From a virus (lineage: Duplodnaviria > Caudoviricetes): DNA of 64,000 nucleotides. Where the stretch lies: the IMG/VR virus record IMGVR_UViG_3300042295_001683, positions 9,404 to 73,403 of that record; one strand, written 5' to 3'. Positions within the stretch are counted from its first letter, which is position 1; each line of letters begins with the position of its first letter. Positions 1 to 64,000 of this stretch are shown one piece after another. The notes beneath the pieces were generated by a model. That model had not been told where the DNA came from, searched no databases, and worked only from the letters and a program-made list of their open reading frames with translations. The position numbers and the translations under genes are program-made.

Positions 1-162
1 AATGACATAATCTTGAGGTTTTACGGATAGATTCCCTATGAGTCTAAGTACCTCGTCTTTGTGCTTTTGCGCTCTTTCAGCAAATTTAATCCTATGCTTC
101 CCACCGTTGGTAGCAGGATCGGGCGGGTTAGTACCATCGTCTTCATAATCCAAAAATTGCAT
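1..162 (-). CDS. hypothetical protein, runs off the window edge (MQFLDYEDDGTNPPDPAT...)
   Basis: ATG at 162 adjoins the stop of the upstream ORF; frame read open to position 1. Confidence 0.55.
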   Translation of the reverse strand, partial: MQFLDYEDDGTNPPDPATNGGKHRIKFAERAQKHKDEVLRLIGNLSVKPQDYVI

Positions 163-374
163 CACGCCGCCACCTCATCAGACTTAGCGATCGCCGCTTT
201 GTAGAACTTTTCGAGATTGCGTTGCATCGCGCCATGATGATCGGCTTTGCGATGACCTTCGAGAAAATCAATCAAATCAGCGCCAGAAATTTTAACGCTT
301 GGTTTTGAATTTTTGCTCTTATCAAAAATACGAACCCATCCACTGCGATCGCCGCCAATAAAACTGTAATTCAT
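162..374 (-). CDS. hypothetical protein
   Basis: ORF coupled to neighbours in a minus-strand operon. Confidence 0.6.
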   Translation of the reverse strand: MNYSFIGGDRSGWVRIFDKSKNSKPSVKISGADLIDFLEGHRKADHHGAMQRNLEKFYKAAIAKSDEVAA

Positions 375-859
375 CCCACACGCTCCTTAGCTTTTGCCAT
401 TTCACCATTACCTAATGCTTTACGCAAATCTTCCATTGATTGCAGTTTTTCTGCTGGCGGTTCAGTAGCTGCAAAGCTAAGCAAATTATCGCGCCATCCC
501 ATACCATCAAGTGATATAGAAATATCTGTAAAGCGCAGCACTGAGTTAGCCTGAATCAATATGGTTTTGTCAATCCAATCACGAATAAGAGCGTCGGCAA
601 CGCTATTAGAGAAAATAGGAAGATCGTAAGGAAACAATCCTTTATATTCGAGCCAATCTAGATTGAACTGAGCTTCACCATAACCATACTCAAGGGTAAG
701 GGTTAAATGCTTTACCGTGTCTAACACGTAGCCGACAAAACGCTCAAAATCTTGCCTATACTCGTCACTGTGGATAGTTCTTAGTGCTAGTTCGCTGGTT
801 GAACGATTAGCTTGGAATATAGTGATTTGTTGCTTAGTGGCTTGATCTAATACACTCAC
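371..859 (-). CDS. hypothetical protein
   Basis: 162-aa ORF with 4-nt overlaps on both sides. Confidence 0.7.
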   Translation of the reverse strand: MSVLDQATKQQITIFQANRSTSELALRTIHSDEYRQDFERFVGYVLDTVKHLTLTLEYGYGEAQFNLDWLEYKGLFPYDLPIFSNSVADALIRDWIDKTILIQANSVLRFTDISISLDGMGWRDNLLSFAATEPPAEKLQSMEDLRKALGNGEMAKAKERVG

Positions 860-1044
860 GCCGACACCTCAGACTTAGCGATCGTCAAACCTTTAATATT
901 TGCTCTAGCAATCAAATCATCGATCGCTGTTTCGATAGTGTCGTTAATCGTTTCTCCCAAAACCTCAGACGCAATTCGGGCGTTACGGTGTTTGTCAGGA
1001 GGGATATAAGCCTTAACTTGGCTGTGTGTAGCTGCTTTGCCCAT
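856..1044 (-). CDS. small ribbon-helix-helix-like DNA-binding protein
   Basis: VKAYIPPDKHRNARIASEVLGETINDTIETAIDDLI has a beta-alpha-alpha CopG/HicB-like pattern; first gene of operon. Confidence 0.55.
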   Translation of the reverse strand: MGKAATHSQVKAYIPPDKHRNARIASEVLGETINDTIETAIDDLIARANIKGLTIAKSEVSA

Positions 1045-1193
1045 CGCTTTTTTTTGTTTACCTAAACTTGATTACCTAATAAGTATAGTACGATTGTACA
1101 CAAATAAACCATTAATTTACAAATCCCAACCCGCAAAGCATAGATATTTCTCTATGCAACGAGAGAGATAAATTCTTGATGTGTCATTATTTT

Positions 1194-1436
1194 TTAGAAT
1201 GGGATTTCGTCTGTGCTTCCTTCAAGTTCTTGATCGATGTGAGATTTAGCCTCTGCAAGCGCTATTTGCAGATCAGCGCTGTAGCTAACAAATTGTGTTC
1301 TGCTCAGGCAGTCAAGTACTCTGATAGCTTGCCCTTCATCAGTTTTATAGTTTTCAAGTCGGTGGCTTCTATAAAACTCAGTGGATAGTGCGACACCTCT
1401 AAGAATTGGATTACTCATGATTTCACTCCGCACCAT
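1194..1436 (-). CDS. hypothetical protein
   Basis: ORF ending in acidic DEIPF tail. Confidence 0.55.
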   Translation of the reverse strand: MVRSEIMSNPILRGVALSTEFYRSHRLENYKTDEGQAIRVLDCLSRTQFVSYSADLQIALAEAKSHIDQELEGSTDEIPF

Positions 1437-1756
1437 TTCATAGCTATTGCGCCAAGTCTGTTAATAAGCGCATTCCTCAATTCACCAGAGACAGTTGCTA
1501 AATTAGGATGTACATATCCAAAATTCCGATAGCACCATAAGTTTTTACTATTCCAGCAAAGATCAATAGAGAATCCATAGCCTCTACATTCACTAATTGA
1601 CATCTGGAAACCATACTCGTTTTCGCCATGAAACGAATAGTCACTAGGATCTAGCGACTCTAAATACTCAATCAAATCACTCATAATTTGATTTTGCTCA
1701 TCTTGTGTAAGGAGTTTACACTTTTGCTCGTCCAGCAATAAAGATTCATGCTTCAT
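1415..1756 (-). CDS. hypothetical protein
   Basis: 113-aa ORF with AGG-type RBS. Confidence 0.6.
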   Translation of the reverse strand: MKHESLLLDEQKCKLLTQDEQNQIMSDLIEYLESLDPSDYSFHGENEYGFQMSISECRGYGFSIDLCWNSKNLWCYRNFGYVHPNLATVSGELRNALINRLGAIAMKWCGVKS

Positions 1757-1796
1757 GATTTCACCTGTAATTTTTTAATCTCGCGCTCAATTTTCC

Positions 1797-2111
1797 TCAA
1801 CTCTTGCCCTGCTCTAATTTCCGTTCAACCTTTGCAACGACTTGCCTGATGTTCTCAGGATCGCGCCCTAGCTTTTCGGCTGTTGCGATGACCTTGCGAT
1901 CGCACTCGATCCAAGTTGTGTATATCTCCCATTGCAAGGGAGTAATCCCAAAATACTTAAGCACAATTGCTTGTATTGACTGCGATGCGTTGTCACCAAG
2001 GGCGGCGATCGCATCTCCTAAGATTGGGCTAAAACAGTAGGAATATGTTTTAGCCTTTATTTCGGGCGGTTTCTTAGGTCTACCGCCGCCGTGGTTGCCT
2101 CCTCTAGGCAT
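1797..2111 (-). CDS. small DNA-binding protein (N-terminal GRP/AT-hook-like motif, C-terminal HTH-like)
   Basis: MPRGGNHGGGRPKK; C-terminal TAEKLGRDPENIRQVV. Confidence 0.6.
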   Translation of the reverse strand: MPRGGNHGGGRPKKPPEIKAKTYSYCFSPILGDAIAALGDNASQSIQAIVLKYFGITPLQWEIYTTWIECDRKVIATAEKLGRDPENIRQVVAKVERKLEQGKS

Positions 2112-2403
2112 TTATTAGCTCCATAGCTCTTTTTGTCGCTCCACAATGCCCAAACTCATTAATTGACTCTTGAAGAATCAATTTAAAAGCATCAATAGAC
2201 ATCTCGAAAGTATGAGATTCTTCAATATCAATGACCTCATCTAGCCCACACGCTTCGATGCTGTCTGAATCAAGAAAGAACCCATCATGCGTATGCTCGT
2301 AACTTACAGAGCATACGCCGTTAGCATACTGGTAAGCCTCAAAGGTATAAGTCCCCTTTGCGTTATATTCTTGCGCTGTAACCGTTAAAACTGTGACTTG
2401 CAT
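2104..2403 (-). CDS. small acidic hypothetical protein (cassette cargo)
   Basis: follows consensus promoter and AAGG RBS. Confidence 0.65.
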   Translation of the reverse strand: MQVTVLTVTAQEYNAKGTYTFEAYQYANGVCSVSYEHTHDGFFLDSDSIEACGLDEVIDIEESHTFEMSIDAFKLILQESINEFGHCGATKRAMELINA

Positions 2404-2417
2404 TGCCTTGATTTCCT

Positions 2418-2470
2418 TTGCTTTGTTTAACTCAATAACCTATTATTGATCGACCTATAGGTTTTGTCAA
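2418..2470 (-). promoter_or_regulatory. sigma70-type promoter, family shared with 34998 and 56332
   Basis: TTGACAAAACCTATAGGTCGATCAATAATAGGTTATTGAGTTAAAC on the minus strand. Confidence 0.7.
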
Positions 2471-2499
2471 CAGCAAAACCAAACTATTTTTATAGACAC

Positions 2500-2527
2500 A
2501 AAAAAAGCCGTCGCGAGTGCGTCGGCT
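2500..2527 (-). terminator. intrinsic terminator closing the type IV operon
   Basis: AGCCGACGC-act-CGCGACGGC(T) hairpin followed by a T run on the minus strand. Confidence 0.65.
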
Positions 2528-2585
2528 GGGGATGCGAAGTGGTCACTCTATTTTAAGCGATCGCTCCGCCGAGTGATTTTGTTAT

Positions 2586-3173
2586 TTATTCAAAAAATCC
2601 GCATCCTAGATGTTTGCGACCTCCCAACCCTTTCTCTTGTAATATTAAAGACTCGTTAGGGCGCAAATCTGAAAACATTACAGGGTATACAGCACACGGT
2701 TGCTTTTTAATAATTAGCTGCTCCTTGCGCCCTATTGTTGGCAGTGTATTAATATCAAACTTTGTTAGTTGCTTGCCTAGCGACACCGCAAACCTAGTAA
2801 GATCGGGTTCACGATTGTTGTCGGTTTTAATTGATACCCAAGCCGCTAGATTCTCTTGAGATTTTAGCTCTGTGCCATTAACCAGCTTGAGTTTAATCAA
2901 CTCTTTGCCTAAATGGATTTGACAATCAAAAAGCATCGTTAGCTCTGTAATTAAATCTTTGGAGCAACGTAGCTTTATAGTGCTTTGAGTTAAACGTAAT
3001 GTGCGATCGTCAAAAATATTTGTGTTACTGATTCTACTGATCGCCCACTCAGGGTTATCTTTGAGCTTAGGAGATAAGCTGGTCAGCGCTGAATATAAGC
3101 AATAGTGATAATTCCGTGGGATTAACACCCCTTCAATACTGAATAAAAATTCTATAAAATTGCAGTTAGGCAT
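2586..3173 (-). CDS. cas6: Cas6 endoribonuclease (Cmx6/I-MYXAN-like)
   Basis: N-terminal F.I.G..IP.NYHY.LYSAL and C-terminal glycine loop LQEKGLGGRKHLGCGFF. Confidence 0.85.
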   Translation of the reverse strand: MPNCNFIEFLFSIEGVLIPRNYHYCLYSALTSLSPKLKDNPEWAISRISNTNIFDDRTLRLTQSTIKLRCSKDLITELTMLFDCQIHLGKELIKLKLVNGTELKSQENLAAWVSIKTDNNREPDLTRFAVSLGKQLTKFDINTLPTIGRKEQLIIKKQPCAVYPVMFSDLRPNESLILQEKGLGGRKHLGCGFFE

Positions 3174-3525
3174 TGATAATCACCAATCTTTTTTCACTAT
3201 CTACAGGTTGATGCTTGTTTGCAATAGATAAAAGAAAAAGCCCGTCATTTCCAGCCCTTACCCTATGAGGTTGCGAACCGTCTATAAAGTAGCAAGTTCC
3301 TTTGATGATTGGTTGTGTTTCATCGCCGCAATCAATCCATCCAGACCCCTCTACTCCAAACAAAATATGATCACCCTCATGGGTATGAAGAGAAGTTTTT
3401 TCGTTAGGTGCGAAATTCAACATGTCAGCAGCAAAGCCGTCTTTTTTTACCAGTGGCAATCCGATAGCTTGACTGCCATACATCTGATACCAGTAATCAG
3501 CATCTAAATAATTTTTAATTTGCAT
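3166..3525 (-). CDS. cupin-domain protein
   Basis: HTHEGDHILFGVEGSG ... GTCYFIDGSQPHRV metal-binding cupin motifs. Confidence 0.85.
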   Translation of the reverse strand: MQIKNYLDADYWYQMYGSQAIGLPLVKKDGFAADMLNFAPNEKTSLHTHEGDHILFGVEGSGWIDCGDETQPIIKGTCYFIDGSQPHRVRAGNDGLFLLSIANKHQPVDSEKRLVIINA

Positions 3526-4183
3526 ACAATAATCCTTTTAGGTATTCAAAATATTCTGGCGAAATCTTGCGAAACTCTTCTAATCTTGTAGCTTGATATT
3601 GATTGTTAGTATTTTTGCTGACATGATCTGTAGTTCGTTTTGCGCCTAAATCATAGGCTTTTAGGTATGGTAATTCATGGGAAAGCGTATAAGCCCAAAT
3701 ATCGTTTTCACTCCAATTAAAAACAGGGCAAGCTCTGTAATCTCCTTTTTTGTATTGATAGATAGCGCCATTTTTTAGCAAGGTTGCTTTACGTTTTGCG
3801 CTTTCTTCTATCCGCAATCCAACAAAAGCGACAGGATAATCAATCCATAATTTTTGTGACTTAACTTTGTTAGGGACATGATCGCCTTGCATCAAAATAG
3901 TTTGAATGTTTAGCCCAAATTTGTCCTGATATTTTGATTCTGTTTCAGCATAATTACTAATCATTTCTCTTTCATAATGTCCAAAAGAAATAGCCAAAAT
4001 ATTAGGACAAATCGACTGCACCAAATGAAGCATTACGACTGAATCCTTACCCCATGACACCGCAACATAAGAAGGAGCGATCGCTAAAGCCTCTCGAATA
4101 ATCTCTTTAGCTTTCTCAACTTTGCGCTTAAATGTTGGCAGTGTCGCATGAGCTAAGAATGCATCGCGTTCTATTCTCTCCAT
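3515..4183 (-). CDS. cysH: CysH/PAPS-reductase-like PP-loop protein (type IV-B accessory)
   Basis: AVSWGKDSVVM PP-loop, VGLRIEES, CPVFNWSENDIWAY. Confidence 0.85.
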   Translation of the reverse strand: MERIERDAFLAHATLPTFKRKVEKAKEIIREALAIAPSYVAVSWGKDSVVMLHLVQSICPNILAISFGHYEREMISNYAETESKYQDKFGLNIQTILMQGDHVPNKVKSQKLWIDYPVAFVGLRIEESAKRKATLLKNGAIYQYKKGDYRACPVFNWSENDIWAYTLSHELPYLKAYDLGAKRTTDHVSKNTNNQYQATRLEEFRKISPEYFEYLKGLLYAN

Positions 4184-4857
4184 ACATTATCCGTTGGCAT
4201 ATAGCATATAGTTCTATTGGATTGCAGAAAATACGGTGTTCGCCACCCCCAGTTCATCATATTGATAGATTGAGGTTGTGGAATCATATTAATTGGCATT
4301 GGTCGGGCTAAACTTTCACCTCTCCACAAATGCCAATCATGTTCAAAAGGAAGTACTTCCCATTTGTGTACCTGCCCGCAACCTTGCGATCGCTTCTTAC
4401 CAAGATGCGTAACATTTAGAATTAGTTCGCTAATCTTGTCAGCATTGCCAATCGCAAACCAGTGTATAGTCTGCATTTCGCGATCATATCGTGGTAAATC
4501 ATAGGCTTTAAAATGCCCTTGCGAACTATCAACCTTAGCTTTCTTTTTACCCCAATCAAGGTGTAGTTCTTGCTTGTCCCATCGCTTACGGTAACGCTGA
4601 GTTTGTTGATGATTTTCGATGTAATGTGGTGAACTCACGGCCCAATACCACTCGCCTTTAAGCGTCTTCCGAGCGATCGGCATTTCATCAAAAATCAAGG
4701 GCAGATTCTTTTCAGCATCCGCAGCCGTTGGATTAGGCGTGATTAACCCTAATTGGTCTAACAATTGATACTCAATCAGGGCATCAAAGCTAGGGGACCA
4801 GTCATCATAGGCAACTAGCGGCGTTGCCATGTGTGCAATTATTTGGAGGTTATCCAT
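4171..4857 (-). CDS. csf3: type IV CRISPR Cas5-like RAMP
   Basis: LQIIAHMATP start, SSQGHFKAY, HLGKKRSQGCGQVHKWEV G-loop, LARPMP, GWRTPY. Confidence 0.85.
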   Translation of the reverse strand: MDNLQIIAHMATPLVAYDDWSPSFDALIEYQLLDQLGLITPNPTAADAEKNLPLIFDEMPIARKTLKGEWYWAVSSPHYIENHQQTQRYRKRWDKQELHLDWGKKKAKVDSSQGHFKAYDLPRYDREMQTIHWFAIGNADKISELILNVTHLGKKRSQGCGQVHKWEVLPFEHDWHLWRGESLARPMPINMIPQPQSINMMNWGWRTPYFLQSNRTICYMPTDNVWRE

Positions 4858-6058
4858 TCAATAAACTCCTAATATCGCTTTTAGAATCAGCAAGAAATCC
4901 TTTGTAATCTTCGAGATATTCTTTATACCTTGCATGAGATTCAGAGGCGCGATCGCTTAATTTCTGAGCATGAGGTGTAATCGTCATAAACTCACCGCGA
5001 TCGCCCTCCGCAGTCTCAAACCAGAATTGCATAGAACATAGTCCGCAACCCGTTCCTGATTGACCGCCTAAGTATGGCGATTCAGCAAACTTGAGTAAAG
5101 CATCAGCAATAAATCCTTCTTCGATTCTGGTGACGTTTGCGCTCCAATAAGAGTACAAAGTAGCACCTGTTTGAAGTAGCCAATTACCCATGATCATCTG
5201 TTGGCTTTTCTCTCTTTCGGGCTTTGCTTTGTCACCTTTCCCTTTCTTAGTTTCTTCAGAAACTATGCCAAATAGATCGCCTTGAGAAATCATCTTTTGA
5301 GGTTCTGGAGTAGCGCCGATCAAATGTTTTGCAAAGTTAGGATCGTGAAGTGAATCGCGCCTTGTCTTTTGGCTATAGGTAAGCCAATCGGAATAATATC
5401 GAAGCCTTTCTCCCAAGAACGGCATCCATTCAGCAAGCAATGCCTTTAGATCGTAATTATTAACATCCGAAGGAGAACCATGATGTAGCCATTGATTCAC
5501 TCGTTGACTATGCTGTAAGTCTTTGCCATCGATAATCTGCTCTAGTGCTGGTATGACTTCGATTGGCAACGCAGGGGGGAACATCTGATAAAGATACTTA
5601 GCGCTCTCTACACAAGCCAAATAAGCATCACCAACAGCGATCCGACCGTGCACCATTTGAGCATCGGATACACCAAACAATCCTTTAGGTTTGGCGGTTC
5701 CTAGTACTGAGAGGCATGGCAAAAGCTGACGGATTTTTCTATCCAAATCCAAATCATTACCCGTGCCACCATCAATCGCGCCGCCACAAAATAGAGCGTG
5801 ATGCATCGTTGGCGATACTTGCACACCAATCTGAGATAAGAAAGAATCAATACCACACCGCCTTAAAATTCGATTGCGTAGTGAGTTGCCAGAAAGTGTG
5901 AAAACTTCAGAGGGATTGCCTTCTAAATCCGTCACCTTCATTGTTCGCAAGTTTGTTTGATTGCCTACGGACTCACTGATATGGGACAAAGGCTGTAGCA
6001 AAGTAATCTGCAAATGTAGTTTGATATTATGGCGATCGTGTGGGTTGTAATTAAGCAT
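4850..6058 (-). CDS. csf2: type IV CRISPR Cas7-like backbone protein
   Basis: ITLLQPLSH, LSGNSLRNRILRR, LFCGG, IRQLLPCLSVLG, YLGGQSGTGCG. Confidence 0.88.
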   Translation of the reverse strand: MLNYNPHDRHNIKLHLQITLLQPLSHISESVGNQTNLRTMKVTDLEGNPSEVFTLSGNSLRNRILRRCGIDSFLSQIGVQVSPTMHHALFCGGAIDGGTGNDLDLDRKIRQLLPCLSVLGTAKPKGLFGVSDAQMVHGRIAVGDAYLACVESAKYLYQMFPPALPIEVIPALEQIIDGKDLQHSQRVNQWLHHGSPSDVNNYDLKALLAEWMPFLGERLRYYSDWLTYSQKTRRDSLHDPNFAKHLIGATPEPQKMISQGDLFGIVSEETKKGKGDKAKPEREKSQQMIMGNWLLQTGATLYSYWSANVTRIEEGFIADALLKFAESPYLGGQSGTGCGLCSMQFWFETAEGDRGEFMTITPHAQKLSDRASESHARYKEYLEDYKGFLADSKSDIRSLLNG

Positions 6059-6575
6059 TGATAGTAGCCTCTACATCTAGAGTATTTTCTGTTTCTTCTG
6101 GAATATTCAAAGCGCGATCGCTTTCAAAGCGAACACGACAATAAGTAGTAATAATGTGCGGTCTTGATTTGCACAAACCGAGGATATGGCGATCGCTTAT
6201 CCCGTGAGGTTTAAGAGAGTTGAGAATATCTTGCCATCCGAGCCATTGCAAATGTTGATCGCTATCAATTTGCTGAATGTCTCCCATACTGCCATCATCA
6301 TTCACAGTAGCCCGTAAAACCACTTGTTTTGGCGCGATTATGCGAGTCCATTCTTTTGGGTTGAGGTGTGCAACAATAAGCTTCTTGGCTAAATTCTCAA
6401 TGTAGTCGTCGATATTGCGAGAGGGAATAGCAGCATTTTGGATACTGCTTTGAAAATATTCCCATGTTTTTAAGCCCATGGCAGGGCTTTTGCCCTTGTC
6501 TCTACAGCGAAAAACCCAGTAACTAAGCGCACTGGCTAAAGCTGTAACCCTGTCTTCCGTTTCTATTCCATACAT
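6051..6575 (-). CDS. cas11: probable Cas11-like small subunit
   Basis: helical 174-aa ORF coupled directly upstream of csf2, the usual IV-B position; WEYFQSSIQNAA...DDYIENLAKKL. Confidence 0.55.
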   Translation of the reverse strand: MYGIETEDRVTALASALSYWVFRCRDKGKSPAMGLKTWEYFQSSIQNAAIPSRNIDDYIENLAKKLIVAHLNPKEWTRIIAPKQVVLRATVNDDGSMGDIQQIDSDQHLQWLGWQDILNSLKPHGISDRHILGLCKSRPHIITTYCRVRFESDRALNIPEETENTLDVEATINA

Positions 6576-6603
6576 AAATATTTCTCGTACATCTACGGTG
6601 TTT

Positions 6604-6945
6604 TTATTCTAGATCACAAACAGCATTCCAAGCCGCCAACTTAGCTTTACCGACAGACACACCACGCGCCCTAGCATGGTCAAAAGCTTTATTACGCAGT
6701 CTACTTAACTCACGCGCCCGCATCTCCTTTGGTGTCGCCTTACGCAGTTTAGGAATAGCGCGATAATTACCCTCAACGCATTCAATATGCAAGCGCCTGT
6801 TACCGTATGCGATCGCGCCTTGGTTAAGAAGTAAGCGCAATGCGCTCGTATTGATTTGCGTGCATATTTCGATATAGCGCAGAGAGTAAGAGCCGCGATG
6901 GGTGGTAAAAAAGCCGATGAGCTTAGCTCGTTCAATTTCTTGCAT
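6604..6945 (-). CDS. basic hypothetical protein
   Basis: ORF in operon. Confidence 0.55.
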   Translation of the reverse strand: MQEIERAKLIGFFTTHRGSYSLRYIEICTQINTSALRLLLNQGAIAYGNRRLHIECVEGNYRAIPKLRKATPKEMRARELSRLRNKAFDHARARGVSVGKAKLAAWNAVCDLE

Positions 6946-7331
6946 TAATCATGCTCTCCATCATCATCAATAATCGCAACCTGTGGCGGTGCGATTGGTG
7001 TGGGGTTTATGGCTAGTAGGAGCTTACAGAGTGCGAGTGCTGGTGATAGCGCATCATACTCAATAGGGCTGGTCAAAGTTGTTGCTCGACAAGCTGACCC
7101 TGTTCCATGCATAGCAGGAAGATAAATAAGGCGGTAGCATATCTTAAATGACTCAAACACCTTAACAATCGCATCCAAGCTCTCGACATAATTAGGGATA
7201 AACTTACGTAGCTCTGGATGTGTTGCGTTAGTGCCGATGTACGTTTTCTTGGTTGCGCTGGTATTCCAGTTTTCGATCTCAGTCCATCCTGCGATCGCTG
7301 CAACTGCGCGGTTAATTTCTTCGTTAGTCAT
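6945..7331 (-). CDS. phage ABA-sandwich-like protein
   Basis: EINRAVAAIAGW...PNYVESLDAIVKV...SPALALCKLLL pattern. Confidence 0.5.
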   Translation of the reverse strand: MTNEEINRAVAAIAGWTEIENWNTSATKKTYIGTNATHPELRKFIPNYVESLDAIVKVFESFKICYRLIYLPAMHGTGSACRATTLTSPIEYDALSPALALCKLLLAINPTPIAPPQVAIIDDDGEHD

Positions 7332-7542
7332 TTTTAATATTGTATTTATTCAAAAGATCAATAAAATCACGAGAAGCATCAGCGCGTTTTTGCTGTATAG
7401 TCGCCAGTTGATCTTCAGTGTAAAAGTTCCTATTCATCAATGCCGTATCGTATTGAATAATTTTTACTTCAAGATTTAGCATTAACGCCATATCTTCTCG
7501 AACGCGATCTAGAGCGTGATTATATCCAGTCGCCTTATACAT
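7324..7542 (-). CDS. hypothetical protein
   Basis: coupled ORF. Confidence 0.55.
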   Translation of the reverse strand: MYKATGYNHALDRVREDMALMLNLEVKIIQYDTALMNRNFYTEDQLATIQQKRADASRDFIDLLNKYNIKND

Positions 7543-8305
7543 TGTTTACCTCCAAATAATCTTCAACAAATTTCACCCGATCACCCAAATCCATGCAGTC
7601 TTTTGGCAACTCCTTATAAGGCAAATCCAAATAATAGAGCATCCCTAAAAGCTGAGTATGCAACTTGAATATTAACGGTTGATTAATCGCCGCTTTGTAC
7701 TCACGCTCGACAAAAGGGATAGCGGGCGGGATTAATACAATCTTGCCAAAATACCGAGCCGTAACATTAAAGCAATCTTGCAAATACTCCATAACCTCAG
7801 ACTGTGTATGCTTATCTAACTCACCATTGACAACATCAGTAAGCAAGTAAGCAGCCATATCCAACGGTGTGCGATCGCATATAAAGCTAGGCTCGTCAAC
7901 TTCAAACCAGATATCTTCAGCTTTAGCCAAAATCTTTTGTTGCAAAAACAACCTAGTGCGGATATCCAATTTGTCGGACGGGTGGAAACCATGCTCCAAA
8001 AACACACTACTCGCATCAATAGGGATATATGGAATCCCTAGCTTTTGCGATAAGGCGTTTGCCAGTGTGGTTTTGCCCGTGCCATGTGCACCGCAAAGTC
8101 CTATTCCTATACAGGACTTTGCGGTGCGATAATCTGGATAAACAACCAATCTATCGTCTGGGATAAGCATTGCATAGCTAACCCTTCCACCAAACATAGC
8201 TTTCGCTTCGTCTTCAGTGTCAAATCCGCCATAAGCAATGCAGTTTAGGCCTCGGTCCTCAAACATCGCGTACCATTTTTTCATTGTCTTCACCACCAAT
8301 ATCAA
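7535..8305 (-). CDS. P-loop nucleotide kinase-like ATPase (AAA_28/NadR-like)
   Basis: IGLCGAHGTGKTTLA Walker A; ICDRTPLD. Confidence 0.8.
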   Translation of the reverse strand: MILVVKTMKKWYAMFEDRGLNCIAYGGFDTEDEAKAMFGGRVSYAMLIPDDRLVVYPDYRTAKSCIGIGLCGAHGTGKTTLANALSQKLGIPYIPIDASSVFLEHGFHPSDKLDIRTRLFLQQKILAKAEDIWFEVDEPSFICDRTPLDMAAYLLTDVVNGELDKHTQSEVMEYLQDCFNVTARYFGKIVLIPPAIPFVEREYKAAINQPLIFKLHTQLLGMLYYLDLPYKELPKDCMDLGDRVKFVEDYLEVNNV

Positions 8306-8501
8306 TTACTTCCTTGTCCAAGCACTGCATTATCAGTGCTAACTCGCCTTTTAGATCTTCTAGTGTTGTGCCAACAGGTGTTACTTCTTCGTGGCCCCAA
8401 CTGGTTAATTTGCCCTTACTATTTGGGTAAAACTCGCGGATAGCAAACAACTCATCGCCATTTTCAAGGGTTTGCTTTGAGATTCGATACGTCCAACTCA
8501 T
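8259..8501 (-). CDS. phage hypothetical protein
   Basis: MSWTYRI...AIREFY...GTTLEDLKGEL pattern common in phages. Confidence 0.65.
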   Translation of the reverse strand: MSWTYRISKQTLENGDELFAIREFYPNSKGKLTSWGHEEVTPVGTTLEDLKGELALIMQCLDKEVIDIGGEDNEKMVRDV

Positions 8502-8583
8502 TATTTAACCTCAGTTAAGTTCTGGCTATCCCAAAGAGCTTTTTGCGCTAGCCATGCTTGGATGTCTTCAATTTTGACGATCA

Positions 8584-8826
8584 TTATCCTTTACGCTCCT
8601 TATTCCTTAATCCAGCTTCTCTAAGCGTGCTTAGAACTACTGCCGCAGTCCAAACGCATGTAAACACTGCAATAAATAGCAATCCCTTACCTAATGGCTG
8701 CCATACGAACCAGAAAAAACCCGCGATCGGTATCAGAAAAACAAAAGTTAAAGCGAAACAACCGCCAAAAGTTGATGCTGTTGCTTGTAGTTCTTCCTTA
8801 CTGTCAGACTCAAATAATCTAGCCAT
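8584..8826 (-). CDS. small membrane protein (2 TM)
   Basis: two hydrophobic segments. Confidence 0.55.
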   Translation of the reverse strand: MARLFESDSKEELQATASTFGGCFALTFVFLIPIAGFFWFVWQPLGKGLLFIAVFTCVWTAAVVLSTLREAGLRNKERKG

Positions 8827-9356
8827 TATCCTTTACTCTCCTGTGTGTCTAAATCACCGTTGTATCTTCCAGTCTCTGAGTAATCATGCCTTGGGTAAGC
8901 CGTCTCAGCAAAAACAATTTGACCGATTCGCATCATTGGATAAATAGGTTGCCAAGCCCAAAGACGATGATTTAGTAATTCTAAAGTCAGCTTTGAATTA
9001 TTAAAACCACCATCAATCCATACTGCCAAAACGTGCCCCCATCCTGATCGCCCTCTACTTGACTTAAGTCTAAACTCTGCTGAGTAATTACTCGGCATAT
9101 TGAAAGTCTCGTAGGTACAAGTCAGAATAAAACTTAGTGGCGATACCAAAAACGGGTTTGATTCTGAGTATTTGGTTAAGTCATGAGTAGTAAACTCTTG
9201 ACCTGTTAGACATCGTTTAAGCCAGTTATTCTCAGTTTTCAGTGTGTAGCCTATCCGCACATCGAGTGATTGTGGGTTAAGCATTGCTTTGTCAAATGGC
9301 ACGATAACGCCTTTTTCTTCGCAAAGCTTTTCGATTTCGTGGTCAACTAGCGTCAT
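8826..9356 (-). CDS. dcd: dCTP deaminase
   Basis: LNPQSLDVRIG, KSSRGRSG, WIDGGF, LTLEL, RIGQIVF. Confidence 0.88.
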   Translation of the reverse strand: MTLVDHEIEKLCEEKGVIVPFDKAMLNPQSLDVRIGYTLKTENNWLKRCLTGQEFTTHDLTKYSESNPFLVSPLSFILTCTYETFNMPSNYSAEFRLKSSRGRSGWGHVLAVWIDGGFNNSKLTLELLNHRLWAWQPIYPMMRIGQIVFAETAYPRHDYSETGRYNGDLDTQESKG

Positions 9357-9544
9357 TCGTAACTCTCGCTTTCCAAAATAGTAATCAATCCAGTGTCAAT
9401 CATTTTCATCATCAAAGGATTTGTTTGCACTAAATCCCAGTTATACCAAGTAGGCTTTTGATTAGCCAAAAAAGATTCTAAAAGCTTCCAGTTCTTTCCT
9501 GCTAATTTGCGAATCCATCGAAAGTTAGTTAAAAATCTATACAT
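9353..9544 (-). CDS. hypothetical protein
   Basis: coupled ORF. Confidence 0.5.
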   Translation of the reverse strand: MYRFLTNFRWIRKLAGKNWKLLESFLANQKPTWYNWDLVQTNPLMMKMIDTGLITILESESYE

Positions 9545-9703
9545 TGTTTTACCCTGTAAATTTACTCAAATAACCTCAAAATCCTAGAACTAGCACCCAT
9601 CTTCTGAGCTTTTGCGCGAGAAGCTTCTACCCTATACCGATCTTCCATCTGCTGTGATGAAATGGCGATCGGGATACGCTGTTTTTCTGGCTGTTTTTCT
9701 GTG

Positions 9704-9964
9704 TCACTCATGATTATTTTTACTTATAAATTCTTGAACAAGTGCCAATCGATCTTCATTGTTTAACAATGGGTTAGCGGCGATCGCCATTTCTATGGCT
9801 CTTAATTCTTCAAAAGAATATTTGGTAGCGCTAAGCTCACATTCAAAACCCCTCAAAAGCTTTTGCCATTCAGGAATAATGACAATTTTGCTGACTTCTT
9901 CATTGGCTTTTTCTAGGTACAACCTATTGTTTATACTAACTTCAGTCTGACTTGTAGCCATCAA
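9704..9964 (-). CDS. hypothetical protein
   Basis: coupled ORF. Confidence 0.55.
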   Translation of the reverse strand: MMATSQTEVSINNRLYLEKANEEVSKIVIIPEWQKLLRGFECELSATKYSFEELRAIEMAIAANPLLNNEDRLALVQEFISKNNHE

Positions 9965-10197
9965 AGCCTCCTAATCTTCTGTAAATCATCAGCATTGCAA
10001 TTAAGCACATTGCAAAGCGCGTCAATTAGGTCAAATTCCAAGAACCTGTAACAACCCTGCTCTAACTTTTGGATTTTGCGTAGATTGCATCCCTGTAGCT
10101 CTGCAAAATTAGCTTTTAGCCAAGCATCGCACTGCTTAGCTAATTCTTTTTGTGTTAGCGATCGCGCTTTGCGTAAGCGCTTTAGGTTTAGCTGCAT
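9961..10197 (-). CDS. Xre/Cro-type HTH regulator (start re-assigned to MQLNLK)
   Basis: LKRLRKARSLTQKELA...IQKLEQG...LCNVLNC. Confidence 0.8.
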   Translation of the reverse strand: MQLNLKRLRKARSLTQKELAKQCDAWLKANFAELQGCNLRKIQKLEQGCYRFLEFDLIDALCNVLNCNADDLQKIRRL

Positions 10198-10421
10198 GAT
10201 TTTAGTTCTTGGTATTTGCGTTCTAATTCTGGTAGTTCGCATTCGAGATCCCCGTTGACGGTTAACTCGTACCATTTACCAGTAGATTTAGAATACTCAT
10301 ATGAATATTGATCCAACTCTTTATTCCACCAAATACTAGAGTTATCTTCATTACGGACATACGCCGCACCTTCAAACTCTATCAAGGTTGTAGTTCTTGT
10401 GGTTTCTCTAATTATTTCCAC
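10188..10421 (-). CDS. hypothetical protein
   Basis: GAGG RBS; first gene of leftward operon. Confidence 0.6.
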   Translation of the reverse strand: MEIIRETTRTTTLIEFEGAAYVRNEDNSSIWWNKELDQYSYEYSKSTGKWYELTVNGDLECELPELERKYQELKSCS

Positions 10422-10444
10422 ATTGTTACCTCATTAACTACTAA

Positions 10445-10560
10445 TCACTATACTATCTACTACCCCCTAAAAGGATACTTTTTACTTATATAATTAGATG
10501 AGAAGCAGTGACAATACTAATCATTTGTGTATTGACTATCCCTCAAAAGGGTAGTAATGT
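10445..10560. promoter_or_regulatory. divergent promoter region with two related operator-like boxes
   Basis: TACCCCCTAAAAGGATA (10461) and TATCCCTCAAAAGGGTA (10537), the latter between TTGACT and AGTAAT. Confidence 0.45.
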
Positions 10561-10979
10561 ATATACAGAAAGCAATAACACAGGAAAAAGCAATGACTAC
10601 AGCAGCACAACTCGCACCAATCAAAAACGCAATCGCATTAGAGTTGCAAGACTTGAGAGAAAACCACGAATATGAGAAAACCCAATGCCAATCGGCGATC
10701 GCTAAAGGCGACTTTGTAAGAGCTTCACGCTCTATGCATGAGTGCATGATTTGGGAATACAATCAAAATTTTGCCAATCAATTCAATCTCGATAAAATCG
10801 AATGTGCCGCAAAATTTACTAATGAGATTCAAACCGTTATGGGTTCTCTCATGGCTAACATCCTTTGCACAGTATCGAATCCACGCGCCGCCGATCTTGC
10901 TTTGCAAGACGCTCAAAAGGAGCAATACAAGTTTTTGGTTAAGGTGCAAAAGATGATCGCTCGTAGAGAGGCTGCTTAA
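10557..10979 (+). CDS. hypothetical protein (probable start MTTAAQ)
   Basis: AGGA RBS after promoter. Confidence 0.65.
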   Translation: MYIQKAITQEKAMTTAAQLAPIKNAIALELQDLRENHEYEKTQCQSAIAKGDFVRASRSMHECMIWEYNQNFANQFNLDKIECAAKFTNEIQTVMGSLMANILCTVSNPRAADLALQDAQKEQYKFLVKVQKMIARREAA

Positions 10980-11133
10980 CCCATGACAGAAATCCAATAT
11001 TGCGAAAAATACTGGATTTCTCGCAATATCGCAATAGCGAGTATTCCAGTATTTCATTATGGCAATAAGGTAAGCCGAAAATACCTATTTGTGATTGAAT
11101 CGCAACCAATTGTAGGAATGACTGAGGTTTATT

Positions 11134-11424
11134 GTGAAAATAATTGAACTAGCCAAAACCGTTTTAAAAGAAAAGGCTGAGCTAGCAGCACTCAGGCAAA
11201 CGATCGCAGATTTGCAAGAGCAAGAAAATAGATTACGCAATGAAATCGCAAGCCTTGATCGTCAATTCTCTCAAGAGTTTGGTCGCCTAGCCGACATTGC
11301 TGATGAGAAATCTATAGACCATTCTGTAGTTGTAGAAATTGATCAGCAAGTTTACACAATTCGATATAAAGAGTTTAAAGGGCTTGTTATATCAGCTAAT
11401 CAAATCTTAAAAGAGGAAGAATAA
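11134..11424 (+). CDS. coiled-coil hypothetical protein
   Basis: GAGG RBS, GTG start. Confidence 0.6.
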   Translation: MKIIELAKTVLKEKAELAALRQTIADLQEQENRLRNEIASLDRQFSQEFGRLADIADEKSIDHSVVVEIDQQVYTIRYKEFKGLVISANQILKEEE

Positions 11425-11430
11425 ACAATC

Positions 11431-11682
11431 ATGAAACCCGTAAACCACTACGCATCAACCACGCCGATCCCTGATTGGCTTGAGGCTGAGATTTTAGAAC
11501 TATCAAAAGATGTTGATGAGATCGCCTTATTAGTGACCGACTTAGGGGGATCGTTATGGCTTCTTAGTTGGTTGAGTCATCCATCAGCAAAAATATCTGA
11601 ACAAGCTAACGAATGGCTTAAAACACAATCACGCGACACATTCAAAGCGCTACTCCAATGGGTAGCGATGGAGTTGATTTAG
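11431..11682 (+). CDS. hypothetical protein
   Basis: ORF in operon. Confidence 0.6.
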   Translation: MKPVNHYASTTPIPDWLEAEILELSKDVDEIALLVTDLGGSLWLLSWLSHPSAKISEQANEWLKTQSRDTFKALLQWVAMELI

Positions 11683-11888
11683 GCATGAAGATTTTAGTAT
11701 TCGCGGCTTACAAAGTAAACAAACAAGGAATTTCAGCACAAGGATCATGCGGCTTTGACATAGATATAGCCCATCCTTCAGAATTCGCAGAAGCGCTAGC
11801 AGAAGCTGAGAACAGGATTAAAACTCGCACCAAATCAGATTCAGTAACGTTCTTAAATCTGACAATGCAAGAATGGAAAGAACCATGA
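11658..11888 (+). CDS. hypothetical protein
   Basis: ORF in operon. Confidence 0.5.
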   Translation: MGSDGVDLGMKILVFAAYKVNKQGISAQGSCGFDIDIAHPSEFAEALAEAENRIKTRTKSDSVTFLNLTMQEWKEP

Positions 11889-12055
11889 CTACCGCACAAC
11901 AAATCACCATCTGTCAAACCCCTGAAGGGTATCTGCACACAGGCTACAGCGAGGATTACATCAAGCGTAATCCGCAATCATTCTGTAAGGTTTGTAAGCG
12001 ATGGCAATTTAAGAGGCGGCGGTGTAAGTTATTTGTTGAGGGTAAACAAGATTAA
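11873..12055 (+). CDS. small Cys-rich protein
   Basis: CKVC...C motif. Confidence 0.5.
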   Translation: MERTMTTAQQITICQTPEGYLHTGYSEDYIKRNPQSFCKVCKRWQFKRRRCKLFVEGKQD

Positions 12056-12075
12056 TTAATAAAGGAGTAAACATA

Positions 12076-12534
12076 ATGGGTCGTGAAGTTCGTAGAGTTC
12101 CCCCTGATTGGGATCATTGGAGTTATTCGGATCAGCCATTGTTTGACTGCTATAACAAGGCATTGGCGCGATGGGTTGAACATAACGATAAATGGAATCA
12201 AGGATTTGAGCTTAATTACACTACTAAGCAATGGGAACCTATCGCAGACAAATACAAGAATATTTCATACAGTGAATATGATGGCGATTGCCCTGATCCT
12301 AATGACTATATGCCAGATTGGGAAAATTCAGAGCGTACACATTACCAAGCTTATGAGAATACAACTGAAGGTACTCCTATATCTCCAGTGATGGCTACTG
12401 AAGATGATTTGATTGATTGGCTTGTAGATAACAAAGCTTCTGCTTTTGGAGATATGACTGGCGATCGTGATTTTTGGACATCCGTAGTTAAGCAAAATAG
12501 TGGCGGCTTGATTACAATTACTAAATTAAAGTAA
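12076..12534 (+). CDS. conserved phage hypothetical protein
   Basis: MGREVRRVPPDWDH...YENTTEGTPISPV; AAGGAG RBS. Confidence 0.8.
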   Translation: MGREVRRVPPDWDHWSYSDQPLFDCYNKALARWVEHNDKWNQGFELNYTTKQWEPIADKYKNISYSEYDGDCPDPNDYMPDWENSERTHYQAYENTTEGTPISPVMATEDDLIDWLVDNKASAFGDMTGDRDFWTSVVKQNSGGLITITKLK

Positions 12535-12542
12535 CCAACAGC

Positions 12543-12581
12543 AAAAAGAGAGAGCGATCATTGAGATCACTCTCTCTTTTT
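12543..12581. terminator. bidirectional intrinsic terminator
   Basis: AAAAGAGAGAG-CGATC..GATCA-CTCTCTCTTTT between convergent operons. Confidence 0.7.
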
Positions 12582-12674
12582 GCTTACTTATAAGGCTTAG
12601 GCTTTGGCTTACCTTTGGGCTTAGGTTTCATTTTCATGGCAGTGGTTTTGTGGCTTTACACTTTTATTATTGCA

Positions 12675-13354
12675 GATTGTCCTCAAGATTTAATTTAATA
12701 GATCATCTCTGACAAGGCGATCGTAAAACTGTTGATGGGATTCTCTGGGAAGTGGTGTTAAGTTCATGCCTTCACAAAGTTAAATATTCAGTGCTAGGCA
12801 AACTGTCCAAATCGACAGTAAATTTTTCTTTAAACCAATTTGGAAAACCTTTAGGATAAGCTCGTTTTAAATCTCCAACAGTAAAGCCTAAAACACCGCC
12901 GACCCAAGGTTCTGTTACCACATCAAAGGCAACGTGCAAACAACAAGAAAAAGCATTGCTTACCCTATCTGCTATCTCAAAGCGCAAATTATCGTAAGCC
13001 TCTAGTTCCTCTTCGGTACAGTCTTCTGACTGGCTCCTTGTATCAACAAAGCGATCTAACTTTGCTCGTTCAAGCCTATTACCCATTAAATGAGCATAAT
13101 CCACGACCTCAGTGGAATACTCAGAGATAAGGTCGTAGACATCCTCTAGGTTATTCCATTTGGGGTAATCGGTCGCATATTTAAAGAAAGTGTGCAGTTG
13201 ATTAACCGTCCAGCCGTAGTAGCGATCATGTTTAAAACTAGCCTTAGCCAAGCAAAAAGCGAGGTCTTTTAATCGTTTGAGTTGTAGTTCTGTCATGGTT
13301 TTCTCCGATGTGGTCTGGGGTGATTGTCCTCAAGATTTAATTTAATAGATCATC
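12675..13354. repeat. 33-bp direct repeat (12675-12707 and 13322-13354) flanking one gene
   Basis: GATTGTCCTCAAGATTTAATTTAATAGATCATC twice. Confidence 0.85.
12772..13296 (-). CDS. hypothetical protein
   Basis: 174 aa, GGAG RBS. Confidence 0.75.
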   Translation of the reverse strand: MTELQLKRLKDLAFCLAKASFKHDRYYGWTVNQLHTFFKYATDYPKWNNLEDVYDLISEYSTEVVDYAHLMGNRLERAKLDRFVDTRSQSEDCTEEELEAYDNLRFEIADRVSNAFSCCLHVAFDVVTEPWVGGVLGFTVGDLKRAYPKGFPNWFKEKFTVDLDSLPSTEYLTL

Positions 13355-13544
13355 ACTCAATTCTAGTATTAGTAACAACGATCGCCGCTAGCTCGCGGTT
13401 GATTTTGCTGCGTAGTTCAATCAATTGAGCGCGTAACGCTCTTTCGTCTAAACCCTTGTTTTGGGCGGCGTATTTCATTTCGTCAGTCAATGCGTATATG
13501 CGGGTTAAATCGATCATTTTGCTAACCTCTGGAAATAGTGGCAA
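13353..13544 (-). CDS. hypothetical protein
   Basis: coupled ORF. Confidence 0.45.
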   Translation of the reverse strand: MPLFPEVSKMIDLTRIYALTDEMKYAAQNKGLDERALRAQLIELRSKINRELAAIVVTNTRIE

Positions 13545-13729
13545 GTGTATCTGTTACCAGTCTTAATCACAACGTTACCGCCCTTTTTGCGACATAGCCT
13601 AGAAGCCTCTTGATTGCTTCTAGCTGTGATTGTGCCAAGGTCTGAGAAGCCATTACCAACGGTGCGGTTAACTTGAGCAATAGCAGGGGTGGAGATAGAA
13701 AGCAATGCGAGGATTAGTAGATATTTCAT
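13514..13729 (-). CDS. small secreted protein
   Basis: signal peptide MKYLLILALLSISTPAIA; two Cys. Confidence 0.65.
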   Translation of the reverse strand: MKYLLILALLSISTPAIAQVNRTVGNGFSDLGTITARSNQEASRLCRKKGGNVVIKTGNRYTCHYFQRLAK

Positions 13730-13800
13730 GGTTTAATATTTGGTAGAAATGCAGTTTTTCGGGTTTCAGCGATCGCTTGTCATGGGGCGATCGCTGATTT

Positions 13801-14712
13801 TTATTGGAGCAATGACGCTAAATATTTAACTCTAAGCAATGGCACAACAGCGCACTGAGGGACGATCGCATTACCTAATGCTGAAAGTCTGTCCAGCCTA
13901 TTGGGAAGCCCTGCATCCACTCCACAAACTGGGGGCTCAATACTTGCCCAGTGGCTAAGCCTAGAATGTGATCCAATGTTGGCTGATTTCGCAATGCTTC
14001 GCTCGGCGCTCCTGTCTCCTTGGCTAGATGTGCTGTTGGTGTCGGTAATAGCTTTTGCAATGCAGTTACTAGACCGTCTCCGCTTGTTTTGCTTGACCCC
14101 TTGCGGTTGTGGTTCCCGCAAACTGAAGGGGTAGGTAGAAGCAATCGCAACTTGACATCTAATTTGGTCTGCCCAGGTCGATGGCTCTTTTGAAAACTGT
14201 AAGCCTGTGGGGTAGGCAATGAGAAATATTCGCTCTCTAAGGTGTGGCGCTCCAAGGGCGGCTGCGCTGATAACTTGCCATTCCGCATCATACCCGCTTT
14301 CGGAAAGGCTCCTGAGAACTTCTCTAAATCCGTTGCGAAAAGCTCCTGCGACGTTTTCCCAAATAAGGAAAGTTGCTCTACTCTCTTTGTAGATTCGTAA
14401 TTGTTCAAACCATAGACTTGACCTTTTGCCCTCGATAATGCCCTTCTGAACTCCTGCGATAGAAAGATCTTGGCAAGGCGATCCCCCGACAACAAGATCG
14501 CAGTATGACGTAGGTTTATAGGTTGTGACATCATCATAAATTGGTGTATTTGGAAAGTTTTTCTTTAATACTTTTTGACAGAACGGATTAATTTCTACTG
14601 AGACGATCGTCTCAATTCCTCCAACCCAATCGCTGGCTAGTCTAAAGCCGCCTATTCCTGCAAATAGCTCGATCATTTTGAGTTTCATTGCACTAGCTCC
14701 ACTAACTCGCAA
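13801..14712 (-). CDS. DNA (cytosine-5) methyltransferase, large subunit
   Basis: ELFAGIGG (I), GGSPCQDLS (IV), WENV (VI), PHLRERIF (VIII), ALGNAIVP (X). Confidence 0.92.
   Translation of the reverse strand: MRVSGASAMKLKMIELFAGIGGFRLASDWVGGIETIVSVEINPFCQKVLKKNFPNTPIYDDVTTYKPTSYCDLVVGGSPCQDLSIAGVQKGIIEGKRSSLWFEQLRIYKESRATFLIWENVAGAFRNGFREVLRSLSESGYDAEWQVISAAALGAPHLRERIFLIAYPTGLQFSKEPSTWADQIRCQVAIASTYPFSLREPQPQGVKQNKRRRSSNCIAKAITDTNSTSSQGDRSAERSIAKSANIGSHSRLSHWASIEPPVCGVDAGLPNRLDRLSALGNAIVPQCAVVPLLRVKYLASLLQ
13875..14537 (-). CDS. nested alternative-frame ORF, probable small MTase subunit carrying motif IX
   Basis: LPTP repeats and LSPQFVEWMQGFPIGWT, lying wholly inside the MTase gene in another frame. 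Confidence 0.65.
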   Translation of the reverse strand: MMMSQPINLRHTAILLSGDRLAKIFLSQEFRRALSRAKGQVYGLNNYESTKRVEQLSLFGKTSQELFATDLEKFSGAFPKAGMMRNGKLSAQPPLERHTLESEYFSLPTPQAYSFQKSHRPGQTKLDVKLRLLLPTPSVCGNHNRKGSSKTSGDGLVTALQKLLPTPTAHLAKETGAPSEALRNQPTLDHILGLATGQVLSPQFVEWMQGFPIGWTDFQH

Positions 14713-14966
14713 TCATAAGCAAAAATATTTTCAGCAATCTCACCCTGCGATGATCCGCCTTTAGTAAGGAAATCAAAACAACGCTCTGATGCGATCGCTG
14801 GTTCTGGCAATGCATAAACTTTGTTGCCGATATATGCAAAATGTTGAGTGACGTGGGTATCGGTATATCCCATCTCTCGCAGGGCAAGAGCTAATGGTGA
14901 CTTACTAGGATACTTTGCGACGGCGATGTGCGCGGCGGTTACAGATACTTTGATTGTACTTAGCAT
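14685..14966 (-). CDS. hypothetical protein
   Basis: coupled ORF. Confidence 0.6.
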   Translation of the reverse strand: MLSTIKVSVTAAHIAVAKYPSKSPLALALREMGYTDTHVTQHFAYIGNKVYALPEPAIASERCFDFLTKGGSSQGEIAENIFAYDCELVELVQ

Positions 14967-15241
14967 CGCTTCAACCTCTTGACTACTTCCTTTTTGTACT
15001 GCTCTTTCTTCTCTTCCTTCACCCGCTTAGCTTTAGTCACGGGATGAGCTAGCTCTGATTCAAGAAAATCAGCTAGTTCGGCGGGGTTACCTTGTTCGTC
15101 TACGATCGCATAATCGTAATCAGGATTGTCGGTCTGATGGCGTTCCATCATAAGACGCAATACATCAAGTCGGGCGGTGTACTTGGTTACATCTTCATCT
15201 TTGCGGATGGTGCGGATGAGTTTAAATTTCTTATCGCTCAT
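14960..15241 (-). CDS. hypothetical protein (probable start MSDKKF)
   Basis: charged protein-like composition only from the internal Met. Confidence 0.5.
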   Translation of the reverse strand: MSDKKFKLIRTIRKDEDVTKYTARLDVLRLMMERHQTDNPDYDYAIVDEQGNPAELADFLESELAHPVTKAKRVKEEKKEQYKKEVVKRLKRC

Positions 15242-15456
15242 CTGCTTCTTTTGCCAATAGCGTTTCTTTTGCCAATAGTGTAGCCAAGGGTAAAACAAGA
15301 AATACATAAAGACGCTAGACAACAAATCACAGTAAAAATAGATACTCCGATCATAATTAACTCCTCGCAACCGCAATCTTAATAGTGAGGTATAGAACTT
15401 GTTGTAGTAGTTCTTGCATAATGTTTAGGCGGCATTGCGCCGCCTGTGAGTGTGGG

Positions 15457-16365
15457 TTAGAAATCGTCAGCGTCTATGCGGCTTTGTTCTTCTGGAGTAG
15501 GATCTGATTCATCCAACTCATGTGCAGACTTTACGGGTTGAGGGGCAACTTCCTGATTAAACTTCTTAGTCAAATCACCCAAAATATTAGTGATGATTGA
15601 GAGCTGATCTTGACTTGGCTCGTACTTGCTAGAGCTTTTCGCAACCCATGCTATAAGCTTTTCCAGATCCTCAATGGTTGCGCACTTATTTACGCCCTTT
15701 TCAAAGATTGCCCATAGCTTTTCATCCCATCCCGTTGCGATTTCTGGCTTTGGAATGCTGACTGGTTGAGTCTGTGGACTGACATTGCTAGCTTGATCCA
15801 TCTCTTCAGATGCATAAAGCCCAGCGGTTTGCTCTGGAAATGCTTTGCGAAGTGCTAAAGCCTCGGAACATTTACCGATCATGATGTCGGGCATTTTCTC
15901 CCATAGTCCTGAAAGCTTGCCTTTAAAGTCTTGTTTGTAAGCATCAAAACGAGCGACGGCTGTGAATGGTTGCCCACAACCTTTACGATATACAACAGTT
16001 TTAGCAGCGCTTGGCGGTGTTGATTTTAACCACACTTCCAACCATTTACCATCTTCTCCACACCAAAAAGTTGTAGAGCCGTCATAGTATCCAGAATTAG
16101 CAGCGCGTTTGCGAAGTCCATCAATCGATACTTGGATCGACATTTTTGGCTCTTTGCGCTGTGTCTCTGGGTTCCAAGTCTCCCTAGAGATTGCGTAAAT
16201 CTCACGGGTGAAAGGGCTTAAATTAGTCTGTTTGCAAACTTCAATGAAATAATCAAGTTCTGTGTCAGAGCATTTAGGCGCAATCTGTTGCTTGAGAACT
16301 TTCAACTGCTCAGGATTGAAATGCTGAGTGATGCTTGATTGAGATGTAGTTGTGATAGCTGACAT
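15457..16365 (-). CDS. bet: phage single-strand annealing recombinase Bet
   Basis: LSPFTREIYAI, IQVSIDGLRKRA, WEKMPDIMIGKCSEALALRKAFP, GLYASEEM. Confidence 0.92.
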   Translation of the reverse strand: MSAITTTSQSSITQHFNPEQLKVLKQQIAPKCSDTELDYFIEVCKQTNLSPFTREIYAISRETWNPETQRKEPKMSIQVSIDGLRKRAANSGYYDGSTTFWCGEDGKWLEVWLKSTPPSAAKTVVYRKGCGQPFTAVARFDAYKQDFKGKLSGLWEKMPDIMIGKCSEALALRKAFPEQTAGLYASEEMDQASNVSPQTQPVSIPKPEIATGWDEKLWAIFEKGVNKCATIEDLEKLIAWVAKSSSKYEPSQDQLSIITNILGDLTKKFNQEVAPQPVKSAHELDESDPTPEEQSRIDADDF

Positions 16366-16474
16366 TTGTTTTACCTGTGCGGATTAATGTTAATAGCGAT
16401 CGCCCAAATAACAGGCGACAAGAATGCAACGCATAGCCAGTATGTTAGTTGCTGGTGGAGATAGTCGTATGGGG

Positions 16475-16822
16475 TCATACCACCTCCGCAAAATCAGTTA
16501 GCTCGGCATAAGCCTGATCCGCGATTGCCTCTGATTCTTGCAACCGCATCAAAGCGATTTTGCATGACAAGTAAGCGAGAAAACCTGTCTGATCTTCTGG
16601 CTCCCAAAATTTAAATACAAGCCAATGGCTAAAATCAATTAGATCAGGTTTCATCTCATCATGATTACCGTATAAGTAGAGCGCTTGCAAATCTACGGAG
16701 ATTTCTTCTAACTGCTCTCTAGAGTATTTTTTGAAAATGTTAGCTAGACTTCCCTCAAATTCAAACTCGTTTACTGTCTTTTGAAGTGAATCGATAATTT
16801 GTTGACGCATTTTAAAAATCAT
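16475..16822 (-). CDS. hypothetical protein
   Basis: ORF in operon. Confidence 0.6.
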   Translation of the reverse strand: MIFKMRQQIIDSLQKTVNEFEFEGSLANIFKKYSREQLEEISVDLQALYLYGNHDEMKPDLIDFSHWLVFKFWEPEDQTGFLAYLSCKIALMRLQESEAIADQAYAELTDFAEVV

Positions 16823-16942
16823 CCTCGTAGTTAGGGTTTGGTGTAGCCATCGGATAGGCGGCGATCATCATCAGATATAGCGGGGCAAAGCGCCAAGTTA
16901 GGCGATCGCAATATTCGATATATTCTTGCTCTTCGTAGTTGC

Positions 16943-17308
16943 TCATACTCCTAATAGCTCCCTAGCAACGATCGCGTCAGCAACAATGTCAGCGATGCTC
17001 ATCTCATCCAACTCCGATTGTTTCTTTTGAGCATGGATTTGTTCGCAGTAGAGTTGCACGTCTTTGTAACAAAGCAACTTGTAGGGATTGGTACTAATCA
17101 TTACATTGCCATCCATCAGCACCAATCTGGGTTTGCTACCTAGAAGCTCTAACCCATATTCTTTAGCAATGCTTTCGGCTGTAGCGCGTGAGATGTCTTT
17201 TGTCTCTTTGCGCGTTGCTTTTACCATTGCGTGTGCATCTTGTGCGCTGATCGTAGATGTGTTGCGGCGGCGATCGTAACCGCCAATGATTTGAAATGTG
17301 TCTGACAT
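16943..17308 (-). CDS. hypothetical protein
   Basis: AAGG RBS; first gene of leftward operon. Confidence 0.65.
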   Translation of the reverse strand: MSDTFQIIGGYDRRRNTSTISAQDAHAMVKATRKETKDISRATAESIAKEYGLELLGSKPRLVLMDGNVMISTNPYKLLCYKDVQLYCEQIHAQKKQSELDEMSIADIVADAIVARELLGV

Positions 17309-17460
17309 GATGCGTTACCTTTGCTTGCTTGTGTTTTACCTGTATGTGAAACAGTATTACATAGTATTTCCTAAAATGCAATACTTTTTTTGATTAAATA
17401 TTCTATTGACTTGTAAAAATATTTATGCTTTACTAAGGATCGAATTACATAGAGGCGCTT

Positions 17461-17661
17461 ATGGCTTTATCAAAAATTTCAGAGCTTAGGCAAAGAAAAG
17501 GATTGACTCAAAAAGCTTTAGCTGACGAGTTAGGAATGACTGTCGCTGGTTTCCAAAATTGGGAGAAAGGTAAAAACAATAAGAAGTCTATTGAACGCTT
17601 TGCAAAATTATGCAAAGCATTAGGATGTAAACCTGAAGATTTAGTAGAGGTAGATTCATGA
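17461..17661 (+). CDS. Xre/Cro-type HTH regulator
   Basis: ISELRQRKGLTQKALADELGMTVAGFQNWEKG. Confidence 0.9.
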   Translation: MALSKISELRQRKGLTQKALADELGMTVAGFQNWEKGKNNKKSIERFAKLCKALGCKPEDLVEVDS

Positions 17662-18425
17662 GTGAAATTACAGTACAGAATGATTCTCCATTTGATGCGA
17701 TCCGCCGCTTTGATGAAAGTGGAAAAGAATATTGGATTGCTAGAGAGTTGATGAAGCTTTTGGGTTATACCAAATGGGAGAGGTTTGGGACTAAAGAAAC
17801 CCAGTCTAACCGTACATCGGTAATTAAAAAAGCAATCGCAGCTTGTCATAATGCAGGGTTTAACTCTGAAGAGCATTTTAACCATTTCCCCACATGGGGA
17901 AACACCCGTGAAGACTGGTTTCTAACTCGTTACGCTTGCTATTTAATTGCTCAGAATGGTGATCCTGAAAAGCAAGAAATTGCTATGGCGCAAAGCTATT
18001 TTGCAACTAAAACCCGTGAAGCTGAAATTGCAGAAATCAAGATCGAACCATCAATAAAGGCATTGCCAACTCGCGACGCGATTGATTACATTGAAGCTGC
18101 TGACAAGTTGGCTAAACTTCCAGATAGTCGCCTTACTCGATTACTATCTCAGATGTTTGTATCTGAAGTTGCTTTAATCAGCGCTAATCAGCGTCAAATA
18201 GCACCTGCAACAGAAGTCCAAAAGCAATACACTACAGCAACTGTAAGAGCTTCTCAACTTGGCTACACCGCTAAACAGATTGGCAATGGGACATCATTGG
18301 GTAAATTCGTAAAGGCTGTGATAGAGCCTGACTTTGTGGACTGGCAAGGGCAATATAAGGTTAATCACTTTGAAGTGAATGAAGTGCTTGACGCTCGTAT
18401 CCACTTATTCTTTGCGAGAGGTTAA
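17658..18425 (+). CDS. DinD/BRO-like antirepressor-type protein
   Basis: SPFDAIRR...EYWIARELMKLLGYTKWERF...LTRYACYLIAQNGDPEK..IAMAQSYFA. Confidence 0.8.
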   Translation: MSEITVQNDSPFDAIRRFDESGKEYWIARELMKLLGYTKWERFGTKETQSNRTSVIKKAIAACHNAGFNSEEHFNHFPTWGNTREDWFLTRYACYLIAQNGDPEKQEIAMAQSYFATKTREAEIAEIKIEPSIKALPTRDAIDYIEAADKLAKLPDSRLTRLLSQMFVSEVALISANQRQIAPATEVQKQYTTATVRASQLGYTAKQIGNGTSLGKFVKAVIEPDFVDWQGQYKVNHFEVNEVLDARIHLFFARG

Positions 18426-18867
18426 CAACATGCACCCCGTAGAAAACCTTACGATCCTATACCGCGCCCGTGGTTTCTGGCACACACCCGAACTCAACCA
18501 AGCGATCGAGAAAATCATTAATCACTTTGGAGATCGCGCATCTATTCCCCCTGAATTTATTGCTGAGTTCATGAGTGGAATTAAGCGTCATGGCTTGCCA
18601 AGTGGCGAGGGTTGGAATGTTTGGTATGAACCATGTCCAGTTGTTAAAACTACTGCAATGGAAGTAGTTGTTACATCACAGGATCTATCGCCAGAAATCC
18701 TAGAAATATTCCCAGACTTCTACAAGGGCGGTAAATTCCACATCAACAAAGCTAAGCTACAGCGCGACGGCAGGGCTTATCACTCGCGGCATGGTGAGTA
18801 TTTTTATATTGATGCGCCTGATAGCGCGATCGCATTGGTGGAAAGTAAAGAATTATTGGAGGTTTGA
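18379..18867 (+). CDS. hypothetical protein (probable start MHPVEN)
   Basis: GAGG RBS before the internal ATG. Confidence 0.6.
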   Translation: MKCLTLVSTYSLREVNNMHPVENLTILYRARGFWHTPELNQAIEKIINHFGDRASIPPEFIAEFMSGIKRHGLPSGEGWNVWYEPCPVVKTTAMEVVVTSQDLSPEILEIFPDFYKGGKFHINKAKLQRDGRAYHSRHGEYFYIDAPDSAIALVESKELLEV

Positions 18868-19100
18868 TTATGGTTAAAGAGTGTAAAGCCATCGATTTTC
18901 CCGTAGGAGCTTATTACCTTAATGGTGATGACAAGCCCTTGGAAGTAATCAAAAAAAGTGTAAGCAGAGAGCGTGTACTAGGATCTAATCAAGTAGATTA
19001 TTTTGTGTTACTGAACACTGCACAGTCTAGACCAAATGGGGAAGACTATCTGTATTTTGGTGCTGACTGCATTCTTCAGTTTCAGGAGGCTATCTCATGA
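18864..19100 (+). CDS. hypothetical protein
   Basis: coupled ORF. Confidence 0.55.
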   Translation: MIMVKECKAIDFPVGAYYLNGDDKPLEVIKKSVSRERVLGSNQVDYFVLLNTAQSRPNGEDYLYFGADCILQFQEAIS

Positions 19101-19312
19101 CCCAACAAATCAAGATCGCTTACCTACTCCAGCGATTTATCTCAGATCGCAACGAGTGGAAAACACTACGCTCCAACAAAAAAGAATCTGATGCAATCAA
19201 ATTATTGAAGCGGATGCGGTTGAGACATCCTGAATTACAGTATCGGGTTGCGATTGAAGAAGAGACTACTACGATTGCGGTTGTAAAGGTTGTTAGAGGT
19301 ATTGAATTATGA
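19097..19312 (+). CDS. hypothetical protein
   Basis: coupled ORF, GGAGG RBS. Confidence 0.6.
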   Translation: MTQQIKIAYLLQRFISDRNEWKTLRSNKKESDAIKLLKRMRLRHPELQYRVAIEEETTTIAVVKVVRGIEL

Positions 19313-19665
19313 TTTACGAATTAAGTCGCAATTACGATCGCGCATGGAAATTGATACAGCAAGGCGAAAAGCTTGCGTGTTGGGTTGATTACGATTCACT
19401 TTTTAGAGATATTGCTCAGGCTTACAAATGGTTTGGAGCGACAATGATTGTAGCGAGAGGGACTCAGTATGTTTATTTGTTTGAAGAGCAAAATAATTTT
19501 GATGATTTTGCCAAGCGTTGCACAGAGCTTAATGCTGAATTTTATCTACCACTTGCTGACAATATGATCGTGATTTCTGAGGAGCGTTTAACAGAAATAA
19601 CCTCAAAAGTCATTGACAGGAATTTTGAAAATTTAAAAAAATATCGTAAGGGAGAAGCATCATGA
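19309..19665 (+). CDS. hypothetical protein
   Basis: coupled ORF. Confidence 0.6.
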   Translation: MIYELSRNYDRAWKLIQQGEKLACWVDYDSLFRDIAQAYKWFGATMIVARGTQYVYLFEEQNNFDDFAKRCTELNAEFYLPLADNMIVISEERLTEITSKVIDRNFENLKKYRKGEAS

Positions 19666-20249
19666 AAACACCGCCGCTAGGCATGACTGAAGCTAACTTC
19701 TGCGCGATAGTTGATCCGCGATCGCCTAATCCTAAGACTGAAACGCGGCGATTATCTAATGGTAGTGATAAGCCTAAGTATAATGTGGGCGATCGCTGCT
19801 ACCTAACAGAGCCAACGCAAAATCTAGCTGGCGCTGATTACACAAACAAAAAACTGCATATTCAGTATTTTTGGCATAGTCCAGAATCTAAGTGGGTAAC
19901 TCCTACTGAGCAAGATTTGATAAAAATCAACAACCGCAAAACTGGCTTATACTCAAAACAAAACGCCCGTTTCATGCTGAAGTCCTTTGCCCGTTACTGG
20001 GTTGAGATTGTTGATGTGAAGTTAGAGCGATTGCTTGATATCACGGCTGAGGCGGCGATCGCTGAAGGGATTGAGTATGACGATTACTGGGATCGTTATT
20101 GGGATTACATGGCAGAAGATTACTCTTTTAAGTCTCCCATTGATTCTTATATCTCAGAGATCGAGATGCTGCATGGCAAGGCGATCGCTAATTCAAACCC
20201 TTGGCTATGGGTTTATAAATTTAAGCTTATAGGTAACAACAATGAGTGA
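19662..20249 (+). CDS. ASCH/PUA-like phage protein
   Basis: KTETRR, YNVGDRCYLTE, VKLERLLDITAEAAIAEG, NPWLWVYKF. Confidence 0.75.
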   Translation: MKTPPLGMTEANFCAIVDPRSPNPKTETRRLSNGSDKPKYNVGDRCYLTEPTQNLAGADYTNKKLHIQYFWHSPESKWVTPTEQDLIKINNRKTGLYSKQNARFMLKSFARYWVEIVDVKLERLLDITAEAAIAEGIEYDDYWDRYWDYMAEDYSFKSPIDSYISEIEMLHGKAIANSNPWLWVYKFKLIGNNNE

Positions 20250-20610
20250 ATTAGAACAGATTGAAGACATGATTTTAGAATGCAATGAAGAGTGTGGTAA
20301 TTATTACCAGATTCAAGAACTGCAAGAAGAGGCTGAAAACATTAGAAATGAGCTTGAATCAACTAAAACCTACAGCGAATTACTAGCAGAAATACAGCCT
20401 CAAGTCATCACCAATGATGCAGAAAATGACGCAAACCTAGCGCACATTGAGAGGCTATGGAGCATTAAAAACCGCACACCAGAAGAAGAAAAGCTGTTTG
20501 ATTTACTGCTTTTGCTTTCAGAGCAATTTGAAGAAAAGGCTTATCCGATGAAATCACCTTGGTATGCGGGGCTTTGGTATCGGATTCAAGCTTTTATTTT
20601 TAGGTGGTAA
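20242..20610 (+). CDS. protein containing a HigA-antitoxin-like N-terminal domain but no HTH
   Basis: YSELLAEIQPQVITNDAENDANLAHIERL...RTPEEEKLFDLLLLLSEQFEEKAYPM. Confidence 0.6.
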   Translation: MSELEQIEDMILECNEECGNYYQIQELQEEAENIRNELESTKTYSELLAEIQPQVITNDAENDANLAHIERLWSIKNRTPEEEKLFDLLLLLSEQFEEKAYPMKSPWYAGLWYRIQAFIFRW

Positions 20611-21224
20611 TTATGGCTAGAAAATCAGCACCCAAAAAAGAACTGACGGTTGAGGCAACGCCGATCATTGAGCGATACCGATCGCGCCACACTTGGGCGG
20701 AGTTCGTTGCGCTGTATGTTCCTGCGGATGCGGATAAGTACCCGACGATGCATAGGGAGTATTTGAGATAAAAAAATGAACTGCTCGAATTATTTGAGCA
20801 GTTCATTTTTTTATTTGACCGTCATTTGACTACACCCGCAAATATTCGCTTTTAGTCGATTAGCGTTAAAGCACTTTTTTCTATACAGCGCAAAGCTTTG
20901 AGTAATTGCGATGGTTTAAATCAGATTAGCTTTTAAACACTTTTATTTTGCCAATCGTGGCAATCGTTAGGCACATAGAAACTAGCGCTATCCCGTGGCG
21001 GTACTTTGGTGCAGAGCCGCCAGTTATTAAATCGGCAGTTGTGGCAACCTTTCAGCGATCGCACATCATGGGTGTTTTCCAATAGGACGGGGTAAGACTC
21101 TTGTACTTGATATTCGGTAAGTTGTGGCGACATGTTTTATTTTGTGTTTTAACAGTTATAATTTAAAAGCATTGTTACCTTTGTTTAACCTGTTGCCTTC
21201 TTGATCAAAGGCGGATCGCACTCC

Positions 21225-21542
21225 CTACAGCGATCCGCCTTTTTTATTTGCTTGTAACAGTTTGTAGGCATTACTCCAATCTGAGTAATGCCTAATATCC
21301 ACAACAGTGGTTATAGGGAAAACAAAGGCATCAGGATAGTCCCCTAGCTCTTTTGCATACTCTAAAGCGATTGTAGCTACTTCGTAGGTAGTGGAAAAAT
21401 CAGCATCAGCAATATTGCTTACAGGCGTTTGGTTTTCACTGCCCAAAAACATCCATTGGGATGTTATGGGTGAAGTTTCTATAATTTGTAGGACGACCAC
21501 AAATCTTTCAAGTGTGTAGGAATGTTCTTGATTAGGAGGCAT
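21225..21542 (-). CDS. hypothetical protein
   Basis: ORF downstream of RHH gene. Confidence 0.5.
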   Translation of the reverse strand: MPPNQEHSYTLERFVVVLQIIETSPITSQWMFLGSENQTPVSNIADADFSTTYEVATIALEYAKELGDYPDAFVFPITTVVDIRHYSDWSNAYKLLQANKKGGSL

Positions 21543-21547
21543 AAGGG

Positions 21548-21823
21548 TTATCCGTATTTTTGCTCACATTCGTAATCGCGATCCGACTCTAATCGCGCCT
21601 CGATATCGTTTACCTTCTGCTCTAATTTTGTGACACGGTTGTTTAGCTTATCCCAGATATGTATAGGCATTTGTAACCGCAAAGACTCATTTATTAAATC
21701 AATAATAGTGATTCGCTCTTTGCTGCCCTCAGCTTCAAACCTAGCATTACGCGCCGCTACGCATTGAATTAGTGCGCTGTAGATATCATCATCAATTCTA
21801 ATATTGCGGGGTTGCCCTGCCAT
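21548..21823 (-). CDS. ribbon-helix-helix-like regulator
   Basis: PRNIRIDDDIYSAL...TIIDLINESLR. Confidence 0.55.
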   Translation of the reverse strand: MAGQPRNIRIDDDIYSALIQCVAARNARFEAEGSKERITIIDLINESLRLQMPIHIWDKLNNRVTKLEQKVNDIEARLESDRDYECEQKYG

Positions 21824-21859
21824 AAATTACCACTTAAGAAACAAATATAAATATAGCAC

Positions 21860-21892
21860 TTGACGTTACTCGCTACAGCGCTGTAGTATAAG
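21860..21892 (+). promoter_or_regulatory. promoter with palindromic operator
   Basis: TTGACG...TAGTAT with perfect palindrome CTACAGCGCTGTAG (21873-21886) in the spacer. Confidence 0.55.
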
Positions 21893-21894
21893 CC

Positions 21895-22161
21895 ATGACG
21901 CACACGATCGCTTACGCTATGACGCACACTGAAAGCCATATAGAGCTTAGCGTTAAGCAGATTATTGAAGCATACGGATTTGCAAGATCAACTTTTGAGG
22001 ATTGGCGCGATGCTGTTTATTCAGGAGTTGGCGATCCGCCTTATTCACAAGATGAATTGAAAATCATTCTTGAGTATGCTGAAAAGAGGTCTGCTAAAGC
22101 GTTTGGAGCTTCTAAAAACAAAAACACTCGTAAAATATCAAGGATCTTAAGATCGTTATGA
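21895..22161 (+). CDS. small HTH-like protein
   Basis: SVKQIIEAYGFARSTFEDWR. Confidence 0.55.
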   Translation: MTHTIAYAMTHTESHIELSVKQIIEAYGFARSTFEDWRDAVYSGVGDPPYSQDELKIILEYAEKRSAKAFGASKNKNTRKISRILRSL

Positions 22162-22643
22162 CAACCCAATACAAGACTAAAGAACAAGTAAAAGCGGAAC
22201 AATCCGCATCTCAAGATAATCAATCTCAAGATGTGTCACCCCAGAATCTAAGCATTACTGATGGTGTAACCAAATTCTATGAGACTCGTTGTGAGTTTTA
22301 CGAGAACGTTTTTTTGCAAGCAGATCAGCAAGCGGCAAAAGATGTAATGGGAAAGTTCTTGACCTACGACAAAAGCAATCGCGAGGCAGTAGGCGGCGCT
22401 TTTTTTGGCAACCTTGCAACCAAGAGACAAGCTCTGAGCTTTGGGCTATTGCCATCGCTCTTTCTACCCTCCCATGTTGAAGCTGAAGCAGTTGAATCCG
22501 AGCCATCAAACATCGAAACACTTACCGCCCGTTTTGACGAGCTTGTTACTTTGGAGCAAAGCTCAGAGATTAGCGATGAGTTGCTAACTGAGTTAGATGA
22601 AGTTGAGGCAAGGCTTAAGGAATTGGGAGTGCTAAAGCGATGA
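22158..22643 (+). CDS. hypothetical protein
   Basis: coupled ORF. Confidence 0.65.
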   Translation: MTTQYKTKEQVKAEQSASQDNQSQDVSPQNLSITDGVTKFYETRCEFYENVFLQADQQAAKDVMGKFLTYDKSNREAVGGAFFGNLATKRQALSFGLLPSLFLPSHVEAEAVESEPSNIETLTARFDELVTLEQSSEISDELLTELDEVEARLKELGVLKR

Positions 22644-22825
22644 CCTCACGCGATTTAGCTACTCTCTCGTCCGTTGAGCTAATCGAGAGATTACAAAGCA
22701 AAGACAAAATAATTGCTCTGCTTGTTCTATCAATAATCTTTAGCTTGATTACTGGCGTATCAGTTGGATTTGCGATTGGGTTTTCTTCAGGCTGGACATC
22801 CGCACAAATACAGAGGGCAAAATGA
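22640..22825 (+). CDS. small membrane protein
   Basis: one long hydrophobic helix. Confidence 0.55.
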   Translation: MTSRDLATLSSVELIERLQSKDKIIALLVLSIIFSLITGVSVGFAIGFSSGWTSAQIQRAK

Positions 22826-23049
22826 GTATATTTTCTGCGATCGCTGAAGCTATTGTTGGCACTTCACAGCAAGAATGGGATTCTGAAGATTATCAGTTTA
22901 TCTATTGCCGAGAAGAAGACCCCGCACTAGTCGAGCCTTTGACCTACTCCGATCATGTTAATAGCTGTGCCGATTTAGATGATTCAGGCAGCGAAGATGA
23001 CAGCGATCTAGAAACTTCTAGCAGTTGGATGTCATGGCTAGGGTTATAA
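22822..23049 (+). CDS. acidic hypothetical protein
   Basis: coupled ORF. Confidence 0.5.
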   Translation: MSIFSAIAEAIVGTSQQEWDSEDYQFIYCREEDPALVEPLTYSDHVNSCADLDDSGSEDDSDLETSSSWMSWLGL

Positions 23050-23207
23050 GCATTGTTTTAACTATTGCGAGTTTAGGGTGTATCGGTTCTGTAGCCTACA
23101 TCCTGAACTCGCTACCAGATCAAATAACAGAATCAAAAGCAGCTTTCAAAAAGAATCAATTATTGCGAGAGATCCGCGATGTCTACAACCAGACAGCACA
23201 ACCTTAA
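23025..23207 (+). CDS. small membrane protein
   Basis: N-terminal TM segment. Confidence 0.5.
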   Translation: MDVMARVISIVLTIASLGCIGSVAYILNSLPDQITESKAAFKKNQLLREIRDVYNQTAQP

Positions 23208-23484
23208 CCATGTACGAGCGATCAGCACTTCCTTTTTAGTTGCCATGAGTTCTTGTGTTTTGTCTGGTGTTTGGCTTACTGGTAGTTGGGTTTACTCTAC
23301 CTATCTACAGCCAAAAGTTGCAGCAGTAGAGATTTCGGAATCTCGCAAAGAATTAGAGAAAAAGCATCGTGAATTGCTTGAGAAATCAGGATTTAAAAGC
23401 GATGTCAATCTTAGATCTGTTACTGATGAAAATTTAAAAGCTGCTAACCGCAAACTGGAAAAGGCACTGAGAGCAGGGCAATGA
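23179..23484 (+). CDS. membrane-anchored coiled-coil protein
   Basis: TM followed by charged helix. Confidence 0.55.
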   Translation: MSTTRQHNLNHVRAISTSFLVAMSSCVLSGVWLTGSWVYSTYLQPKVAAVEISESRKELEKKHRELLEKSGFKSDVNLRSVTDENLKAANRKLEKALRAGQ

Positions 23485-24806
23485 ACTTAACGAAAGATTT
23501 CCATGTATCGCAGGTAGCGCTAGTTCTAGACTCTAAGCGCTACTCGTCTTATGGGAGTCGTGCGTGTAGTTTCACAACCTTAGTGCTTGCCTTAGCAATC
23601 CCCTTTCAGTCGAGCGATTTTGCTAAGGGATCTATTTTTTTAGGTCAGCTAGTTTCAACTGTAAATTGTTTTTACTTATCAAAATTCAGATCGCGATATG
23701 CAGCAGAGAATCATGCAAACGTAATTCATAGAGCCAATGAGGGCTTATCTAATCATTTAGCGGTGTCCTATGCGCCGCCTAAGCGTGAGGTAACGATTGC
23801 CCAATTAGAGATTGTTGAAAAGCCTAATTATTATGATTGGAATAATATTGCTGATGAGGCTGTTGGATTCCTGATTTGTGGCAATTCTGGCAGTGCTAAA
23901 AGCTCTCTTGCTACTTGGCTGGCTGGGCATTTGTCCAAAGATGAGCCAATGGCTGTAATTGCCCTTGACCCACACTGGAATGATTGTTGGAAACTAGCAG
24001 GGATTACTAGTATTGGCAAAATCGAAAAGATTGAAGCTGCTTTAATTTGGCTACTTTCTGAGCTAGACGCAAGATGCGATCGCAAAGGCAAAGGTGAACC
24101 ATTAGGAGATCCTTTATTTGTAATTTGTGATGAGCTAAACGCGGCGCTAGAACGATTCAAAGATAAAAAGGTAGTTGAATCAGCTTTAAAAAGATTAGGC
24201 AGTGAGGGACGCAAATTTGGACTTACCTTTTGCGGATTAAATCAAAGCTCAAATGTAAACGCGATCGGTATTGATGCCAAATACCGATCTAACTATGCAT
24301 TGATTTTGCTAGGTCAATCAGCAAGAAGTCATGCTCAATTAGGCAAATCTTTTACTGATGTGGCTTATCCTTGCTTGCTTGATGGCAGTATCGCGCCATC
24401 TATAGCAATTCATCCTACGCATGGGCATTATTCTACTTTCAGGAAGAAAGGTAATCCACCTAAAAACTTAATGCAGATTAATCAATTGCCTATTCCTAAT
24501 GGGCTGCTAGCAATTATTAACAATGATTGCGATGATTTATCGCAGCCTACAGTATCGGTAAAATCTAGCGAGATTGTGGATACCCCTAAATCGCAAATTA
24601 CCGCGCCAACATTAAAAGCAATTATTAATTATTTGGATGGGCGCGATTGGGTGCGTGATAATTTAATCAGTCAATCAATCACTGAGTTTAAGGTAGCCAA
24701 AACACCGATCGCTGAAGTCCAAGGCTATCTGCAATATTTGGAGGTGCAGGGCTATGTGGAAACTCGTAACGCTGGAAGAAACGGATTAGAAGCAAGGAAA
24801 ATATGA
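23481..24806 (+). CDS. membrane-anchored FtsK/HerA-superfamily ATPase
   Basis: GNSGSAKS Walker A variant, IALDPH, FVICDE Walker B, SEGRKFG arginine finger, GLNQ. Confidence 0.75.
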   Translation: MNLTKDFHVSQVALVLDSKRYSSYGSRACSFTTLVLALAIPFQSSDFAKGSIFLGQLVSTVNCFYLSKFRSRYAAENHANVIHRANEGLSNHLAVSYAPPKREVTIAQLEIVEKPNYYDWNNIADEAVGFLICGNSGSAKSSLATWLAGHLSKDEPMAVIALDPHWNDCWKLAGITSIGKIEKIEAALIWLLSELDARCDRKGKGEPLGDPLFVICDELNAALERFKDKKVVESALKRLGSEGRKFGLTFCGLNQSSNVNAIGIDAKYRSNYALILLGQSARSHAQLGKSFTDVAYPCLLDGSIAPSIAIHPTHGHYSTFRKKGNPPKNLMQINQLPIPNGLLAIINNDCDDLSQPTVSVKSSEIVDTPKSQITAPTLKAIINYLDGRDWVRDNLISQSITEFKVAKTPIAEVQGYLQYLEVQGYVETRNAGRNGLEARKI

Positions 24807-24902
24807 CATTAAATCAAAACATCCCATCAAGACTAAAAGAAGAACTTACTGAGCTTTTGATGCAAGTTTGCAACCCTCACAAAGTCGTTATTTCGCCAAA
24901 AT

Positions 24903-25529
24903 TTGATGACGTTAACTACAAGTATTATTTGTTACCCGATGGCACGTACAGACAAGATAAACGGACTTTTGGAAACAATGGAAAACTCAACTAATTTACT
25001 TCTAATTCCAATCGCTCTAATCGTCTTCGCTTTTGTTTGCCGATGGCATACGGCGTTTGTGGAATCACAGCTCAAAGAACAAGATCGCACTATCTCCAAT
25101 CTCAAAGACCAGATCGACGGAAGAGATGCGGCCCTTAGAGGTAGTGCCAAAATAATTCAAGGGCTAAATCAAGAAATCGAAAGGCTGCAAGAAGCTTCAA
25201 AAAGCGTTCAGCCTATAGCCCATAGCAGTGCTGAAAGGATTGACCAACTACGTGAAGTTATCGATCAGAATAACAAAGCTTTTGCTCAAGAGAATGAACG
25301 GCTTTTAGCGGTAATTGAAGAGCGTTGCAATAAAATCGACATCCTAGAAGATAATCTTGACCGTTCCGACAGCGATCGCCTATCAGAGCTAACATCAATC
25401 ATGCGTATGGTGCAAGCCCTAGAATCAATACCAATGCTTGATAGACTTAGCGGCGCTATACACCTAATTAAGCGAGTGATTTACGATGCAATCTGTAAGC
25501 TCGATCCTAGCCAAGCTGTTGACCCTTAA
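24903..25529 (+). CDS. TM plus coiled-coil protein (spanin-like architecture)
   Basis: LLLIPIALIVFAFVC followed by a long coiled coil. Confidence 0.55.
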   Translation: MMTLTTSIICYPMARTDKINGLLETMENSTNLLLIPIALIVFAFVCRWHTAFVESQLKEQDRTISNLKDQIDGRDAALRGSAKIIQGLNQEIERLQEASKSVQPIAHSSAERIDQLREVIDQNNKAFAQENERLLAVIEERCNKIDILEDNLDRSDSDRLSELTSIMRMVQALESIPMLDRLSGAIHLIKRVIYDAICKLDPSQAVDP

Positions 25530-26301
25530 TCACTTTCTCTAAATCCTTTATCTCAACCCGCAACTGAGCAATCGTACCTGTGTACTGTTCAATGATGCGG
25601 GTTTCTGCTAGCTGAATAATTTTTTCGATTCGCTCGTACCCCACATGCTTAATCTGATTGCTTTCCTCAATCCTGCGATCAATACTATTTAAGGCAATTC
25701 TCAATTCTGATGCATGAATTTCTAATATAGAAGCTGTCTCTGTGGGAATGCTAGCGATCGCTTGTTCCAATGCTTGCACAGCTTCAGTATTGTGCCTAGT
25801 GGCATTAATCAAATCCTCATGCGCTTTATTTACCGACTCGTTAGCCTTAGCCAATGACTGTAAGGATTGAGCGTTTGCCGATGAAGTTTGGATTGCATCA
25901 GACACTAAATGCAATAAGTCTTTTGTGATGGCTGTAGTGGTATCCATTCCCCTTGTAGCAAGTTGGGATACGGTATCGGACAGACCTTGATTAATATCAA
26001 TCTCTGCTTCTAGCTCTTGCCCTTTGCGGTTTTCGGATTGCAGTATCCTACTAGTCTGCGATCCTGACCATTGTTTCCCAATCTCTTTCCAATCCACAAA
26101 GCCAGATAGCTTAGTCAAAATTACAGACAAAACAACTAGTCCAGTCCCTACAGCCCCTGTCCCTAAATTTATAGGTATTTCATTACTAGATCCGCTATTT
26201 GGCGTAGACTGCGATTGTGGCTGCGATGTAGCCACTGCGATATAAGATTTCATTATTGAAACAATAGGGAAAGTATTAGAATGATTATGGCACTTTTTCA
26301 A
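25507..26301 (-). CDS. TM plus coiled-coil protein
   Basis: GTGLVVLSVILTKL, then helical region. Confidence 0.6.
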   Translation of the reverse strand: MKKCHNHSNTFPIVSIMKSYIAVATSQPQSQSTPNSGSSNEIPINLGTGAVGTGLVVLSVILTKLSGFVDWKEIGKQWSGSQTSRILQSENRKGQELEAEIDINQGLSDTVSQLATRGMDTTTAITKDLLHLVSDAIQTSSANAQSLQSLAKANESVNKAHEDLINATRHNTEAVQALEQAIASIPTETASILEIHASELRIALNSIDRRIEESNQIKHVGYERIEKIIQLAETRIIEQYTGTIAQLRVEIKDLEKVIKGQQLG

Positions 26302-26311
26302 GGAATTTCAA

Positions 26312-26467
26312 ATGAACTCTACACAATGGCTAACTGTTTTGGGTGTTGTCGCTGGAGCATCCGAGCTAGCGATCTCGAAAAATATCTATCCCGAATATGC
26401 GTCATGGGCTTTTGGCTTAAGCATTATCGGGATGGGTGCGTTAGGTAAGGGAGTGGAGAAAAAATAG
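26312..26467 (+). CDS. holin-like 51-aa membrane peptide (absent from ORF track)
   Basis: MNSTQWLTVLGVVAGA...WAFGLSIIGMGALGKGVEKK; AAGGA RBS; ends at terminator. Confidence 0.5.
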   Translation: MNSTQWLTVLGVVAGASELAISKNIYPEYASWAFGLSIIGMGALGKGVEKK

Positions 26468-26471
26468 AAAC

Positions 26472-26502
26472 AAAAAAGCGCTCTGACTTAGAGCGCTTTT
26501 TT
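26472..26502. terminator. bidirectional intrinsic terminator
   Basis: AAAAAAGCGCTCT-gactt-AGAGCGCTTTTTT. Confidence 0.8.
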
Positions 26503-26504
26503 GT

Positions 26505-26756
26505 TTAAGAAATCTTGCTAGTATAAGTGCCGATCGCTGAATGGATCGGAAAAGTACAAATCACTGATTCCCCGATCAATACTTCTTTTGTACCTTGGTT
26601 GTAGGCTGTACGGATATCGCCATTAGCAAGCTGTACTTTATTAGCTCCCAAATAAGTTGCACTTACATTTCGTTGCGCGTCATCAATTGTGAGCTTTCGG
26701 TTGATAGCTAGCACTGAATCCATGAATGCTGTTGATAGTAAGTTTTCTATGCTCAT
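26505..26756 (-). CDS. small tail-associated protein
   Basis: last gene of tail-tip operon; OB-like beta pattern. Confidence 0.5.
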   Translation of the reverse strand: MSIENLLSTAFMDSVLAINRKLTIDDAQRNVSATYLGANKVQLANGDIRTAYNQGTKEVLIGESVICTFPIHSAIGTYTSKIS

Positions 26757-26759
26757 AGT

Positions 26760-27584
26760 TTAGCTAAAAGTAATACTGTTTATTTCGATGTTGACCCAAA
26801 CTTCAAACGGGATAGCCCCGACAGCATAGGAACCTGTAAATATTTGAGGGCTTTCGGTCAAAGTTTCGTCAAAAGTCCAGTTAACAGGCGGGGTAGATTC
26901 TTCGGGAAACCCTTCTATTTTTATATAGCCAGTAATGGTAGTTACAATTGCAAAAGTTGAAGCAGTTAACAAAGGACTTTCAGTGCCCAAACTTATTTGT
27001 ACACCCCTTTCTAGCGTTATTTCTATAGATGTATTTTCAAAAGCGATCGCATATTTAAGATAGGGGATTGAATTTCTAAAAATAGCTTCCCCTGTATATG
27101 CGTAATCGATATTATCTGAGGATATTACCTCTTCGCGTTCGGTCACTGGGATATAATCACCCTCCAAATTATAGCCAGCACCTTGGATACTATCAAAACC
27201 TGTTAGTGTACTCCCCCCTGTGTAGGTAATGAGGACTTCATAAAACAGCCCAAGGAAAAATGCAGGGATTATAATATCGGGTTCAGTAGCTGATACTGCT
27301 ACCAACCTATTCCTAGCGTCAACTCTTTGCAGTCCGCCTTGCTTATTTTTTCGCAAATATACTCGCTCACCAATTGGTAAAGGCGCGTTGCAAATCAGTT
27401 TAAATCCGCTATTTATTTCGCCATTTATTGCCACTCGATCCGTGCCATCAATAGGATCAATTCCCTGATAAGTTGCAAATGGATTTAGTAGCCCGTCACG
27501 CTTTTCTTTTGCGTATTGATTACGCAATCGGTCGATTTGTGATTGACTAGCATTGCCAGCTACTGCATCAAAAAAATCTGTCAT
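26760..27584 (-). CDS. tail-associated structural protein
   Basis: N-terminus paralogous to neighbour (FF.AV...ASQ.QI.RL); beta-rich C-terminus. Confidence 0.55.
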   Translation of the reverse strand: MTDFFDAVAGNASQSQIDRLRNQYAKEKRDGLLNPFATYQGIDPIDGTDRVAINGEINSGFKLICNAPLPIGERVYLRKNKQGGLQRVDARNRLVAVSATEPDIIIPAFFLGLFYEVLITYTGGSTLTGFDSIQGAGYNLEGDYIPVTEREEVISSDNIDYAYTGEAIFRNSIPYLKYAIAFENTSIEITLERGVQISLGTESPLLTASTFAIVTTITGYIKIEGFPEESTPPVNWTFDETLTESPQIFTGSYAVGAIPFEVWVNIEINSITFS

Positions 27585-27856
27585 TGTGGCGCTCTAAAGT
27601 CTGCAAAAGTTGTGTAACTATTTTTAGTAGTAGACAAAGAAACTTGCGACGGCGGCGCTCCAAAATTACCAAGATTGGCGGCTTGTATGCCGCCGTCAGC
27701 AGTCGTTACGATAAATTCACCTGTACTAGAATCAAACCCTGTTACCGAGCCAATCTGTATTGGTTGTGGTAAAGACGCTTTTTCGGATACAGATTTTAAT
27801 CGATTGATTTGCGCTTGGGAGGCGCTTGCGATGACAGAAGTAAAAAAATTAGGCAT
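27581..27856 (-). CDS. small tail-associated protein
   Basis: FFTSVIASASQAQINRL; GSVTGFD. Confidence 0.55.
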   Translation of the reverse strand: MPNFFTSVIASASQAQINRLKSVSEKASLPQPIQIGSVTGFDSSTGEFIVTTADGGIQAANLGNFGAPPSQVSLSTTKNSYTTFADFRAPQ

Positions 27857-28676
27857 TTCCTAAACTCACTTTAAAATTACCAGATGGAATAATTAGTTCT
27901 TGACCAACAGTAATATTTTGGGTTGACACTGAACTAAAAACAATTAGATTAGTGGAATCAAACAAAGCGACAGAATTAAAGCCAGTAGCAGCGGCGATCG
28001 CATTGCCATAATTTATATTATTTACAACCTGAATTTGGCGAGTATTACCTACAGTGCTAATTGCAGACCATCCACTGCTAGGGATTGAGAATCTCCCGCC
28101 TGTAGCAACTGTAGCTGTAATTTCAGTAATAGTGCCATTGGTAGCAATCGCTGTTGCAAGCGCTAATTGATTGGATGTTGGCGCTGTACCTGCGCTTGAT
28201 CCTTTTAACCAATTTAGTTGCAAGTCTCTGGCGTAAATACTCCAGAATAGAATATCCAAATCAATGACTATATTGCCAGACGCTCTCGAAACACTATCGC
28301 CACTACCAAAACTTAGAAGCTCTGTTACTCCTAATGCGTTACGGAATGGGAACCCGCCTAAAAAATTACCACTGGTAGAAGCGTCCCAAAAACCAAAGAA
28401 AGGCAGATTGGAGCCAGCCGCGATCGATGTCCCAAAATTCAAAGATGCTGTGCTAACAATCCTTCGATTATTCCCTACAGTAGCAGGAGTGCTAAAGTTA
28501 CTGGAAGTGTACGAAGCTCGACCGCTAAAGTAAGTACCTGTTACCTCATTTGCGCCTGTAAGAGCGGGATCGGCGCTGTGAATACTTGCGTATAAAGTAG
28601 TAGGGGCTGTACCCGCGTTGGTTCCCTTAAAATGATGATTAAGGAATTTGTCGATAAAGTAGCTGGAAAGTCCCAT
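27849..28676 (-). CDS. phage tail fibre-like structural protein with two tandem domains
   Basis: TLYASIHSADP...NEVTG..GR...FGFWDASTSGNFL, domain repeated. Confidence 0.7.
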   Translation of the reverse strand: MGLSSYFIDKFLNHHFKGTNAGTAPTTLYASIHSADPALTGANEVTGTYFSGRASYTSSNFSTPATVGNNRRIVSTASLNFGTSIAAGSNLPFFGFWDASTSGNFLGGFPFRNALGVTELLSFGSGDSVSRASGNIVIDLDILFWSIYARDLQLNWLKGSSAGTAPTSNQLALATAIATNGTITEITATVATGGRFSIPSSGWSAISTVGNTRQIQVVNNINYGNAIAAATGFNSVALFDSTNLIVFSSVSTQNITVGQELIIPSGNFKVSLGNA

Positions 28677-28686
28677 GATTTTTCAC

Positions 28687-30573
28687 CTATAAAGTAGCTA
28701 ATCCGATCATTGTATTTGGCTTAATTGGATTGTAATTAATATACAAATCTGCTAAGCCGATCATTGTAGAAGGGGCGATCGGGTTGAAATTTATACGTAA
28801 ATCTGCAAGCCCGATCATATTAAAATTGCCTAACGTAATCGCAACGGGGCGCGATATTACCGTAGGGGTGCTAGCGGGGGCTGTACCAACTTCGATACCG
28901 TTAAAAACTAACCATGCTTCTGTCCCATTTAATCCCCATTTAATGCAATCTAATTTTAAGTAATAAATTAAATCTGCGTCTGTCACCGCTACATCCGCAA
29001 AAGGCTTAAAAGCACTACTTAAAGCTGTGTCAGTAATCGCGCCGCCAAATTGCTGACCATAAGCACGCCCTGATAATATGCGATTAAATCGAGAGCCATA
29101 ATCAACTAATTGAGACTGATCAACTGTGTAGGGTACATCTATTGTTCTTTGCCTTGGTCGGTACGGATCGGCGGCTAATTGCTGTGCAAATATTTCTGCT
29201 TTTAGCTGTACTTCTTCTGTAGTGTTTGTGCTTGCATCACCAAAATTTGTAGGTGGGCCAGACGTATCTTTATCGTCGCTAAAGTTTGCCGCTGTAAATA
29301 GCACAGTAGGATTTTGATCGCCTAATGCCGTCCCTTTAAAAATTACTCCTGCTGGTTCATGTCGAGTATAAGTTTTAATCCATTTTTGCGATCCTGTGTT
29401 TACCCATTCATAATCTTCTCTTTTAGCCGTAATTAGTACTGAAGGATTTTGATCGCCAAAAGTAGTTCCTTTTATAATTACCCCTGCTGGTTGAAAAGAT
29501 GTTACAGTTTGAGCCGTAACAATCCCATTGACAAGAGTATAAGTATTTATGGATTTGTCAGATATAAATAGCACAGTAGGATTTTGATCGCCTAATGCCG
29601 TCCCTTTAAAAAGTACCCCTGCTGGTTCGCGTGTTTCTATGGTTTTTTCAAAAAATGTTGAACTTATCTCTGATGTGGTTATTGTCCTTTTAGCCGTAAA
29701 TAACGCGGTAGGATTTTGATCTCCAAAAGTAGTCCCTTTAAAAAGTACCCCTGCTGGCTGTGTGTCAATTACTTCGCTAGGTGCGGTGTCTACAGGTATT
29801 ATTTCTTTTACCGTACCTGTAACTATTAATTTTTCAATTGGTTGTTCTGCGATATCACCGATCGCGTCCCATAATTTTTCGTCAGAGCCAATTATATAAG
29901 AAGCGATAGCACTGCCAGAATAGATGGCACTGATAGGCTCTGCGATTACCGTACCAGCGCTATTGCATCGCAAATAGTACCCTGCACTATCAGCGATCGC
30001 CCCTGCAAATCCAATAAAATTACCAGTTTGCTTTGGCAGTGGATAGGCGATCGGATAGGGGATAGAGTCAATCGAATTAGCAACGTCGATATAGTTAAGG
30101 ATATTTGTGATTACGGTATTTCTTGCTAATGGTGTACCCGCCGTAATACCAGATATATCTTGATTTGGTTCGGGTGGAAAATTCTCTAAAGCTAATCGAC
30201 AGCCAATTTCCAAAGATAATTCTAATATGCCATCCATATTCCTTTTTGGTTTTTGAGGCATTTTTAGCAAATGCAAAGCTTGCCCACTACAAGGCAGATA
30301 AGTAAGCGTTCCTGATGTATTTGCAGTTCGGATCGTGACTAGTTGACCCCGTTTCCATTGACTAGGGTTAAGTCTAGGATTAGGTGAACTTGGCACGGTT
30401 GAATCGTAGCGAGAAATTTTAAGATTAATGGAGCCTGTGACTGGCATTAATCCAGTCCCAACCTCATATTCTGGATAACCCAAAATTATTCCAGAATCAA
30501 AGCTAATCCAGTTAGTCCAATTTTGCGATCCTATAATTAATTCGCATCTGCGAGATGAGAGATTAAGCGTCAT
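28687..30573 (-). CDS. tail-tip/hub-like structural protein with internal repeats
   Basis: position in tail operon; four PAGV..KGT..GDQNP..L repeats. Confidence 0.65.
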   Translation of the reverse strand: MTLNLSSRRCELIIGSQNWTNWISFDSGIILGYPEYEVGTGLMPVTGSINLKISRYDSTVPSSPNPRLNPSQWKRGQLVTIRTANTSGTLTYLPCSGQALHLLKMPQKPKRNMDGILELSLEIGCRLALENFPPEPNQDISGITAGTPLARNTVITNILNYIDVANSIDSIPYPIAYPLPKQTGNFIGFAGAIADSAGYYLRCNSAGTVIAEPISAIYSGSAIASYIIGSDEKLWDAIGDIAEQPIEKLIVTGTVKEIIPVDTAPSEVIDTQPAGVLFKGTTFGDQNPTALFTAKRTITTSEISSTFFEKTIETREPAGVLFKGTALGDQNPTVLFISDKSINTYTLVNGIVTAQTVTSFQPAGVIIKGTTFGDQNPSVLITAKREDYEWVNTGSQKWIKTYTRHEPAGVIFKGTALGDQNPTVLFTAANFSDDKDTSGPPTNFGDASTNTTEEVQLKAEIFAQQLAADPYRPRQRTIDVPYTVDQSQLVDYGSRFNRILSGRAYGQQFGGAITDTALSSAFKPFADVAVTDADLIYYLKLDCIKWGLNGTEAWLVFNGIEVGTAPASTPTVISRPVAITLGNFNMIGLADLRINFNPIAPSTMIGLADLYINYNPIKPNTMIGLATL

Positions 30574-30649
30574 ACAGCTAACCCTCCATCAAATAAAGTT
30601 AGCTGCCCTTTTGGTGCTGCTTTTGGTTTTTTAGTTTTCACAGGTGCGA

Positions 30650-31381
30650 TCATATCTTAACCCCTGTCTCTTGCAACTCAAACACTGCCATCACATTACC
30701 AACCCCCGTATCTGGGCTAAACGTTGGCTCAATAGGCATTTTTACCTGTAACTTAGGGTAATAATTTACCCCGCCGTTTCGCTGGAAGGGCGTGCCAACA
30801 GATGAACGGGTTTTAGTTGACGATGTTTTCCCCTCTTCAAAATACAGTGTGATTTCGTCAGTCAACTCTAAGTATGGCGAACCTGTTAAAGTCTGAGCAC
30901 GCCGTATATTATTAGCTGTAGACCACATTGCGCTTAACTTTAGTGAATCAGCGATACTAACTTTTGCTTGAATATTGTATTGTTGCGGATCTTCAAAACT
31001 AATGCCCGTATCGATGAAATTTCCGTTTACGCTAAAAGTCCCATTTCCTGATAACCGAGAACTTTGGCGGGGCGGGGGAGAATCAGAACTAAAATTCCTG
31101 AATACAACACTCAGATAAACGCGGATCGAGTGCGTACCACTTCCACCGCTAAGACTTATAGCCGATCCCCCTTGCGTAGCTGACACGGTAATAGTCGAGC
31201 CTACACTCACGACATAATAGCTAGTATTAAGTGCTAGACCCGTTGGCAATGTGCCTGTGGTAGTAAAGCGCACGATATCGTCAACCGCAAATACTTGCGT
31301 GAATGGTGTTATGGCGCTACCACTAAAAGTAAAAGTATAGCTACGCCCAAAATATACGAGTGTTAAGTCGCCAACAGCCAT
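30650..31381 (-). CDS. distal-tail-like structural protein
   Basis: VRFTTTGTLPTGLALNTSYYV...TITVSATQGGSAISLSGGSGTH domain seen in virion proteins. Confidence 0.6.
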   Translation of the reverse strand: MAVGDLTLVYFGRSYTFTFSGSAITPFTQVFAVDDIVRFTTTGTLPTGLALNTSYYVVSVGSTITVSATQGGSAISLSGGSGTHSIRVYLSVVFRNFSSDSPPPRQSSRLSGNGTFSVNGNFIDTGISFEDPQQYNIQAKVSIADSLKLSAMWSTANNIRRAQTLTGSPYLELTDEITLYFEEGKTSSTKTRSSVGTPFQRNGGVNYYPKLQVKMPIEPTFSPDTGVGNVMAVFELQETGVKI

Positions 31382-31431
31382 GAGTGAGTTAGGGGATTTT
31401 GATTAATTATCGCACATCACAAAAATAGTAC

Positions 31432-31461
31432 TTGACAAATAATATTAGTGTGTAGTATATT
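31432..31461 (+). promoter_or_regulatory. sigma70-type promoter
   Basis: TTGACA-N18-TATATT. Confidence 0.65.
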
Positions 31462-31542
31462 GATTTACATCAGGACACAACACACCCGCAAACGCCGCAA
31501 CCTGATAGCGGTACTCAGTTAAAGAGGGGCTGAGAGAAAGAA

Positions 31543-32070
31543 ATGGGATGGATTCACGCAGGTAACAGTGAAAGCACTAGTGATGGCGGTGCTGGCTACA
31601 CAAGAAACGCGGCGGCTGTCCGTGACATCGTGAAACATCACGATGTTGACGAGAAAACAGCATGGGCGCTAGTAGCTTTGTTTTCGTGGCAGAAAAACAC
31701 CACGATCCCTGATCAGGTGGCAGACAGTGACTATGTAAGAAAGTGGATCGAATTCCCCTACTTTCAGGCTTTTCTTCCCGTATTTTTGAAATACGGATGG
31801 ACTTCCAATGTCGAAAGATTCTTGGAGTCGTGGATATACCACAATCAGGATTTCCATCAACTGATGGAAAAGTACTTCCCTGAGATCGCTGCACCCGCCC
31901 CCGCACCTGTTCAATCTGAATGGGTTGACTATGAGGCTTTGTACGAAGCAAAGCACAATGTCAACCTCCGCGACAAAGCGGAAAATGACGAAAACTGGTA
32001 CATGAATGAAGTGTACCCCCTTAGTCTAAAAGATTGGGCTAAGGTGCAACTAGAAGCAGTTAGCTTTTAG
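31543..32070 (+). CDS. hypothetical protein (cassette cargo)
   Basis: 175 aa behind promoter. Confidence 0.7.
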   Translation: MGWIHAGNSESTSDGGAGYTRNAAAVRDIVKHHDVDEKTAWALVALFSWQKNTTIPDQVADSDYVRKWIEFPYFQAFLPVFLKYGWTSNVERFLESWIYHNQDFHQLMEKYFPEIAAPAPAPVQSEWVDYEALYEAKHNVNLRDKAENDENWYMNEVYPLSLKDWAKVQLEAVSF

Positions 32071-32078
32071 GCTAGGCA

Positions 32079-32270
32079 ATGGTAAACCGACCTGTAGGCA
32101 GACCGCGAAGTAGCGATCGCATCAGGAAACAATTTTTGCTTACTCAAAAGCACATTGATATTCTTGAGGCAATCGCTATAAAACAGACTCTTGTAACCTC
32201 GCAAGGTTCTTATAAAGGTCAGCCAAATATCAACGCGGCGATCATTTGGTTGATTGAAAATTATCAATAA
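32079..32270 (+). CDS. small DNA-binding protein (GRPR plus RHH-like)
   Basis: RPVGRPRSSDRIRKQFLL; paralogue of 33900. Confidence 0.65.
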   Translation: MVNRPVGRPRSSDRIRKQFLLTQKHIDILEAIAIKQTLVTSQGSYKGQPNINAAIIWLIENYQ

Positions 32271-32332
32271 AAAAGAGTTCATTCAAGGTTAAACATATAA
32301 AAAGTATGTAGTTCTATTTGGAGATTAAAATT

Positions 32333-32563
32333 ATGACTAAGATTGAAGTTGTTGAAGCGATTAACCAAGCATCTAAAGCTTGGGAGGATGACTACGAAGC
32401 AATGAAAGCTTTGTTTATTCCAGTGTTTAACTTCATCAAGAGCGATGTAGACTTCCGCTCGTTTGTCCCTTGGTATCACAACTACTTCTCTAACAACAGA
32501 GAGGTCAATGACACTACTGTTGTCAAGTTCATGACTATGACAGCAGCGGTTCACGAGTGCTAA
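32333..32563 (+). CDS. hypothetical protein
   Basis: MTKIEVVEAINQASKAWED N-terminus shared with 32719. Confidence 0.6.
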   Translation: MTKIEVVEAINQASKAWEDDYEAMKALFIPVFNFIKSDVDFRSFVPWYHNYFSNNREVNDTTVVKFMTMTAAVHEC

Positions 32564-32565
32564 CC

Positions 32566-33135
32566 CATTACCCAATAGTCTAGCCATAGTGCTACGTTAT
32601 AAGGCGATCGCGCGATCGCCTTTTTTGTTGGATAAATTAGTTGTAAATAGTACTTGACAAATAATATTTAAGCGTTTAATATTATATTCAAGGTTAAACA
32701 TACAAAAGGAGCAAGACCATGACTAAGATTGAAGTTATTGAAGCGATTAACCAAGCATCTAAAGCTTGGGAAGATGTATACTATATTGTTGTCTGTCGAT
32801 ACATGACAAATAGGAAATACGGGGGCTTAGTAAGAACTTACAGCTATTTTTACGAAGGCCCGTCACTAGAAAGAGCTTTTGTAAATGCACAAGATGCGTT
32901 TAAGGAAAGAGATGCAAAGGTTACTTTAGTGACGCTATCTCATGCCAATTCTTTTCTTGGGGTAGAAACCGAACTAAGCAAAGAAGCTGTTGTCTAACAG
33001 ATCATTACCCAATAGTCTAGCCATAGTGCTACGTTATAAGGCGATCGCGCGATCGCCTTTTTTGTTGGATAAATTAGTTGTAAATAGTACTTGACAAATA
33101 ATATTTAAGCGTTTAATATTATATTCAAGGTTAAA
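32566..33135 (+). repeat. 133-bp direct repeat (32566-32698, 33003-33135) comprising a terminator and a promoter
   Basis: identical by eye; AAGGCGATCGCGCGATCGCCTTTTTT hairpin then TTGACA-N17-TAATAT. Confidence 0.92.
32719..32997 (+). CDS. hypothetical protein
   Basis: AAGGAG RBS; lies between the 133-bp repeats. Confidence 0.65.
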   Translation: MTKIEVIEAINQASKAWEDVYYIVVCRYMTNRKYGGLVRTYSYFYEGPSLERAFVNAQDAFKERDAKVTLVTLSHANSFLGVETELSKEAVV

Positions 33136-33160
33136 TATACAAAAAACAAAGGACAAACAA

Positions 33161-33373
33161 ATGACAAAAAAATTGTTCGGGTATTGGGAAGAAGACATGG
33201 ATGGGAGCACTTGCGGATACTTCGTAGTATCCGCATACCAACCAGAATTTTTTGCAGATTGCGAAGAAAATTTTAACGATGAGCATGAGCTTGTCGGAGC
33301 GTGGTGTGACAGCCATGCTTTGAAAACCAGGATCAAAGATCTTGGTTTGGATTTGGAAGTTTCAGAGGATTAA
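33161..33373 (+). CDS. small acidic hypothetical protein
   Basis: AAGGA RBS behind promoter. Confidence 0.65.
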   Translation: MTKKLFGYWEEDMDGSTCGYFVVSAYQPEFFADCEENFNDEHELVGAWCDSHALKTRIKDLGLDLEVSED

Positions 33374-33384
33374 GGTAAAAAAAT

Positions 33385-33903
33385 ATGTACGCATTTGACA
33401 GAGACGGAGTATTGGTGGGTGAGCTAGGCAATTTCGCTGCCAGTCACCCGAAAAACTACAAGGGCGCTGAGATGCCCCTTATCAAAGAGGTGCTAGCCAA
33501 AGTACCGCCTCATTCGATCATTATCAGTAATCAAGCTGGCATTGATCGCGGCTATACCACACTCAAAGTGGTACAAGCTCAATTTGATTGGCTCATGGCG
33601 CAGCAGCCTAATTTTATCGGGGCTTTCTTTTGCCCTGATGAAGGGGAAAGTTGCTGGTTTAAGTTTTTTTGGGCAGACGAATGGACAGAGCAGTTAGCGA
33701 TTGCCCCATACTTCAGAAAGCCTAATATAGGCTTGGGAGACTCCGCCAACGTGTATCTAAATCATTATGGGCTTGGCCAGATCACCCATTACATAGGAGA
33801 TCTTTCTGGCAACCCCGCCTATGCTGAGGGTAGAGACAGCGATCGCATCTTTGCGCAAAATCTGGGCTGTGAGTATTTGGATGTGAATGATTTTTTAGCT
33901 TGA
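33385..33903 (+). CDS. HAD-IIIA phosphatase (polynucleotide 3'-phosphatase/GmhB-like)
   Basis: FDRDGVL, ISNQAGI, RKPNIG, YIGD, SDRIFAQNLG. Confidence 0.82.
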   Translation: MYAFDRDGVLVGELGNFAASHPKNYKGAEMPLIKEVLAKVPPHSIIISNQAGIDRGYTTLKVVQAQFDWLMAQQPNFIGAFFCPDEGESCWFKFFWADEWTEQLAIAPYFRKPNIGLGDSANVYLNHYGLGQITHYIGDLSGNPAYAEGRDSDRIFAQNLGCEYLDVNDFLA

Positions 33904-34094
33904 GCCTACAGGAACGCCGCCCTGTAGGCAGACCACGAAGTAGTGATCACTATGCTCAATTAAATTTACGTTTGCCAATGGCAATAATTGAGAAGATGAG
34001 AGCGATCGCCCTATCTGAAGGATTTATCACTCAGATAGGCAAGCACAAAGGAGAGCCAAATATTAGCGGATGGCTCTCTAATAAATATAAGTAG
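33900..34094 (+). CDS. small DNA-binding protein (GRPR plus RHH-like)
   Basis: RPVGRPRSSDHYAQLNLRLP. Confidence 0.6.
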   Translation: MSLQERRPVGRPRSSDHYAQLNLRLPMAIIEKMRAIALSEGFITQIGKHKGEPNISGWLSNKYK

Positions 34095-34265
34095 CTCCTC
34101 TCTATGCTATATTTTGATTGCGTTAAAAATTTGGCTGATCTAGATCCTAAGGAGCTAAGGAGAACCGAAAAGCTAAGATTTGTGGATTTGTAATGATTTT
34201 TTGAGAGTTTGAAGGCGATCGCGAGGTCGTCTTTTTTTGTGGGTAAAATTATTTTTAAAACATGG

Positions 34266-34294
34266 TTGACATTACTAACGTAATCAACTATATT
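34266..34294 (+). promoter_or_regulatory. sigma70-type promoter preceded by a terminator (about 34212-34238)
   Basis: TTGACA-N17-TATATT. Confidence 0.7.
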
Positions 34295-34335
34295 TAAACA
34301 CATCAGGAAAACGCAACACGCAAGGAAACAAAGCA

Positions 34336-34776
34336 ATGACTACACTACTAGGAATCACAGATGAGAATTTAGGTTGCGCTTGCTGCGGTCGTACGGATTT
34401 AAAGCGTTATGCAGTTATTCAAGATAATGAAGGCGAAATTGCTACTTACGGTAGTGACTGCGCTACAAAAATCTTAGGTAGAAAAATTTCTACTCAAAGA
34501 AATCTACCTAAGATTCAAACTGAAGACATCAAAAACATTACTCCTTTTGTAGAAGTAACTGTTTATAAAATGCATATCAGCCGACGTTACAACTTTGTAA
34601 CCCGAAGCTATGAATGGGGATTAACCCTTCCTGTCAGCCCTAAACAAGTTTTAAAAACACTCAAAGAAGACTACGAATATTACGTTGAAGAGAATATTCA
34701 AAACCGTCCCCTTGATGCTATTAAAACTGCCATTAATCTTTTAACTGAATACACGACTCAATATGCCCAAACCTAA
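34336..34776 (+). CDS. Zn-binding hypothetical protein
   Basis: CACCGRTDLKR...YGSDCA. Confidence 0.7.
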   Translation: MTTLLGITDENLGCACCGRTDLKRYAVIQDNEGEIATYGSDCATKILGRKISTQRNLPKIQTEDIKNITPFVEVTVYKMHISRRYNFVTRSYEWGLTLPVSPKQVLKTLKEDYEYYVEENIQNRPLDAIKTAINLLTEYTTQYAQT

Positions 34777-34984
34777 CCCCGCAAACCCATACCATTGCGA
34801 TCGCCCTATGCGTCGCAATGGTAAACAAGCCAAGTCAGGGGCAGTGCAATATCGCTGCAAATGTGGCTTTACCTGTACCGATGGCGATCGCCCCGCACAC
34901 CGCCCCCTATTAGGTGATGCGCCTTTGACGCAAGTTGAGCGTAATCGTAGGTATAGAGCTAAGAAGAAAGCTAATTTAAATTAG
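34763..34984 (+). CDS. small Zn-ribbon DNA-binding protein
   Basis: PYHCDRPMRRNG..KSGAVQYRCKC...GDAPLTQVERNRRYR; paralogue of 49724. Confidence 0.65.
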   Translation: MPKPNPANPYHCDRPMRRNGKQAKSGAVQYRCKCGFTCTDGDRPAHRPLLGDAPLTQVERNRRYRAKKKANLN

Positions 34985-34997
34985 TTGCAAATAGTAG

Positions 34998-35045
34998 TTG
35001 ACAAATACAGGATATCGATCAATAATAGATCGTTGAGTTAAACAA
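34998..35045 (+). promoter_or_regulatory. sigma70-type promoter, family shared with 2470 and 56332
   Basis: TTGACA-N17-AATAAT...GAGTTAAACAA. Confidence 0.65.
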
Positions 35046-35059
35046 GCAAGGCAAAAACA

Positions 35060-35380
35060 ATGACACATTCTTTAGATGAAAAACAACCAACTCTTGACAA
35101 GCTTATTGCAAGCCATCCAATGTTTGAGGAGCTAAAAACTATTATTGATTCTTTGATCTCAACTCGATATAAAAAAGTTAGAAAACTAGCTGGTCAATCG
35201 TGGAAAGGCTACAGGTCAAATGCTCAGTATTTGAGTGAAGTCACTAAAAACAACAATCTTGGCAATAAAATTGCTGCTATGCAACGTCAAATCTTGGTTG
35301 ATATTGATTTACTAGATGAAACTGGTTTTGCGTTTTTTAGAAACTATTCTGTTGACTGGGATAAAGTTAGAGCTTGGTAA
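35060..35380 (+). CDS. hypothetical protein (cassette cargo)
   Basis: behind promoter. Confidence 0.65.
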   Translation: MTHSLDEKQPTLDKLIASHPMFEELKTIIDSLISTRYKKVRKLAGQSWKGYRSNAQYLSEVTKNNNLGNKIAAMQRQILVDIDLLDETGFAFFRNYSVDWDKVRAW

Positions 35381-35381
35381 T

Positions 35382-35594
35382 ATGCCTAAATCACGCACCG
35401 AAATCTATCGCGATTGCTATCTCAAGCGTACAGCAGACAAACTCCGCTACTACTGTACGCAATGCGATCGCCAACTCAGATCAGACTCACCTCTCACTAT
35501 TTGCCGCGCCTGTTGGCTTAAAACGGATGATGGCAAGCTATACATGCGACTGAAGCAAGCGGAATCAAGAGCTAAAAAAGTAGTAAAATATTAA
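35382..35594 (+). CDS. small basic Zn-finger protein (start MPKSRT)
   Basis: CTQC...CRAC. Confidence 0.6.
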   Translation: MPKSRTEIYRDCYLKRTADKLRYYCTQCDRQLRSDSPLTICRACWLKTDDGKLYMRLKQAESRAKKVVKY

Positions 35595-35655
35595 TGCGAT
35601 CGCGGATGCTAGTCCCGATCGCGTGATCAACCTTATCCATTAATCGCAGGTCAAT

Positions 35656-36516
35656 ATGACAAGTTTAACTCAATTTGCATTTAATTCTCAACAGGTTCGT
35701 ATTGTTTCCATTAATAACGAGCCTTGGTTTGTCGCTCAGGACGTATGTGACATTTTAGATATAAGGAATGTCAGCAAGGCTTGTAACCCATTAAAAGATC
35801 GCGAAAAGCAAGTTTTAAATTTGCATGAGATGGGTATAACTTCAAGTGATGATCCAGACACCACAAGGCTTTTAGCGGTTTCAGAGTCTGGTTTGTACCG
35901 CTTAACCATGAAATCTCGCAAACCTCAAGCTGAACCTTTTCAGGATTGGGTATGTGAGCAAATCTTGCCAATCATCCGCAAAACTGGCAAGTATGAGTTA
36001 GCCCCATCTCAACCCGCACTACCTCAAAACTATATTGAGGCTCTAGAGGCACATCTACAATCTGAGAAAGATAAAAAGGTACTTGCTGAAGCTAACCAGA
36101 AATTGATCGCCGCCAATCAATCCCTAGAAATCGAAGTACAGACTTTAGAACCAAAAGTCGATCGCTATGATTTGATTTTGGCTACCGATGGATGGATGAC
36201 TGGGGAAGAGATTGTTAAGCAGTTGAATATTTCCAAGTTTTCTGTTCGCAAGCTTTACGACATTTTGCGTAAGGAGAAAGTACTATTTAATAGCGATGGC
36301 ACTAATTTACCTTATGCCAGTTGGCAAAATGAAGGGCTTGCTACGATTCGTGATGGTCAATGTTTTGATGGACGCATGAGATTTAGCCCTGTATTCTCTT
36401 GGAAGGGATTGGATCGCATTCTTGACCTATTGCGTAAACATCAAGTTATCCCAAGGGATAAGCAGTATCGATTTAACTTTGATTCTGACAAAATCGTAGC
36501 GATGAAGAGGGCTTAG
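35656..36516 (+). CDS. BRO-N phage antirepressor
   Basis: FNSQQVRIVSINNEPWFVAQDVC...SESGLYRL..KSRKPQAEPFQDWV..ILPIIRKTG; LPQNYIEAL; LEPKV. Confidence 0.9.
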   Translation: MTSLTQFAFNSQQVRIVSINNEPWFVAQDVCDILDIRNVSKACNPLKDREKQVLNLHEMGITSSDDPDTTRLLAVSESGLYRLTMKSRKPQAEPFQDWVCEQILPIIRKTGKYELAPSQPALPQNYIEALEAHLQSEKDKKVLAEANQKLIAANQSLEIEVQTLEPKVDRYDLILATDGWMTGEEIVKQLNISKFSVRKLYDILRKEKVLFNSDGTNLPYASWQNEGLATIRDGQCFDGRMRFSPVFSWKGLDRILDLLRKHQVIPRDKQYRFNFDSDKIVAMKRA

Positions 36517-36518
36517 TT

Positions 36519-37154
36519 ATGTTTGACAAAGTTTACACAACTGAAGAGCTAACTAAAATTCTAGAAATAGAGAGAATGGCTTGCGTCAAAGGTCAGGGCA
36601 CATTCCCTATGCCTGATAATGCCGATGAAATTGCAAAGCAAACACCACTAGGCTCTATTTTGGGGGCGCAAAGATTATTTGAGGTTGGTTGTTATCATGA
36701 GTTTCGCGATCAAGTTCAAAAGTATCAAATTGAAAATAATATTTCTGGGCTTGAAGTTGATGTTTGTATTATTGGTGACAAGCTCTATAGATTCCCTATC
36801 CCTGTCTGCCAATTAGAGCTAACTAAGGATGATTACCAAGTCTTGAAGTTAGCCAAAGACGCTGTAGTTGACGCATTCCTTAGTGCTGTTGATGAGCTTA
36901 CCTATTTGAGCTTTAGCCATGAAGACAAATCTCATGCTCAATTTGATATCGAAACTACAAGCCAATATATTAGACACCTTTCTGAGTTTTGCGACTGGGC
37001 AGAAATTACAGTCGCTAAAGAATTTGAAATAACTCTTGTTCTTGGCTATGGTGATTATCACGAATCTGCATATATTGCTGAGCATTCAGAAGCTGCAAAA
37101 TATTCTGATTCTATGTATTTCTGTGCTGCTAAAGCTTGCAAAATTAACGGGTAA
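36519..37154 (+). CDS. hypothetical protein
   Basis: 211-aa coupled ORF. Confidence 0.7.
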   Translation: MFDKVYTTEELTKILEIERMACVKGQGTFPMPDNADEIAKQTPLGSILGAQRLFEVGCYHEFRDQVQKYQIENNISGLEVDVCIIGDKLYRFPIPVCQLELTKDDYQVLKLAKDAVVDAFLSAVDELTYLSFSHEDKSHAQFDIETTSQYIRHLSEFCDWAEITVAKEFEITLVLGYGDYHESAYIAEHSEAAKYSDSMYFCAAKACKING

Positions 37155-37210
37155 ACCAATGTCTATCAAAATCAAATTCTCTTTGTTGCCTGAGTTGAGA
37201 AGAGCATATG

Positions 37211-37511
37211 CTTCCAATCAGCCGATCACTTAACCAGAAGTTTCACCACTATCGCCTCTCTTCCAATCAGCCGATCGCTTAACCAAAAGTTTCACCATTC
37301 TGAGTTTCCAAAAATTGCAAATAACCTTGCCTTCCAATCAATTGATCGTCTAACCACTAGTTTCACCATGAACTAGAGCGCCGCTTTACAGCCTGTATCG
37401 GTACTTCCAATCAGCCGATCGCTTAACCAAAAGTTTCACTGGACAAAATGACAATTTTATATGTCAGCTACCTTCCTTCCAATCAGCCGATCGCTTAACC
37501 AGAAGTTTCAC
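37211..37511 (-). CRISPR. mini CRISPR array: 5 repeats of 36 bp and 4 spacers (36, 37, 35, 13 nt reading from the leader)
   Basis: repeats at 37211-37246, 37260-37295, 37331-37366 (degenerate), 37404-37439, 37476-37511; minus-strand consensus GTGAAACTTYTGGTTAAGCGATCGGCTGATTGGAAG. Confidence 0.93.
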
Positions 37512-39240
37512 CTAACAGATCCCAAAAACCAAGCTGAGAGCCAATATTAGGATCGATTTGCGCGGATCGCTTACGAGATTGCAATTTAGAGTCGGCTTTA
37601 GATAGTGATTTTAAATCTTGCCATAGCTCAAAGTCTTGTGGTGATTGGTTTTCAGAGTTTGCGCGAGTGGTTAGGTTGCGATCTAGCTGTAAATCATTGT
37701 CTGGTAAGGGCTTAAGCTTATCAGCTTCCAATCTTTTATCAGTACTATTTACAGCCCCGCTTTCGCGGTTGATTGCGGGAGTTGTTTCTCCTCCCGATCC
37801 TTTCTTACTCTTGCGAGTCTTACTCGGTTGGCGCTTCTTCCCATGCGTTGCATGATCCACGCCCTTAAATTCCCCCGATGAAGCGGGGTATGGTATCAGT
37901 ACCAAGCCTTTAAAAGCAACATTACGGATAACGGTTGAGGCGTTGTTATCTGCGTTGTCACCATGACCACAATTCAAGCATTTAAAAACAGCTTGAGATG
38001 GTCGAAACTTTTCGGAATAGTAGCCACACTGAGAGCAACCTTGAGAAGTGTGCGGTGCGGGTACTTTCACAAATATTCTTTCTGATGCTTTAGATTTAGT
38101 CTCTAGCATCGTCTTTGTTTTACCGATCGCCACATCATGAAGCGATTTATTTAAACCAGCTTTAGCAGCCGATCCGTTGGGTAGAAAAGCGCCATTTTCA
38201 CCAGCTTTCGCCTTTGGTGCGCGTACCATATTTTTAACTTTGGTATCTTCAATGGCGATGCTTTGATATTCACTTACATATTTTGAAGTGAGCTTATGGA
38301 TAAAGCGATCCCTTTGCCTAGCGATTTTAAGATGCGCTTTAGCTAGTTTAGAGCGTTTAGCTTTTAGCCTGTTAGAGCCATCTTTTGAGCGAGAGATAGA
38401 GCGCTGAATACGAGCTAATTTCTTAGCTTGCATCTTTGCGTAACGCTTAGATTTGTGTAGTCTCCCATCACTATCTGCAATAGGAGCGACTACACCAAAA
38501 TCTAAACCTACTTCTTGCTTTTTTGCTGGTTTAACGGGCTTTACATCTACCGTGCTAGTGAATTGCACATAATAACCATCAGCTTTTTGGACGATGCGTA
38601 CAATCGTATGATTGCCAGCATAGCGACGGTAGAATCCCTTGCATTTGATTTGTCCTAGTCTTGGATAATCAATTAATGCATTGTCATTACCCAAGGGCAA
38701 AATATTAACGTATATCCGACCGTTGCCATTAGAAAAGCTTTCTAATTTATCAGCTTTCTTTTTGTAACGTGGTCTGCCTTTTTTTCCCTTGCGGTACTGA
38801 GTCCATGCATCAATTAGGTTATCCACAACAGATCGCCGTGATTCGCCATCAATAGAGTGTAGAAAATCAGGACACCGCATATTAGCGATAAAGCGATAAT
38901 TTTTAACGTGCTTAAATGGCTCTTCAATATCCCGATGTTTGCGGATGTCGCATTTATCAGGATAGTAAGCACAGCAAAGCCCGTATTGATTATCAGGATT
39001 TACATACTCAATCCCGTCGATTTTGCATGATTTTCGCCATTGCCATACTTCAGGACTATACTCTGCCCATTCTTGTTTTGCCCTCCAATAACGTTGCTGA
39101 TCTTCCTCAAGCAGACTTAAACCAACATTCCATACCCATTTAAGTTGAGTAAGCCACAAATCAATTTGTGTGCTTTGCTCAATCGTGGGAGACAACTTAA
39201 ATTCAGTTATCTTTTTAGTAGTGGCTTCATTGCTAGTCAT
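37495..39240 (-). CDS. TnpB-like type V effector (C2c8/V-U2-like compact Cas12)
   Basis: EFKLSPT...WVWNVGL; RuvC-I VGLDFG, RuvC-II IAIED, HTSQGCSQC/CLNC Zn ribbon, RuvC-III NADNNAS; abuts CRISPR array; no tnpA nearby. Confidence 0.85.
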   Translation of the reverse strand: MTSNEATTKKITEFKLSPTIEQSTQIDLWLTQLKWVWNVGLSLLEEDQQRYWRAKQEWAEYSPEVWQWRKSCKIDGIEYVNPDNQYGLCCAYYPDKCDIRKHRDIEEPFKHVKNYRFIANMRCPDFLHSIDGESRRSVVDNLIDAWTQYRKGKKGRPRYKKKADKLESFSNGNGRIYVNILPLGNDNALIDYPRLGQIKCKGFYRRYAGNHTIVRIVQKADGYYVQFTSTVDVKPVKPAKKQEVGLDFGVVAPIADSDGRLHKSKRYAKMQAKKLARIQRSISRSKDGSNRLKAKRSKLAKAHLKIARQRDRFIHKLTSKYVSEYQSIAIEDTKVKNMVRAPKAKAGENGAFLPNGSAAKAGLNKSLHDVAIGKTKTMLETKSKASERIFVKVPAPHTSQGCSQCGYYSEKFRPSQAVFKCLNCGHGDNADNNASTVIRNVAFKGLVLIPYPASSGEFKGVDHATHGKKRQPSKTRKSKKGSGGETTPAINRESGAVNSTDKRLEADKLKPLPDNDLQLDRNLTTRANSENQSPQDFELWQDLKSLSKADSKLQSRKRSAQIDPNIGSQLGFWDLLGETSG

Positions 39241-39246
39241 ATACTG

Positions 39247-39276
39247 ATAGTATCATAGTATTGATACTATTGACAA
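39247..39276. promoter_or_regulatory. divergent promoter / inverted-repeat operator
   Basis: ATAGTATCA-N6-TGATACTAT; minus strand TTGTCA-N18-TACTAT ending 6 nt before the cas12 ATG. Confidence 0.55.
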
Positions 39277-39304
39277 GCTTTTAATACAAGCTTTTAATTG
39301 TGAT

Positions 39305-39514
39305 ATGGCTTTAAGAAATATAGTTAAAGAATTTCTGGAAGAAAGAAAAATAACCGCTTATCAGTTCGTCAAAGAAACGGGGATAAGCGGTACAACTGGC
39401 TATGAGTTAGCGCGTAACCCTTGGCATATACCATCTACAGGCTCAATCGCTAAAATCTGCGATACCTACAAAATTCAACCATCTGAAATTGTTGTTTGGG
39501 TAGGGAATGAATAA
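39305..39514 (+). CDS. Xre/Cro-type HTH regulator divergent from cas12
   Basis: VKEFLEERKITAYQFVKETGISGTTGYEL...IAKICDTYKIQPSEI. Confidence 0.85.
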   Translation: MALRNIVKEFLEERKITAYQFVKETGISGTTGYELARNPWHIPSTGSIAKICDTYKIQPSEIVVWVGNE

Positions 39515-39580
39515 CAGCCGCATAAGCTAAAATCATGAAGCAAGGTTAAACACTATCTTTAGCGTTGAGTCAGCCCCTTG

Positions 39581-39620
39581 CAACAAAAAGCCGATCGCTT
39601 GTTGGTCGGCTTTTTTGTTG
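39581..39620. terminator. intrinsic terminator
   Basis: CAACAAAAAGCCGATC...GGTCGGCTTTTTTGTTG. Confidence 0.75.
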
Positions 39621-39688
39621 CGTAATCTCCTATACAAAAACCTGCGAGATACTTGCAATAATTAACCAACGTATCAAGTAAGAATATT

Positions 39689-39889
39689 ATGCAAGTTTGC
39701 GATATTTGCGGCGCTCAAGAAACTAACGGTAATATCTCCTTATCAGCCGACCGCAATCGGCATATATCTGTATCTAATAAGGATTTGCATTATACAAGAT
39801 GTTGCCAGATCGCTATCAGTCGAGGTCGCAAAGGTTGTTTGAATAGATTAGGAAAAGTTATAGATCTTTCTACTCTGTTTGGTGTTTAG
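39689..39889 (+). CDS. small Cys-rich protein
   Basis: CDICG...TRCCQ...GCLN. Confidence 0.55.
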   Translation: MQVCDICGAQETNGNISLSADRNRHISVSNKDLHYTRCCQIAISRGRKGCLNRLGKVIDLSTLFGV

Positions 39890-39890
39890 A

Positions 39891-42800
39891 TTACATACTC
39901 AACGCCGCCGATCGTGCCATCTCCCTTTGAATTTGCAAAGCGATCTCAGTAGCATTACCGCTACCAGTCGTCACATTTACGTTATAGGTTTTGTTACCGC
40001 CCGAATTGTTCAATACGTTCTTAGTCTGATTTGCAGGTAGGACATTAGAGCCTCTAGGCAATGTCACAAGCTCAGCACCTCGTTCTCCTACCAATGCAAT
40101 ACCGCCGCGGAAGTTTGTAACACCACTAGCAAAAGCAGGAACTTTTCCTACCCCTACAGCGCCGCTAAGTGGTGAAGCCCCTTTGGCGACTGATAGAGCG
40201 CTGATAATTTGCTGTGCAGACTTACCTAAAATTTGCTGTATCTCAATCGCAGACGCTTTATCTAGCGCCCTTTGTTGCTCTTTAAATACTCTCTCACGTT
40301 CGATTTTCTGATCCTCAAACGCCCGATCAAGCGCTAGCTCTTTCTCTTTTTGAGCTAACTTAATCGTCTCTAGCTCAGCATCAGCAGCTTTCCTGAGTGC
40401 TAAGTCCTCGTTAGTTTGCTGTAGTTTTAAAGCACGTTCTTCATCGGCTTGCTGCTTTTTAATTGTTGCAAGTTCACCTCTCTCGAAAGCTAATTTACTA
40501 GCCTGTAATTCAGCTTCGATTCTTTGTTTTTCAGGTTTGAGTACAGTGTTCTCAAAGTTCAACTTAGCAGCGTTTTGCTCAGCATCAAAAGCCAACTTAG
40601 CAGCGTTTAATTCAGCTTCAAAAGCCTTGTCACTAGCTCTCTTGACCTCTGTGCGCTTTACATCTTCAGCTTTATCGATTTCAAGCTGCTTGGCTTTGTT
40701 GGCTTTCTCTAATTCGTCCAATGCAAGTTGTACTTTTTTCTGCTCTTCACCCGTAGCGATCGCGGATACTTGAGCTATTTGCTTGGCTTGAGCAACTAAC
40801 TGTTCTTGGCTTTGTACTCCGCCCTGTCCTTGGGTAGCTGCTTGTGCTCTAATGCGATTCTCTTCTTCGATTTGCGCTGCAATCCTAGCCCGATCTTCGG
40901 GCTTGGCAGTAGCGATCGCGCCTTCATTACTGATTAATTGCTTAGCTTTTGACAAAGCCTCAGATGCTTGTTTATCACGCTGAGCGCGTTGCGCTGCAAA
41001 AGCTTCATCGTCTTTACGTTGCTTTTCTGCTCTCTGTTCCTTAAGTGCATTTTGCTTGTCATCAAAATCCTGCTTGAGTTTGTTTAGTTTCTCCTCGTTT
41101 GCACGTTTCTTGGCATCAAGAGCATCCTCAAGTTGTAGTTTTTTGGCATTCTGAGCGTCGTCAAATGCGCGTTGCTTATCTTGTAAAGCTAGGGTTTGCT
41201 TTTCCTTTAGTACCTCTGTTTCTAGCGCTTGCTTGCGATCTAGCTCACCTTTTGCGAGTGCATTTTTTTCTTCAATTGCTTTGATTGCATTGGCATTCTC
41301 ACGATCTCGCTTGGCTTTGGTGTCTTCAAAGGATCTCTTGATATTTTTTTCAGCGTCTTGGTTTTGGGCTTCCCTGATTCTTTCAGCTTGCTTGCGTTGT
41401 TCATCGGTTACTTCAGCTTCCTTTGCTGCTGTACTATTTACCGCAGCAATTCGATCTTCTAAAAGTTTTTTGCGTTTGGAGAATATTGCAATCTCATTGT
41501 TTAGAAGTTTTTGTAAAGCAGGGTTATCAGAAGCGCCTTGAGCTTGCGCTTTCAAGGAATTAATAGCTAAATCAATATTTTCAACCTGCTCCTTGGTTTC
41601 TTTATTAAATTTCGCTACTCCTTCGGCACCCAATCTATTTTTAGCCCCTGTAGCGTCAATGGCTACACCGTATTTATTCAATACGTTGAGTGATTCGTCA
41701 AGGTCTTTGGTATATTCCTTTTGATTTTCAGCAAATTCAATTACTTCTTTTTGTCGCCCCCTTTGCGCCCCAAAAATATCAAATGTTGCGCCTTGTCTTC
41801 CTAATCCGTCGTCAGTAGTTTGCTCAGGTGGCGCTAGCTTACCGCGTAGCGCTTGTAATTCTGCTAATTTTTGCTTGTAATCCTGCAAGCTTTTTGTCGA
41901 TTCCGAAACATTAAAAGCTGATGATAATTGCTTACCTACTGCAATTAGTGGAATCGCAGCAATAGCAATTAACCCCAATGGCGTTGTCAGTGCATACGCC
42001 GCTACACTAGCAGCCGTGAGCGCACCTGTTAGCACTCCCGTACCTACAGCAAGTGCCCCTTGAGCGATCGCCGCTAATCCCGCTTTAGTGGTTAGCAGTG
42101 TAAAGGCATTACTAGCTAGGGTAGTCGCAAAGGTGAGGGCTTTAGTACCAAAAGCTGCAATACCAGCCGCCCCACCAAATAACTTTAACCCCTCAACAAA
42201 AGCTGGAGCCGCCGCGCCGATCGCTGTAAGAGCCGCACCTAATGTAACAATACCGCCAACTAGTCCAATAATCGCGCCTAAACCTACTTGAATTGGTGCG
42301 GGTAATTGGTTGAATACATCAACAGCCGCGCCTACAACCGCTATTAATGGCGCAAAAGCTGTTTGTGTACCACGTCCTAAATTTACTAAAGCTTCATTGA
42401 TTTTGTTGATTGCTGTTGTTATTTTCCCTTCAGCAGATTTAGCAACAACATCAAAACCAATTTGCGCTTTGCCCGAAGCATTGCCAACAGCTACTAGATT
42501 CTCATTAAAGTTCTTAAGGTCGTCGTTAAGTAAAGGGACAACAGCAGTTAAACCATCAATATCTGTAAAGATTTTAGATAGCTGACTACTGGTGGTTAAG
42601 CCAGCCACTTTTAATCGATTGAGTACACCTGTTAATCCTTCAGTTTTAAGCGTTGTAGCAGCGTTAGTGATCCCAATAGCCTTCAATGCTTCTTTTGCGG
42701 ATTGCGTGGGCTTAACCAAGTTGACGATCGCCTGTCTAATACCACTAACCGCAGTCTCGGTTTTAACGCCTTTAATCGTAACGCTTGCTATGGCAGCGTT

Positions 42801-43826
42801 TAACTCGTTTAGTGTTACGCCCGCACTTGCAGCAATTGGCGCAACTTTACCAAGCTGACCAGCAAATAATCCAATTGTAGTTTTACCTTTATCTTGGACT
42901 ACTGCTAATTGGTCTACTACCTTAGCAGCATCGCTAGCAGCTAAACCATAGGCATTCAAAATTGAGGTAGTTGCATCAGCTACCGTAGCTGTGTCAGTAA
43001 AACCAGCCTTAGCACCTAATACCGATACTCTGGCAATCTCTGAAGCATCAGCAGCATTAATAAATCCACTAGATAGAATTTCGTATTGTGCTGTTAATAT
43101 TTCGGTGCTGGTTACTTGATTGTTTAAATCCTTTGATAGCTTGATAGCTGTATTAGCAAAAGCGTTAGATTGAGTAGATAATGTCGCTACTTTAGTTTTG
43201 GCAGTATCAAAAGCCAAAAAAGCTTGATTAGCAGCACTAGAAACTTGATTGAAAGTAGTACCAATCCGTTCTAATGTCTGCGATGTATTTTGTAGTTGCT
43301 CAGCTAAATCTCGCGCTTTCTCAGTAGTAGCGCCAATGAACTGATTAAAAGTTACAGGACTCGCATCGTCAAAACCTTTCTTGATTTTGTCGAGATTAAG
43401 TTTATTGATTTCACTCGCTAGAGCTTTAGCGTTAGCAATATCAGCAGGATTAATCAGCTTTGCATCTATAGCTGCTAATTGCTGTTTGTATCGTAGTAAT
43501 TCTTGTGCAACTCGCGCCGCCTCTTTGTCAGCGCCATCTGATACCCGTACAGCGCTAGCTGCTTTTTGTTTTTCTAGTTGCGAGATAAAAGCAGCCGATC
43601 TAGTTGCGTCGTTTGCGCCGCTTTGTGCCTTTTTCTTCTCTAAAGCATCAACTTCTAGCTGTAGTTTTTTGAGCGAAGCTTCAGCAATTTTTGCTGATTC
43701 CGCGCCGCCCAAATTTAAGACGGGTGCTTTGATATTACCGATCGCAGATTGCAAAGTTTTGATGTCACTGATCGCCTTGTCGATGCCATCAAAACTTACT
43801 CTAATTGCGTAATTCTCATCAGCCAT
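39891..43826 (-). CDS. tail tape measure protein
   Basis: 1311 aa, Ala-rich; TP901-like core YEILSSG...VQDKGKTT; C-terminal FASG...LVGERGAELV. Confidence 0.92.
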   Translation of the reverse strand: MADENYAIRVSFDGIDKAISDIKTLQSAIGNIKAPVLNLGGAESAKIAEASLKKLQLEVDALEKKKAQSGANDATRSAAFISQLEKQKAASAVRVSDGADKEAARVAQELLRYKQQLAAIDAKLINPADIANAKALASEINKLNLDKIKKGFDDASPVTFNQFIGATTEKARDLAEQLQNTSQTLERIGTTFNQVSSAANQAFLAFDTAKTKVATLSTQSNAFANTAIKLSKDLNNQVTSTEILTAQYEILSSGFINAADASEIARVSVLGAKAGFTDTATVADATTSILNAYGLAASDAAKVVDQLAVVQDKGKTTIGLFAGQLGKVAPIAASAGVTLNELNAAIASVTIKGVKTETAVSGIRQAIVNLVKPTQSAKEALKAIGITNAATTLKTEGLTGVLNRLKVAGLTTSSQLSKIFTDIDGLTAVVPLLNDDLKNFNENLVAVGNASGKAQIGFDVVAKSAEGKITTAINKINEALVNLGRGTQTAFAPLIAVVGAAVDVFNQLPAPIQVGLGAIIGLVGGIVTLGAALTAIGAAAPAFVEGLKLFGGAAGIAAFGTKALTFATTLASNAFTLLTTKAGLAAIAQGALAVGTGVLTGALTAASVAAYALTTPLGLIAIAAIPLIAVGKQLSSAFNVSESTKSLQDYKQKLAELQALRGKLAPPEQTTDDGLGRQGATFDIFGAQRGRQKEVIEFAENQKEYTKDLDESLNVLNKYGVAIDATGAKNRLGAEGVAKFNKETKEQVENIDLAINSLKAQAQGASDNPALQKLLNNEIAIFSKRKKLLEDRIAAVNSTAAKEAEVTDEQRKQAERIREAQNQDAEKNIKRSFEDTKAKRDRENANAIKAIEEKNALAKGELDRKQALETEVLKEKQTLALQDKQRAFDDAQNAKKLQLEDALDAKKRANEEKLNKLKQDFDDKQNALKEQRAEKQRKDDEAFAAQRAQRDKQASEALSKAKQLISNEGAIATAKPEDRARIAAQIEEENRIRAQAATQGQGGVQSQEQLVAQAKQIAQVSAIATGEEQKKVQLALDELEKANKAKQLEIDKAEDVKRTEVKRASDKAFEAELNAAKLAFDAEQNAAKLNFENTVLKPEKQRIEAELQASKLAFERGELATIKKQQADEERALKLQQTNEDLALRKAADAELETIKLAQKEKELALDRAFEDQKIERERVFKEQQRALDKASAIEIQQILGKSAQQIISALSVAKGASPLSGAVGVGKVPAFASGVTNFRGGIALVGERGAELVTLPRGSNVLPANQTKNVLNNSGGNKTYNVNVTTGSGNATEIALQIQREMARSAALSM

Positions 43827-43828
43827 AT

Positions 43829-44248
43829 CTAGTCACCCGCTAATAATTCAATCGTCTCGTAATCGCAAATTTCTACAACCCAATTCGGGATCTTGCCTTT
43901 CTTAAACAGCAAAGCAAACTTCTTGGCAAAGGTTACAGACATCCGCTTTTTGGCTTGCATTCTACGCAATGCTTGCAGTGAAGGGGTAAGCGATCTAAAG
44001 GCTTTCTCACGGTCTTTAAAATCACCAGTAGCTAACGTATTTCGCGCCGCAATCACCTCTAGTTCTGCCGATCGCTGTAACTCTTGCTCGTTAATATAAG
44101 CAAGATATTGCCTAATTACGCTGATTCGAGTAGACCCGAAATTTCCACTAAATTTGTCTCGGAATCTTGATCCTGTGAGTTTGAGGTAGATTTGATTCCA
44201 CTCTTCCTCAATGTCTTTAACGGTACGGTTGGACTTCCGTCCTTTCCC
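43829..44248 (-). CDS. -1 frameshift extension of the tail assembly chaperone (gpGT-like)
   Basis: G GGA AAG at 44248-44242; the -1 frame reads open into ORF 43829..44056. Confidence 0.75.
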   Translation of the reverse strand, partial: GKGRKSNRTVKDIEEEWNQIYLKLTGSRFRDKFSGNFGSTRISVIRQYLAYINEQELQRSAELEVIAARNTLATGDFKDREKAFRSLTPSLQALRRMQAKKRMSVTFAKKFALLFKKGKIPNWVVEICDYETIELLAGD

Positions 44249-44577
44249 TCAGTCACGGGTTCATCAAGTTCATAGTTTTCAGTAATTCCCTCGCGTTCAG
44301 ATACAAAAGTTAGCCACAAAGCCTCGATCAAAAGTATTGACTTTTTGAGCTGTGCTGTAATTTCTTCACGGCTTACAGATAATCGCACTGCCAACCATGC
44401 CGATACCTGTACGATTTTCCACTCAGTATTGGCACTAGTCGAGCTTAAATCAATAGCGATCGCTTTATCGACTGCAATCGCTTCATCTACGGTTAATTCC
44501 CCTAGTAAAGGAATTTCAACACCAAAAACGGTTTTAGATTTAAAGGGAGGCTTTTGCTCAATCTCAAAAATTAGCAT
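44116..44577 (-). CDS. tail assembly chaperone (gpG-like)
   Basis: between major tail and tape measure genes; contains slippery site. Confidence 0.75.
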   Translation of the reverse strand: MLIFEIEQKPPFKSKTVFGVEIPLLGELTVDEAIAVDKAIAIDLSSTSANTEWKIVQVSAWLAVRLSVSREEITAQLKKSILLIEALWLTFVSEREGITENYELDEPVTEGKDGSPTVPLKTLRKSGIKSTSNSQDQDSETNLVEISGLLESA

Positions 44578-44783
44578 ATTTGCAAAGTGATATTTTGATG
44601 TGTATTAATGTCAGTCTTTGGGATTAATACAGTGGCAACCAAAACGCGATCGCCACTGTATAAATCTACTTTTGTTTCTTGCGTAAACTCTTCCCTTAGA
44701 TAAAGCATTTCGGCAATAAGCTGCTTGCCGTCTAGCTTGCAGCTTATTGCGTATGCTTTAGGAGAGATTAGATATTCGTGCAT
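44571..44783 (-). CDS. hypothetical protein
   Basis: coupled ORF in tail operon. Confidence 0.55.
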   Translation of the reverse strand: MHEYLISPKAYAISCKLDGKQLIAEMLYLREEFTQETKVDLYSGDRVLVATVLIPKTDINTHQNITLQIC

Positions 44784-45562
44784 TAAGTTACGACTGCGGG
44801 ATCTGTGAATACACTTCCATTAGCTTTGAAAGGTAAGTTTTGCTTGCTAATCGCTCCAGCCTGTACGTCAATAGTCTGGTCTGTGCAATAGCAGATAGCA
44901 CGACGAACCGATCCCGATGTATAACCAGCCGCAGGGGGCGGAGTAGTGATAACTACCCACATATAATTCCCTGGAGTTGAAATCACGGTAGTGCCATCGA
45001 TCGCAGTTGCGCCGATCGTCAAGTTGGCTACGGTAGTTAGCCCAGCATCGATAGAACTAAACGCACCATCACAGCTAAATTCACCCGCGCCGCTAACGAT
45101 TTGACCTTGATCGAACAAAGTGCTATCAAAGGTTCGTAACTGTTCATCAGCGAGGGTTACTGTACCTGTAGCTGTTGAACGCGCCCCAAGAGGAATAAAG
45201 TTAGAGCTAGTGCTGTTGTTTGGGATCGCTAGATGGTTCGCATCGAGTGCAATTGAGCCAGTGGCAGTATATGGCCCCGACCCAGTGCTTAACGCCGTGC
45301 TGACAGCAGTTGTAACCGTTGCGCTAACTACGTTTCCAGTTACTGGATCGGTAAATGGCAGACAAGTTCCAGCGGGGATCTTAATGGTTTGCCCAGCCGT
45401 TGCAACGCTATAGGAAACAGCAACAGTAGTCGCGTTCTTAATAGCAGCCGTGGTAACGGTGATCGCAATGCGCTTGGGGTAATCGGTGTCGCCTTTACCT
45501 AAAGGCACGATCTCGACTTTAGCGCCATTACCCGTCTCAAATGTCGTGAGCTTCTCACCCAT
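44783..45562 (-). CDS. major tail (tube) protein
   Basis: Thr/Ala/Gly-rich, synteny upstream of chaperone and tape measure, C-terminal LPFKANG. Confidence 0.7.
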   Translation of the reverse strand: MGEKLTTFETGNGAKVEIVPLGKGDTDYPKRIAITVTTAAIKNATTVAVSYSVATAGQTIKIPAGTCLPFTDPVTGNVVSATVTTAVSTALSTGSGPYTATGSIALDANHLAIPNNSTSSNFIPLGARSTATGTVTLADEQLRTFDSTLFDQGQIVSGAGEFSCDGAFSSIDAGLTTVANLTIGATAIDGTTVISTPGNYMWVVITTPPPAAGYTSGSVRRAICYCTDQTIDVQAGAISKQNLPFKANGSVFTDPAVVT

Positions 45563-45661
45563 GATTTTAATCCTAGATACTTTACCCTCTAGGATTGCAT
45601 CAAAAAATAGCTATAATATTGAGTACGGACTGATCGCGGACTAACTACGGACTGAGATTTT

Positions 45662-47083
45662 ATGAGCGAAAATATTGAAGATTTGAAAGAGTTTCGCCGT
45701 AGCATTAGCGATATTTTTGACGGCGATTTTTTGAGCGATAGAGCTATCATCAACAAGGTTAAAAGGGTTGCAGAAAACAATGATATTTTGTTTGAAATTT
45801 CGTGTATGTTTGACAACCCTAAGAGCTTGAAAGTTAAAATCAAAGAGCTAGCAGAATTTCGCGACCGCGTGAAAAGCCTTTTACATGTATCGCCTGAAGT
45901 TAGCGACCCTGATTCTATTGGTTTTATTGAGTACCTCATGGGACGATACAAGCGCTGGGAACGCGATCATGAGGTTACTCAATTTGCGCTTGAGGTCAAA
46001 CAGCTTTTAATTGATCTAGTTGGCAAAGACATTAGCAATGATGAAGCGATCGCTGAGATTAAGCGCTTGCAAGCCAATCAAAACAGAAGTGACAAAATCA
46101 TCCTTGATAGGCTTGCAGAACAAGAGGAGTTTGAAAAGGCTCCACGCTATGATCCGCAAGAAGTCTCAGAAATCTGTGATGATAGCGATCATAAATCTGC
46201 CAAGGATCGCGAAATTGAGAGACTAAATCGCTGTCTATCGGAGATTGTTGACATTTTAAATAGGGCTAATACAGAATGTCTTGACCATTACAGATCCAAG
46301 CAAGAAGAAAAAATTGTTCTTACTGGATTCCGCCGATTATGCGACATTCACGCAGCCCTTTTTAAAAAGCGTAGTGAGTATGAGATTTATGGCAGTCGCA
46401 TTATTAATGATTTGCTGAACTCAGTAAATCTACAAGCCCAAAAGCACGCCTATGATCAGGAAGAAATCAAGTTTCGCAGTCAGATCAAACAAGCGCTATA
46501 TGAAGGAGTCAGGAAAGACAAATATCCGTCTATTGATGAGTTCCCTGACGATGACGCTATCAGCTTTGTAGAGCATTTAATAGATCGTCACAAACACTGG
46601 GGGCGCGATCATGAGTTTACTCAATTTGCGCTTGAGGTTAAACAGCTTTTAATTGATTCAGTTGGTAAAGATATTAGCAATGAAGAGGCGATCGCTGAGA
46701 TTAAGCGCTTGCAAGCCAATCAAAACAGATTTGATTCTGCAACTTACGATCCTTTTCAAGATAAATACAAACTTGAAAATATAGAACATGCCATTAGCTT
46801 TCGCGCTACAGTAGCGTCATATTTGGGCTGTTCCTATGACAGGAATGAAGCGATCGCCAAGATTGAACAACTTACAGGAGACAAGGATCGCGAAATTGAG
46901 AGACTAAATCGCTGTATATCTGGTATTGCCTCATTCTTGGACTTGCCTAGTGATGCCAAGCAACCTGACATTTGTTTTGCAATCATGGAGCTAAGGCAGA
47001 AATACAAAAAGATTAGTCGAGAGCCTTCATCACATGAGCAGATCGTCATAGTTGATTGGATCGCCCGTCTCGTTGGTAAGTAA
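45662..47083 (+). CDS. helical protein with internal duplications
   Basis: 126-bp near-repeat 45962-46087/46604-46729; 34-bp repeat 46201/46882. Confidence 0.75.
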   Translation: MSENIEDLKEFRRSISDIFDGDFLSDRAIINKVKRVAENNDILFEISCMFDNPKSLKVKIKELAEFRDRVKSLLHVSPEVSDPDSIGFIEYLMGRYKRWERDHEVTQFALEVKQLLIDLVGKDISNDEAIAEIKRLQANQNRSDKIILDRLAEQEEFEKAPRYDPQEVSEICDDSDHKSAKDREIERLNRCLSEIVDILNRANTECLDHYRSKQEEKIVLTGFRRLCDIHAALFKKRSEYEIYGSRIINDLLNSVNLQAQKHAYDQEEIKFRSQIKQALYEGVRKDKYPSIDEFPDDDAISFVEHLIDRHKHWGRDHEFTQFALEVKQLLIDSVGKDISNEEAIAEIKRLQANQNRFDSATYDPFQDKYKLENIEHAISFRATVASYLGCSYDRNEAIAKIEQLTGDKDREIERLNRCISGIASFLDLPSDAKQPDICFAIMELRQKYKKISREPSSHEQIVIVDWIARLVGK

Positions 47084-47085
47084 GC

Positions 47086-47301
47086 ATGGAAGAAGGTAAA
47101 TCAATAGAAATAAAAATCGTCATCACATCTGCTTTTCTCGCAGAGCTTAATAAACTTATGCCAGATTGCGAGAAGGGCAAGGGATATCGCACTGAGATAA
47201 TCTATTTTTTTATCAGAGAAGGTTATCTTGCAACTAAAAATAAATCACAGCAAGAGCCACGCCCGAATTATGGCAGTAATCGAGATTATTTAAGGAGATA
47301 A
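47086..47301 (+). CDS. RHH-like small protein
   Basis: SIEIKIVITSAFLAELNK...RTEIIYFFIREG. Confidence 0.5.
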   Translation: MEEGKSIEIKIVITSAFLAELNKLMPDCEKGKGYRTEIIYFFIREGYLATKNKSQQEPRPNYGSNRDYLRR

Positions 47302-47395
47302 TAAAAAATGATCGCCATCCAATTAACTCAGGACAGCGATCGCATTCAAGACATAGTAAAGGAGTAAACACGCGGTCAAGCGATTTACACTGTGA

Positions 47396-47674
47396 TTATC
47401 GCATATTTCGTAAATATTCTAATCTAATCAATTTCCGAGCATTCTCAAAATTAACCCGCTGCTTGTTATCTCTCACCTCACGCGATTCCACTGGTCTCTC
47501 AACAGGCTTTTGCTGCACTGTGATAATTTGTTGCACACCTTTACCAGCTAAGTGATCGAGGTTGTAGACTACGCCGCGCCATTCGATGAAGTTGGCGGGA
47601 TAGTTGAGAGGTTCAATGGCAATCGCGGGGGATGGGATTGCGAAAAGTAGGATGGGGAGTATGTATTTTTTCAT
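47396..47674 (-). CDS. secreted hypothetical protein
   Basis: signal peptide MKKYILPILLFAIPSPAIA. Confidence 0.6.
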   Translation of the reverse strand: MKKYILPILLFAIPSPAIAIEPLNYPANFIEWRGVVYNLDHLAGKGVQQIITVQQKPVERPVESREVRDNKQRVNFENARKLIRLEYLRNMR

Positions 47675-47901
47675 GGGTTTGTTTTATTTGGTTTAATTCC
47701 TATTGTCCTGATTTCTGCGTTTCCTTTAGCCCAGTACCAAGTATTCACCCAATTTTTAATATGTATTTGTACGAATCTAACTCCATTTATTGATTGAGTT
47801 AGAACTTCATTTATTTGCGCTGATGGATAGACTCTTGCAAAATTTAAAGCCGTAACCCATTCAGGACGAGTATGCCTTATTCGTCTTAGTTTCCTTTTCA
47901 C
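47671..47901 (-). CDS. hypothetical protein
   Basis: coupled ORF. Confidence 0.5.
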   Translation of the reverse strand: MKRKLRRIRHTRPEWVTALNFARVYPSAQINEVLTQSINGVRFVQIHIKNWVNTWYWAKGNAEIRTIGIKPNKTNP

Positions 47902-48308
47902 GCAACCACTCCTTTAAAAGCTCCGATTACAAACTGAAAATTGCTAGGCACAAACGGATGTGCCATCGGCACAGGACGAAGTAAACCAACACGCTTACCG
48001 CCTAAATCTAACTCACAACGCACGTTATTAAATGACGCAAAATTAGCTGGTAAACATTTGGGATCTTGAATCCATATCTTGATCGGTGTTTCCTCCACAC
48101 TAGCGCCGATCGTCTCAAGTAATTGCGGATTACTTTCACGTACAGCCCAGCCTTGCACCGCTCTTGTATCGCTATCAATCACAGGATTACCTAGCGCGTT
48201 AACCGTGCCTGTATCTATGCTATTGCGTACCCAAAACGTGCAGTTATATTGGTAACTGCCATCGGGGTTCTTGGGCGCAAATGGGGGGATGAGGTTAGGG
48301 AGTTGCAT
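47898..48308 (-). CDS. probable head-closure protein
   Basis: size, VNALGNPV motif, synteny. Confidence 0.45.
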   Translation of the reverse strand: MQLPNLIPPFAPKNPDGSYQYNCTFWVRNSIDTGTVNALGNPVIDSDTRAVQGWAVRESNPQLLETIGASVEETPIKIWIQDPKCLPANFASFNNVRCELDLGGKRVGLLRPVPMAHPFVPSNFQFVIGAFKGVVA

Positions 48309-48492
48309 GATGTCTCTCTTTCTTAAATCTTGGAGGCTCGTAGCTTTCGCACAAATTCCGATACCGTTCAGCAGGTGTTGTTAAGTGCGCTAATTCTGGG
48401 AAAGTTGAGGGATGATGACTAATAAATTTAGACTGAGTATCTCGCAAATGATTGTAAAACTCTAGTTGATCAGGTGTCATTCGTCTCATACA

Positions 48493-48909
48493 TTACTTAC
48501 CCTTCAAATGCTTGCTTAACTCAATTTTAGCGCGTTCTTTCGTCTCTGGACTCATGCCTAAAAACCGCCGCGCCTCATTGGCATATGCAAAGTACCGTTT
48601 AGCCTCACCAGTGACGCTGATCCGATAACTTCTGTCATCGCTTGATATTACTGTTATTCCTTTACGCATCGCATCAGTACGCCGCAAAATCGTAAGGAAC
48701 GCGCCAATTAAGCGCTTGTGTGCGATGTACTTAGCGCTGAGTGTTTTCCACGCCGCACCCGTATTAGGATCGCCACCCTCACGAATAATATTATCTTGCA
48801 GTGCAACCACATGATCCGCGCTGACAGTCTTTATCACAGGCTCTATGTTTTGCAGCTTGGATAGGAGCTTAGCGGCGATCGGTGTGTTGGGCAGGGTGAA
48901 TTTAAGCAT
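48493..48909 (-). CDS. virion morphogenesis / neck protein (Mu gpG-like)
   Basis: DPNTGAAWKTLSAKY...ILRRTDAMRKGI...ARRFLGMS. Confidence 0.75.
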   Translation of the reverse strand: MLKFTLPNTPIAAKLLSKLQNIEPVIKTVSADHVVALQDNIIREGGDPNTGAAWKTLSAKYIAHKRLIGAFLTILRRTDAMRKGITVISSDDRSYRISVTGEAKRYFAYANEARRFLGMSPETKERAKIELSKHLKGK

Positions 48910-48918
48910 AATGGCAAC

Positions 48919-48952
48919 AAAAAGCGCTTACGGTGTATTGTAAGCGCTTTTT
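48919..48952. terminator. intrinsic terminator
   Basis: AAAAAGCGCTTAC...GTAAGCGCTTTTT. Confidence 0.75.
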
Positions 48953-48972
48953 AGCTTTGGTTTCTGAAGATG

Positions 48973-49323
48973 CTATTCGTTAGTGAGTAAATCGTTTAGT
49001 AAATCAAGGCAGTCTCTAGTGACGATCCTGTTAACTCGATCATTTATATCTGGCAATCTATCTGAGATCCCAAAATCGTGAATCCTAGAAACTACGGAAG
49101 CTCTAGCTTTTTTAAGCTCGTCATTACAATTAGGGCTGGTCAAAACATCTTCTCTAAGATACCTGCCAAGCCTTTGACATTCACAGAAAGCCATCGCTTT
49201 AAGAATCTGTTCATCTTGCAGGCATCCAACAGAAAAATCTGTCATAGCTTGCATATATTTGTCATAGTGGCGTTTGTATCGAGACTCAAAATATTCAATG
49301 TGTTCAAGTGATTGAGTTTCCAT
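48973..49323 (-). CDS. hypothetical protein
   Basis: AAGGA RBS. Confidence 0.65.
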   Translation of the reverse strand: METQSLEHIEYFESRYKRHYDKYMQAMTDFSVGCLQDEQILKAMAFCECQRLGRYLREDVLTSPNCNDELKKARASVVSRIHDFGISDRLPDINDRVNRIVTRDCLDLLNDLLTNE

Positions 49324-49346
49324 CGTGTTACTTTCCTTTGTTTTGT

Positions 49347-49637
49347 CTATTTAGCTTTACGAGCCGTTGTCATTTCGCCACCTGCGATAAGTGGCTGTGC
49401 ATTCTGCACCTCATCAAAATAGCTGATGCAGTCGCCATCCTCAAAGTCTACCGTCACAGTCACGATTTCGGTGAAGTAGAACTCAAAGCCATCTGCTTGG
49501 CTGCCTGAGTACTCAAAGTTCTTGACATTTGGTGACAAGCTTTTAGCCAGTGCGATCGCCGATGGCTTGTCAGCTAGATCGGGGTGTGTTTCGCTGTCCC
49601 ATGCGTGATTAAAGTAGCAGTTAATTTGTGTTTGCAT
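49347..49637 (-). CDS. small acidic hypothetical protein
   Basis: AAGGAG RBS behind repeated promoter. Confidence 0.7.
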   Translation of the reverse strand: MQTQINCYFNHAWDSETHPDLADKPSAIALAKSLSPNVKNFEYSGSQADGFEFYFTEIVTVTVDFEDGDCISYFDEVQNAQPLIAGGEMTTARKAK

Positions 49638-49723
49638 TGTCGTTTACTCCTTTGTCTATACGAGTAATAGTATCAGTACTAGACGAAAGATGTCAAGATA
49701 TTTGTAATATTTGTTTACAATTA

Positions 49724-49993
49724 CTACTCACCTTTAGTTTTTGGCTTGTACTTATGCACTTCCTTATACTTCTCAGGATGTGCCAATCGATAACGCAAAT
49801 CATACTCAGCCTGACTCATGGGCTTATCGCCTATTGTTTGACCGCCACGCTTGCGATCGCTGTCAGTCATGGTGACTGTTTTTCCTTCAGGAGTGAGACA
49901 GCCACGCCTACAGCGATATTGTTTCGCTCCTGATGATTTTGTACCGTTAAAGCACATTGGTTTATGGCAGTAGGGGCAGTCTGGGTTAGGCAT
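49724..49993 (-). CDS. small Zn-ribbon DNA-binding protein
   Basis: CPYCHKPM..NGTKSSGAKQYRC...GDKPMSQAE. Confidence 0.65.
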   Translation of the reverse strand: MPNPDCPYCHKPMCFNGTKSSGAKQYRCRRGCLTPEGKTVTMTDSDRKRGGQTIGDKPMSQAEYDLRYRLAHPEKYKEVHKYKPKTKGE

Positions 49994-50498
49994 TCTTTAA
50001 AGCCTCCATATGTGCGATATCTTGCGGTGTACCTGCGAAATTAATCCAGTTAAACCATTCAACTTTTTCGTCATCGGAAACAGGTGTATCGTATTCACAA
50101 AGCCTATAAGCTGTAACCCAATGGCGGTTAATTTGCCCTGCATAATCTTTCGGGAGATCATCACAGTAATAACCACAGAAATCAAAGCCGCCTTGTACAT
50201 ACTCAATAAAAGCGCTTAAACGCTGCTTTCCGTCAATTACTTGGTAAGTATCGCCAAGAGTTTGAACAACGCTAATAGGCGGAATAGATCGGCGAATCAG
50301 AATACTCTCAATTAGCGATCGCTTTTGGTCAAGAGTCCAAACTAAGGGGCGCTGTAGATTCAAACCTTTTGTTGGCAGATATACATCAAAGTCCCATCTT
50401 TTGCGTAATACGCTTTTACCTTGTGCAATAACAAGATTTCCAGATCCGATCTCTTGACGCTCTAAAAAAGAACTGCGTAGGGGTGGTAATTTACTCAT
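49986..50498 (-). CDS. stand-alone DUF262 (ParB/Srx-fold, GmrS-like) protein
   Basis: LQRPLVWT..QKRSLIESIL...IPPI...VIDGKQRL...FNWIN..GTP. Confidence 0.85.
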   Translation of the reverse strand: MSKLPPLRSSFLERQEIGSGNLVIAQGKSVLRKRWDFDVYLPTKGLNLQRPLVWTLDQKRSLIESILIRRSIPPISVVQTLGDTYQVIDGKQRLSAFIEYVQGGFDFCGYYCDDLPKDYAGQINRHWVTAYRLCEYDTPVSDDEKVEWFNWINFAGTPQDIAHMEALKNA

Positions 50499-50724
50499 GG
50501 CTTAGTAATCTTTTTAACTCGCTTACTGTTTCCAATGCGTGCCAAATACCTTCAGACTGCCGTAACCATGAGTATTCGTAACCCTCATCAGCCATGCGTA
50601 CAGATAAAATGTCGTCTTCCCATAAATCAAAGATGTACTCTTCGCCGATCTTGCCATCGATATTGTCAGGATGTAATTCGGCATAGCGTTGTAGGAACGC
50701 TTGGATCATGAATAATTTTTGCAT
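50491..50724 (-). CDS. hypothetical protein
   Basis: coupled ORF with RBS. Confidence 0.6.
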   Translation of the reverse strand: MQKLFMIQAFLQRYAELHPDNIDGKIGEEYIFDLWEDDILSVRMADEGYEYSWLRQSEGIWHALETVSELKRLLSHE

Positions 50725-50791
50725 CGTCGTTACCTTTGTGAATGTTAGTTGAGAGAGGGTCGCAACTCCCTCGTTTGCGCGGGTGTGTCGG

Positions 50792-51037
50792 TTAGATTGC
50801 GTCTACTTCAGGGTTTGCTTCTGTTTGCCAAATATCAAAAATGGTTTCAATCTTAAAATCTGAATGCCAGTAATGTTTAAACAGGCACTTTACGGAATCC
50901 TCAATATAATGAATTTCTACTTCATTTGTTTCGTTGTTGTACTTTGCGAACCCACTGCCAACAACCCCGTAGTCTCTTTTTACTACTGCATACCAATCTT
51001 GAAGTCTTGCGTTGATATGATTTACTACTGCGTTCAT
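50792..51037 (-). CDS. hypothetical protein
   Basis: behind repeated promoter/RBS. Confidence 0.7.
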   Translation of the reverse strand: MNAVVNHINARLQDWYAVVKRDYGVVGSGFAKYNNETNEVEIHYIEDSVKCLFKHYWHSDFKIETIFDIWQTEANPEVDAI

Positions 51038-51171
51038 GGTCGTTTACTCCTTTGTTTTGTCTGTATGAATAAAATAGTATCAGTACTAGTCGAAAGATGT
51101 CAATAGGGTAAGCAAATTATTTTTTAGAATGTTAGTTGAATGAGGGGCGGTTAAGCCCCTGATGTGTAATA

Positions 51172-51471
51172 TTAAAAAGCGTTGTAAGCATCGTTATACG
51201 CTTTGTCCAATTCCGTAAAAATGGCTTTTGCTGCCAAAAACTCAGCTTTAGAAATCGCGTCTTTTTGGTAGTAGTCGTTTTGAGCTTTAGTCCAGATAGG
51301 GTAGTAATCATCCCAAGCCTTCTTGGCATTGTCATAAGCGATTTGCTCTTCAGACTTACCACAAACACTAGTCCACAAAGCCTCTAATTGTTCTGCGGTT
51401 TCGATCAAGATAGTATTAAGTTCAGTAGTTTCTTCGTCTTCGCCAAATAGATCGAATTGGATAACAGTCAT
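51172..51471 (-). CDS. hypothetical protein
   Basis: behind repeated promoter/RBS; QFDLF motif resembles a clamp-binding motif. Confidence 0.7.
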   Translation of the reverse strand: MTVIQFDLFGEDEETTELNTILIETAEQLEALWTSVCGKSEEQIAYDNAKKAWDDYYPIWTKAQNDYYQKDAISKAEFLAAKAIFTELDKAYNDAYNAF

Positions 51472-51572
51472 GTCGTTTACTCCTTTGTTTTGTCTATAAG
51501 AGTAATACTATCAGTACTAAACGAAAGGTGTCAATAGGGTAGGCAAACTATTTTTTAGATCGTAATATTCCG

Positions 51573-52082
51573 TTACAAATATCCTGCGTAATCAAACTCA
51601 AAAATAATGCTATCCAGTAGCGGCGCTTGATCGATCTGCTTTGGAGGTGGAAGTTGCTTGTATAGATCTAAAAGCTTGGCAACTTTCGCCGCCGCTAGTG
51701 ATAAACCCTCACTTAGGTTTGTCTCAGTAATCGGATCAAGTCCTGCTACGTCTCTATATGCATTGATTTGATTTAGCGTAAGCCTATCTGTATTCATGTG
51801 ATCCTTTAGCAATACCCAAGATTTTTTCCTAACGTCAACTTGACGATTGAGCATCTTGGTAAACTCATCCATCGCAATATTCCGATAAATAATTATCTCT
51901 ATGCCTTGATACTTGACTGGATTACCATTGATAATCGCAGGAAAATTGATGCCGCCTTCTTCTAAATCTTCATCTGGCAACATCAAGATAGAGGGTTGCA
52001 CAATGTCGCCAAAATACCTGATGCCAATTAGATCGGGAATAGCAGCGAGTATGGCTGTTCTGATTTCAAGCGGTGTTTTCAC
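51573..52082 (-). CDS. possible tail-completion/terminator protein
   Basis: size, EIRTAILAAI start; orientation matches virion genes. Confidence 0.35.
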   Translation of the reverse strand: MKTPLEIRTAILAAIPDLIGIRYFGDIVQPSILMLPDEDLEEGGINFPAIINGNPVKYQGIEIIIYRNIAMDEFTKMLNRQVDVRKKSWVLLKDHMNTDRLTLNQINAYRDVAGLDPITETNLSEGLSLAAAKVAKLLDLYKQLPPPKQIDQAPLLDSIIFEFDYAGYL

Positions 52083-52243
52083 GATGGCAACCGATAAAGC
52101 TTTGTGCTAATATTGTAAACGCGATCGCGCATAGAGCAGATCAAGTGTTGGTGCAAGCCCAAAGGTTTAGGGTGTGGATAGTCGCCTTGTAATCGTGCCG
52201 CCTAAAAGTCTCGTCCTCCTTGTCCTAAACGCGATCGCTTTAA

Positions 52244-52361
52244 CCGAGAGTAGCTCTAAGTGGATAGAGCATCGTGAAGGTTCTGATGTCATATAAGTAG
52301 CTCTTATACTGACTAAATGGCTTGTAAGCGAAGGTTATAGGTTCAAATCCTATCTCTTGGA
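52244..52361 (+). tRNA. tRNA-like RNA with about 45-nt insertion in the anticodon arm (possibly Thr-UGU-derived)
   Basis: acceptor CCGAGAG/CTCTTGG, D arm GCTC..TGG..GAGC, T arm ATAGG-TTCAAAT-CCTAT, CTTGTAA loop before GCGA. Confidence 0.6.
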
Positions 52362-52363
52362 TT

Positions 52364-52972
52364 TTAATTAAACACAGTTTCAGCTACACAATGCGCGATC
52401 GCTTTCTGAGTTTTAGCTAACTCTAATTTGAGCTTATCCACTTTCTTAGTTCCAATCTTTGACCACTTAAGCTCATCAACTATCTCAGCAATCCTATCGG
52501 CGCGTAATTCGCCAAGTGTGGCGATGAGAGAGGCTTTGTCATGCAATATGGGATTATGGCCCCATTTAATCACCACGCTACTATATGGTGATGATTGCGG
52601 CATCAAGCTAATCGTAATCACAATGGTATCCGCAAAAACAGGATCAGGCGCTTTGCATTGCGAGTAAACAAAGTGGAATAAATCTTGATTACCATCGTCA
52701 AACTTTTGCCCAAAGTACTGAGATAGGCTGTCAATCAAACCATCTCTCACAGGTTTAAAAGCGATCGCCAAGCCGTCATCATCCATCGGTCTATTAGCAG
52801 CAGCAAAGCGATGAAAGTGTATGCGTAATTGTGATTTGGTATCCCAATCAAAAGCAGACTCAATCGCGCCGCCTTGCTTCAGTGATTGCTTTTCTTTGAG
52901 GTGTAGTATCCAGTTACCACGCCCGTTACTTGTGTTTTTGGGCGGTTCGTCTATGATGTATTGGATTAGCAT
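52364..52972 (-). CDS. RusA-like Holliday junction resolvase
   Basis: RPMDDDGLAIAFKPVRDGL...FDD matches the RusA D.D....K...D pattern. Confidence 0.55.
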   Translation of the reverse strand: MLIQYIIDEPPKNTSNGRGNWILHLKEKQSLKQGGAIESAFDWDTKSQLRIHFHRFAAANRPMDDDGLAIAFKPVRDGLIDSLSQYFGQKFDDGNQDLFHFVYSQCKAPDPVFADTIVITISLMPQSSPYSSVVIKWGHNPILHDKASLIATLGELRADRIAEIVDELKWSKIGTKKVDKLKLELAKTQKAIAHCVAETVFN

Positions 52973-53304
52973 GACGCAACCTCAAAATTAACAATTTCAG
53001 ACTCAATCATGTAATCAATTCCTAACTGATGTAGTGGATCGCTTGGATCGCACCAAAAGCGCCATGTAATCCAAACTTTACCAGAGCACCGAACATCAAA
53101 CCAAACACGCGCAAAGTTTTCGCCATTTCTAGCAATAAATCCGTCATTACTCTTAGTAAATTTACGGCACTTGTAACCCGATTCAATCAGCTTATTTCTG
53201 ATTGCTTGCAGCATTGGCTGTGCTTCTTCCTTCTCGATCTCGTATGTTGGGTTCATGGTGAAAAACTTAATATTTTGGGCGGCGCAAATCTTGGATTTTT
53301 GCAT
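52966..53304 (-). CDS. hypothetical protein
   Basis: coupled ORF. Confidence 0.55.
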   Translation of the reverse strand: MQKSKICAAQNIKFFTMNPTYEIEKEEAQPMLQAIRNKLIESGYKCRKFTKSNDGFIARNGENFARVWFDVRCSGKVWITWRFWCDPSDPLHQLGIDYMIESEIVNFEVASC

Positions 53305-53533
53305 TCAAACTTGCAACTACCGAGCAAACCCAAAACTCAAAATGTTGCCAGAAATTAGGCGCAACTTGTACGCAATCATTGGCATCAACATATTCGCCAA
53401 TCTCATCTAGGAATAAGAGTGTTTTACCATAGCCATAGGAGCTATCAGCGCCATAGAGTTCAGCTTCTGCTGTCACATCAGAGCAGTGGTATATTTTGCC
53501 TTGATATAGGTAATAGTCGTTAGTGTCGTTCAT
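53267..53533 (-). CDS. hypothetical protein
   Basis: coupled ORF. Confidence 0.55.
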   Translation of the reverse strand: MNDTNDYYLYQGKIYHCSDVTAEAELYGADSSYGYGKTLLFLDEIGEYVDANDCVQVAPNFWQHFEFWVCSVVASLNAKIQDLRRPKY

Positions 53534-53537
53534 GATT

Positions 53538-53912
53538 CTATCTAAAAGTCTCTTTCATATTTTTTGCGAACTTCTCTGAAACTTTAGCCAGATTTTCATT
53601 AAACTCAGTGCGGTTTAATTCGATTTTGGGCTTGCAATACCCATTATCAAAATGTTCGCAAGCTTGGCATACTTTTTTAGGGACATTAAACGTGTTGGGT
53701 TTTGAGCTTTCGGGATATATGCCAGAAAAATCTTTGATGCGACATACGGTAGAAGCGCCCTTAATCAATACTTTCAATCCGTCTTTACTGATGATAGGCT
53801 CACCAGATCCAAGGGTAAGGACGGGCTTTTTATTGCCATCTTTAAAAACCCAAATGTTTCGCATCCATCGGATTCTGCCAAAGTCAAAAACATCAAAAAT
53901 GTTACTCATCAT
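53538..53912 (-). CDS. hypothetical protein
   Basis: AGGAG RBS; CQACEHF motif. Confidence 0.6.
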   Translation of the reverse strand: MMSNIFDVFDFGRIRWMRNIWVFKDGNKKPVLTLGSGEPIISKDGLKVLIKGASTVCRIKDFSGIYPESSKPNTFNVPKKVCQACEHFDNGYCKPKIELNRTEFNENLAKVSEKFAKNMKETFR

Positions 53913-54001
53913 CTATCTCCTGTTTCTTTGTTTACACCCAAAACCACTTTAATAAATACAAGTGGTGAATCAGGCTTGGTTGTTCCCTTATGTCTAGCCA
54001 T
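53909..54001 (-). pseudogene. truncated duplicate of the 54165..54341 gene
   Basis: MARHKGTTKPDSPLVFIKVVLGVNKETGDR*; about 80-bp near-identical repeat. Confidence 0.65.
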
Positions 54002-54164
54002 CAATCAAAAAGCTTTTGAAGCTCCCATAAAATTTTATTTGCAATAGATCGGCGATCAATCAATCCAGAGTAAACAAGGAAAAACGAAAGCCTTAAAACA
54101 ATAAGTTGAAATTGCAGTCTAACCATTTTTTTTACTTTGTTTGTAATTGCGTAGATTCCTTGCG

Positions 54165-54341
54165 TCATAGTTCTTTAGTTTTGTTTTGATTACGATATAA
54201 AGAGATCGCATCGCGCATAGTTTTGGCTTTTGTTCCTTCAGGGAGTGATTTATACCACTCCTCTGTTTCTTTGTTTACGCCCAAAACCACTTTAATAAAT
54301 ACAAGTGAATCGGGCTTGGTTGTGCCTTTAGGTCTAGCCAT
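54165..54341 (-). CDS. 58-aa RHH-like DNA-binding protein (absent from ORF track)
   Basis: MARPKGTTKPDSLVFIKVVLGVNKETEEWYKSLPEGTKAKTMRDAISLY; overlaps upstream stop. Confidence 0.6.
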   Translation of the reverse strand: MARPKGTTKPDSLVFIKVVLGVNKETEEWYKSLPEGTKAKTMRDAISLYRNQNKTKEL

Positions 54342-54516
54342 TGATTTGTTTTTTTCCGTTTGCGTCGTAACCTTTAGCAGCTAGCCATTTTTCAGCACCT
54401 TTGCGGGTTTTGAATGACTTGGATTGAGTAAGTGTCAATGCTTCAAATGTTCCGTCACTATCTTCAAAAATTCCAGTGGTTAATGATTCGTTATTGCCTA
54501 AATCTAAAACTTGCAT
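54334..54516 (-). CDS. DUF1391-like prophage protein
   Basis: DLGNNESLTTGIF...DGTFEALT..QSKSFKT.KGA.KWL. Confidence 0.7.
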   Translation of the reverse strand: MQVLDLGNNESLTTGIFEDSDGTFEALTLTQSKSFKTRKGAEKWLAAKGYDANGKKQING

Positions 54517-54550
54517 CGCTTTTTCCTTTGTGTTATTTGCTATAAATTAA

Positions 54551-54579
54551 AAATTACCACTAATAAATAATTTTGTCAA
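54551..54579 (-). promoter_or_regulatory. sigma70-type promoter
   Basis: TTGACA-N17-TAATTT on the minus strand. Confidence 0.6.
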
Positions 54580-54683
54580 CCACCAAATAATAAATACTTT
54601 GCACATCACACTCAACCCCGCACACAGCAAAGCGATCGCCTATGACAGCGATCTAATTTAGAGGGATAAAAAGTAATCTCTAC

Positions 54684-55685
54684 TTAAGCTTGCGTACTCA
54701 CAGGGGAGCTATGCTGAGATTTTCGGGTAGCCTTGCTAATACGTCTTCTCAAACCAACGCACCCAAGTAGATGAGTGGCATCAACCTCAAGGTTATAGAT
54801 ATTAGTGTGGAGCTGGTACAATTCACGATCGCCTTTAAAGCGCAAATAATGCTTCTCACCTAAATTATGGTCAAGCCAAAATTCGGGGGTCTTTATCGCA
54901 TCGTTGCTAGGGTAGCAAATTTGTACACATTCAATAGGTGGTAAGTCATTAATAGCATTAAGGTGCTTACGTACCGTTTGAGGTGTCCGATTAACTAATT
55001 TACCTATAGTCTCTTGAGAAACGCCATAGGGGACAAATTGACGGTTTACCAGTAGAAACCTAGTTCCAAGTACCTTTCTAAAAGCCTTGATGCCTGATGT
55101 TTTCTCCACCTTTTCTTTGGGGAGATCGCGATCGCTTAGAATTGACACGTTTTTAAAAATCTTGGATGGTTTAACTACCCGTCTGGTAAGTTTCTTTCCT
55201 TGGTTTAATTCATTCTCCTCCTTGGTTTTGCGTAACGCTCCTTGCTGTGCATTGCGTTGCTTTTGAGCGACAGTGGCTCTAATGTTATGCGTCCGAATAT
55301 TATCAAGCTCAGTAGCTTTCTCTTCGTGTATAGCGCCTAAATTAGATATGTCAAGCTGTGAGCAAAGCTTAGTTAAAGCAGAATAAACAAGCCTCACACA
55401 TTTACCTTTAATCTCAAGCATCCAGAAAACACCTAACTTTAAAGCTAAGCGTAAATTCTTTTTAATTGTGGATTCTTTGCGATTTAAGGTAGCTGCGATC
55501 GTCGGGATGTCTAAAACTACAATGCCCGATCCTTTGCCCTGTGTACCCTTCTTGCCACGCTTTACGAATGACTGCCTATCATAGGAGCGCACAAATAAAT
55601 ACAGCAACTTAACCAAGTGAGGTAATTTATCACTTTGGCTAAATGCTGTGTATATTGTCGTGTAGTTATGATAAGATTGTGTCAT
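54684..55685 (-). CDS. basic double-HTH protein, possible replication initiator
   Basis: IPTIAATLNRKESTIKKNL and SQETIGKLVNRTPQTVRKHL. Confidence 0.5.
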   Translation of the reverse strand: MTQSYHNYTTIYTAFSQSDKLPHLVKLLYLFVRSYDRQSFVKRGKKGTQGKGSGIVVLDIPTIAATLNRKESTIKKNLRLALKLGVFWMLEIKGKCVRLVYSALTKLCSQLDISNLGAIHEEKATELDNIRTHNIRATVAQKQRNAQQGALRKTKEENELNQGKKLTRRVVKPSKIFKNVSILSDRDLPKEKVEKTSGIKAFRKVLGTRFLLVNRQFVPYGVSQETIGKLVNRTPQTVRKHLNAINDLPPIECVQICYPSNDAIKTPEFWLDHNLGEKHYLRFKGDRELYQLHTNIYNLEVDATHLLGCVGLRRRISKATRKSQHSSPVSTQA

Positions 55686-55782
55686 TCGACTGCTCTGAAC
55701 AGTTGGATATCCTGCGCTTTTGCAAGTACGTTATTTAATGTTCTCAGGCATTAAATAACCAGCAGTGAAGCTATATTATCAT

Positions 55783-55814
55783 AAAAAAGCCCGATCATTT
55801 GATCGGGCTTTTTT
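55783..55814. terminator. intrinsic terminator
   Basis: AAAAAAGCCCGATC-attt-GATCGGGCTTTTTT. Confidence 0.8.
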
Positions 55815-55815
55815 A

Positions 55816-56217
55816 TTAAGCAGCTACCAATTCAGCTTTTATCTGTTGCAATGATTGTTTAAATTCTCCGTAAGCATACGGCTCAAAGTTTTTGATAGCA
55901 GCATCAACCAAATCTAAATCACCAACTTTAAAAGCTTGCTGCAATTCGTTGTATGCGATCGCCTCATTGAGATCGCCATGATTGAATGGGGTTAAATTAA
56001 AATCTGGGTAATCAGCTATTAATTGCTCCCATCGGTTTAAGCAATCTTCACAGGTGCGAAACTCTAGATTTGAGTTACCCCAAATCCCTTTAGATAACTG
56101 ATGCACTGTACCTTTGCTAAGTATCGCGTTACATTCACAGCATTCATAATCTTTGCGCCCTTTGACCATCCGCATGGTTTTACATCTGCAAGCGCCTGTT
56201 AATGGTTGTTTTCTCAT
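55816..56217 (-). CDS. Zn-binding phage hypothetical protein
   Basis: KGRKDYECCEC...TCEDC; AAGGAG RBS. Confidence 0.7.
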   Translation of the reverse strand: MRKQPLTGACRCKTMRMVKGRKDYECCECNAILSKGTVHQLSKGIWGNSNLEFRTCEDCLNRWEQLIADYPDFNLTPFNHGDLNEAIAYNELQQAFKVGDLDLVDAAIKNFEPYAYGEFKQSLQQIKAELVAA

Positions 56218-56331
56218 TGTTTAACTCCTTTGCTTGTATGAGATTTTACCACTTTGAAGACCCTAATCTTGTACGCCGATACCCTACTTTGTAAACAAAT
56301 ATTAAGAGTTTAAATATTTTTGGTTTTACTA

Positions 56332-56383
56332 TTGACAAAACCTATGGACTCGATCAACAATAGGTTATCGAGTTAAACAAAGC
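56332..56383 (+). promoter_or_regulatory. promoter closely matching the 2470 promoter; drives the csf1 operon
   Basis: TTGACAAAACCTATGGACTCGATCAACAATAGGTTATCGAGTTAAACAAAGC. Confidence 0.7.
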
Positions 56384-56384
56384 C

Positions 56385-56816
56385 ATGAACGCCAACCAAA
56401 TCGCACAAATCGCAACCGCTTTAAACGTCTCTCCCAACCAAATCAAGAGAGCTGAGGAATGGAAGAATGTACTTTTTGTTGTAGTTCAAGGGATGGGTGC
56501 TCGTTTTGTATCTAAGAAGGTGATTAAGGACATGAACACTACATTTAAAGGGATTGAAATTACTGAAGGTAGCTCTGTTTGGGTTAAGGTACATGATGGA
56601 AGATCTCACAAATGGGATATAGCTACAATTTCTAAAATCAATGAAGACAACACCAAATTTTCCTTGAGAGAATTACCTTTTATTGTCGATATTGCAACAG
56701 GTGAAGCGACTCTTTTGGGCAAAGAAGCAGAACATTTTGAAGTTGGATATCCTTACAAATGGGATTACATGACTAGAAAAAGCAACTCTCCAACCACAGG
56801 TGTGATTTATGCCTAG
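56385..56816 (+). CDS. hypothetical protein (cassette cargo)
   Basis: QIATALNVSPNQIKRAEEWKNVLFVVVQGMGARFVSKK. Confidence 0.7.
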   Translation: MNANQIAQIATALNVSPNQIKRAEEWKNVLFVVVQGMGARFVSKKVIKDMNTTFKGIEITEGSSVWVKVHDGRSHKWDIATISKINEDNTKFSLRELPFIVDIATGEATLLGKEAEHFEVGYPYKWDYMTRKSNSPTTGVIYA

Positions 56817-56869
56817 AGGATGCGACCACGGACATTGAATAAAATAAACTTAACCAGCCATCCTATAGG

Positions 56870-57559
56870 GTGGCTTTTGCCATGAATAATAATAATTACT
56901 GCTACCTTTGCGCCGCACCTAAAGCTGATAAACCGTTAGTTCTCAAAGATTCATTCACTGCACATAGTAGCGCTAGATGTCCTGATTCAAAGCATCTATG
57001 CGATCGCTGTGCATGGGTGATTCCGTTAAGGGCTTTTTATTGGAATGAAGCGAAGGGGAAATACAGCACATTATTTGCTAGGGGCTGGTCATGGCTTCTT
57101 TCTGCTGATAATGCGTATGGTTCTTACCCTAAATTTGGTAATCAACATACTGAGGGGGGGAACACGCTAGAAATAGTTGATCGCCTCCCCACACGCGCCC
57201 AAATCAGGACTTGGTTGCTTGATCCGCCAAAGCCGCCCTTTACTATTTGCATTGCGGAATCAGGGCAAAAACATATTTTGCCCTGGGCGCTAGAGGCAAC
57301 TAATCGCGATTATTTCCCAGTGCAATTTGAGCTCGATACGTTGCATATATATCGATCTGCCTTTACGCATTTACTCGCACGGTACGAGGAGCTTATGGCT
57401 ATGGGATTCTCAAAAACCGAGATTAATAGTGGCAACTATCGCTCTGACAAATTAGCTAAGTGCATCAGTGAGTACGCAGCATGTGAGGCTGTGATCGCTG
57501 CTAAGCGTGGTAATCGCTTGCTAGATTTGGTTAGCTATGTTGCAAAAGTATCAGAGTAA
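56870..57559 (+). CDS. csf1: type IV CRISPR large subunit Csf1 (Cas8-like)
   Basis: CYLC...DSFT...S..LCDRC Zn finger; WLLDPPKPPF..CIAESGQKHILPWA; VQFE. Confidence 0.8.
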   Translation: MAFAMNNNNYCYLCAAPKADKPLVLKDSFTAHSSARCPDSKHLCDRCAWVIPLRAFYWNEAKGKYSTLFARGWSWLLSADNAYGSYPKFGNQHTEGGNTLEIVDRLPTRAQIRTWLLDPPKPPFTICIAESGQKHILPWALEATNRDYFPVQFELDTLHIYRSAFTHLLARYEELMAMGFSKTEINSGNYRSDKLAKCISEYAACEAVIAAKRGNRLLDLVSYVAKVSE

Positions 57560-57571
57560 GAGACAGTAAAT

Positions 57572-58285
57572 ATGAAAAACTGTATATTTTGCAAGAAAGA
57601 ATTTGATGAAGGTAAAACAAAACGGCTTTGCTGTACTAGATCGTGTGCAGCAAAGTTTTCCACAGAGAAAAAAGGCGGATCAGCATGGAAACACGAAGAG
57701 ATCGAATATCTTGAAGATAATCTTGGTGTTTTGCCTTTTCCTGTATTGGTTAAATCTTTTAAGAAATGGTCCAAAAAACAAGGCTACTCAGAACGGACAG
57801 ATACTGCGATAGAAGTTCAAATCCATCGCATGACATCTAACTCGCACTTAAGCCGCAAATGCACTGAAGATAATTTTACTGTGTACGAGTTGTCTAGAGC
57901 TTTAGGAATATCAATGGATCGAGTTCGCTCATTTGTCCGCAATAGGAAATTGCAACCCCGCAAAATTGCCAGAAATCAGAATGCAGTTAAACGTAAAGAC
58001 GCGATCGCTTTAGTCCTGAATAATCCCTCGCATTTTGCTAACTGCGATCGCGATAACTTATTCTGGCTGCTAGAAGATGCAGAGCTAGTCGAAAAAGTCA
58101 AAAACTCAGAGCCGTCAACTAGAGGTTTTCGCCGTGCTGTGCGTTGTTATGCTCCTGATGGCATTAGAGTTTATTCTGGTGTAAAAGAAGCTGCTAGAGC
58201 TAATTTTGTTAAGCATAACTGTATATCCCAAGCGATCGCTAGGGGTGGCAAAAGCGCTGGTATGAAATGGGAGTGGGTGGAGTAA
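57572..58285 (+). CDS. DNA-binding protein (Zn finger, HTH, NUMOD1-like C-terminus)
   Basis: CIFCKKEF..CCTRSCA; FTVYELSRALGIS; YSGVKEAAR...ISQAI...SAGMKWEW. Confidence 0.6.
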   Translation: MKNCIFCKKEFDEGKTKRLCCTRSCAAKFSTEKKGGSAWKHEEIEYLEDNLGVLPFPVLVKSFKKWSKKQGYSERTDTAIEVQIHRMTSNSHLSRKCTEDNFTVYELSRALGISMDRVRSFVRNRKLQPRKIARNQNAVKRKDAIALVLNNPSHFANCDRDNLFWLLEDAELVEKVKNSEPSTRGFRRAVRCYAPDGIRVYSGVKEAARANFVKHNCISQAIARGGKSAGMKWEWVE

Positions 58286-58323
58286 ATTTGCTAAACTATT
58301 AGCAAAATCATACTTACAAAATT

Positions 58324-58659
58324 ATGGCATCCAAGAAAGATCCGCGCGAGATTGCTAAGCAAGTCAGAACACTTTTGCTTGATGTTGCGATGCCAGTCCC
58401 TCAACAAAACGATCGCCTGCGTGAGTTGGAATTGATTAACGAAAATATGCGGCTTGAGATTCAACGCATGGATCGTATGAGTTCGATGACTGCATTGCAT
58501 GGTGTCCCTACGACTTTATGCTTGATGGGTCGTGATAATGCGATCGTTGAAGTTGAAAAGTCAACTATTGAGGTTACTTACATTCCTGATGAACACACAT
58601 CTAAAGCTATTGAGTATCTTCGTGATGTCAAAAATTGGCAGATGTTGATCGGACAGTAA
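58324..58659 (+). CDS. hypothetical protein
   Basis: 111-aa ORF. Confidence 0.55.
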   Translation: MASKKDPREIAKQVRTLLLDVAMPVPQQNDRLRELELINENMRLEIQRMDRMSSMTALHGVPTTLCLMGRDNAIVEVEKSTIEVTYIPDEHTSKAIEYLRDVKNWQMLIGQ

Positions 58660-58743
58660 GCTAAAAACATCCGCGCCCTACGATATCGCCATCAAGGGGC
58701 GCGATAATGCTAGAATCGCTGTAAATTCGTTTATATAGAATAT

Positions 58744-59295
58744 GTGCCTAAACCAACAAAACCAAAGCCAATAAATTGGGTAGCTATACGAGCCGAATAT
58801 GAGGCGGGGGGAGTCACTTTACAGCAGCTTGCCGACAGATTAAATGTTAGCCTAAGAACCGTCTTAAGACGCTCTAAGAAAGAGTCTTGGGTGAAGGGGA
58901 TGCAGGAGATGTCACAAAGCGTGTCACAAGAAGTGTCACAAAAAGTCAGGGAAAGGGTAGTAGCTAAACGAGTAGAAAAAGCACTTAGCGATTTAGATAT
59001 TATCAATGAAGTTATCGGAATTACTCGCAATTACATTGTCGAAAATCCTGACAACTTTAAAACAACGGGTGAGGCGATCGCATCGTTAGATAGGATGCAA
59101 AAAATTAAGCTTGAGTACAGTCAAGAGCGTATAGAGAAATGGTTGTATGAAAGAGGACTTACTACAGTTCCCATTGCCGAATTTGCGTCACCAATCGAAG
59201 ATAGCAAAAGCGAAAGCTCAAACCCATTCGCAGACATCCTCGAATCAACAAGAGAAGATACAACTACATCCCCTCCAGCAAACAATAGCCAATAG
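58744..59295 (+). CDS. terS: terminase small subunit
   Basis: NWVAIRAEYEAG..TLQQLADRLNVS..TVLRRSKKESW HTH, directly upstream of TerL. Confidence 0.75.
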   Translation: MPKPTKPKPINWVAIRAEYEAGGVTLQQLADRLNVSLRTVLRRSKKESWVKGMQEMSQSVSQEVSQKVRERVVAKRVEKALSDLDIINEVIGITRNYIVENPDNFKTTGEAIASLDRMQKIKLEYSQERIEKWLYERGLTTVPIAEFASPIEDSKSESSNPFADILESTREDTTTSPPANNSQ

Positions 59296-60577
59296 CCAAG
59301 CTAAATACACGATCGCAGTATCAGGGCGGCGCTTTGGTAAAACCATCTTGCAGATATACAAAGCCCTTGAGCGCGTTGCGGTTGGTGCGCCATATAACCC
59401 AGTAGCGCCGCCTGTAGTGGTGTTAGCTGCTCCTACCTTGGTTATGGCTAGGCGATTACTCTGGAAGCAGTTGCTAAACACCTTACGCAATCACAAAGCG
59501 GTTGAGAATGTCAGCAAATCAGAATTTACGATTACATTTAAGAATCCCGATCCGTATAAGTTCTATATGCCCGATCTAATGATCATGGGACTTAACGATG
59601 GTGACGGCGATCGCGCTCGTGGTTTGCGCCTATGGCATTTTGGGGGTGATGAGTGGCAAGACTGGAAAGCAAGTATTTTTCCAGAGATTATTCAACCTGC
59701 GCTATCTGATACGCAAGGCAGTACAGCGCTATTTACTTATACTCCCAAGGGCAAGGTTAATCATACCTATGAGGCTTATCAAAACGCACTTGTTGCCGAT
59801 CCTAGGGTATGGCAAGCGTTTAAATATAAGAGTATCGAGAATCCGCACCTTAAACCAGAAGACATAGAGTTACTTAGGAATAGCTTAACGCCCCGCTTAT
59901 TCCGTCAAGAGATGGAAGCATCATTTGAAACTTTTGAGGGACAATTCTTTGAGACATTATCTGAATCGCACATCATCAGCGATCGCGACTTACCTAAAGA
60001 TTTCATTTATCGCATATTGTCAGTTGACTGGGGCGCGGTAAATCCTAGAGCCTTGGTAGTTTGCGCATTTATCAAAGACGGCTTTTATCACTGGTTTGTT
60101 GTTGATGAGTGGCGCGTGCCTAGGACAATGCAGGGGCAAGCAATATTAGAAGATGATTTTTTATACGAGTGCCATAAATTAGCTATGAAGTGGCGCGTCA
60201 ATAGAGCCTTTGGTGACCCATCCAGACCTGATGCGATCAAAGCTTTGCGCTCTTGGAAACCAAAAGAAGGGCAAGTATTCAAAGAACCATTTAAGAATTA
60301 CTGCACTGAATCACGTGGCGCGGTTAATGATTTTATTAAGGGCATTGACTTAATGAGTAGCGACTTCTACCACGAACGGATCAAGATTGTGGATACATTG
60401 CCTCAGTTCTTTGAGGAGTGCCAATCGTATCACCGCAAGAAGGATAAGTATGGCAATATCACAGAAGAAGAAGCAGATAACCAGGTGACGCATGGCATCG
60501 ACTGTTTACGGTATGCGATCGCTTCTATGCCTCCTGTTAACCGTCAATCTAGTTTTGGCAGTAGCAGGGCTATGTAA
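59147..60577 (+). CDS. terL: terminase large subunit
   Basis: LHPLQ, SGRRFGKT, ARGL...DE, TPKG, SVDWG, HGIDCLRYA. Confidence 0.92.
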   Translation: MKEDLLQFPLPNLRHQSKIAKAKAQTHSQTSSNQQEKIQLHPLQQTIANSQAKYTIAVSGRRFGKTILQIYKALERVAVGAPYNPVAPPVVVLAAPTLVMARRLLWKQLLNTLRNHKAVENVSKSEFTITFKNPDPYKFYMPDLMIMGLNDGDGDRARGLRLWHFGGDEWQDWKASIFPEIIQPALSDTQGSTALFTYTPKGKVNHTYEAYQNALVADPRVWQAFKYKSIENPHLKPEDIELLRNSLTPRLFRQEMEASFETFEGQFFETLSESHIISDRDLPKDFIYRILSVDWGAVNPRALVVCAFIKDGFYHWFVVDEWRVPRTMQGQAILEDDFLYECHKLAMKWRVNRAFGDPSRPDAIKALRSWKPKEGQVFKEPFKNYCTESRGAVNDFIKGIDLMSSDFYHERIKIVDTLPQFFEECQSYHRKKDKYGNITEEEADNQVTHGIDCLRYAIASMPPVNRQSSFGSSRAM

Positions 60578-60579
60578 TT

Positions 60580-60804
60580 ATGTTTTATGGAATTAAAGTT
60601 GAATTTATCAATGACATTGGCGGCGGATTGGAGATGCAAATATTAAGATGCTTATTTCGAGATAAACCTAGCCAAAAAGTAGTAGATAAACATGTAAAAG
60701 ATTGGGTCAAAAATGTTGAAGTTGCTTGTAATTCTGGAAAGTCTTTATTTAAAGTAAGTGAAGTTAGAAGAGTTAAAGTTATTGACTTTGTTTTGATTGA
60801 GTAA
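60580..60804 (+). CDS. hypothetical protein
   Basis: coupled ORF. Confidence 0.55.
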   Translation: MFYGIKVEFINDIGGGLEMQILRCLFRDKPSQKVVDKHVKDWVKNVEVACNSGKSLFKVSEVRRVKVIDFVLIE

Positions 60805-60811
60805 ATATCAA

Positions 60812-60845
60812 CAAAAAAAGCGCCATATCACTACAGCGCTTTTTT
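60812..60845. terminator. bidirectional terminator between convergent packaging and head operons
   Basis: AAAAAAAGCGC...GCGCTTTTTT. Confidence 0.7.
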
Positions 60846-60867
60846 GTTGGTTGAGTTAGCTAATTAG

Positions 60868-61092
60868 CTAAAAAACACCTAACAAGAATTGTTTGTCTGA
60901 ATCACCTAAATTAGAAATAGCAAGTCGTTCAAGAAAGGTTGTTTTCCAAATACACTTTTTTGTTTGCTCAATGTCGAAACACCATCCGTCAGACATTTTA
61001 TTTAAGTGATAATCAATGTCATTTTCAGTAAAAAGATTTTGCACCCAAGTCTTTAAAGCGTCCGAGCATCCACTAATTTGGTAGATTTCCAT
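60868..61092 (-). CDS. hypothetical protein
   Basis: 74-aa ORF after scaffold. Confidence 0.5.
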   Translation of the reverse strand: MEIYQISGCSDALKTWVQNLFTENDIDYHLNKMSDGWCFDIEQTKKCIWKTTFLERLAISNLGDSDKQFLLGVF

Positions 61093-61109
61093 GACTTTAG
61101 TTCAGCTAA

Positions 61110-61865
61110 TTAGCTAAGTCCTAACCCTCTCTTCACTAGGTCCATCGGATCGGCTGTGCGGTTAAAATCACTGGTTTGACGCTTGCCACTGCCATTAGGG
61201 ATGTTATCGCCACTAGCGCGATTAAGTGGCTTTGCTGCTGATGGCTTCTTAGCTGCAATCTCGTTAGCCCAATCTTCAATTGTGAAGGGTACAGTCTTCT
61301 TATCCACAACCTTAAATCGCTGAGTGCGATCTTTGACTGACTCAACGACAATCACTTCATACTCACCATCCTCATTCTCGATTGCTTCTAGCTGTTTAGC
61401 GTATGCAGGATTGTTGGTTAAATCATCAAGAAATTCAGACTTAAAAACTTGAGCAAAGGCGGCTTTGATTTCCTTTTTAATGAACTGCTGCTTAACCTTT
61501 GCGTCTTTCTCTTCTAGCCTTGCTAAAGCTTCTTCTTCGCGCTTCTTGGCTGCTGCTTTTTCGGCTGCTGTTTCGGTTAGCAATTGATCCTTGAACTTGG
61601 CAAAATCTCCAGTTTTTTTAGCGCGTTCTTCTTCATCCAAGCGATCCCTTTCTTTTATCTGATCCTCTAATTGCTTAGCTCGTTTGTTAGCAGCATCCGC
61701 TTCATCACGCAACTTTTTAAGAGTGCGCTTTACCGTGTCGTCTTCATCTGGTTTTGCGGGTGCTTTAGGTTCATCCGTAGCGCCGCTAGATACACTCTCG
61801 TTGGTTGTATCTCCGTCTGTAGCTTCGTTCTGTAGTGGGAACTTTCTAAAGTATTGTCTGGGCAT
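61110..61865 (-). CDS. capsid scaffolding protein
   Basis: acidic N-terminus, long charged coiled coil, ASG..G tail; downstream of portal. Confidence 0.75.
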   Translation of the reverse strand: MPRQYFRKFPLQNEATDGDTTNESVSSGATDEPKAPAKPDEDDTVKRTLKKLRDEADAANKRAKQLEDQIKERDRLDEEERAKKTGDFAKFKDQLLTETAAEKAAAKKREEEALARLEEKDAKVKQQFIKKEIKAAFAQVFKSEFLDDLTNNPAYAKQLEAIENEDGEYEVIVVESVKDRTQRFKVVDKKTVPFTIEDWANEIAAKKPSAAKPLNRASGDNIPNGSGKRQTSDFNRTADPMDLVKRGLGLS

Positions 61866-61867
61866 AT

Positions 61868-62239
61868 TTAAGCTCTAGTATGTTTACCTGATAGACTCGC
61901 ATAATTCTGTAGTTTCAAATTGTCGATAAGCCATTGCCGATCGCCATTGTATAAAGCCATTGTAGCTCTAAGATCGGAGCCACTTTGTTTTGTAATACTG
62001 TAGAACGATGGGACAGATTGACTGGTTACTCCAAGACTGCCGTCGGTCATTTGAGTATCGATAGTAGTCTTGTATGTGTCTAACCCGTCAAGCTTTGATT
62101 GTACCTCAGTTATGGCACTCGCTCCGTATGTGTCTTCGTAGGTTGTGAGAGTGCTTTCAATTAGAGTGTAATAGTCGCGTGTGAGATTGAGGTATTTCAC
62201 GATGCGATCGCGATCGTTGTTTGTCCATGTTTGTGTCAT
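61868..62239 (-). CDS. probable head-tail adaptor
   Basis: WT.NDRDRIVKYL helical protein next to portal. Confidence 0.5.
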   Translation of the reverse strand: MTQTWTNNDRDRIVKYLNLTRDYYTLIESTLTTYEDTYGASAITEVQSKLDGLDTYKTTIDTQMTDGSLGVTSQSVPSFYSITKQSGSDLRATMALYNGDRQWLIDNLKLQNYASLSGKHTRA

Positions 62240-62387
62240 AGTGGCTTAGTCCTTGGTAAATAAGCTATAGGGGAATAGCGAACCATGTAACCAGTAAAGT
62301 GATTGCGATCGGTGACTGGCTGTGAATATCTCAAAAACTCACGTCCATCTTTGGTAATTAATTGACAATTGATTGATTCATTGATAC

Positions 62388-63980
62388 TCATGATTCCGAC
62401 TCCGTTTCATCTTCTTCATCATTTTCGCTGTCATCTTCATCATCAGTCTCTACCGATTGGCTTTGATTAGCAGCAACCGTCTCAACAGGCTGAGCGATCG
62501 CCACAATCTTCTGATCTTTTGGTAAGAAGTTAACCCTATGCAAAATCTCAGTAGCTGCTTCTTCAGTTAAGCCTTTATTAATTACCTCAAAGATAGTGCG
62601 AATCAGATTCACATCAGCAGGGGCAAGAATAAAGCTCAAATCTACGTCAATTGTACCGTGATCCTCGGTTACGTCTTCACCTTCCCACATTGCCCAATGA
62701 CAAAAAACCTGCTGTGAGCATGATTCTTTGTTAACCTCATACTCTTGTAACCCTGCTTCGTTTTGCCCTGCTTTGATGCTCACCTCAGTAGCAGATTGTT
62801 GGACAAATGACTCACCCAAGAAATTGAAAACAGTCTGCTTAATCAATGCCTCTAATCTATCTAGCGCTTGAATCATAGGTGCAACGCTATTTGCGTCAGC
62901 TTGCAAATAGTAGACCTTAGCAGCCCCGATTTGAGTTATCACTGTCTCAATGACAGCATCGCCGCCTGTAGACAAAGGATCGCGTTTCTCTGGAATAAAA
63001 TCAATATGCTCACGAACTGCCGTTGGCTGCATCTTGCGAACTGTTGCAAGCCAATCGCTAAATACTTGGTAGTAAGTATGATTCTTTTGCTGCAAATCAA
63101 GCAATGGCGGAATCGTATCCCATGGGTTAGCACTGGTTACTGAGTAAAGCACAAAGGGGATTTGACTTAGTGGCTTACCATTGGTATCTAGCAATGGCTT
63201 AGGCGATTCTACCTGTACATATTCCTTTTCGCCTTTGTCATTAGTTTCAATGCAAGTTACCGATCGCATCACAGCATAATAAATACGATCTTCTTCTTGC
63301 ACTTTGATTAGCTCGTATTCCCAGCAATAATTTTTCATTGATTGCTTGTAACGGGTTTCGCTAATCACCTCACTGCGATCGATGGTAATGTGCTTGAGTA
63401 ACACCGATCCATCATTAGTGTATTCGTAATCCTTAATGTCGATATCAAGGCGTGGGATTAGCACTGAGTAAGGACGCAAATCTAATTGTTGTTCAACTGC
63501 ACGATTAGGAATTTCGCCAAAATTAGGATAAAGGGTAAGCACCCCTACAAAGCCATCTCTAACAGCCATGCGATCGGCTTCGAGAAAGAATGCTCTAATT
63601 GATGTTCCGCGCTTGTCAAAGTTTTTGGAGGCATTGATAACCGACTCAGGTACATTGCCACTAAGCACCCATTTACTTAGCAAACTAGATACAATCTTGA
63701 CGGCTGGTTTAAAGAAGTTAACAAATAGCGATCGCCTTAATCTAAAATACCACTCTTTCGGTGTTTCGGCTGGCATGAGAGGGAGATACTCCTCAGCCAA
63801 ATCATCAATAATCTGATCGAGGTTTTCGCCATAAATCCAAGCGCTTTGACCTTCATAGAAATCTATGCAACGTCTGACATTAGCTTGCTGTCTTTGATAA
63901 GCAAGGCTCTTTAATGTTGGGTTGTTATCGTCGCCAAGTATGTTACCGCCCCGATAGCCTTTAGCGATCGCTTCTGGCAA
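62388..63980 (-). CDS. portal protein (DUF4055-like); frame stays open to the window edge
   Basis: YLP..PAET...Y.FRLRRS.F.N; IPFV; PPLLDL...N; SATE; acidic tail. Confidence 0.85.
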   Translation of the reverse strand: MPEAIAKGYRGGNILGDDNNPTLKSLAYQRQQANVRRCIDFYEGQSAWIYGENLDQIIDDLAEEYLPLMPAETPKEWYFRLRRSLFVNFFKPAVKIVSSLLSKWVLSGNVPESVINASKNFDKRGTSIRAFFLEADRMAVRDGFVGVLTLYPNFGEIPNRAVEQQLDLRPYSVLIPRLDIDIKDYEYTNDGSVLLKHITIDRSEVISETRYKQSMKNYCWEYELIKVQEEDRIYYAVMRSVTCIETNDKGEKEYVQVESPKPLLDTNGKPLSQIPFVLYSVTSANPWDTIPPLLDLQQKNHTYYQVFSDWLATVRKMQPTAVREHIDFIPEKRDPLSTGGDAVIETVITQIGAAKVYYLQADANSVAPMIQALDRLEALIKQTVFNFLGESFVQQSATEVSIKAGQNEAGLQEYEVNKESCSQQVFCHWAMWEGEDVTEDHGTIDVDLSFILAPADVNLIRTIFEVINKGLTEEAATEILHRVNFLPKDQKIVAIAQPVETVAANQSQSVETDDEDDSENDEEDETESES

Positions 63981-64000
63981 TTGATTTGGCTGTAACGTGA

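Follow-up and report, generated by a model that had tools for sequence, protein, structure and literature searches.

A type IV-B-like CRISPR-Cas operon with Cas6 and a CysH-cupin gene pair in a tailed cyanophage

In the 64-kb stretch of DNA analyzed here (the window), positions 2586-6575 of the minus strand are filled exactly by six overlapping, co-directional open reading frames (ORFs). These follow one another in the order cas11, csf2, csf3, cysH-like, cupin and cas6, with overlaps of 8, 8, 13, 11 and 8 nt between successive ORFs, and lead into a hairpin and T-run. An earlier note on this DNA had read the region as these six coupled genes, and PADLOC, Pfam and NCBIfam (TIGR02807) bear out all of the identities; its list went without csf1, which is present in the phage, outside the operon. 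The operon and the elements that bear on it are:

6051..6575, minus strand: cas11, type IV small subunit, 174 aa (PADLOC Cas11_2_IV, 5.7e-13)
4850..6058, minus strand: csf2, type IV Cas7, 402 aa (PADLOC Csf2_0_IV, 4e-43)
4171..4857, minus strand: csf3, type IV Cas5, 228 aa (PADLOC Csf3_0_IV, 4.9e-47)
3515..4183, minus strand: cysH-like PP-loop protein, clade A, 222 aa (Pfam PAPS_reduct, 1.1e-17)
3166..3525, minus strand: cupin, His-rich metal-site protein, 119 aa (Pfam Cupin_2, 7.2e-9)
2586..3173, minus strand: cas6, Cmx6 family, 195 aa (Pfam PF09559, 7.4e-33; NCBIfam TIGR02807 cas6_cmx6)
2500..2527, minus strand: likely operon terminator, hairpin and T-run, read by eye
56870..57559, plus strand: csf1, type IV large subunit, 229 aa (HMM 349.6 bits; PADLOC Csf1_0_IV, 1.8e-27)
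37495..39240, minus strand: Cas12u2/Cas12f-like gene, a separate type V module, 581 aa (PADLOC Cas12u2, 1.9e-104)
37211..37513, minus strand: mini CRISPR array, 5 repeats of ~36 nt

The terminator that the earlier note had placed at the end of the operon is recognizable by eye on the minus strand as a hairpin spanning 2527-2506 (a stem of 5 and 3 pairs separated by one mismatch, with a 4-nt loop) continuing into seven T's, the last at 2500; the automated terminator scan listed none on this strand after cas6. A promoter-like site of the next gene (2470-2442, 11/12 match) lies beyond the T-run. The window corresponds to positions 9404-73403 of a 73,403-base IMG/VR phage record (CheckV completeness 95%), and the phage encodes a large terminase, portal, RecT, Ant, DNA methyltransferase, dCTP deaminase and tape-measure protein. 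The HIP1 motif (GCGATCGC), a cyanobacterial signature, occurs 78 times against 0.77 expected, some Csf2 relatives are named in their source records as Pseudanabaena or Cyanobacteriota, and a spacer of the phage's array (below) matches a plasmid of Pseudanabaena galeata. The carrier is a Pseudanabaena-type tailed cyanophage.

Profile matches to the Csf proteins are uneven: PADLOC recognizes Csf2 and Csf3, and both Pfam and NCBIfam recognize Cas6, but the NCBIfam equivalog scores fall far under cut-off for Csf2 (22.1 vs 130) and Csf3 (TIGR03116; 64.5 vs 140), and Pfam gave no match for the Cas11, Csf2 and Csf3 proteins. Among PDB entries, a Csf2 profile built from 17 relatives matched Cas7c (11fs_C, 1.6e-9), the type IV-B Csf2 (7jhy_e, 2.6e-7) and the type IV-A Csf2 (8rc2_A, 5.5e-6); the Csf2 relatives fall into 109 clusters. 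An HMM built from the Csf1 proteins of relatives located csf1 ~50 kb from the operon and on the opposite strand (+). Its counterpart in the complete relative G001 is 98% identical and likewise separated from the operon, and that of G009, 88% identical, lies together with the operon; csf1 is intact and conserved in the window phage. These comparisons show a backbone operon for Cas11, Csf2 and Csf3, with the gene for the large subunit Csf1 at a separate place in the genome. The marks of subtype IV-B, namely cas11, csf1 and cysH, are all present, and neither a DinG-type Helicase_C_2 domain (domain search) nor Cas1 was found in the record. We therefore regard the locus, with the operon parts listed above, as very probably a variant of type IV-B.

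Type IV-B is described in the pertinent passages of PMC7038947, PMC8175902 and PMC11656645 as normally devoid of both Cas6 and an array and as unresolved in function, in agreement with the earlier note. That note's view of Cas6 as unusual in IV-B stands insofar as such cases are rare, but they are not unprecedented, because PMC7038947, in the passage on this point, reports "rare exceptions: only 12 instances". Among 59 related loci, cas11 was found in 55, cysH next to csf genes in 47, cas6 within or next to the operon in 21, and the cupin in 7; the 38 loci from which cas6 is absent include some truncated contigs. The cupin occurs without cas6 in two loci (L155 and L171), and cas6 without the cupin in many. 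Thus the cupin and cas6 vary independently of one another as accessories, and only a minority of relatives has either. Both nevertheless turn up repeatedly on deep branches, one example being a Gloeobacter plasmid with a Csf2 of 43% identity, so that the absence from related loci which the earlier note had named as a refutation applies only in part. Distant metagenome relatives (L189-L219, Csf2 identity 24-30%) mostly have the canonical csf1-cas11-csf2-csf3-cysH arrangement where the contig is long enough, and cas6 and the cupin were found in none of them; nor were they seen in three annotated canonical plasmid loci (two of Rhodococcus, one of Rhodovastum).

The window Cas6 scores 104.3 bits against TIGR02807 (cut-off 98.85), matches the type I-B Cas6 8fcj_B (5.4e-10) and retains the C-terminal glycine-rich motif in the alignment. 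In that alignment a tyrosine of the window protein stands opposite the histidine of the 'ADHGY' stretch typical of the family, with a histidine of its own one position later, which makes its competence as a catalyst uncertain. At 27-34% identity, cellular Cmx6-type Cas6 proteins are too distant from it to indicate a cognate repeat. Loci with cas6 fall on at least 4 separate branches of the Csf2 phylogeny, and the position of the gene varies: after the partner gene, in the csf3-cysH, csf2-csf3 or csf2-cysH gap, or upstream of cas11. Such recurrence in the operon, at varied positions and on several branches, argues for selection rather than for a leftover, while the Csf complex would evidently work without Cas6, as most relatives lack the gene.

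One source of guides that the earlier note had put forward was the element's own array. In that case Cas6 would mature the crRNAs of the mini-array at 37211-37513 and load them onto the IV-B complex, which would yield a self-contained phage CRISPR system. The array is real: its spacers measure 36, 37, 35 and 13 nt (three full-length spacers and a 13-nt remnant), and it lies on the same strand as the operon. Spacer 1 matches the Pseudanabaena galeata plasmid pPg_01 at 100% over 35 nt, plasmids being reported as favored targets of type IV in a passage of PMC7038947, and there is a published case of a mini-array with the IV-B of an archaeal virus (PMC10541130, in part). However, no array adjoins the IV-B operon. 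This one is ~30 kb away, its first repeat overlapping the stop codon of a gene whose product matches PADLOC Cas12u2 over its full length (Pfam OrfB_IS605, 4.2e-18; Cas12f1-like_TNB, 3.1e-13), and an array with the same repeat accompanies all three IMG/VR relatives of that gene. In the phage G007 the Cas12-like gene survives at 92% identity together with an array of 7 repeats, csf2, csf3 and csf1 are present only as fragments, and cas6 was not found; conversely, G001 possesses the operon with cas6, and both the Cas12-like gene and the array are absent from it. The six G007 spacers all differ from those of the window phage, and with a shared repeat and different spacers among related phages, spacers turn over. 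The predicted repeat hairpin extends to the 3' end and leaves no single-stranded 8-nt handle, on our reading of a fold with weak z-scores (-1.3 to -2.5). The array and the Cas12-like gene are thus inherited together, independently of IV-B and Cas6, and maturation of this array for the IV-B complex is quite unlikely.

Nor does Cas6 presence track array presence among 8 whole or nearly whole records: of the 6 with Cas6, 4 have an array, as does 1 of the 2 without Cas6. Both G001, 100% complete with direct terminal repeats, and G413, 96% complete, carry cas6, and the array scan found no CRISPR-like array in either. We propose that Cas6 would bind, and probably cut, repeat-like RNA and pass this RNA on to the Csf2/Cas11 filament, by analogy with Cas6/Csf5 of type IV-A, such that the Csf complex would be guided and not randomly loaded. 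Because Cas6 is present in complete relatives that are without an array, the guide RNA would most likely come from arrays outside the IV-B locus, either those of the host or other CRISPR modules on these phages. That Cas6 supplies guides to the Csf complex is, in our judgment, an evenly balanced proposition. A search for a host array of the phage's repeat type found none, the repeat 20-mer giving one chance hit in coding sequence. Its terminal-motif pattern gave near-singleton matches (at most 3 per genome) in 22 of 401 cyanobacterial genomes, about as many as the reversed-pattern control.

Cas6 without a phage array, as in G001 and G413, would suit an anti-CRISPR sponge, in which Cas6 and the Csf filament withhold host pre-crRNAs or crRNAs and CysH with its partner chemically inactivates the captured RNA. 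The sponge idea for IV-B is already in print (in passages of PMC8175902 and PMC7038947), a phage would profit from blocking host CRISPR, and Cmx6-type Cas6 genes are common in cyanobacteria (35/401 sampled genomes). Against this, PMC7038947, in the passage concerned, deems an anti-CRISPR of such complexity unlikely, no similarity to a host repeat was found anywhere in the phage, and the majority of relatives lack Cas6; we consider the sponge unlikely.

The second distinctive component is the pairing of CysH with the cupin. The CysH-like protein (Pfam PAPS_reduct, 65 bits vs cut-off 22.5) preserves the PP-loop SWGKDS, with S43, W44, G45, D47 and S48 invariant and K46 nearly so among 13 clade-A sequences, which share no invariant cysteine. 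The description of CasCysH in PMC8175902, in its pertinent part, agrees with this. The cysteine with which PAPS reductases carry out catalysis is missing. The cupin (Cupin_2, 35.7 bits vs cut-off 27.2) has five histidines (H47, H49, H53, H87 and H105) invariant in 15 sequences. Its best PDB relative is SbzM (9ug7; phmmer 1.3e-10, and Foldseek 1.1e-8 on a predicted model of pLDDT 84), at an identity of 26% that says little on substrate. The cupin lies directly 3' of cysH wherever scored (6/6 in the first set and 4/4 in the metagenome set, 10/10 together) and, per its annotation, in the Gloeobacter plasmid. In other loci a Coq4-like protein replaces it, again directly 3' of cysH (9/9 in the first set, 10/10 in the metagenome set). 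The HDxHH-x11-E motif of this partner is invariant; it matches Alr8543 (6e12_A) at 7.6e-5, and 1 of 4 tested proteins exceeds the cut-off of Pfam PF05019. The partner gene is confined to one deep clade of the CysH tree, being present in 15 of 17 unique clade-A sequences, the window CysH among this clade, and 0 of 21 in clade B.

At the DNA level, the window and L006 are 99.2% identical over 8000-3989, have no detectable similarity over 3988-3155 and are 94% identical over 3154-2418. As identity drops only over 3988-3155, the exchanged unit comprises the C-terminal part of CysH plus the partner. The comparison with L014 gave identical breakpoints, with the cassette edge in cysH at ~3989. The C-terminal two-thirds of cysH and the partner gene are thus swapped as one cassette between phages ~99% identical in the flanks. 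The two-enzyme module suggested by the earlier note gains support from gene context, because the cupin always follows cysH, the partner is limited to one clade, and the two are exchanged together. CysH and its partner probably constitute one functional unit.

Their reaction might nonetheless be foreign to the Csf complex. The Csf proteins would then assemble on non-CRISPR RNA as in Mycobacterium, Cas6 would be a leftover or bind RNA only, and CysH-cupin would form a sulfur/thiol metabolic module. In keeping with this, the only IV-B complex with a known structure had formed on heterogeneous RNA of non-CRISPR origin (PMC8175902, in part; PMC7937560), and SbzM, the nearest characterized relative of the cupin, uses free L-cysteine (PMC10989515, in part). 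CysH profile matches include sulfate-assimilation enzymes (NCBIfam), and Cas6 and the cupin are each dispensable in most relatives. A loose association of this kind is very unlikely, however, in view of the ORF overlaps all along the operon, the frequent placement of cysH beside csf genes, the missing reductase cysteine and the varied positions of cas6 in the operon on several branches. The best explanation overall, which we hold with about even confidence, is a phage IV-B variant with Cas6-loaded guides and CysH-cupin chemistry. As to that chemistry, CysH might perform an ATP-dependent adenylation of a substrate and the cupin, or the Coq4-like protein in other phages, a coupled metal-dependent step, a scheme that is possible yet doubtful. 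The biological role would be conflict with the host or other mobile elements. Cas6 and the swappable enzyme pair provide new handles on IV-B.

Several known systems may be compared with this locus. The IV-B system of Mycobacterium sp. JS623 (PDB 7JHY) likewise combines Cas11, Csf2, Csf3 and Csf1 with an adjacent CysH-like PP-loop protein that has no conserved cysteine, lacks a helicase, effector nuclease and Cas1, and is carried by a mobile element. In contrast, the window has Cas6 in the operon, a cupin partner of CysH, csf1 ~50 kb away and a tailed cyanophage as carrier, and its Csf2 is distant from that of 7jhy (profile E 2.6e-7, N-terminal third only). Type IV-A (Csf1-3, Cas6/Csf5, array and DinG) shares Cas6 in the operon and is, according to a passage of PMC7038947, a precedent for a Cas6-dependent, crRNA-guided type IV complex. 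Unlike it, the window lacks DinG and an operon-adjoining array, has cas11 and cysH, and its Cas6 belongs to the Cmx6 family, not Csf5. The 'atypical type IV-B' of the Fuxiviridae, viruses of Bathyarchaeia (PMC10541130, in part), is also virus-borne, with CysH and a mini-array in the genome; there the array lies within the IV-B locus, here beside the Cas12-like gene, and the portion of that description at hand mentions neither Cas6 nor a cupin. SbzM (PDB 9UG7), a cysteine-dioxygenase homologue of the cupin superfamily and a mononuclear metal enzyme (PMC10989515, in part), is the best match of the phage cupin in sequence and fold, though it has 215 aa against 119 aa. The Coq4 family (Pfam PF05019; Nostoc Alr8543, PDB 6E12) resembles the alternative CysH partner of related phages, which keeps the HDxxH-x11-E motif; the matches are weak, and the window itself has no Coq4-like protein. 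Finally, a locus of the linear plasmid pGMOR1 from Gloeobacter morelensis (NZ_CP063846.1, 77.4-82.9 kb), where most annotations read 'hypothetical', possesses the same gene set of cas11, csf2, cas6 (Cmx6), csf3, a PAPS-reductase family protein, cupin and csf1, but with cas6 between csf2 and csf3, csf1 contiguous after the cupin, and a plasmid rather than a phage as the carrier.

Inspection of the DNA at 2586-6575 bore out the earlier note's assertion that six genes form an operon there, and both the ORFs and their gene content proved correct against PADLOC, Pfam and NCBIfam profiles. The six ORFs lie on the minus strand, and neighbouring ends overlap by 8-13 nt; in operon order they are:

2586-6575, minus strand, first gene: cas11 small subunit, type IV (PADLOC Cas11_2_IV, 5.7e-13)
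second gene, minus strand: Csf2, the type IV Cas7 (PADLOC Csf2_0_IV, 4e-43)
third gene, minus strand: Csf3, a Cas5 (PADLOC Csf3_0_IV, 4.9e-47)
fourth gene, minus strand: CysH-like PP-loop protein of the PAPS-reductase family (Pfam PAPS_reduct, 1.1e-17)
fifth gene, minus strand: cupin (Pfam, 7.2e-9)
sixth and last gene, minus strand: Cas6 of the Cmx6 family (TIGR02807, 104.3 bits; curated cut-off 98.85)

Cas11, Csf2 and Csf3 are divergent members of their families, because none of the three has a Pfam match and the NCBIfam equivalogs for Csf2 (TIGR03115, 22.1 bits against a cut-off of 130) and Csf3 (TIGR03116, 64.5 bits against 140) fall far under their cut-offs. The only matches of a profile built from 17 Csf2 relatives are the three type IV Cas7 proteins of solved structure. 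On the 3' side of cas6 a hairpin at 2527-2506 (minus strand) is followed by seven T's ending at 2500, a feature read by eye that the terminator scan did not list. Past this terminator, a 99-aa ORF (2104-2403, minus strand) is lacking in the related loci L006, L014 and L025, whose similarity resumes only at ~2114, and on this comparison it is a window-specific insertion. At the other end, 28 nt upstream of cas11, two small ORFs of 113 and 128 aa (6604-7331, minus strand) gave no family match and may belong to the operon's transcription unit; the 113-aa ORF (up113) is kept at the same spot in most close relatives only. Contigs from the RNA libraries of two studies (82-424 nt among those listed) overlie parts of cas6, cysH, csf2 and cas11 with 90-99% likeness, and are not counted as proof of transcription, as DNA may be present and strand and level are not given; stretches that no such contig overlies carry no information. 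In the complete relative G001, an ORF with a GIY-YIG domain (L014 9199-9576; Pfam 2.9e-5) lies between csf2 and csf3 and looks like a homing-endonuclease insertion within the operon.

The remaining effector subunit is encoded some distance away, on the opposite strand:

56870-57559, plus strand: csf1, small Cas8-like large subunit, 229 aa (PADLOC Csf1_0_IV, 1.8e-27)

This protein scores 349.6 bits with an HMM built from the Csf1 proteins of relatives, and relatives' Csf1 proteins encoded next to the operon recover the same PADLOC profile (2.9e-27 in locus L035 and 1.4e-24 in the Gloeobacter morelensis plasmid pGMOR1). The phage therefore carries a complete IV-B effector set in which the large subunit has been relocated. 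The same split is seen in G001 (80 kb, direct terminal repeats), where csf1 is 98% identical, and csf1 is contiguous with the operon in the virus record G009 (75.5 kb, direct terminal repeats). Just upstream of csf1 is a 143-aa ORF (56385-56816, plus strand) with no family match; its first ~50 residues are found again ahead of csf1 in G001 (94%) and, in G009 (83%), in the interval from csf2 to csf3, and the ORF may represent a mobile or regulatory gene accompanying type IV genes.

Several features defining subtype IV-B are thus found in one genome: cas11, csf1, csf2, csf3 and a cysH-like PP-loop gene lacking the catalytic cysteine. The window's record has no Helicase_C_2 match of the kind sought for a DinG-type helicase and no Cas1, the six operon proteins contain neither helicase (DinG/RecD) nor HD-Cas10 domains, and no repeat family that might mark a CRISPR array at the operon was detected within the first 28 kb of the window. 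The exception concerns the absence of Cas6, by which IV-B is also recognized, as the last gene of the operon encodes a Cmx6-family Cas6. By its defining features, except for Cas6, the system is a subtype IV-B system.

The Csf2 relatives fall into 109 clusters of 36-100% identity. Besides the window and the Gloeobacter plasmid, 57 IMG/VR loci were examined, 59 in all, by tblastn and by iterated HMMs run on ORFs of 60 aa or more. The backbone is widespread in this set, with cas11 in 55 of the 59 loci, csf2 in 57, csf3 in 53, cysH in 47 and csf1 in 39, and there are fewer accessory genes: cas6 in 21, a Coq4-like gene in nine and cupin in seven. These figures count loci and not lineages, many being near-identical (42 unique sequences among 54 full-length Csf2 proteins) and several contigs truncated. 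Eighty metagenome loci, kept from 116 and including some that seem to duplicate IMG/VR contigs, to judge by identical length and gene order (e.g. L162 and L041), yielded cas6 in 12, cupin in four and a Coq4-like gene in 10. In a more distant group (24-30% identity), most of the contigs that are long enough carry the genes in the canonical order, csf1-cas11-csf2-csf3-cysH, and none has cas6 or cupin. The gene for Cas6 occurs on four or more branches of the Csf2 tree, at differing positions in the operon, and is also present on the Gloeobacter plasmid. L155 and L171 have cupin and no cas6, and many loci have cas6 and no cupin; the two vary independently. The earlier note had singled out the presence of both genes as unusual; both recur in relatives, each as a minority component. 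Two loci, L042 and L164, carry two IV-B sets in tandem on one contig, with csf3-cysH-csf1 repeated.

A more regular pattern emerges for the gene directly after cysH, which we term the partner. Wherever it could be scored, cupin lies directly downstream of cysH (6/6 in the 59-locus set and 4/4 in the metagenome set), and the same holds for the Coq4-like gene (9/9 and 10/10, respectively). The CysH tree has two deep clades, and a partner follows cysH in 15 of 17 unique members of clade A, which includes the window's CysH, and in none of 21 in clade B. Sister groups in clade A alternate between cupin and Coq4-like partners; in the tandem sets of L042 and L164, one CysH belongs to clade A and the other to clade B. 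The clearest case of exchange is provided by the close relative L006, whose Csf2 is identical to that of the window. Its DNA is 99.2% identical to the window from 8000 down to 3989 and 94% identical over 3154-2418, with no detectable similarity over window positions 3988-3155; L014, the locus of G001, has the same breakpoints. The exchanged block comprises the C-terminal two-thirds of cysH together with the partner, cupin in the window and Coq4-like in L006, and the shared N-terminal part of CysH carries the PP-loop. Because both are exchanged as one block, we infer from gene context that the variable part of CysH and the partner work together. The suggestion of the earlier note that CysH and cupin constitute a two-enzyme module thereby gains solid contextual support, from adjacency, from the distribution of partners in clade A and from joint exchange. 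Prediction of a CysH-cupin complex with two alignments gave a score of 0.00 and returned no answer, which counts neither way. We also considered whether canonical IV-B plasmids have a small CysH partner: in Rhodococcus opacus pROB01 (L137 2289-3602) cysH is followed, on its own strand, by a gene of the YciI family, and the idea was dropped because two other canonical loci lack such a gene.

In the Coq4-like partner an HDxHH-x11-E motif is invariant, and Coq4 itself is a metal-dependent enzyme of ubiquinone synthesis. Nostoc Alr8543 (PDB 6E12) is matched at 7.6e-5, and one of four Coq4-like proteins tested passes the Pfam cut-off. The cupin family is small (19 clusters), with H47, H49, H53, H87 and H105 invariant; its model is all-beta (pLDDT 84.2) and has 413 PDB matches at E<=0.001, all of them cupins among the matches listed. 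The predicted beta-barrel with conserved histidine ligands places it in the metal-binding cupin superfamily. Its best relative is SbzM (1.3e-10 by sequence and 1.1e-8 by fold). SbzM is a homologue of cysteine dioxygenases; it oxidises L-cysteine, and its metal is likely to be nickel or iron (PMC10989515). In the SWGKDS motif of clade-A CysH, residues S43, W44, G45, D47 and S48 are invariant and K46 nearly so, and there is no invariant cysteine. This agrees with the published account of CasCysH (PMC8175902), an ATP alpha-hydrolase-type protein that lacks the catalytic cysteine.

The presence of Cas6 raises the question of the RNA on which it acts. The window's Cas6 matches the Cmx6 family over its full length and above the curated cut-off (TIGR02807/PF09559), and the C-terminal glycine-rich GLGGRKHLGCGFF motif is conserved; it has a tyrosine where the family has a conserved histidine, with a histidine of its own one residue later. 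The earlier note had proposed that such a protein could mature crRNAs from the element's own array or from host arrays, and the window has a single array, which abuts another gene:

37211-37513, minus strand: CRISPR-like mini-array, five repeats of ~36 nt, spacers of 36, 37, 35 and 13 nt; the window's only array
37495-39240, minus strand: Cas12u2/Cas12f-like gene, 581 aa (PADLOC Cas12u2, 1.9e-104)

The first repeat overlaps the stop codon of the Cas12-like gene. The Cas12u2 profile match, called full-length, covers residues 10-475, and Pfam TnpB and Cas12f domains are recognized as well; judged by these matches, 37211-39240 (minus strand) is a compact type V module made up of a Cas12u2/Cas12f-like gene and an array. 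Acidic residues were noted by eye in a BLAST alignment at three RuvC-like positions (GLDFGV, IEDTKV and NADNNA). An array with the same repeat accompanies all three IMG/VR relatives of the Cas12-like gene. G007 (69.6 kb, 90% complete) has a 92% identical Cas12-like gene and a seven-repeat array with six different spacers, as well as a decayed IV-B locus (L027, 20.6-22.4 kb). What is left of this locus is csf2 residues 284-402, csf3 residues 1-132 and, of csf1, the final 20 residues; no cas6 was found in G007. Conversely, G001 has the IV-B operon with cas6 and lacks both the Cas12-like gene and an array. The array thus belongs with the type V module, and the element's own array is probably the wrong source of crRNA for the Csf complex, as it adjoins the Cas12-like gene and is inherited with it.

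Of eight whole or near-whole records that were compared, cas6 is present in six. Arrays occur in four of the six and adjoin a Cas12-like gene in the window's own record (G000) and in G412, Cas7e and Cas5e genes in G415, and no gene that was identified in G414; G001 and G413 have cas6 and no array in the 10-mer repeat scan. One of the two records without cas6, G007, has an array. As array presence is mixed among records with and without cas6, Cas6 is not tied to a phage array, and the RNA that it acts on most likely originates outside the IV-B locus. The scan sought exact 10-mers recurring at least three times at 45-95 nt spacing; mini-arrays of two repeats and solitary repeat units can escape it, and its one hit in G001 was a 51-nt tandem repeat without spacers. 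In G415 (L121; direct terminal repeats, CheckV estimate 71%), Cas7e (2.7e-69) and Cas5e (9.2e-41; both PADLOC) are encoded at 2917-4609, and arrays of stem-loop repeats at ~6.1 and ~14.6 kb stand beside them, in addition to IV-B with cas6. Three further loci (L050, L051 and L053) have a Cas12u2-like gene of 622-623 aa at ~12-17 kb (PADLOC 9.1e-58 for the L051 copy) and no cas6 within 8 kb; in both L050 and L051 two arrays that differ in their repeats (nine and at least 28 repeats in L051) lie a few kb away from the IV-B operon, and the fetched part of L053 contains one array.

A host array with the phage's repeat was sought and not found: a 20-mer scan of genome contigs gave one match, which lies in a Limnothrix coding sequence and is not a repeat; a pattern for the two ends of the repeat had no match in eight genomes of Limnothrix's order and occurred in 22 of 401 cyanobacterial genomes, nearly always as a single match (maximum three per genome), much like a reversed-pattern control. 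Cellular Cas6 relatives gave no cognate repeat either: they are only 27-34% identical to the window's Cas6, and when 20 of their loci were fetched with about ±1.5 kb on each side of the match, a single one had an array, with a repeat unlike the phage's. That Cas6 provides guides to the Csf complex is plausible.

The spacers and the genome as a whole offer indications of the host. Spacer 1 (37441-37476), nearest the Cas12-like gene, matches positions 62040-62074 of NZ_CP112875.1 (L220 5001-5035), the plasmid pPg_01 of Pseudanabaena galeata CCNP1313, with 100% identity across 35 nt; the matched stretch is intergenic, carries short tandem repeats, lies downstream of a DUF3854 gene and is not within an array. 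This suggests Pseudanabaena as the host genus and points to phage-plasmid conflict with the plasmid as the putative target. No protospacers were found in the phage itself or the fetched loci, INPHARED gave only chance-level matches, and the six G007 spacers matched no plasmid or phage. The IMG/VR virus record of which the window makes up 64 kb (73,403 bases, rated 95% complete) encodes a large terminase, portal, tape measure, RecT, Ant, a DNA methyltransferase and a dCTP deaminase, and has neither a DNA nor a Csf2 match among INPHARED phages. The palindrome GCGATCGC (HIP1), a marker of cyanobacteria, occurs 78 times against 0.77 expected, and the sources of some Csf2 relatives are named Pseudanabaena, Dolichospermum or Cyanobacteriota. 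Within a 628-aa ORF (28687-30573) a 67-nt unit occurs four times at ~135-nt spacing (29291-29759), probably reflecting a protein motif repeated within a structural gene.

Among the widespread CRISPR-Cas subtypes, only type IV-B has no assigned function: a passage of a 2024 review states that its function "remains to be characterized" (PMC11656645), and part of a 2025 classification update lists it among type IV systems without an effector nuclease (PMC12669027). In a portion of PMC8175902 two obstacles are named, the source of RNA and the role of CysH, and the cyanophage clade bears on both. We offer, as an unlikely possibility, that this clade is an RNA-guided chemical-modification system and not a nuclease or silencing system, in which the Csf complex, loaded by Cas6, would deliver a two-part effector to the target that its guide selects. 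Host arrays or other CRISPR modules would be the source of the guide; the effector would pair an adenylating PP-loop CysH with a dioxygenase-like cupin or Coq4-like metalloenzyme, and the interchangeable metalloenzyme would set the chemistry. If true, RNA-guided chemical modification would be the first mechanistic assignment for type IV-B. The many clade members with Cas6 imply a defined RNA substrate that can be sought, and the exchange of the metalloenzyme with the C-terminal part of CysH narrows the chemistry and furnishes natural swap variants for comparison. The clade is also abundant, as its Csf2 clusters and IMG/VR loci attest, and since it resides in small phage genomes of a culturable host genus it lends itself to testing.

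With respect to the literature, we found no publication combining "type IV-B" with "cupin", and neither the metalloenzyme partner of CysH with its cassette behaviour nor the split csf1 was found in print; a search for "cyanophage" with "type IV CRISPR" returned only unrelated work, and nothing on the size of the clade. Already in print are subtype IV-B itself, the rare exception of Cas6 in IV-B, for which PMC7038947 gives 12 instances, and virus-borne IV-B systems, one of them with a mini-array (PMC10541130).

Follow-up and report, generated by a model that had tools for sequence, protein, structure and literature searches.

A cyanophage type V-U2 CRISPR locus with a conserved RNA structure and a beta-clamp-binding-like motif in the 3' end of its effector gene

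The window analysed in this study, a stretch of 64,000 nucleotides, belongs to a 73.4-kb IMG/VR virus record which CheckV rates as 95% complete. Its minus strand harbours an open reading frame (37495..39240, stop codon included) encoding 581 amino acids in which the Pfam domains OrfB_IS605 and Cas12f1-like_TNB are recognised. The genes around it are of phage type, among them those for a tape-measure and a Bro-N/KilAC antirepressor-like protein, which bears out the original prediction that the locus is carried by a phage; the carrier is a lake cyanophage. Predicted structure and fold search place a folded TnpB-like core at about residues 1-445 (37906..39240, minus strand), most of which is modelled by AF2 with a pLDDT of at least 70. 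Within this core, the RuvC triad is present as D247 of GLDFG (38500-38502), E331 of IEDT (38248-38250) and D431 of NADNNA (37948-37950), as are the Zn-ribbon cysteines C402, C405, C421 and C424 (37969-38037). An alignment of 28 family sequences reveals D247, E331, D431, C402, C405 and C421 as invariant and C424 as at least 90% conserved, so that the RuvC residues and the Zn ribbon are intact as had been claimed. Since the triad is intact, the effector is predicted to be an active RuvC nuclease of TnpB size.

Judged by profile scores, the effector belongs to type V-U2 (C2c8/Cas12u2), within which it represents a divergent branch. PADLOC Cas12u2 is the best profile (1.9e-104, 348.6 bits; residues 10-475 align with positions 2-442 of the 445 in the profile), closely followed by the “Cas12f, CAS-V-F” profile with 343 bits. 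The top-scoring NCBIfam family is V_cas_c2c8 (NF038192), whose 294.1 bits lie under the curated cut-off of 350. The effector had been anticipated to be C2c8/V-U2-like, and the top assignments of PADLOC and NCBIfam agree with this. It shares about 35% identity with homologues named C2c8 in Pantanalinema and Nostoc and, over residues 10-445, 35% with gp061 of the Aphanizomenon cyanophage vB_AphaS-CL131. A metagenome scan yielded only one further full-length locus of a close homologue with its DNA (L169; in the following, WIN denotes the V-U2 locus of the window while L-, G- and P-numbers denote loci or records of relatives).

A phage-borne V-U2 locus is a kind already known from CL131, for which the accessible part of the original report describes gp061 together with a 10-spacer array and does not report a tracrRNA (PMC6293099). 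Both cyanophages encode a TnpB-sized protein with RuvC and Zn ribbon, followed on the same strand by an array of 36-37-nt repeats, lack cas1 and cas2 and carry an antirepressor gene nearby; moreover, the scaffold hairpin and anti-repeat described below occur in both. In contrast, the annotated frame of CL131 ends 255 nt before its array and its tail frame is broken, whereas the WIN frame continues for 136 codons up to the repeat and ends with QLGFW. The CL131 array comprises 11 repeats compared to five in WIN, and type IV genes together with Cas6 are a feature of the present phage. What is new at the level of the family is the apparent helper RNA within the gene, the tail frame which is still open and the additional cas genes of the phage.

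The array is a small one. Five direct repeats of 36-37 nt (37211..37512, minus strand), the sole array of the 73.4-kb record, are located at 37476-37512, 37404-37440, 37331-37367, 37260-37296 and 37211-37247, with 76-100% identity to the reference copy. They enclose three full spacers of 36, 37 and 35 nt (located at 37441-37475, 37368-37403 and 37297-37330) and a short one of 13 nt (37248-37259). As previously stated, the stop codon of the effector gene lies inside the first repeat: the TAA at 37495-37497 terminates the reading GGT GAA ACT TCT GGT TAA. In L169 the frame crosses repeat 1 and reaches a stop in the next spacer, which marks the position of the stop as incidental. Among 53 loci examined, 32 possess an array (three or more repeats, each 30 nt or longer). 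In these relatives, the array is found directly downstream of the effector gene on the same strand, and in several clades the frame ends at or inside the first repeat (WIN, L006, L026, L029, L038, L055 and the second gene of L011).

Alternatively, the locus might represent an IS200/IS605 TnpB which is still mobile, or was immobilised recently, and works with an ordinary omegaRNA. The “array” would in this case consist of a few duplicated right-end segments with no immune role, perhaps with a regulatory or homing function. The effector indeed exceeds the cut-off of NCBIfam guided_TnpB (189 bits compared to 100), and its top fold matches are ISDra2 TnpB, ISFba1 TnpB and Cas12p, the nearest being ISDra2 TnpB (PDB 8h1j/8exa; TM-score 0.70, normalised to the target), with which it shares the RuvC and Zn-ribbon core. 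As in IS200/IS605 TnpB, the guide scaffold predicted from the WIN sequence has the same orientation as the gene and extends over its 3' end. The array is tiny and includes one degenerate repeat as well as a spacer of 13 nt, and a regulatory role has been proposed by the CL131 authors, as far as the accessible part of their paper goes (PMC6293099). Yet, the Y1 transposase (PF01797) is absent from the whole virus record, as are Cas1 (PF01867) and Cas2 (PF09827), while the control genomes were positive each time; the predicted lack of tnpA, cas1 and cas2 thus holds. Nothing noted so far points to transposon ends or further copies, and the repeat family occurs at a single site in the genome. Several repeat-spacer units are present instead of a single guide, the arrays of relatives reach up to 28 repeats, the RuvC triad is intact, and WIN has a tail of 136 residues with a terminal motif which is absent from all 72 shorter TnpB-like matches.

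The spacers themselves also speak against a transposon remnant. Between effectors which are 92% and 79% identical they differ completely, and one spacer of a relative matches the V-U2 locus of another phage in 35 of 36 bases beside a GTC flank. Full spacer turnover among close relatives lacking cas1 and cas2 hints that the phages may rely on host adaptation machinery. For WIN, the idea that the system is aimed at competing mobile elements found no backing, as a protospacer of its array was seen neither in INPHARED, nor in IMG/VR, nor in 21 V-U2 phage records, a result which the transposon reading would equally accommodate. Searched against INPHARED phages in distant mode, the whole array gave short matches at chance level alone (E 0.3-4). 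In IMG/VR, the first 22 nt of each of the three full spacers matched solely a near-identical contig with the same array, and the comparison with the 21 V-U2 phage records returned array-to-array matches plus matches of 14-25 nt judged to be due to chance. As to large arrays of relatives, that of L051 had no match in INPHARED and that of L009 retrieved repeat-like matches in Microcystis phages alone. Taken together, we regard the IS200/IS605 explanation as very improbable.

The DNA between core and array encodes the tail and at the same time shows the hallmarks of a structured RNA. At 37872..37888 on the minus strand, a conserved hairpin is located, the stem of which has 5 bp and the loop of which consists of the six nucleotides CUUCAU (37878-37883). 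In 19 of 22 loci a hairpin of this form, namely UAC, a 5-6-bp stem, the loop and GAA or AAA, follows about 20 codons after RuvC-III. Across 11 representative rows (10 of them distinct) all 50 cells of the stem pair and four of the five pairs change on both sides, leading to a covariation score of 0.791 compared to 0.237 +/- 0.065 for shuffles, none of 500 of which reaches it; in slid controls, 64% of the cells at most are paired. Six of the stem cells are G-U pairs, which would be mismatches on the opposite strand and therefore favour the gene strand. RNAalifold, applied to eight sequences, predicts 16 pairs, 13 of which are supported by compensatory changes.

The loop is linked to the repeat. 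Its nucleotides 1-4 are complementary to the last four nucleotides of the WIN repeat, GAAG, with which they may form a pseudoknot. In 12 of 13 loci they pair with the last four nucleotides of the respective own repeat (13 of 13 if the repeat boundary of L043 is shifted by one), compared to 15 of 122 non-cognate combinations, the pairs including CUUC:GAAG, CUUG:CAAG and GUUU:AAAC. The gene of L087 has no clear adjoining array, and the “repeat end” assumed for it, being a guess, was left uncounted. In addition, a candidate anti-repeat CAAUCA (37770..37775, minus strand), situated some 100 nt downstream of the hairpin, pairs with UGAUUG at positions -10 to -5 of the repeat, and this helix abuts the four terminal nucleotides with the same geometry in WIN, L169, L026, L032, L005 and L036, with compensating changes of repeat and anti-repeat in L032 and CL131. 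Directly after it, a GNRA-tetraloop hairpin CCGC-GAAA-GCGG is present at 37757..37768 (minus strand), with counterparts in the same place in L026 (CCCC-GAAA-GGGG) and L029 (CCCC-GCAA-GGGG). A second 7-nt stretch complementary to the repeat, CCAAUCA, is found at 37642..37648 on the same strand. CL131 retains hairpin and anti-repeat despite its broken tail frame. A scan of RNA duplexes with the whole repeat revealed no long anti-repeat above the level of shuffled repeats (best non-self value -27.9 kcal/mol at 39470-39400, shuffled mean -27.5), and cognate and non-cognate repeats could not be told apart by how long their best helix was; the assignment of the anti-repeat therefore rests on its position and on a few compensating changes.

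Since loop and anti-repeat are both complementary to the final nucleotides of the repeat, the tail-coding DNA looks like it overlaps a scaffold RNA resembling a tracrRNA or an omegaRNA, rather than being a mere leader. The original prediction had taken this DNA for a leader and noted in it CGCGCAAA motifs resembling those of cyanobacterial CRISPR leaders. These motifs do exist, with two copies on the gene strand of the tail-coding DNA and six on both strands of the 73.4-kb record, but the read-through region appears to be a conserved structured RNA and not a leader alone. One of them, CGATCCGCGCAA (37558..37569, minus strand), is conserved as nucleotide sequence about 50 nt before repeat 1, where it encodes R-S-A-Q. 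Rfam returned nothing relevant for 36800-40000, the lone match being Leu_leader far under threshold, and a sigma-70-like promoter is not predicted upstream of the hairpin. Contigs from RNA libraries of four runs, which may contain DNA, cover parts of the locus. Two metatranscriptome contigs from two studies, which do not give strand, ends or level, span 37561-37887 and 37647-37875; that both begin within the hairpin may be taken as a weak hint of the scaffold RNA.

A particularly unusual feature is the apparent translation of this region. The tail (residues 446-581, 136 codons; 37498..37905, minus strand), announced as about 140 residues following the core, is predicted to be disordered (pLDDT below 50 for residues 454-581) and overlaps the proposed scaffold. 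Its frame contains no stop codon, whereas the two alternative frames contain 6 and 17, and only five of 20,000 composition-preserving shuffles are equally open. It ends with Q569-L-G-F-W573 (37522..37536, minus strand), a motif which is conserved across relatives and matches the consensus of peptides binding the beta sliding clamp. Eleven close homologues, set apart by several indels in the tail, all retain GSQLGFWDL in frame. In its strict form, Q-L-x-hydrophobic-W/F, the motif is found in 27 of 36 family proteins and in none of the 72 shorter TnpB-like matches serving as outgroup. The variants QLSLF, QLTLF, QLGLDL and QMVLAL equal published penta- and hexapeptide forms of clamp-binding motifs.

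Conservation of this stretch could nevertheless concern the nucleic acid exclusively. Motif and tail islands would then be retained because they belong to the scaffold, to a CRISPR leader or to signals for integration, while the tail itself would be a tolerated by-product which does not bind the clamp. Several observations are in line with this. Some tail islands are identical between WIN and L169 down to synonymous sites, and CGATCCGCGCAA recurs with the same spacing in distant clades, being identical including synonymous sites in WIN, L169 and L029, with variants in L026/L031, L055 and L087. Of 12 lineages, 8 encode the motif residues Q-L by CAGCTT, and the motif keeps a nearly fixed distance from the repeat, which it precedes by two codons in WIN, L026, L029 and L087. 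CL131, whose tail and motif are lost as protein, keeps the bases of the motif. Between WIN and L169, differences in the tail are about equally distributed over the three codon positions (32, 26 and 36; 13 synonymous and 48 non-synonymous codons), compared to 60, 41 and 159 in the core (131 synonymous and 67 non-synonymous codons).

On the other hand, the open frame and its motif held in register across tail indels argue for selection on the protein. At motif position 4, the codon varies in bases 1 and 3 but has T as its second base throughout, Q and L are encoded by different codons in L036, L038 and L088, and the variants obey the clamp grammar QLSLF or QLxLxL. A predicted complex with DnaN, for which the protein of a Nostoc genome served as stand-in, obtained a score of 0.55, the best of three controls reaching 0.02; at least 65% of the contacts recur between runs, the partner has a pLDDT of at least 51, and the prediction returned no interface. 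Of 157 solved complexes 116 attain the mark applied, as do 2 of 215 mismatched pairs, and 18 of those 157 solved complexes as well as both passing mismatches have scores of at most 0.60. As clamp-peptide complexes have already been solved, this pass may also reflect memory of the predictor, and the fold-based support for binding is weak. All in all, we consider conservation as DNA or RNA alone unlikely. Judging from the sequence, the tail is not idle read-through, as its frame is maintained and its clamp-binding-like end is conserved. It appears dispensable in some lineages, however, since it is lost in CL131 and shortened in L019-L021/P0034.

Known clamp-binding proteins, such as transposases and TnsE of Tn7 with their C-terminal QL[S/D]LF or Q-phi-x-L-x-L, share the motif grammar and the disordered C-terminus with the V-U2 effectors, where binding is putative. 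The fifth position is mostly W in the V-U2 family as opposed to F in the known motif. For OrfB of IS200/IS605 in cyanobacteria, the available part of Gomez 2014 mentions a C-terminal motif which putatively binds the beta clamp (PMC3971601).

Beyond what the original prediction had noted, the phage carries further cas genes, forming a type IV-B-like cluster at 2586..6575 (minus strand), 31 kb from the V-U2 locus. It comprises Cas6 (2586-3173; 7e-33), a cupin (3166-3525), a CysH/PAPS-reductase-like protein (3515-4183), Cas5/Csf3 (4171-4857; 4.9e-47), Cas7/Csf2 (4850-6058; 4e-43) and Cas11 (6051-6575; 5.7e-13). In type IV-B systems the large subunit Csf1 is also expected, but none is recognised with this cluster, and Cas6 is unusual for this subtype. 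Cas6 was considered as a component of V-U2 systems and rejected, as family and protein searches detected it in 0 of 20 other records, while the control on the record of the present phage was positive.

The array, being the sole one of a phage which encodes Cas6 along with type IV Cas5, Cas7 and Cas11, might mainly serve a different effector, either the type IV-B-like complex or a class 1 system of the host, the V-U2 gene being merely adjacent to the array. In that case, Cas6 would cut the repeats leaving an 8-nt AUUGGAAG tag. The repeats end in a AUUGNAAG-type sequence, which we take to be typical of Cas6-processed cyanobacterial repeats, and those of the L009 clade closely resemble a long array adjoining a V-U2-like gene in the Microcystis genome L085. 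Furthermore, 4 of the 21 other records of V-U2 phages contain homologues of type IV Cas7. Against this stands that arrays abut V-U2 genes in records without Cas6 and that scaffold loop and anti-repeat covary with the repeat 3' end across clades, which ties the array to the V-U2 gene. In the closest relatives, G001 and G002, a Cas7 remnant of 160 residues is all that is left while the V-U2 array is intact. An array working chiefly for another effector thus strikes us as quite improbable. Use of the array by V-U2 and use by another effector are compatible with each other, and both may hold.

The explanation which we prefer, at a probability of roughly 60% for the whole of it, is that of a phage-encoded V-U2 module which combines a scaffold RNA within the gene, crRNAs from the array and a tail acting as clamp hook. 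The guide RNA would consist of two parts, both transcribed from the strand of the effector gene. The scaffold would be encoded by the last ~400 nt of the reading frame, with its core at about 37888 to 37757, and the crRNAs would derive from the array which begins two codons past the last conserved residues. By pairing of the loop CUUC with GAAG and of CAAUCA with UGAUUG, the scaffold would grip the last ~10 nt of each repeat, the same arrangement as in the solved relative Cas12p. Located inside the reading frame, the scaffold gene would be translated into a disordered linker, the frame of which may be selected to stay open because the linker ends in QLGFW, a motif of beta-clamp-binding type. 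Through this motif, the nuclease would be anchored to sliding clamps of the host where DNA is being replicated. Spacers are presumably provided by adaptation proteins of the host in trans, and the targets would be rival mobile DNA. A more far-reaching version remains doubtful and is offered tentatively: one DNA is read twice, as scaffold RNA and as a linker whose terminal clamp hook is its only selected part, the clamp delivers the nuclease to replicating rival DNA, and the array is perhaps shared with the type IV-B-like complex by way of the phage Cas6.

Cas12p (“Cas12 hacker”, V-P; PDB 9jfs/9jg3) is the closest solved sequence (3e-60, followed by ISDra2 TnpB with 2e-43) and a top structural match. 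Its alignment to the effector is split into three stretches, Cas12p having the additional residues. According to the accessible text on this protein, it is likewise associated with phages and possesses a 37-nt repeat and a disordered C-terminal region. Nucleotides 7-10 of its tracrRNA pair with the last four nucleotides of the 37-nt repeat (10.1101/2025.01.20.633832, as far as available), and this 4-bp pseudoknot, together with a short repeat:anti-repeat duplex, is what is predicted for WIN. From the same partial source, Cas12p recruits a host protein by an insertion in REC which binds thioredoxin, whereas the core of WIN has only ~445 residues and its proposed host partner is the sliding clamp, contacted via a C-terminal peptide.

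Within the literature searched, V-U2 is among the last of the original “V-U” groups for which guide RNA, PAM and mechanism have not been described. The covarying loop, anti-repeat and repeat tag would now allow a single guide to be designed concretely for a nuclease whose core has ~445 residues, with GTN as candidate PAM, derived from Cas12p and the one GTC-flanked protospacer of a relative. A clamp-binding tail, if true, would be the second case of a phage Cas12 borrowing a host factor after Cas12p and thioredoxin. RNA-guided nucleases would moreover gain a link to the replisome, as known for some transposases. The overlap of protein tail and RNA gene amounts to dual coding and would explain reading frames which run into arrays. 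As a type IV cluster with Cas6 and only one array occur together in this phage, it may be asked whether two effectors share that array; if true, this would be the first such case between class 2 and class 1 effectors on a virus.

At the opposite end of the effector gene, a sigma-70-like promoter match is located directly upstream of the start (39247..39276, minus strand); it is a match to the consensus only, and such matches are no more frequent in the region than in shuffled sequence (6 compared to 6.1 expected), the terminator scan giving the same picture. Next to it, a divergent gene on the plus strand (39305..39514) encodes a Cro/C1-type HTH protein of 69 residues (HTH_26, 1.5e-11).

The effector gene (37495..39240, minus strand) encodes a protein of 581 amino acids in which Pfam recognises an OrfB_IS605 and a Cas12f1-like TNB domain. 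The RuvC residues, embedded in the motifs GLDFG (D247), IEDT (E331) and NADNNA (D431), are present as is the CxxC...CxxC ribbon, and in a family alignment of 28 sequences D247, E331, D431, C402, C405 and C421 are invariant, with C424 being conserved in at least 90%. The array follows the gene immediately downstream, also on the minus strand, with five repeats of 36-37 nt separated by spacers of 36, 37, 35 and 13 nt, and the TAA stop codon of the effector (37495-37497) falls within the first of these repeats. The intact RuvC residues and zinc ribbon and the position of the stop inside repeat 1, as described in the original prediction, are hereby confirmed. Its statement that tnpA, cas1 and cas2 are missing is likewise borne out, since neither Cas1 nor Cas2 nor a Y1 transposase is found in the whole record (an IMG/VR virus of 73,403 bases, 95% complete by CheckV), with control genomes positive in each search.

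The best PADLOC match of the effector is Cas12u2 (1.9e-104, residues 10-475), a 'Cas12f / V-F' profile being nearly level with it (343 bits). Among the NCBIfam models, C2c8 is the best family with 294 bits, which is below its cut-off of 350 bits, and the generic guided_TnpB model has its own cut-off passed. Homologues form two groups, namely 11 full-length metagenome proteins of 67-90% identity and a broad group of about 35% identity which includes the proteins of Pantanalinema and Nostoc named 'type V CRISPR-associated protein C2c8' by NCBI. Among isolated phages, Aphanizomenon phage vB_AphaS-CL131 has the best match, gp061 (35% identity over residues 10-445). The CL131 locus is described as a putative type V-U2 locus that has 10 spacers but neither a tracrRNA nor further cas genes (PMC6293099). 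V-U2 loci in phages are thus already known, and the locus studied here is a new member of this known but experimentally uncharacterised kind, type V-U2. With respect to solved structures, Cas12p is closest by sequence (9jfs, 3e-60), followed by ISDra2 TnpB, and the AlphaFold model of the effector core matches structures of TnpB, Cas12p, Cas12f and LaTranC. Cas12p ('Cas12 hacker') is reported as a miniature phage-associated nuclease which binds host thioredoxin, prefers GTN as its PAM and uses a tracrRNA together with a 37-nt repeat (10.1101/2025.01.20.633832).

Many viral contigs in IMG/VR carry relatives of the effector. A scripted search requiring a minimum of three repeats, each 30 nt or longer, detected arrays in 32 of the 53 loci examined. 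These arrays lie downstream on the strand of the gene, with repeats of 36-37 nt ending in TTG-N-AA-G/C. In the window, in the related loci L006, L026, L029, L038 and L055 and in the second gene of L011, the stop of the ORF lies at the first repeat or within it. In L169, whose effector is 79% identical, the frame passes through repeat 1 and reaches its stop in the next spacer. The exact stop position is therefore incidental, and the conserved feature is the start of the array two codons past the last conserved residues.

The original prediction had interpreted this arrangement as a phage-carried intermediate between TnpB and Cas12 whose ORF reads through a CRISPR leader as a low-complexity tail. 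While its V-U2-like, phage-borne character and its TnpB-like layout stand, the readings as 'leader' and 'low-complexity tail' are probably to be replaced. Comparing the window with L169, the core differs mostly at third codon positions (60, 41 and 159 sites by codon position), 131 of its differing codons being synonymous and 67 non-synonymous. The tail differences are evenly spread over the codon positions (32, 26 and 36), the synonymous codons numbering 13 and the non-synonymous ones 48, and some islands are identical, synonymous sites included. Such a pattern is that of a nucleotide-level constraint. The motif CGATCCGCGCAA, one of the CGCGCAAA motifs which had suggested a leader, is conserved at nucleotide level in the window (37558-37569), L169 and L029, and variants of it are present in L026, L055 and L087. 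The conserved bases of the (A/C)GATCCGCGC motif at 37558-37569 include rare GCG and TCC codons, and in most clades having it this motif and the C-terminal motif downstream are separated by a constant distance.

Separately computed folds of different clades reveal the same stem architecture. About 20 codons past RuvC-III, the clearest of these elements, a hairpin consisting of UAC, a 5-6-bp stem, a loop and then GAA or AAA, was found by strict pattern search in 19 of 22 loci (missed in L036, L040 and L047); in the window it occupies 37888-37872 on the minus strand and exposes the loop CUUCAU. For L036 and L040, which are not counted among the 19, the fold indicates a variant with a 4-bp stem. 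The covariation alignment comprises 11 of the 19 loci, one per distinct type, the near-identical L006, L015, L019, L027, L031, L032, L039 and L051 being left out. All 50 of its 50 cells are paired and four of the five pairs change on both sides. The covariation amounts to 0.791 compared to 0.237 +/- 0.065 upon shuffling, with none of 500 shuffles reaching it, and in slid controls at most 64% of the cells are paired. Six G-U pairs among the hairpin cells become mismatches if read from the opposite strand, which makes transcription from the strand of the gene the simplest reading.

In 12 of 13 loci, loop bases 1-4 complement the four bases that end the cognate repeat, a count which becomes 13 of 13 if the repeat boundary of L043 is shifted by one base. 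Full four-base pairing is seen in no more than 15 of 122 non-cognate combinations. The pair is CUUC:GAAG in the window, L006, L169 and L055, CUUG:CAAG in L026, L032, CL131, L043 and the second system of L011, and GUUU:AAAC in the L010 clade, with wobble versions in L029 and L038. A short anti-repeat, situated about 100 nt past the hairpin, pairs with the bases that precede these last four in the repeat; in the window this is CAAUCA (37775-37770, minus strand) facing UGAUUG of the repeat. Helices matching it in position and geometry are present in L169, L026, L032, CL131 and L036, and the repeats of L032 and CL131 differ by a GA-to-AG change for which their anti-repeats compensate by TC-to-CT. 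In the window, L026 and L029, the anti-repeat is followed by a GNRA-tetraloop hairpin with a compensating change in its stem. RNAalifold predicts 16 pairs from eight sequences, 13 of them with compensatory changes and some broken by misalignment; in the RNA alignment, the coordinates of the L006 row are 12 nt off. In Cas12p, nucleotides 7-10 of the tracrRNA are reported to pair with the last four repeat bases, and the structure shows only 10 nt of the repeat (10.1101/2025.01.20.633832). The same tracrRNA-repeat geometry is predicted for the scaffold of the window.

In CL131 (L005, MG209611.1) the hairpin and the anti-repeat are kept though a stop and a frame change interrupt the tail frame. 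Furthermore, metatranscriptome contigs from two studies cover 37561-37887 and 37647-37875 and start inside the hairpin, which is a weak experimental hint at a scaffold RNA, as these contigs show neither strand nor ends and the underlying RNA libraries may contain DNA. Taken together, the covariation of the hairpin and the pairing of loop and anti-repeat with the repeat suggest that the tail DNA is better read as a guide-RNA scaffold than as a leader, a reading to which we assign a probability of about 0.7 and whose RNA part rests on the covariation.

The tail appears to be maintained as protein, too. Its frame contains no stop over 136 codons, compared to 6 and 17 in the other two frames, and remained open in only 5 of 20,000 composition-preserving shuffles. 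The 11 close homologues show several tail indels relative to the window, and all of them retain the C-terminal GSQLGFWDL in frame. AlphaFold assigns a pLDDT below 50 to residues 454-581, and family-wide the C-terminal end is conserved while the rest of the tail is unalignable. The pattern Q-[LMF]-x-[LIVMF]-[WF], applied strictly to the C-terminal ~35 residues, occurs in 27 of the 36 homologous proteins P0001-P0036 and in none of 72 shorter TnpB-like matches (P0049-P0120). It is missed in P0014, P0017, P0024, P0025, P0027, P0032, P0036, P0034, whose stop precedes the motif by 24 codons, and P0035, which has QITIW instead. Variants within the family comprise QLSLF, QLGLDL, QMELDLW, QMVLAL and, forming the extreme C-terminus of the protein, QLTLF; these follow the published clamp-binding forms QL[S/D]LF and Q-phi-x-L-x-L (bioRxiv 10.64898/2026.05.27.728225). 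Position 4 of the motif is encoded by TTT, ATC, GTT, CTC, CTT, TTG or TTA. The second base alone is invariant in these codons, which argues for selection at the level of the residue. Counting against a purely protein-level reading are the conservation of the motif DNA (CAGCTT in 8 of 12 lineages), its nearly fixed distance to the repeat and the loss of the motif in CL131 and L019-L021.

A putative beta-binding motif has already been noted for the C-terminus of IS200/IS605 OrfB in Cyanobacteria (Gomez et al. 2014, PMC3971601), and a full-text literature search retrieved no paper tying a clamp-binding motif to the RNA-guided nucleases TnpB or Cas12. Co-folding residues 541-581 with Nostoc DnaN gave a score of 0.55 (best of three controls 0.02), which may reflect memory as similar complexes have been solved. 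Contact agreement between runs was at least 65% and the partner pLDDT at least 51. Of the solved complexes, 116 of 157 attain the mark applied, as do 2 of 215 mismatched pairs, and scores of up to 0.60 comprise only 18 of the 157 solved complexes plus both mismatches that passed; hence, the model lends clamp binding weak support. Rather than a low-complexity tail, the open frame and the conserved C-terminus suggest a maintained linker ending in a clamp-binding-like motif, and the odds that it actually binds the clamp are, in our view, roughly even.

A search of the spacers against phages, one of the checks suggested in the original prediction, yielded no protospacer for this array in INPHARED, in IMG/VR (queried with the 22-nt starts of the three full spacers) and in 21 V-U2 phage records. 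No spacer is common to the window, L006/L007 (effector 92% identical) and L169; therefore, the arrays turn over despite the lack of cas1 and cas2. This fits uptake by host proteins, on which adaptation may depend. The DNA of rival elements is the presumed target. When 173 unique spacers from 32 arrays were compared with the collected V-U2 loci and this phage, a single match emerged: spacer 2 of L024 agrees at 35 of 36 bases with L011 and L012 (8240-8275), within the tail of their second V-U2 gene and with GTC as 5' flank. This single case agrees with phage-against-phage targeting and a GTN PAM. The matched stretch also resembles the inverted repeat of the second array and may thus be a long anti-repeat.

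The phage additionally harbours a type IV-B-like cas cluster (2586-6575, minus strand) comprising, in coordinate order, Cas6/Cmx6, a cupin, a CysH/PAPS-reductase-like protein, Cas5/Csf3, Cas7/Csf2 and Cas11. Cas6 (Pfam 7e-33; NCBIfam Cas6/Cmx6 above cut-off), type IV Cas5 (4.9e-47), type IV Cas7 (4e-43) and Cas11 (5.7e-13) are recognised, no large subunit is recognised within the cluster, and the small ORFs 6604-6945 and 6945-7331 have no family match. There is no array near the cluster or in the initial 9.4 kb of the record, which leaves the mini-array of the effector as the sole array detected. Of 21 other V-U2 phage records, 4 encode homologues of the type IV Cas7. Those of the L026-clade phages (L181 in G014, L182 in G013) are full length and 46% identical, and those of the closest relatives (L183 in G002, L184 in G001) are 97% identical but only 160-aa remnants. 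Family and protein searches, positive for the phage's own genome, found Cas6 in 0 of 20 other V-U2 records. V-U2 therefore does without Cas6, which is ruled out as a required component. In this phage, Cas6 and the type IV complex may also make use of the array.

The octamer GCGATCGC, the HIP1 signature of cyanobacteria, occurs 94 times in the 73.4-kb record compared to about 0.5 copies expected from base composition; therefore, the host of the phage is probably a cyanobacterium. Setting aside ten runs marked as potential sources, four lake-water metagenome runs from four studies contain 93-97% of the words sampled from the locus. Family matches elsewhere in the window identify a dCTP deaminase-like protein (8826-9356), a C5 cytosine DNA methylase (13801-14712), RecT (15457-16365), a PNK3P-like phosphatase (33385-33903) and a GmrSD N-terminal domain protein (49986-50498); Bro-N proteins are encoded at 17658-18425 and 35656-36516.

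Some further features of the relatives deserve mention. L011 and L012 contain two V-U2 systems in tandem (stretches concerned: 6761-8446 and 8443-9395), the second gene encoding 561 amino acids with a C-terminal QLTLW and a stop within its own first repeat. In CL131 (5390-5647), the annotated gp061 stops where its relative L032 reads on and the frame is broken again downstream; the bases for QLTLW and the RNA elements are still present just before the first repeat. Comparison with the L009-L024 arrays showed that the last ~25 nt of the 37-nt repeat of the L009 clade are almost identical to a 48-copy array which adjoins a V-U2-like gene in a Microcystis sp. genome (L085, 4305-7726), and repeat-like matches to the L009 array are found in the Microcystis phages MaMV and LMM01. 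The CRISPR repeat of the window itself contains part of GCGATCGC. A 20-nt stretch 500 nt upstream of the effector (39735-39754), situated in a 376-nt non-coding gap between an HTH gene and the tape-measure gene, is 80% identical to part of this repeat, which may be due to chance given the many GCGATCGC-like sites.

Follow-up and report, generated by a model that had tools for sequence, protein, structure and literature searches.

A tailed cyanophage with csf1 unlinked from the rest of a type IV-B-like csf operon

Described Type IV Systems

Type IV-B systems are defined by the absence of both Cas6 and a CRISPR array (PMC8175902, PMC7038947). Their function is still described as not known, and Csf1 and Csf3 are unresolved in the only IV-B structure covered by that account (PMC8175902). 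The main text of the survey in PMC7038947, apart from its supplements, records Cas6 in only 12 IV-B loci and does not use the word Cyanobacteria; some type IV loci are recorded there as lacking csf1.

A well-described example is the type IV-B system on a plasmid of Mycobacterium sp. JS623 (PMC7937560, PMC8175902). As presented in those sources, it shares csf1, cas11, csf2, csf3, and a cysH-like gene with the phage system considered here; both are without adaptation genes, nuclease, or helicase, and both reside on a mobile element. The two differ in gene order, since csf1 is the first gene in JS623, whereas it is the last in cyanobacterial and phage relatives and is unlinked in the source phage. 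The phage system also includes cas6 and a cupin gene, and its carrier is a tailed cyanophage where that of JS623 is an actinobacterial plasmid. Type IV-A2, as described in PMC7038947 and PMC11519345, likewise has no large-subunit gene inside its cas cluster. In contrast, the source system is of the cas11/cysH type and not the DinG type, and the phage keeps csf1 under purifying selection elsewhere in its genome. A csf1 that is unlinked but retained is a new arrangement within type IV-B-like systems.

Layout of the Phage System

The window, a stretch of 64,000 nucleotides, covers most of a 73,403-bp contig from a HIP1-rich tailed phage (94 HIP1 sites). The contig encodes a tape measure protein, portal, terL, scaffold, RecT, DnaB, and a replication initiator, and its ends show no terminal overlap. 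It represents a tailed cyanophage of ~73–80 kb in which the genes of a type IV-B-like Csf system occur at two loci. The cas11-csf2-csf3-cysH-cupin-cas6 operon lies on the minus strand (2586–6575) in the replication and nucleotide-metabolism module, and a lone csf1 (56882–57559) lies on the plus strand, where it opens the packaging module.

The operon begins with cas11, encoding the type IV small subunit (6051–6575; PADLOC Cas11_2_IV, 5.7e-13), followed by csf2 (Cas7; 4850–6058; Csf2_0_IV, 4e-43) and csf3 (Cas5; 4171–4857; Csf3_0_IV, 4.9e-47). A cysH-like gene of the PAPS-reductase family (3515–4183; PF01507, 1.1e-17), a cupin-domain gene (3166–3525; PF07883, 7.2e-9), and a Cmx6-type cas6 assigned by profile matches (2586–3173) complete it, all on the minus strand, and a terminator-like hairpin with a run of seven T residues follows cas6 (2499–2527, minus strand). 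All six genes are assigned and none is Csf1-like, as an initial sequence-only reading of the window had proposed. Two small ORFs upstream of cas11, up113 and up128, were considered as Csf1 and ruled out (hhalign probability 0.2).

In keeping with type IV-B, cas11, csf2, csf3, and a cysH-like gene occur together, with no DinG or RecD helicase among the six operon genes. The system departs from the definition in having cas6. A mini-array of five repeats is found elsewhere, at 37211–37512, but its neighbour is a Cas12u2/TnpB-like gene, and two complete relatives, G002 and G003, do not have it. Its spacers 2–4 had no protospacer among the loci compared, and their only exact match in IMG/VR was a second copy of the same array, in L042.

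Every cas gene, csf1 included, is single-copy across the 73,403-bp contig, which may lack ~5 kb relative to G002. Therefore, no second csf operon to which this csf1 might belong is hidden just outside the window, a possibility that the initial reading had raised against itself. The separation of about 50 kb that it gave holds for the path within the contig (~50.3 kb) but not for the path through the contig ends, where 18.4 kb plus a gap of unstated size lie between the two loci. In G002, the corresponding distances are 27.5 kb by one path and 47 kb by the other. The csf1 locus was found in 17 lake and freshwater metagenome runs, counting those with at least half of the sampled words present.

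The csf1 Gene and Its Product

The ORF at 56870–57559 that had been called Csf1-like matches PADLOC Csf1_0_IV (E 1.8e-27) over nearly its full length, with residues 7–221 on model positions 21–211 of 227. In relatives it is the ATG at 56882 that is conserved as the start, with an alternative GTG at 56870, and the gene from that ATG encodes a Cas8-like large subunit of 225 aa. TIGR03114 scores 41.7 bits, below its curated cutoff of 140, and aligns only with residues 103–177. The AF2 model of Csf1 has a pLDDT of 92.8, and its top two Foldseek PDB matches, 7xg1_A and 8rc3_G, belong to type IV-A Csf complexes (probability 1.00, TM 0.45–0.53; the tool leaves the chains unnamed). Residues C7, C10, C40, and C43 form an N-terminal Cys4 motif (CxxC...CxxC) that is invariant in all 29 aligned homologues. 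Neither the single Csf1 sequence nor a Csf1 profile had a relevant match when searched against PDB sequences, and a phage database returned none with either the locus or Csf1. A plasmid database yielded a single match, Gloeobacter pGMOR1.

Among homologous loci, csf1 is clustered with csf2 and csf3 in 8 of 16 from IMG/VR, 9 of 11 from genomes, and 52 of 80 from metagenomes. No such cluster exists in the source genome or in G002.

Promoter Units and Small Cassette Genes

A promoter unit, P, precedes the csf1 region (56308–56405, plus strand), with a -35 element TTGACA at 56332–56337 and a -10 element AACAAT at 56356–56361. It holds the inverted repeats GGTTTT..AAAACC and AACCTAT..ATAGGTT and is recovered by nhmmer at 7.5e-31 with a profile that itself includes this copy. 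The other copy lies near cas6 (2401–2492, minus strand; -35 at 2470–2465, -10 AATAAT at 2447–2442). The close resemblance first noted between them extends over two arms, one of 34 nt (2420–2453/56350–56383, 94% complementary) and one of 27 nt (2457–2483/56319–56345, 93%), and the two copies are the best sigma-70-like matches of their regions (11/12 and 10/12). P is present only in the clade with a split csf1, at both loci, and in L014 and L092. It lies downstream of cas6 rather than upstream of the operon, so sharing of P alone does not couple csf1 to cas11-cas6 expression.

Each copy of P is followed by a variable gene. On the cas6 side this is g99 (2104–2403, minus strand), a counterpart of which follows cas6 and P in L092; on the csf1 side it is g143 (56385–56816, plus strand), which has no family match and is conserved in relatives only over its first ~48 aa. 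Comparison of g143 and g99 revealed no homology between them. Next to g99 is reg104 (1797–2111, minus strand), a full-length small gene of the MPRGG kind encoding a putative DNA-binding protein. It has no match in Pfam, PHROG, or PADLOC, and its model (AF2 pLDDT only 70) has no Foldseek match at E<=0.001; thus, the label of regulator stays putative. Hints in that direction are a sub-threshold RHH_1 match on the L014 homologue and helix-turn-helix (HTH) leads of 0.75–0.81 from a protein atlas.

Next to g143 is a 9-codon remnant of a small MPRGG gene (MPRGCDHGH and a stop; 56809–56838, plus strand), which retains the 5′ end and the last few bases, the middle having been deleted. Its likeness to the start of the gene at 1797–2111 stands on inspection, with 20 of 23 bases matching and the same ATGCCTAG stop/start overlap. 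The remnant is found upstream of csf1 in four of five full-length contigs from close relatives. An 8-bp hairpin followed by UUUUG (56856–56881, plus strand) ends directly before the csf1 ATG. It is kept in L014 and L092 with compensatory changes, giving three stem variants that are all fully paired when read by eye, and it looks like a weak terminator. Downstream, g237 (57572–58285, plus strand) lies between csf1 and terL (59147–60577) and is the neighbour of csf1 in split and contiguous relatives. The few contigs from RNA libraries contain only fragments of csf1 and of the csf1-g237 junction, derived from relatives, for which DNA carry-over is possible, and they mark no transcript start.

Operons of acr and aca genes have a strong promoter with inverted repeats, one or more hypervariable small genes, and a conserved small gene for a putative DNA-binding protein. 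The P cassettes resemble them in gene layout, and the variable genes have been exchanged between near-identical genomes. No Acr or Aca family was matched; the comparison of g143 with AcrF10 gave a non-significant E of 0.094. Units of P, variable gene, and MPRGG gene might be immediate-early cassettes of this kind, and the array-less IV-B system might itself be a counter-defence device. Csf1, which in type IV-A reads target DNA together with Cas5, would then be a licensing subunit captured by such a cassette, dosed and timed apart from the Cas7/Cas11 backbone. Such a scenario is considered unlikely.

Gene Order in Relatives

Whether the split could be an assembly error was settled by G002, a relative whose complete genome of 80,032 bp has terminal repeats. 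It is colinear with the source genome and has the same split, and as an independent complete genome it shows that the arrangement is not an artefact. In G003, a complete relative of 75,523 bp, csf1 is contiguous with the operon. The sole difference from the source genome is an inverted and moved block of ~5.4 kb, from the dCTP deaminase gene to cysH (window 4171–9544), while csf1-g237-terL stayed in place.

The comparison of csf1 position across relatives that had been suggested places the gene last in the operon in most and apart from it in some. For instance, csf1 is last and contiguous in 8 of 16 IMG/VR loci, and five of the 16 have a csf1 locus of the split type. Genome contigs have csf1 last in 4 of 11 and first in 5 of 11, and metagenome contigs have it last in 40 and first in 12 of 80. 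It is also contiguous with the operon on the Gloeobacter plasmid.

Intermediate arrangements are preserved in L014 and L092, where cas6, P, one or more variable genes, an MPRGG gene, the hairpin, and csf1 occur in one piece. Two promoter units are already in tandem in L092. In addition, the 5′ end of cas6 duplicates ~40 nt of the csf1 5′ end in L014, and in L092 the duplication amounts to 20 codons. In both L011 and L013, csf1 starts with the same letters as the cas6 of the source phage, ATGCCTAACTGC. The earlier proposal that csf1 replaced the regulator gene of a duplicated cassette does not survive this comparison, since L014 and L092 have csf1 already downstream of the MPRGG gene. Their contiguous order implies that csf1 was in position before the loss, and that the MPRGG gene was later gutted by internal deletion.

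The probable history would begin with an ancestor in which csf1 was the last gene of the operon, as in most relatives. Cas6, P, one or more variable small genes, an MPRGG gene, and the hairpin would then have been inserted at the csf1 start, a stage that L014 and L092 preserve. Afterwards, a rearrangement for which one of the breakpoints lay in the cassette region would have moved the operon part and left P, g143, the remnant, the hairpin, and csf1 in place. The route may have been nested inversions, a block move, or exchange with another phage. Of note is that Csf1 identity is 88% to G003 and 75–77% to L010–L014, whereas Csf3 identity is 78% to G003 and 82–85% to L010–L014. Given this incongruence, the operon part could have come from elsewhere instead of having been moved within the genome. 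The series from an overlapping start, through a cassette of 0.6–1.4 kb, to the opposite strand and then to tens of kb might also record selection for uncoupling in the same anti-defence sense, which we regard as doubtful.

The two P copies are inverted repeats, and flipping the segment between them once would, by geometry, bring back a contiguous order like that of L014; the phage also encodes a RecT-like annealing protein. The 18–27 kb between the copies might be invertible, with the population a mixture of split and contiguous (cas6-P-g143-remnant-csf1) isomers. However, the same isomer is present in all five IMG/VR split-type contigs with upstream flank and in G002, at least three metagenome contigs of 97–98% identity (L044–L046) also have g143 and then csf1, and the repeats are short (~65 nt) and only ~90% identical. 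A mixed population is accordingly very improbable. In the one raw-read DNA run used, X22, no read came from the source phage.

Selection on the Two Halves

Both halves of the system are under purifying selection. The csf1 gene is intact in all seven copies from the split clade, with dN/dS of 0.07–0.41 over 21 within-clade pairs, mostly 0.07–0.2. Between the source genome and G002, dN/dS is 0.38 for cas11, 0.075 for csf2, 0.13 for csf3, 0.18 for cas6, and 0.11 for reg104. Csf1 is conserved equally in split and contiguous lineages. Since csf1 was split off and yet kept intact, the complex appears to be assembled from two distant loci.

The remnant ORF is a sign of deletions beside csf1, and together with the lack of terminal overlap in the contig it could suggest that csf1 is decaying after the rest of a resident operon was deleted, or that the split is a chimera of assembly. 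The intact reading frames and low dN/dS run counter to decay, and the recurrence of the layout in complete G002 and in contigs of several other samples runs counter to a chimera, leaving either explanation with hardly any credibility.

Csf1 might instead have a role of its own, such as zinc-finger DNA binding with g237 or the packaging genes, or service as a decoy against a host type IV system, while the operon works without a large subunit in the manner of IV-A2. The adjacency of csf1, g237, and terL is common to split and contiguous relatives, and IV-A2 is described as functional without Csf1 (PMC7038947, PMC11519345). Moreover, a solo csf1 lies beside TnpB-like genes in L017 and L034, with the other csf genes absent from the flanks and csf2 not found in the 3.5-Mb assembly containing L034; such solo genes suggest that Csf1 may act outside the complex. 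Against this, csf1 clusters with csf2, csf3, and cysH in most loci with enough flank, the source operon has no alternative large-subunit candidate, and the level of conservation does not differ between split and contiguous lineages. An independent role is thus improbable, though less so than the inversion or leftover scenarios.

Expression and Significance of the Split System

The favoured account is a two-locus Csf system. What is observed is that csf1 is split off, that the split is inherited, that intermediates exist, and that both halves evolve under purifying selection. In this account, csf1 would be transcribed from P (56332) by reading through the weak terminator hairpin, which would give it a low and separately set expression. 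Control of csf1 apart from the operon, by a copied P and through a weak, conserved hairpin, is plausible; that it might also switch assembly of the complex was the conjecture of the initial reading. The product of reg104, the only full-length MPRGG protein left, could bind the operator-like inverted repeats of both P copies in trans. Csf1 would still become part of the Cas11/Csf2/Csf3 complex that the distant operon encodes. Taken jointly, the split, the intermediates, selection, and a P-driven csf1 whose product joins the distant complex are given a probability of about 0.7.

For annotation, type IV loci that appear to lack csf1 may have it at another site of the same replicon. The graded intermediates also offer concrete constructs for testing. 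A widespread clade of lake cyanophages keeps csf1 under selection even though it is unlinked from the genes for the other subunits, which amounts to a natural experiment and suggests that the complex can receive its large subunit in trans, expressed on its own schedule.

Csf1 and the cas Operon

The Csf1-like gene reported at 56870–57559 is backed by a profile match: the ORF aligns nearly end to end with PADLOC Csf1_0_IV (E = 1.8e-27) although on TIGR03114 it scores only 41.7 bits, below the cutoff of 140. Relatives share the ATG at 56882 as their start codon. Of 506 candidates from a search across 5.8 billion proteins, 216 were Csf1 homologues at E ≤ 0.001; most homologues among the matches listed carry the precomputed family PF27781, and the four cysteines of a CxxC...CxxC pattern are invariant across 29 aligned homologues. 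The best two PDB matches of the AF2 model (pLDDT 92.8) are 7xg1_A and 8rc3_G (probability 1.00, TM 0.45–0.53), chains of solved type IV-A Csf complexes whose subunit names are not given by the search, and the next match with probability >0.2 is the IV-A3 complex. The predicted layout of a Cys-rich N-terminus, beta core, and helical C-terminus agrees with Cas8(Csf1) as described in the available text of PMC11519345.

The minus-strand cluster at 2586–6575 consists of cas11, csf2, csf3, a cysH-like PAPS-reductase gene, a cupin gene, and a Cmx6-type cas6. As the sequence-only reading held, csf1 is missing from it: none of the six assigned genes is Csf1-like, and two small ORFs directly upstream of cas11 do not resemble the Csf1 profile. 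Every cas gene is single-copy in the entire 73,403-bp contig, so that its part outside the window holds no second csf operon to which this csf1 could belong. Likewise, the promoter near csf1 does match that after cas6, as repeat and profile searches found two strong copies of the unit (termed P) at 56308–56405 (+) and 2401–2492 (−), both the best sigma-70-like matches of their regions. A weak third copy (34998–35054, +; nhmmer 5.3e-5), which lacks the AACCTAT/ATAGGTT arms, lies upstream of a 106-aa gene and has a matching weak copy in the complete relative G002. The 9-codon remnant noticed at 56809–56838 is also real, sharing 20 of 23 bases with the 5′ end of the small MPRGG gene (1797–2111) and the ATGCCTAG stop/start overlap.

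The window covers positions 9404–73403 of the replicon, a single contig of 41.5% GC in which no terminal overlap was found. It has 94 sites of GCGATCGC, the HIP1 element characteristic of cyanobacterial DNA. Genes recognized by PHROG matches are those for a tape-measure protein (39891–43826), the portal (62388–63980), the large terminase, terL (59147–60577), a scaffold protein, RecT, and DNA methyltransferases; the 9.4 kb beyond the window adds a replication initiator and a helicase resembling DnaB. The contig is therefore a tailed phage whose sequence bears a cyanobacterial signature. At least half of the sampled words of the csf1 locus are present in each of 17 metagenome runs on lakes or fresh water, drawn from at least 16 studies; one of these runs may be the source sample of the contig. 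Two 142-nt direct repeats at 32566–33144 (99% identical, 437 nt apart) include a terminator-like palindrome rich in HIP1 and a box, TTGACA, that resembles a promoter (repeat families D4, D6, and D8).

The Split Arrangement Is Inherited

G002 (80,032 bp, direct terminal repeats, rated 100% complete) is colinear with the present contig at 87–99% nucleotide identity over aligned blocks and shares the split, with csf1 at 9998–10684 (−) and csf2 at 58230–59432 (+). Among 16 IMG/VR loci that encode Csf1 relatives, the split-type csf1 locus occurs in five (L003, L004, L005, L006, and L009, the last from G002). Upstream of csf1 these have either P and a variable gene or g133 and g333, and no cas gene was found in their available flanks; the sequences of L007 and L015 start at or within csf1. 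At least seven more metagenome contigs of the clade (L043–L047, L058, and L103) are 97–98% identical, and those with enough flank have the cassette gene g143 5′ of csf1, or g237 or terL 3′ of it.

All seven split-clade members examined have an intact csf1, with pairwise dN/dS of 0.07–0.41 (21 pairs); values against the contiguous relative G003 are 0.11–0.14, and those within the clade were judged no higher. Between the present genome and G002, dN/dS is 0.38 for cas11, 0.075 for csf2, 0.13 for csf3, 0.18 for cas6, and 0.11 for the MPRGG gene (reg104), and the operon genes are thus under constraint as well. The unlinked csf1 is therefore neither an assembly artefact nor a decaying leftover, because the split is shared with the complete G002, csf1 is intact, and dN/dS is low.

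The proposed distance of about 50 kb holds within the contig (50.3 kb) but not by way of its ends, where it is 18.4 kb plus a gap of unknown size. The right end of the contig aligns to G002 position 1 and the left end to position 74647, so that ~5.3 kb of G002 has no counterpart in the contig; the two csf1–operon paths in G002 are 27.5 and 47 kb.

The Operon, Not csf1, Was Apparently Displaced

G003 is complete (75,523 bp, terminal repeats), and its csf system is contiguous. All matched genes are colinear and co-oriented with G003 except a block at 4171–9544 (a 63-aa gene, dCTP deaminase, AAA ATPase, cas11, csf2, csf3, and cysH), which in G003 is inverted and directly upstream of csf1–g237–terL. 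The direction of the history first proposed does not hold as stated: relative to G003, csf1 stayed beside the packaging genes, and the remainder, with the displaced block, now lies in the replication module. Inverting once between the two inverted cassettes would bring back an order like that of locus L014, yet a second inversion would separate that order from G003; a block move is equally possible, as is an exchange with another phage. Csf1 is 88% identical to that of G003 vs. 75–77% to those of L010–L014, whereas Csf3 is 78% identical to G003 vs. 82–85% to L010–L014, and cysH is of another type than that of G003 (28% identity). From this incongruence, the operon is a mosaic.

Cassette Intermediates

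Two gene orders, under the label INTERMEDIATES, are informative. L014 (Csf1 76% identical to that of the window) reads csf3, cysH-like, methyltransferase-like, cas6, P, a 104-aa gene, a 60-aa gene beginning MPRGGNHGGGRPK, hairpin, csf1. L092 (75%) reads cas6, P, g99-like, terminator, P, g143-like, a 101-aa gene, a 60-aa MPRGG gene, hairpin, csf1. The cas6–P–g99 (2104–2403) and P–g143 (56385–56816)–remnant–hairpin–csf1 segments of the window are thus the two halves of a tandem pair, which L092 has in one piece. The remnant retains the 5′ 25 nt and last few bases of a 60-aa-type gene, which therefore lost its middle. Thus csf1 did not replace a regulator gene, as had been suggested; it was already downstream of the MPRGG gene, as in L014 and L092, when that gene was internally deleted.

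The first codons of cas6 duplicate the csf1 start, over 14 codons in L014 (1964–2010) and 20 in L092 (59–118); in the window, cas6 begins ATGCCTAACTGC, the csf1 start of L011 and L013 (4 codons, 3162–3173). The start codon of csf1 was therefore the entry site of the cas6-cassette module, and the copied codons are a fossil of its insertion. P units were found only in the split clade (at both loci), L014, and L092; a profile search found none in G003, L010–L013, L016–L018, or the Gloeobacter morelensis plasmid pGMOR1.

An overlapping stop/start junction, ATGCCTAR (..GCC TAR over ATG CCT), is repeated where modules meet: cupin to cas6, cupin to csf1, cysH to csf1, and variable gene to MPRGG gene. 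It is located at 2104–2111, 3166–3173, and 56809–56816 of the window, at 8986–8993 of L001, and at the cysH/csf1 junction of L011 and L013, and may provide microhomology for module exchange. The first ~48 aa of g143 (MNANQIAQIATALNVSPNQIK...) likewise head otherwise different small genes. This module lies at window 56385–56530, L008 6519–6662, L010 8899–9036, L012 5472–5615, L062 4183, and L092 1229–1375, and varies in its placement; in G003, for example, it sits between csf2 and csf3.

Proposed Control of csf1

P has a consensus −35 and a near-consensus −10, with inverted repeats (read from the sequence as GGTTTT..AAAACC and AACCTAT..ATAGGTT) over the −35 and over the spacer/−10. Genes between P and the MPRGG gene differ among otherwise 93–99% identical genomes, the exchange being bounded by P at one side and the ATGCCTAG junction at the other. 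This architecture is reminiscent of anti-CRISPR/aca operons.

An 8-bp hairpin with a trailing UUUUG ends 3–6 bases 5′ of the csf1 start (−12.6 kcal/mol vs. −16.2 in L014). Among its three stem variants (window type, L014, and L092), four positions vary, three through two-sided changes, and every variant remains fully paired. The hairpin fails the terminator rule of the scan since it has only four T, and is read as a weak terminator of the cassette. csf1 would be made at a low level by read-through from P, which would suit a subunit present once per complex, a stoichiometry suggested by type IV-A structures in the available text of PMC11519345.

The MPRGG protein, earlier labeled a regulator, is better called a candidate only: its L014 homologue has a sub-threshold RHH_1 match (E = 0.028), HTH-family leads in a protein atlas score 0.75–0.81, one of 28 homologues bears the source name "response regulator", and a structure search found no fold match. 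If the protein binds the repeats, the single intact copy (1797–2111) would control both P copies in trans. The P after cas6 follows the cas6 terminator and is therefore not the driver of cas11–cas6. Control of csf1 separate from cas11–cas6, through its own putative promoter copy of P, is plausible as proposed, but it was not newly gained, being already so in L014-like ancestors.

Comparison with Type IV-B Systems

The gene set (cas11, csf2, csf3, csf1, and cysH-like, with no helicase, nuclease, or adaptation genes) matches subtype IV-B as given in the available text of PMC8175902 and PMC7038947. Unlike the IV-B definition, the present system has cas6, a cupin gene, another gene order, a phage carrier, and an unlinked csf1; the available text of PMC7038947 gives Cas6 in only 12 IV-B loci. 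The word Cyanobacteria is absent from the main text of that paper, whose supplements may list such loci, and a full-text literature search for "type IV-B" together with "cyanophage" gave no match. IV-B remains an array-less subtype in the 2025 classification update (PMC12669027), whose available text does not mention the variant.

TnpB/Cas12-like Genes

A mini CRISPR-like array (37211–37512; five 37-nt repeats, spacers of 12, 34, 36, and 35 nt) directly follows a 581-aa TnpB/Cas12-like gene (37495–39240, −; PADLOC Cas12u2 1.9e-104; Pfam OrfB_IS605 and a Cas12f1-like TNB domain). G002 and G003 lack the two, and L042 has the same array and gene with identical spacers 2–4, the three searched. Neither the compared loci nor, by exact matching, IMG/VR yielded a protospacer for these spacers. 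The probable partner of the array is the TnpB/Cas12-like gene, not the type IV system. Similar genes adjoin csf1 or lie within a few kb of it in L017 (36–2099), L034 (7984–10669), L071, L074, L093, L068, L070, and L100. No other csf genes were found in the csf1 flanks of L017 and L034, nor csf2 in the 3.5-Mb assembly containing L034. Such placement may mark an insertion hot spot or a functional link.

Plasticity of csf1 Position

On pGMOR1, csf1 is last in a same-strand cas11–csf2–csf3–cysH(–cupin)–csf1 order. This order, apparently ancestral, is found in eight of 16 IMG/VR loci, in 4/11 genome-contig loci (cyanobacterial bins except one labeled Polynucleobacter), and in 40 of 80 metagenome loci as classed by a rough script rule (core gene ≤2.5 kb upstream, same strand) that also counts L082, L089, and L090, where csf1 is internal or the remaining core genes converge on it. 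In five of the 11 genome loci (Dehalococcoidia, actinobacteria, Saccharibacteria, and others) and 12 of the 80 metagenome loci, mostly at 25–32% identity, csf1 comes first, which is the canonical IV-B order; another 27 of the 80 are too short or fit no class.

Tandem duplications are also seen, in L055 (3665–10660; cas11–csf2–csf3–cysH–csf3–csf1–csf3–cysH–csf1, with two csf1 copies) and within L033 (146–2942; csf3–cysH–csf3–csf1). In L012, two copies of a 23-aa Csf1 C-terminal fragment (6586–6654 and 7248–7316; 78–83% identical), 1.3 and 1.9 kb downstream of the intact csf1, look like remnants of cassette insertions at its 3′ end.

Other loci depart from both orders. The operon is divergent from csf1 in L081 and broken into two convergent halves in L082 and L096, while gaps of ~4 kb between cas6 and csf1, with a TnpB-like gene, and of ~1.9 kb occur in L074 and L087, respectively. 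Judging from these csf1-last, csf1-first, divergent, convergent, and gapped arrangements, the position of csf1 is unusually plastic in the family, and the window is the extreme of the series.
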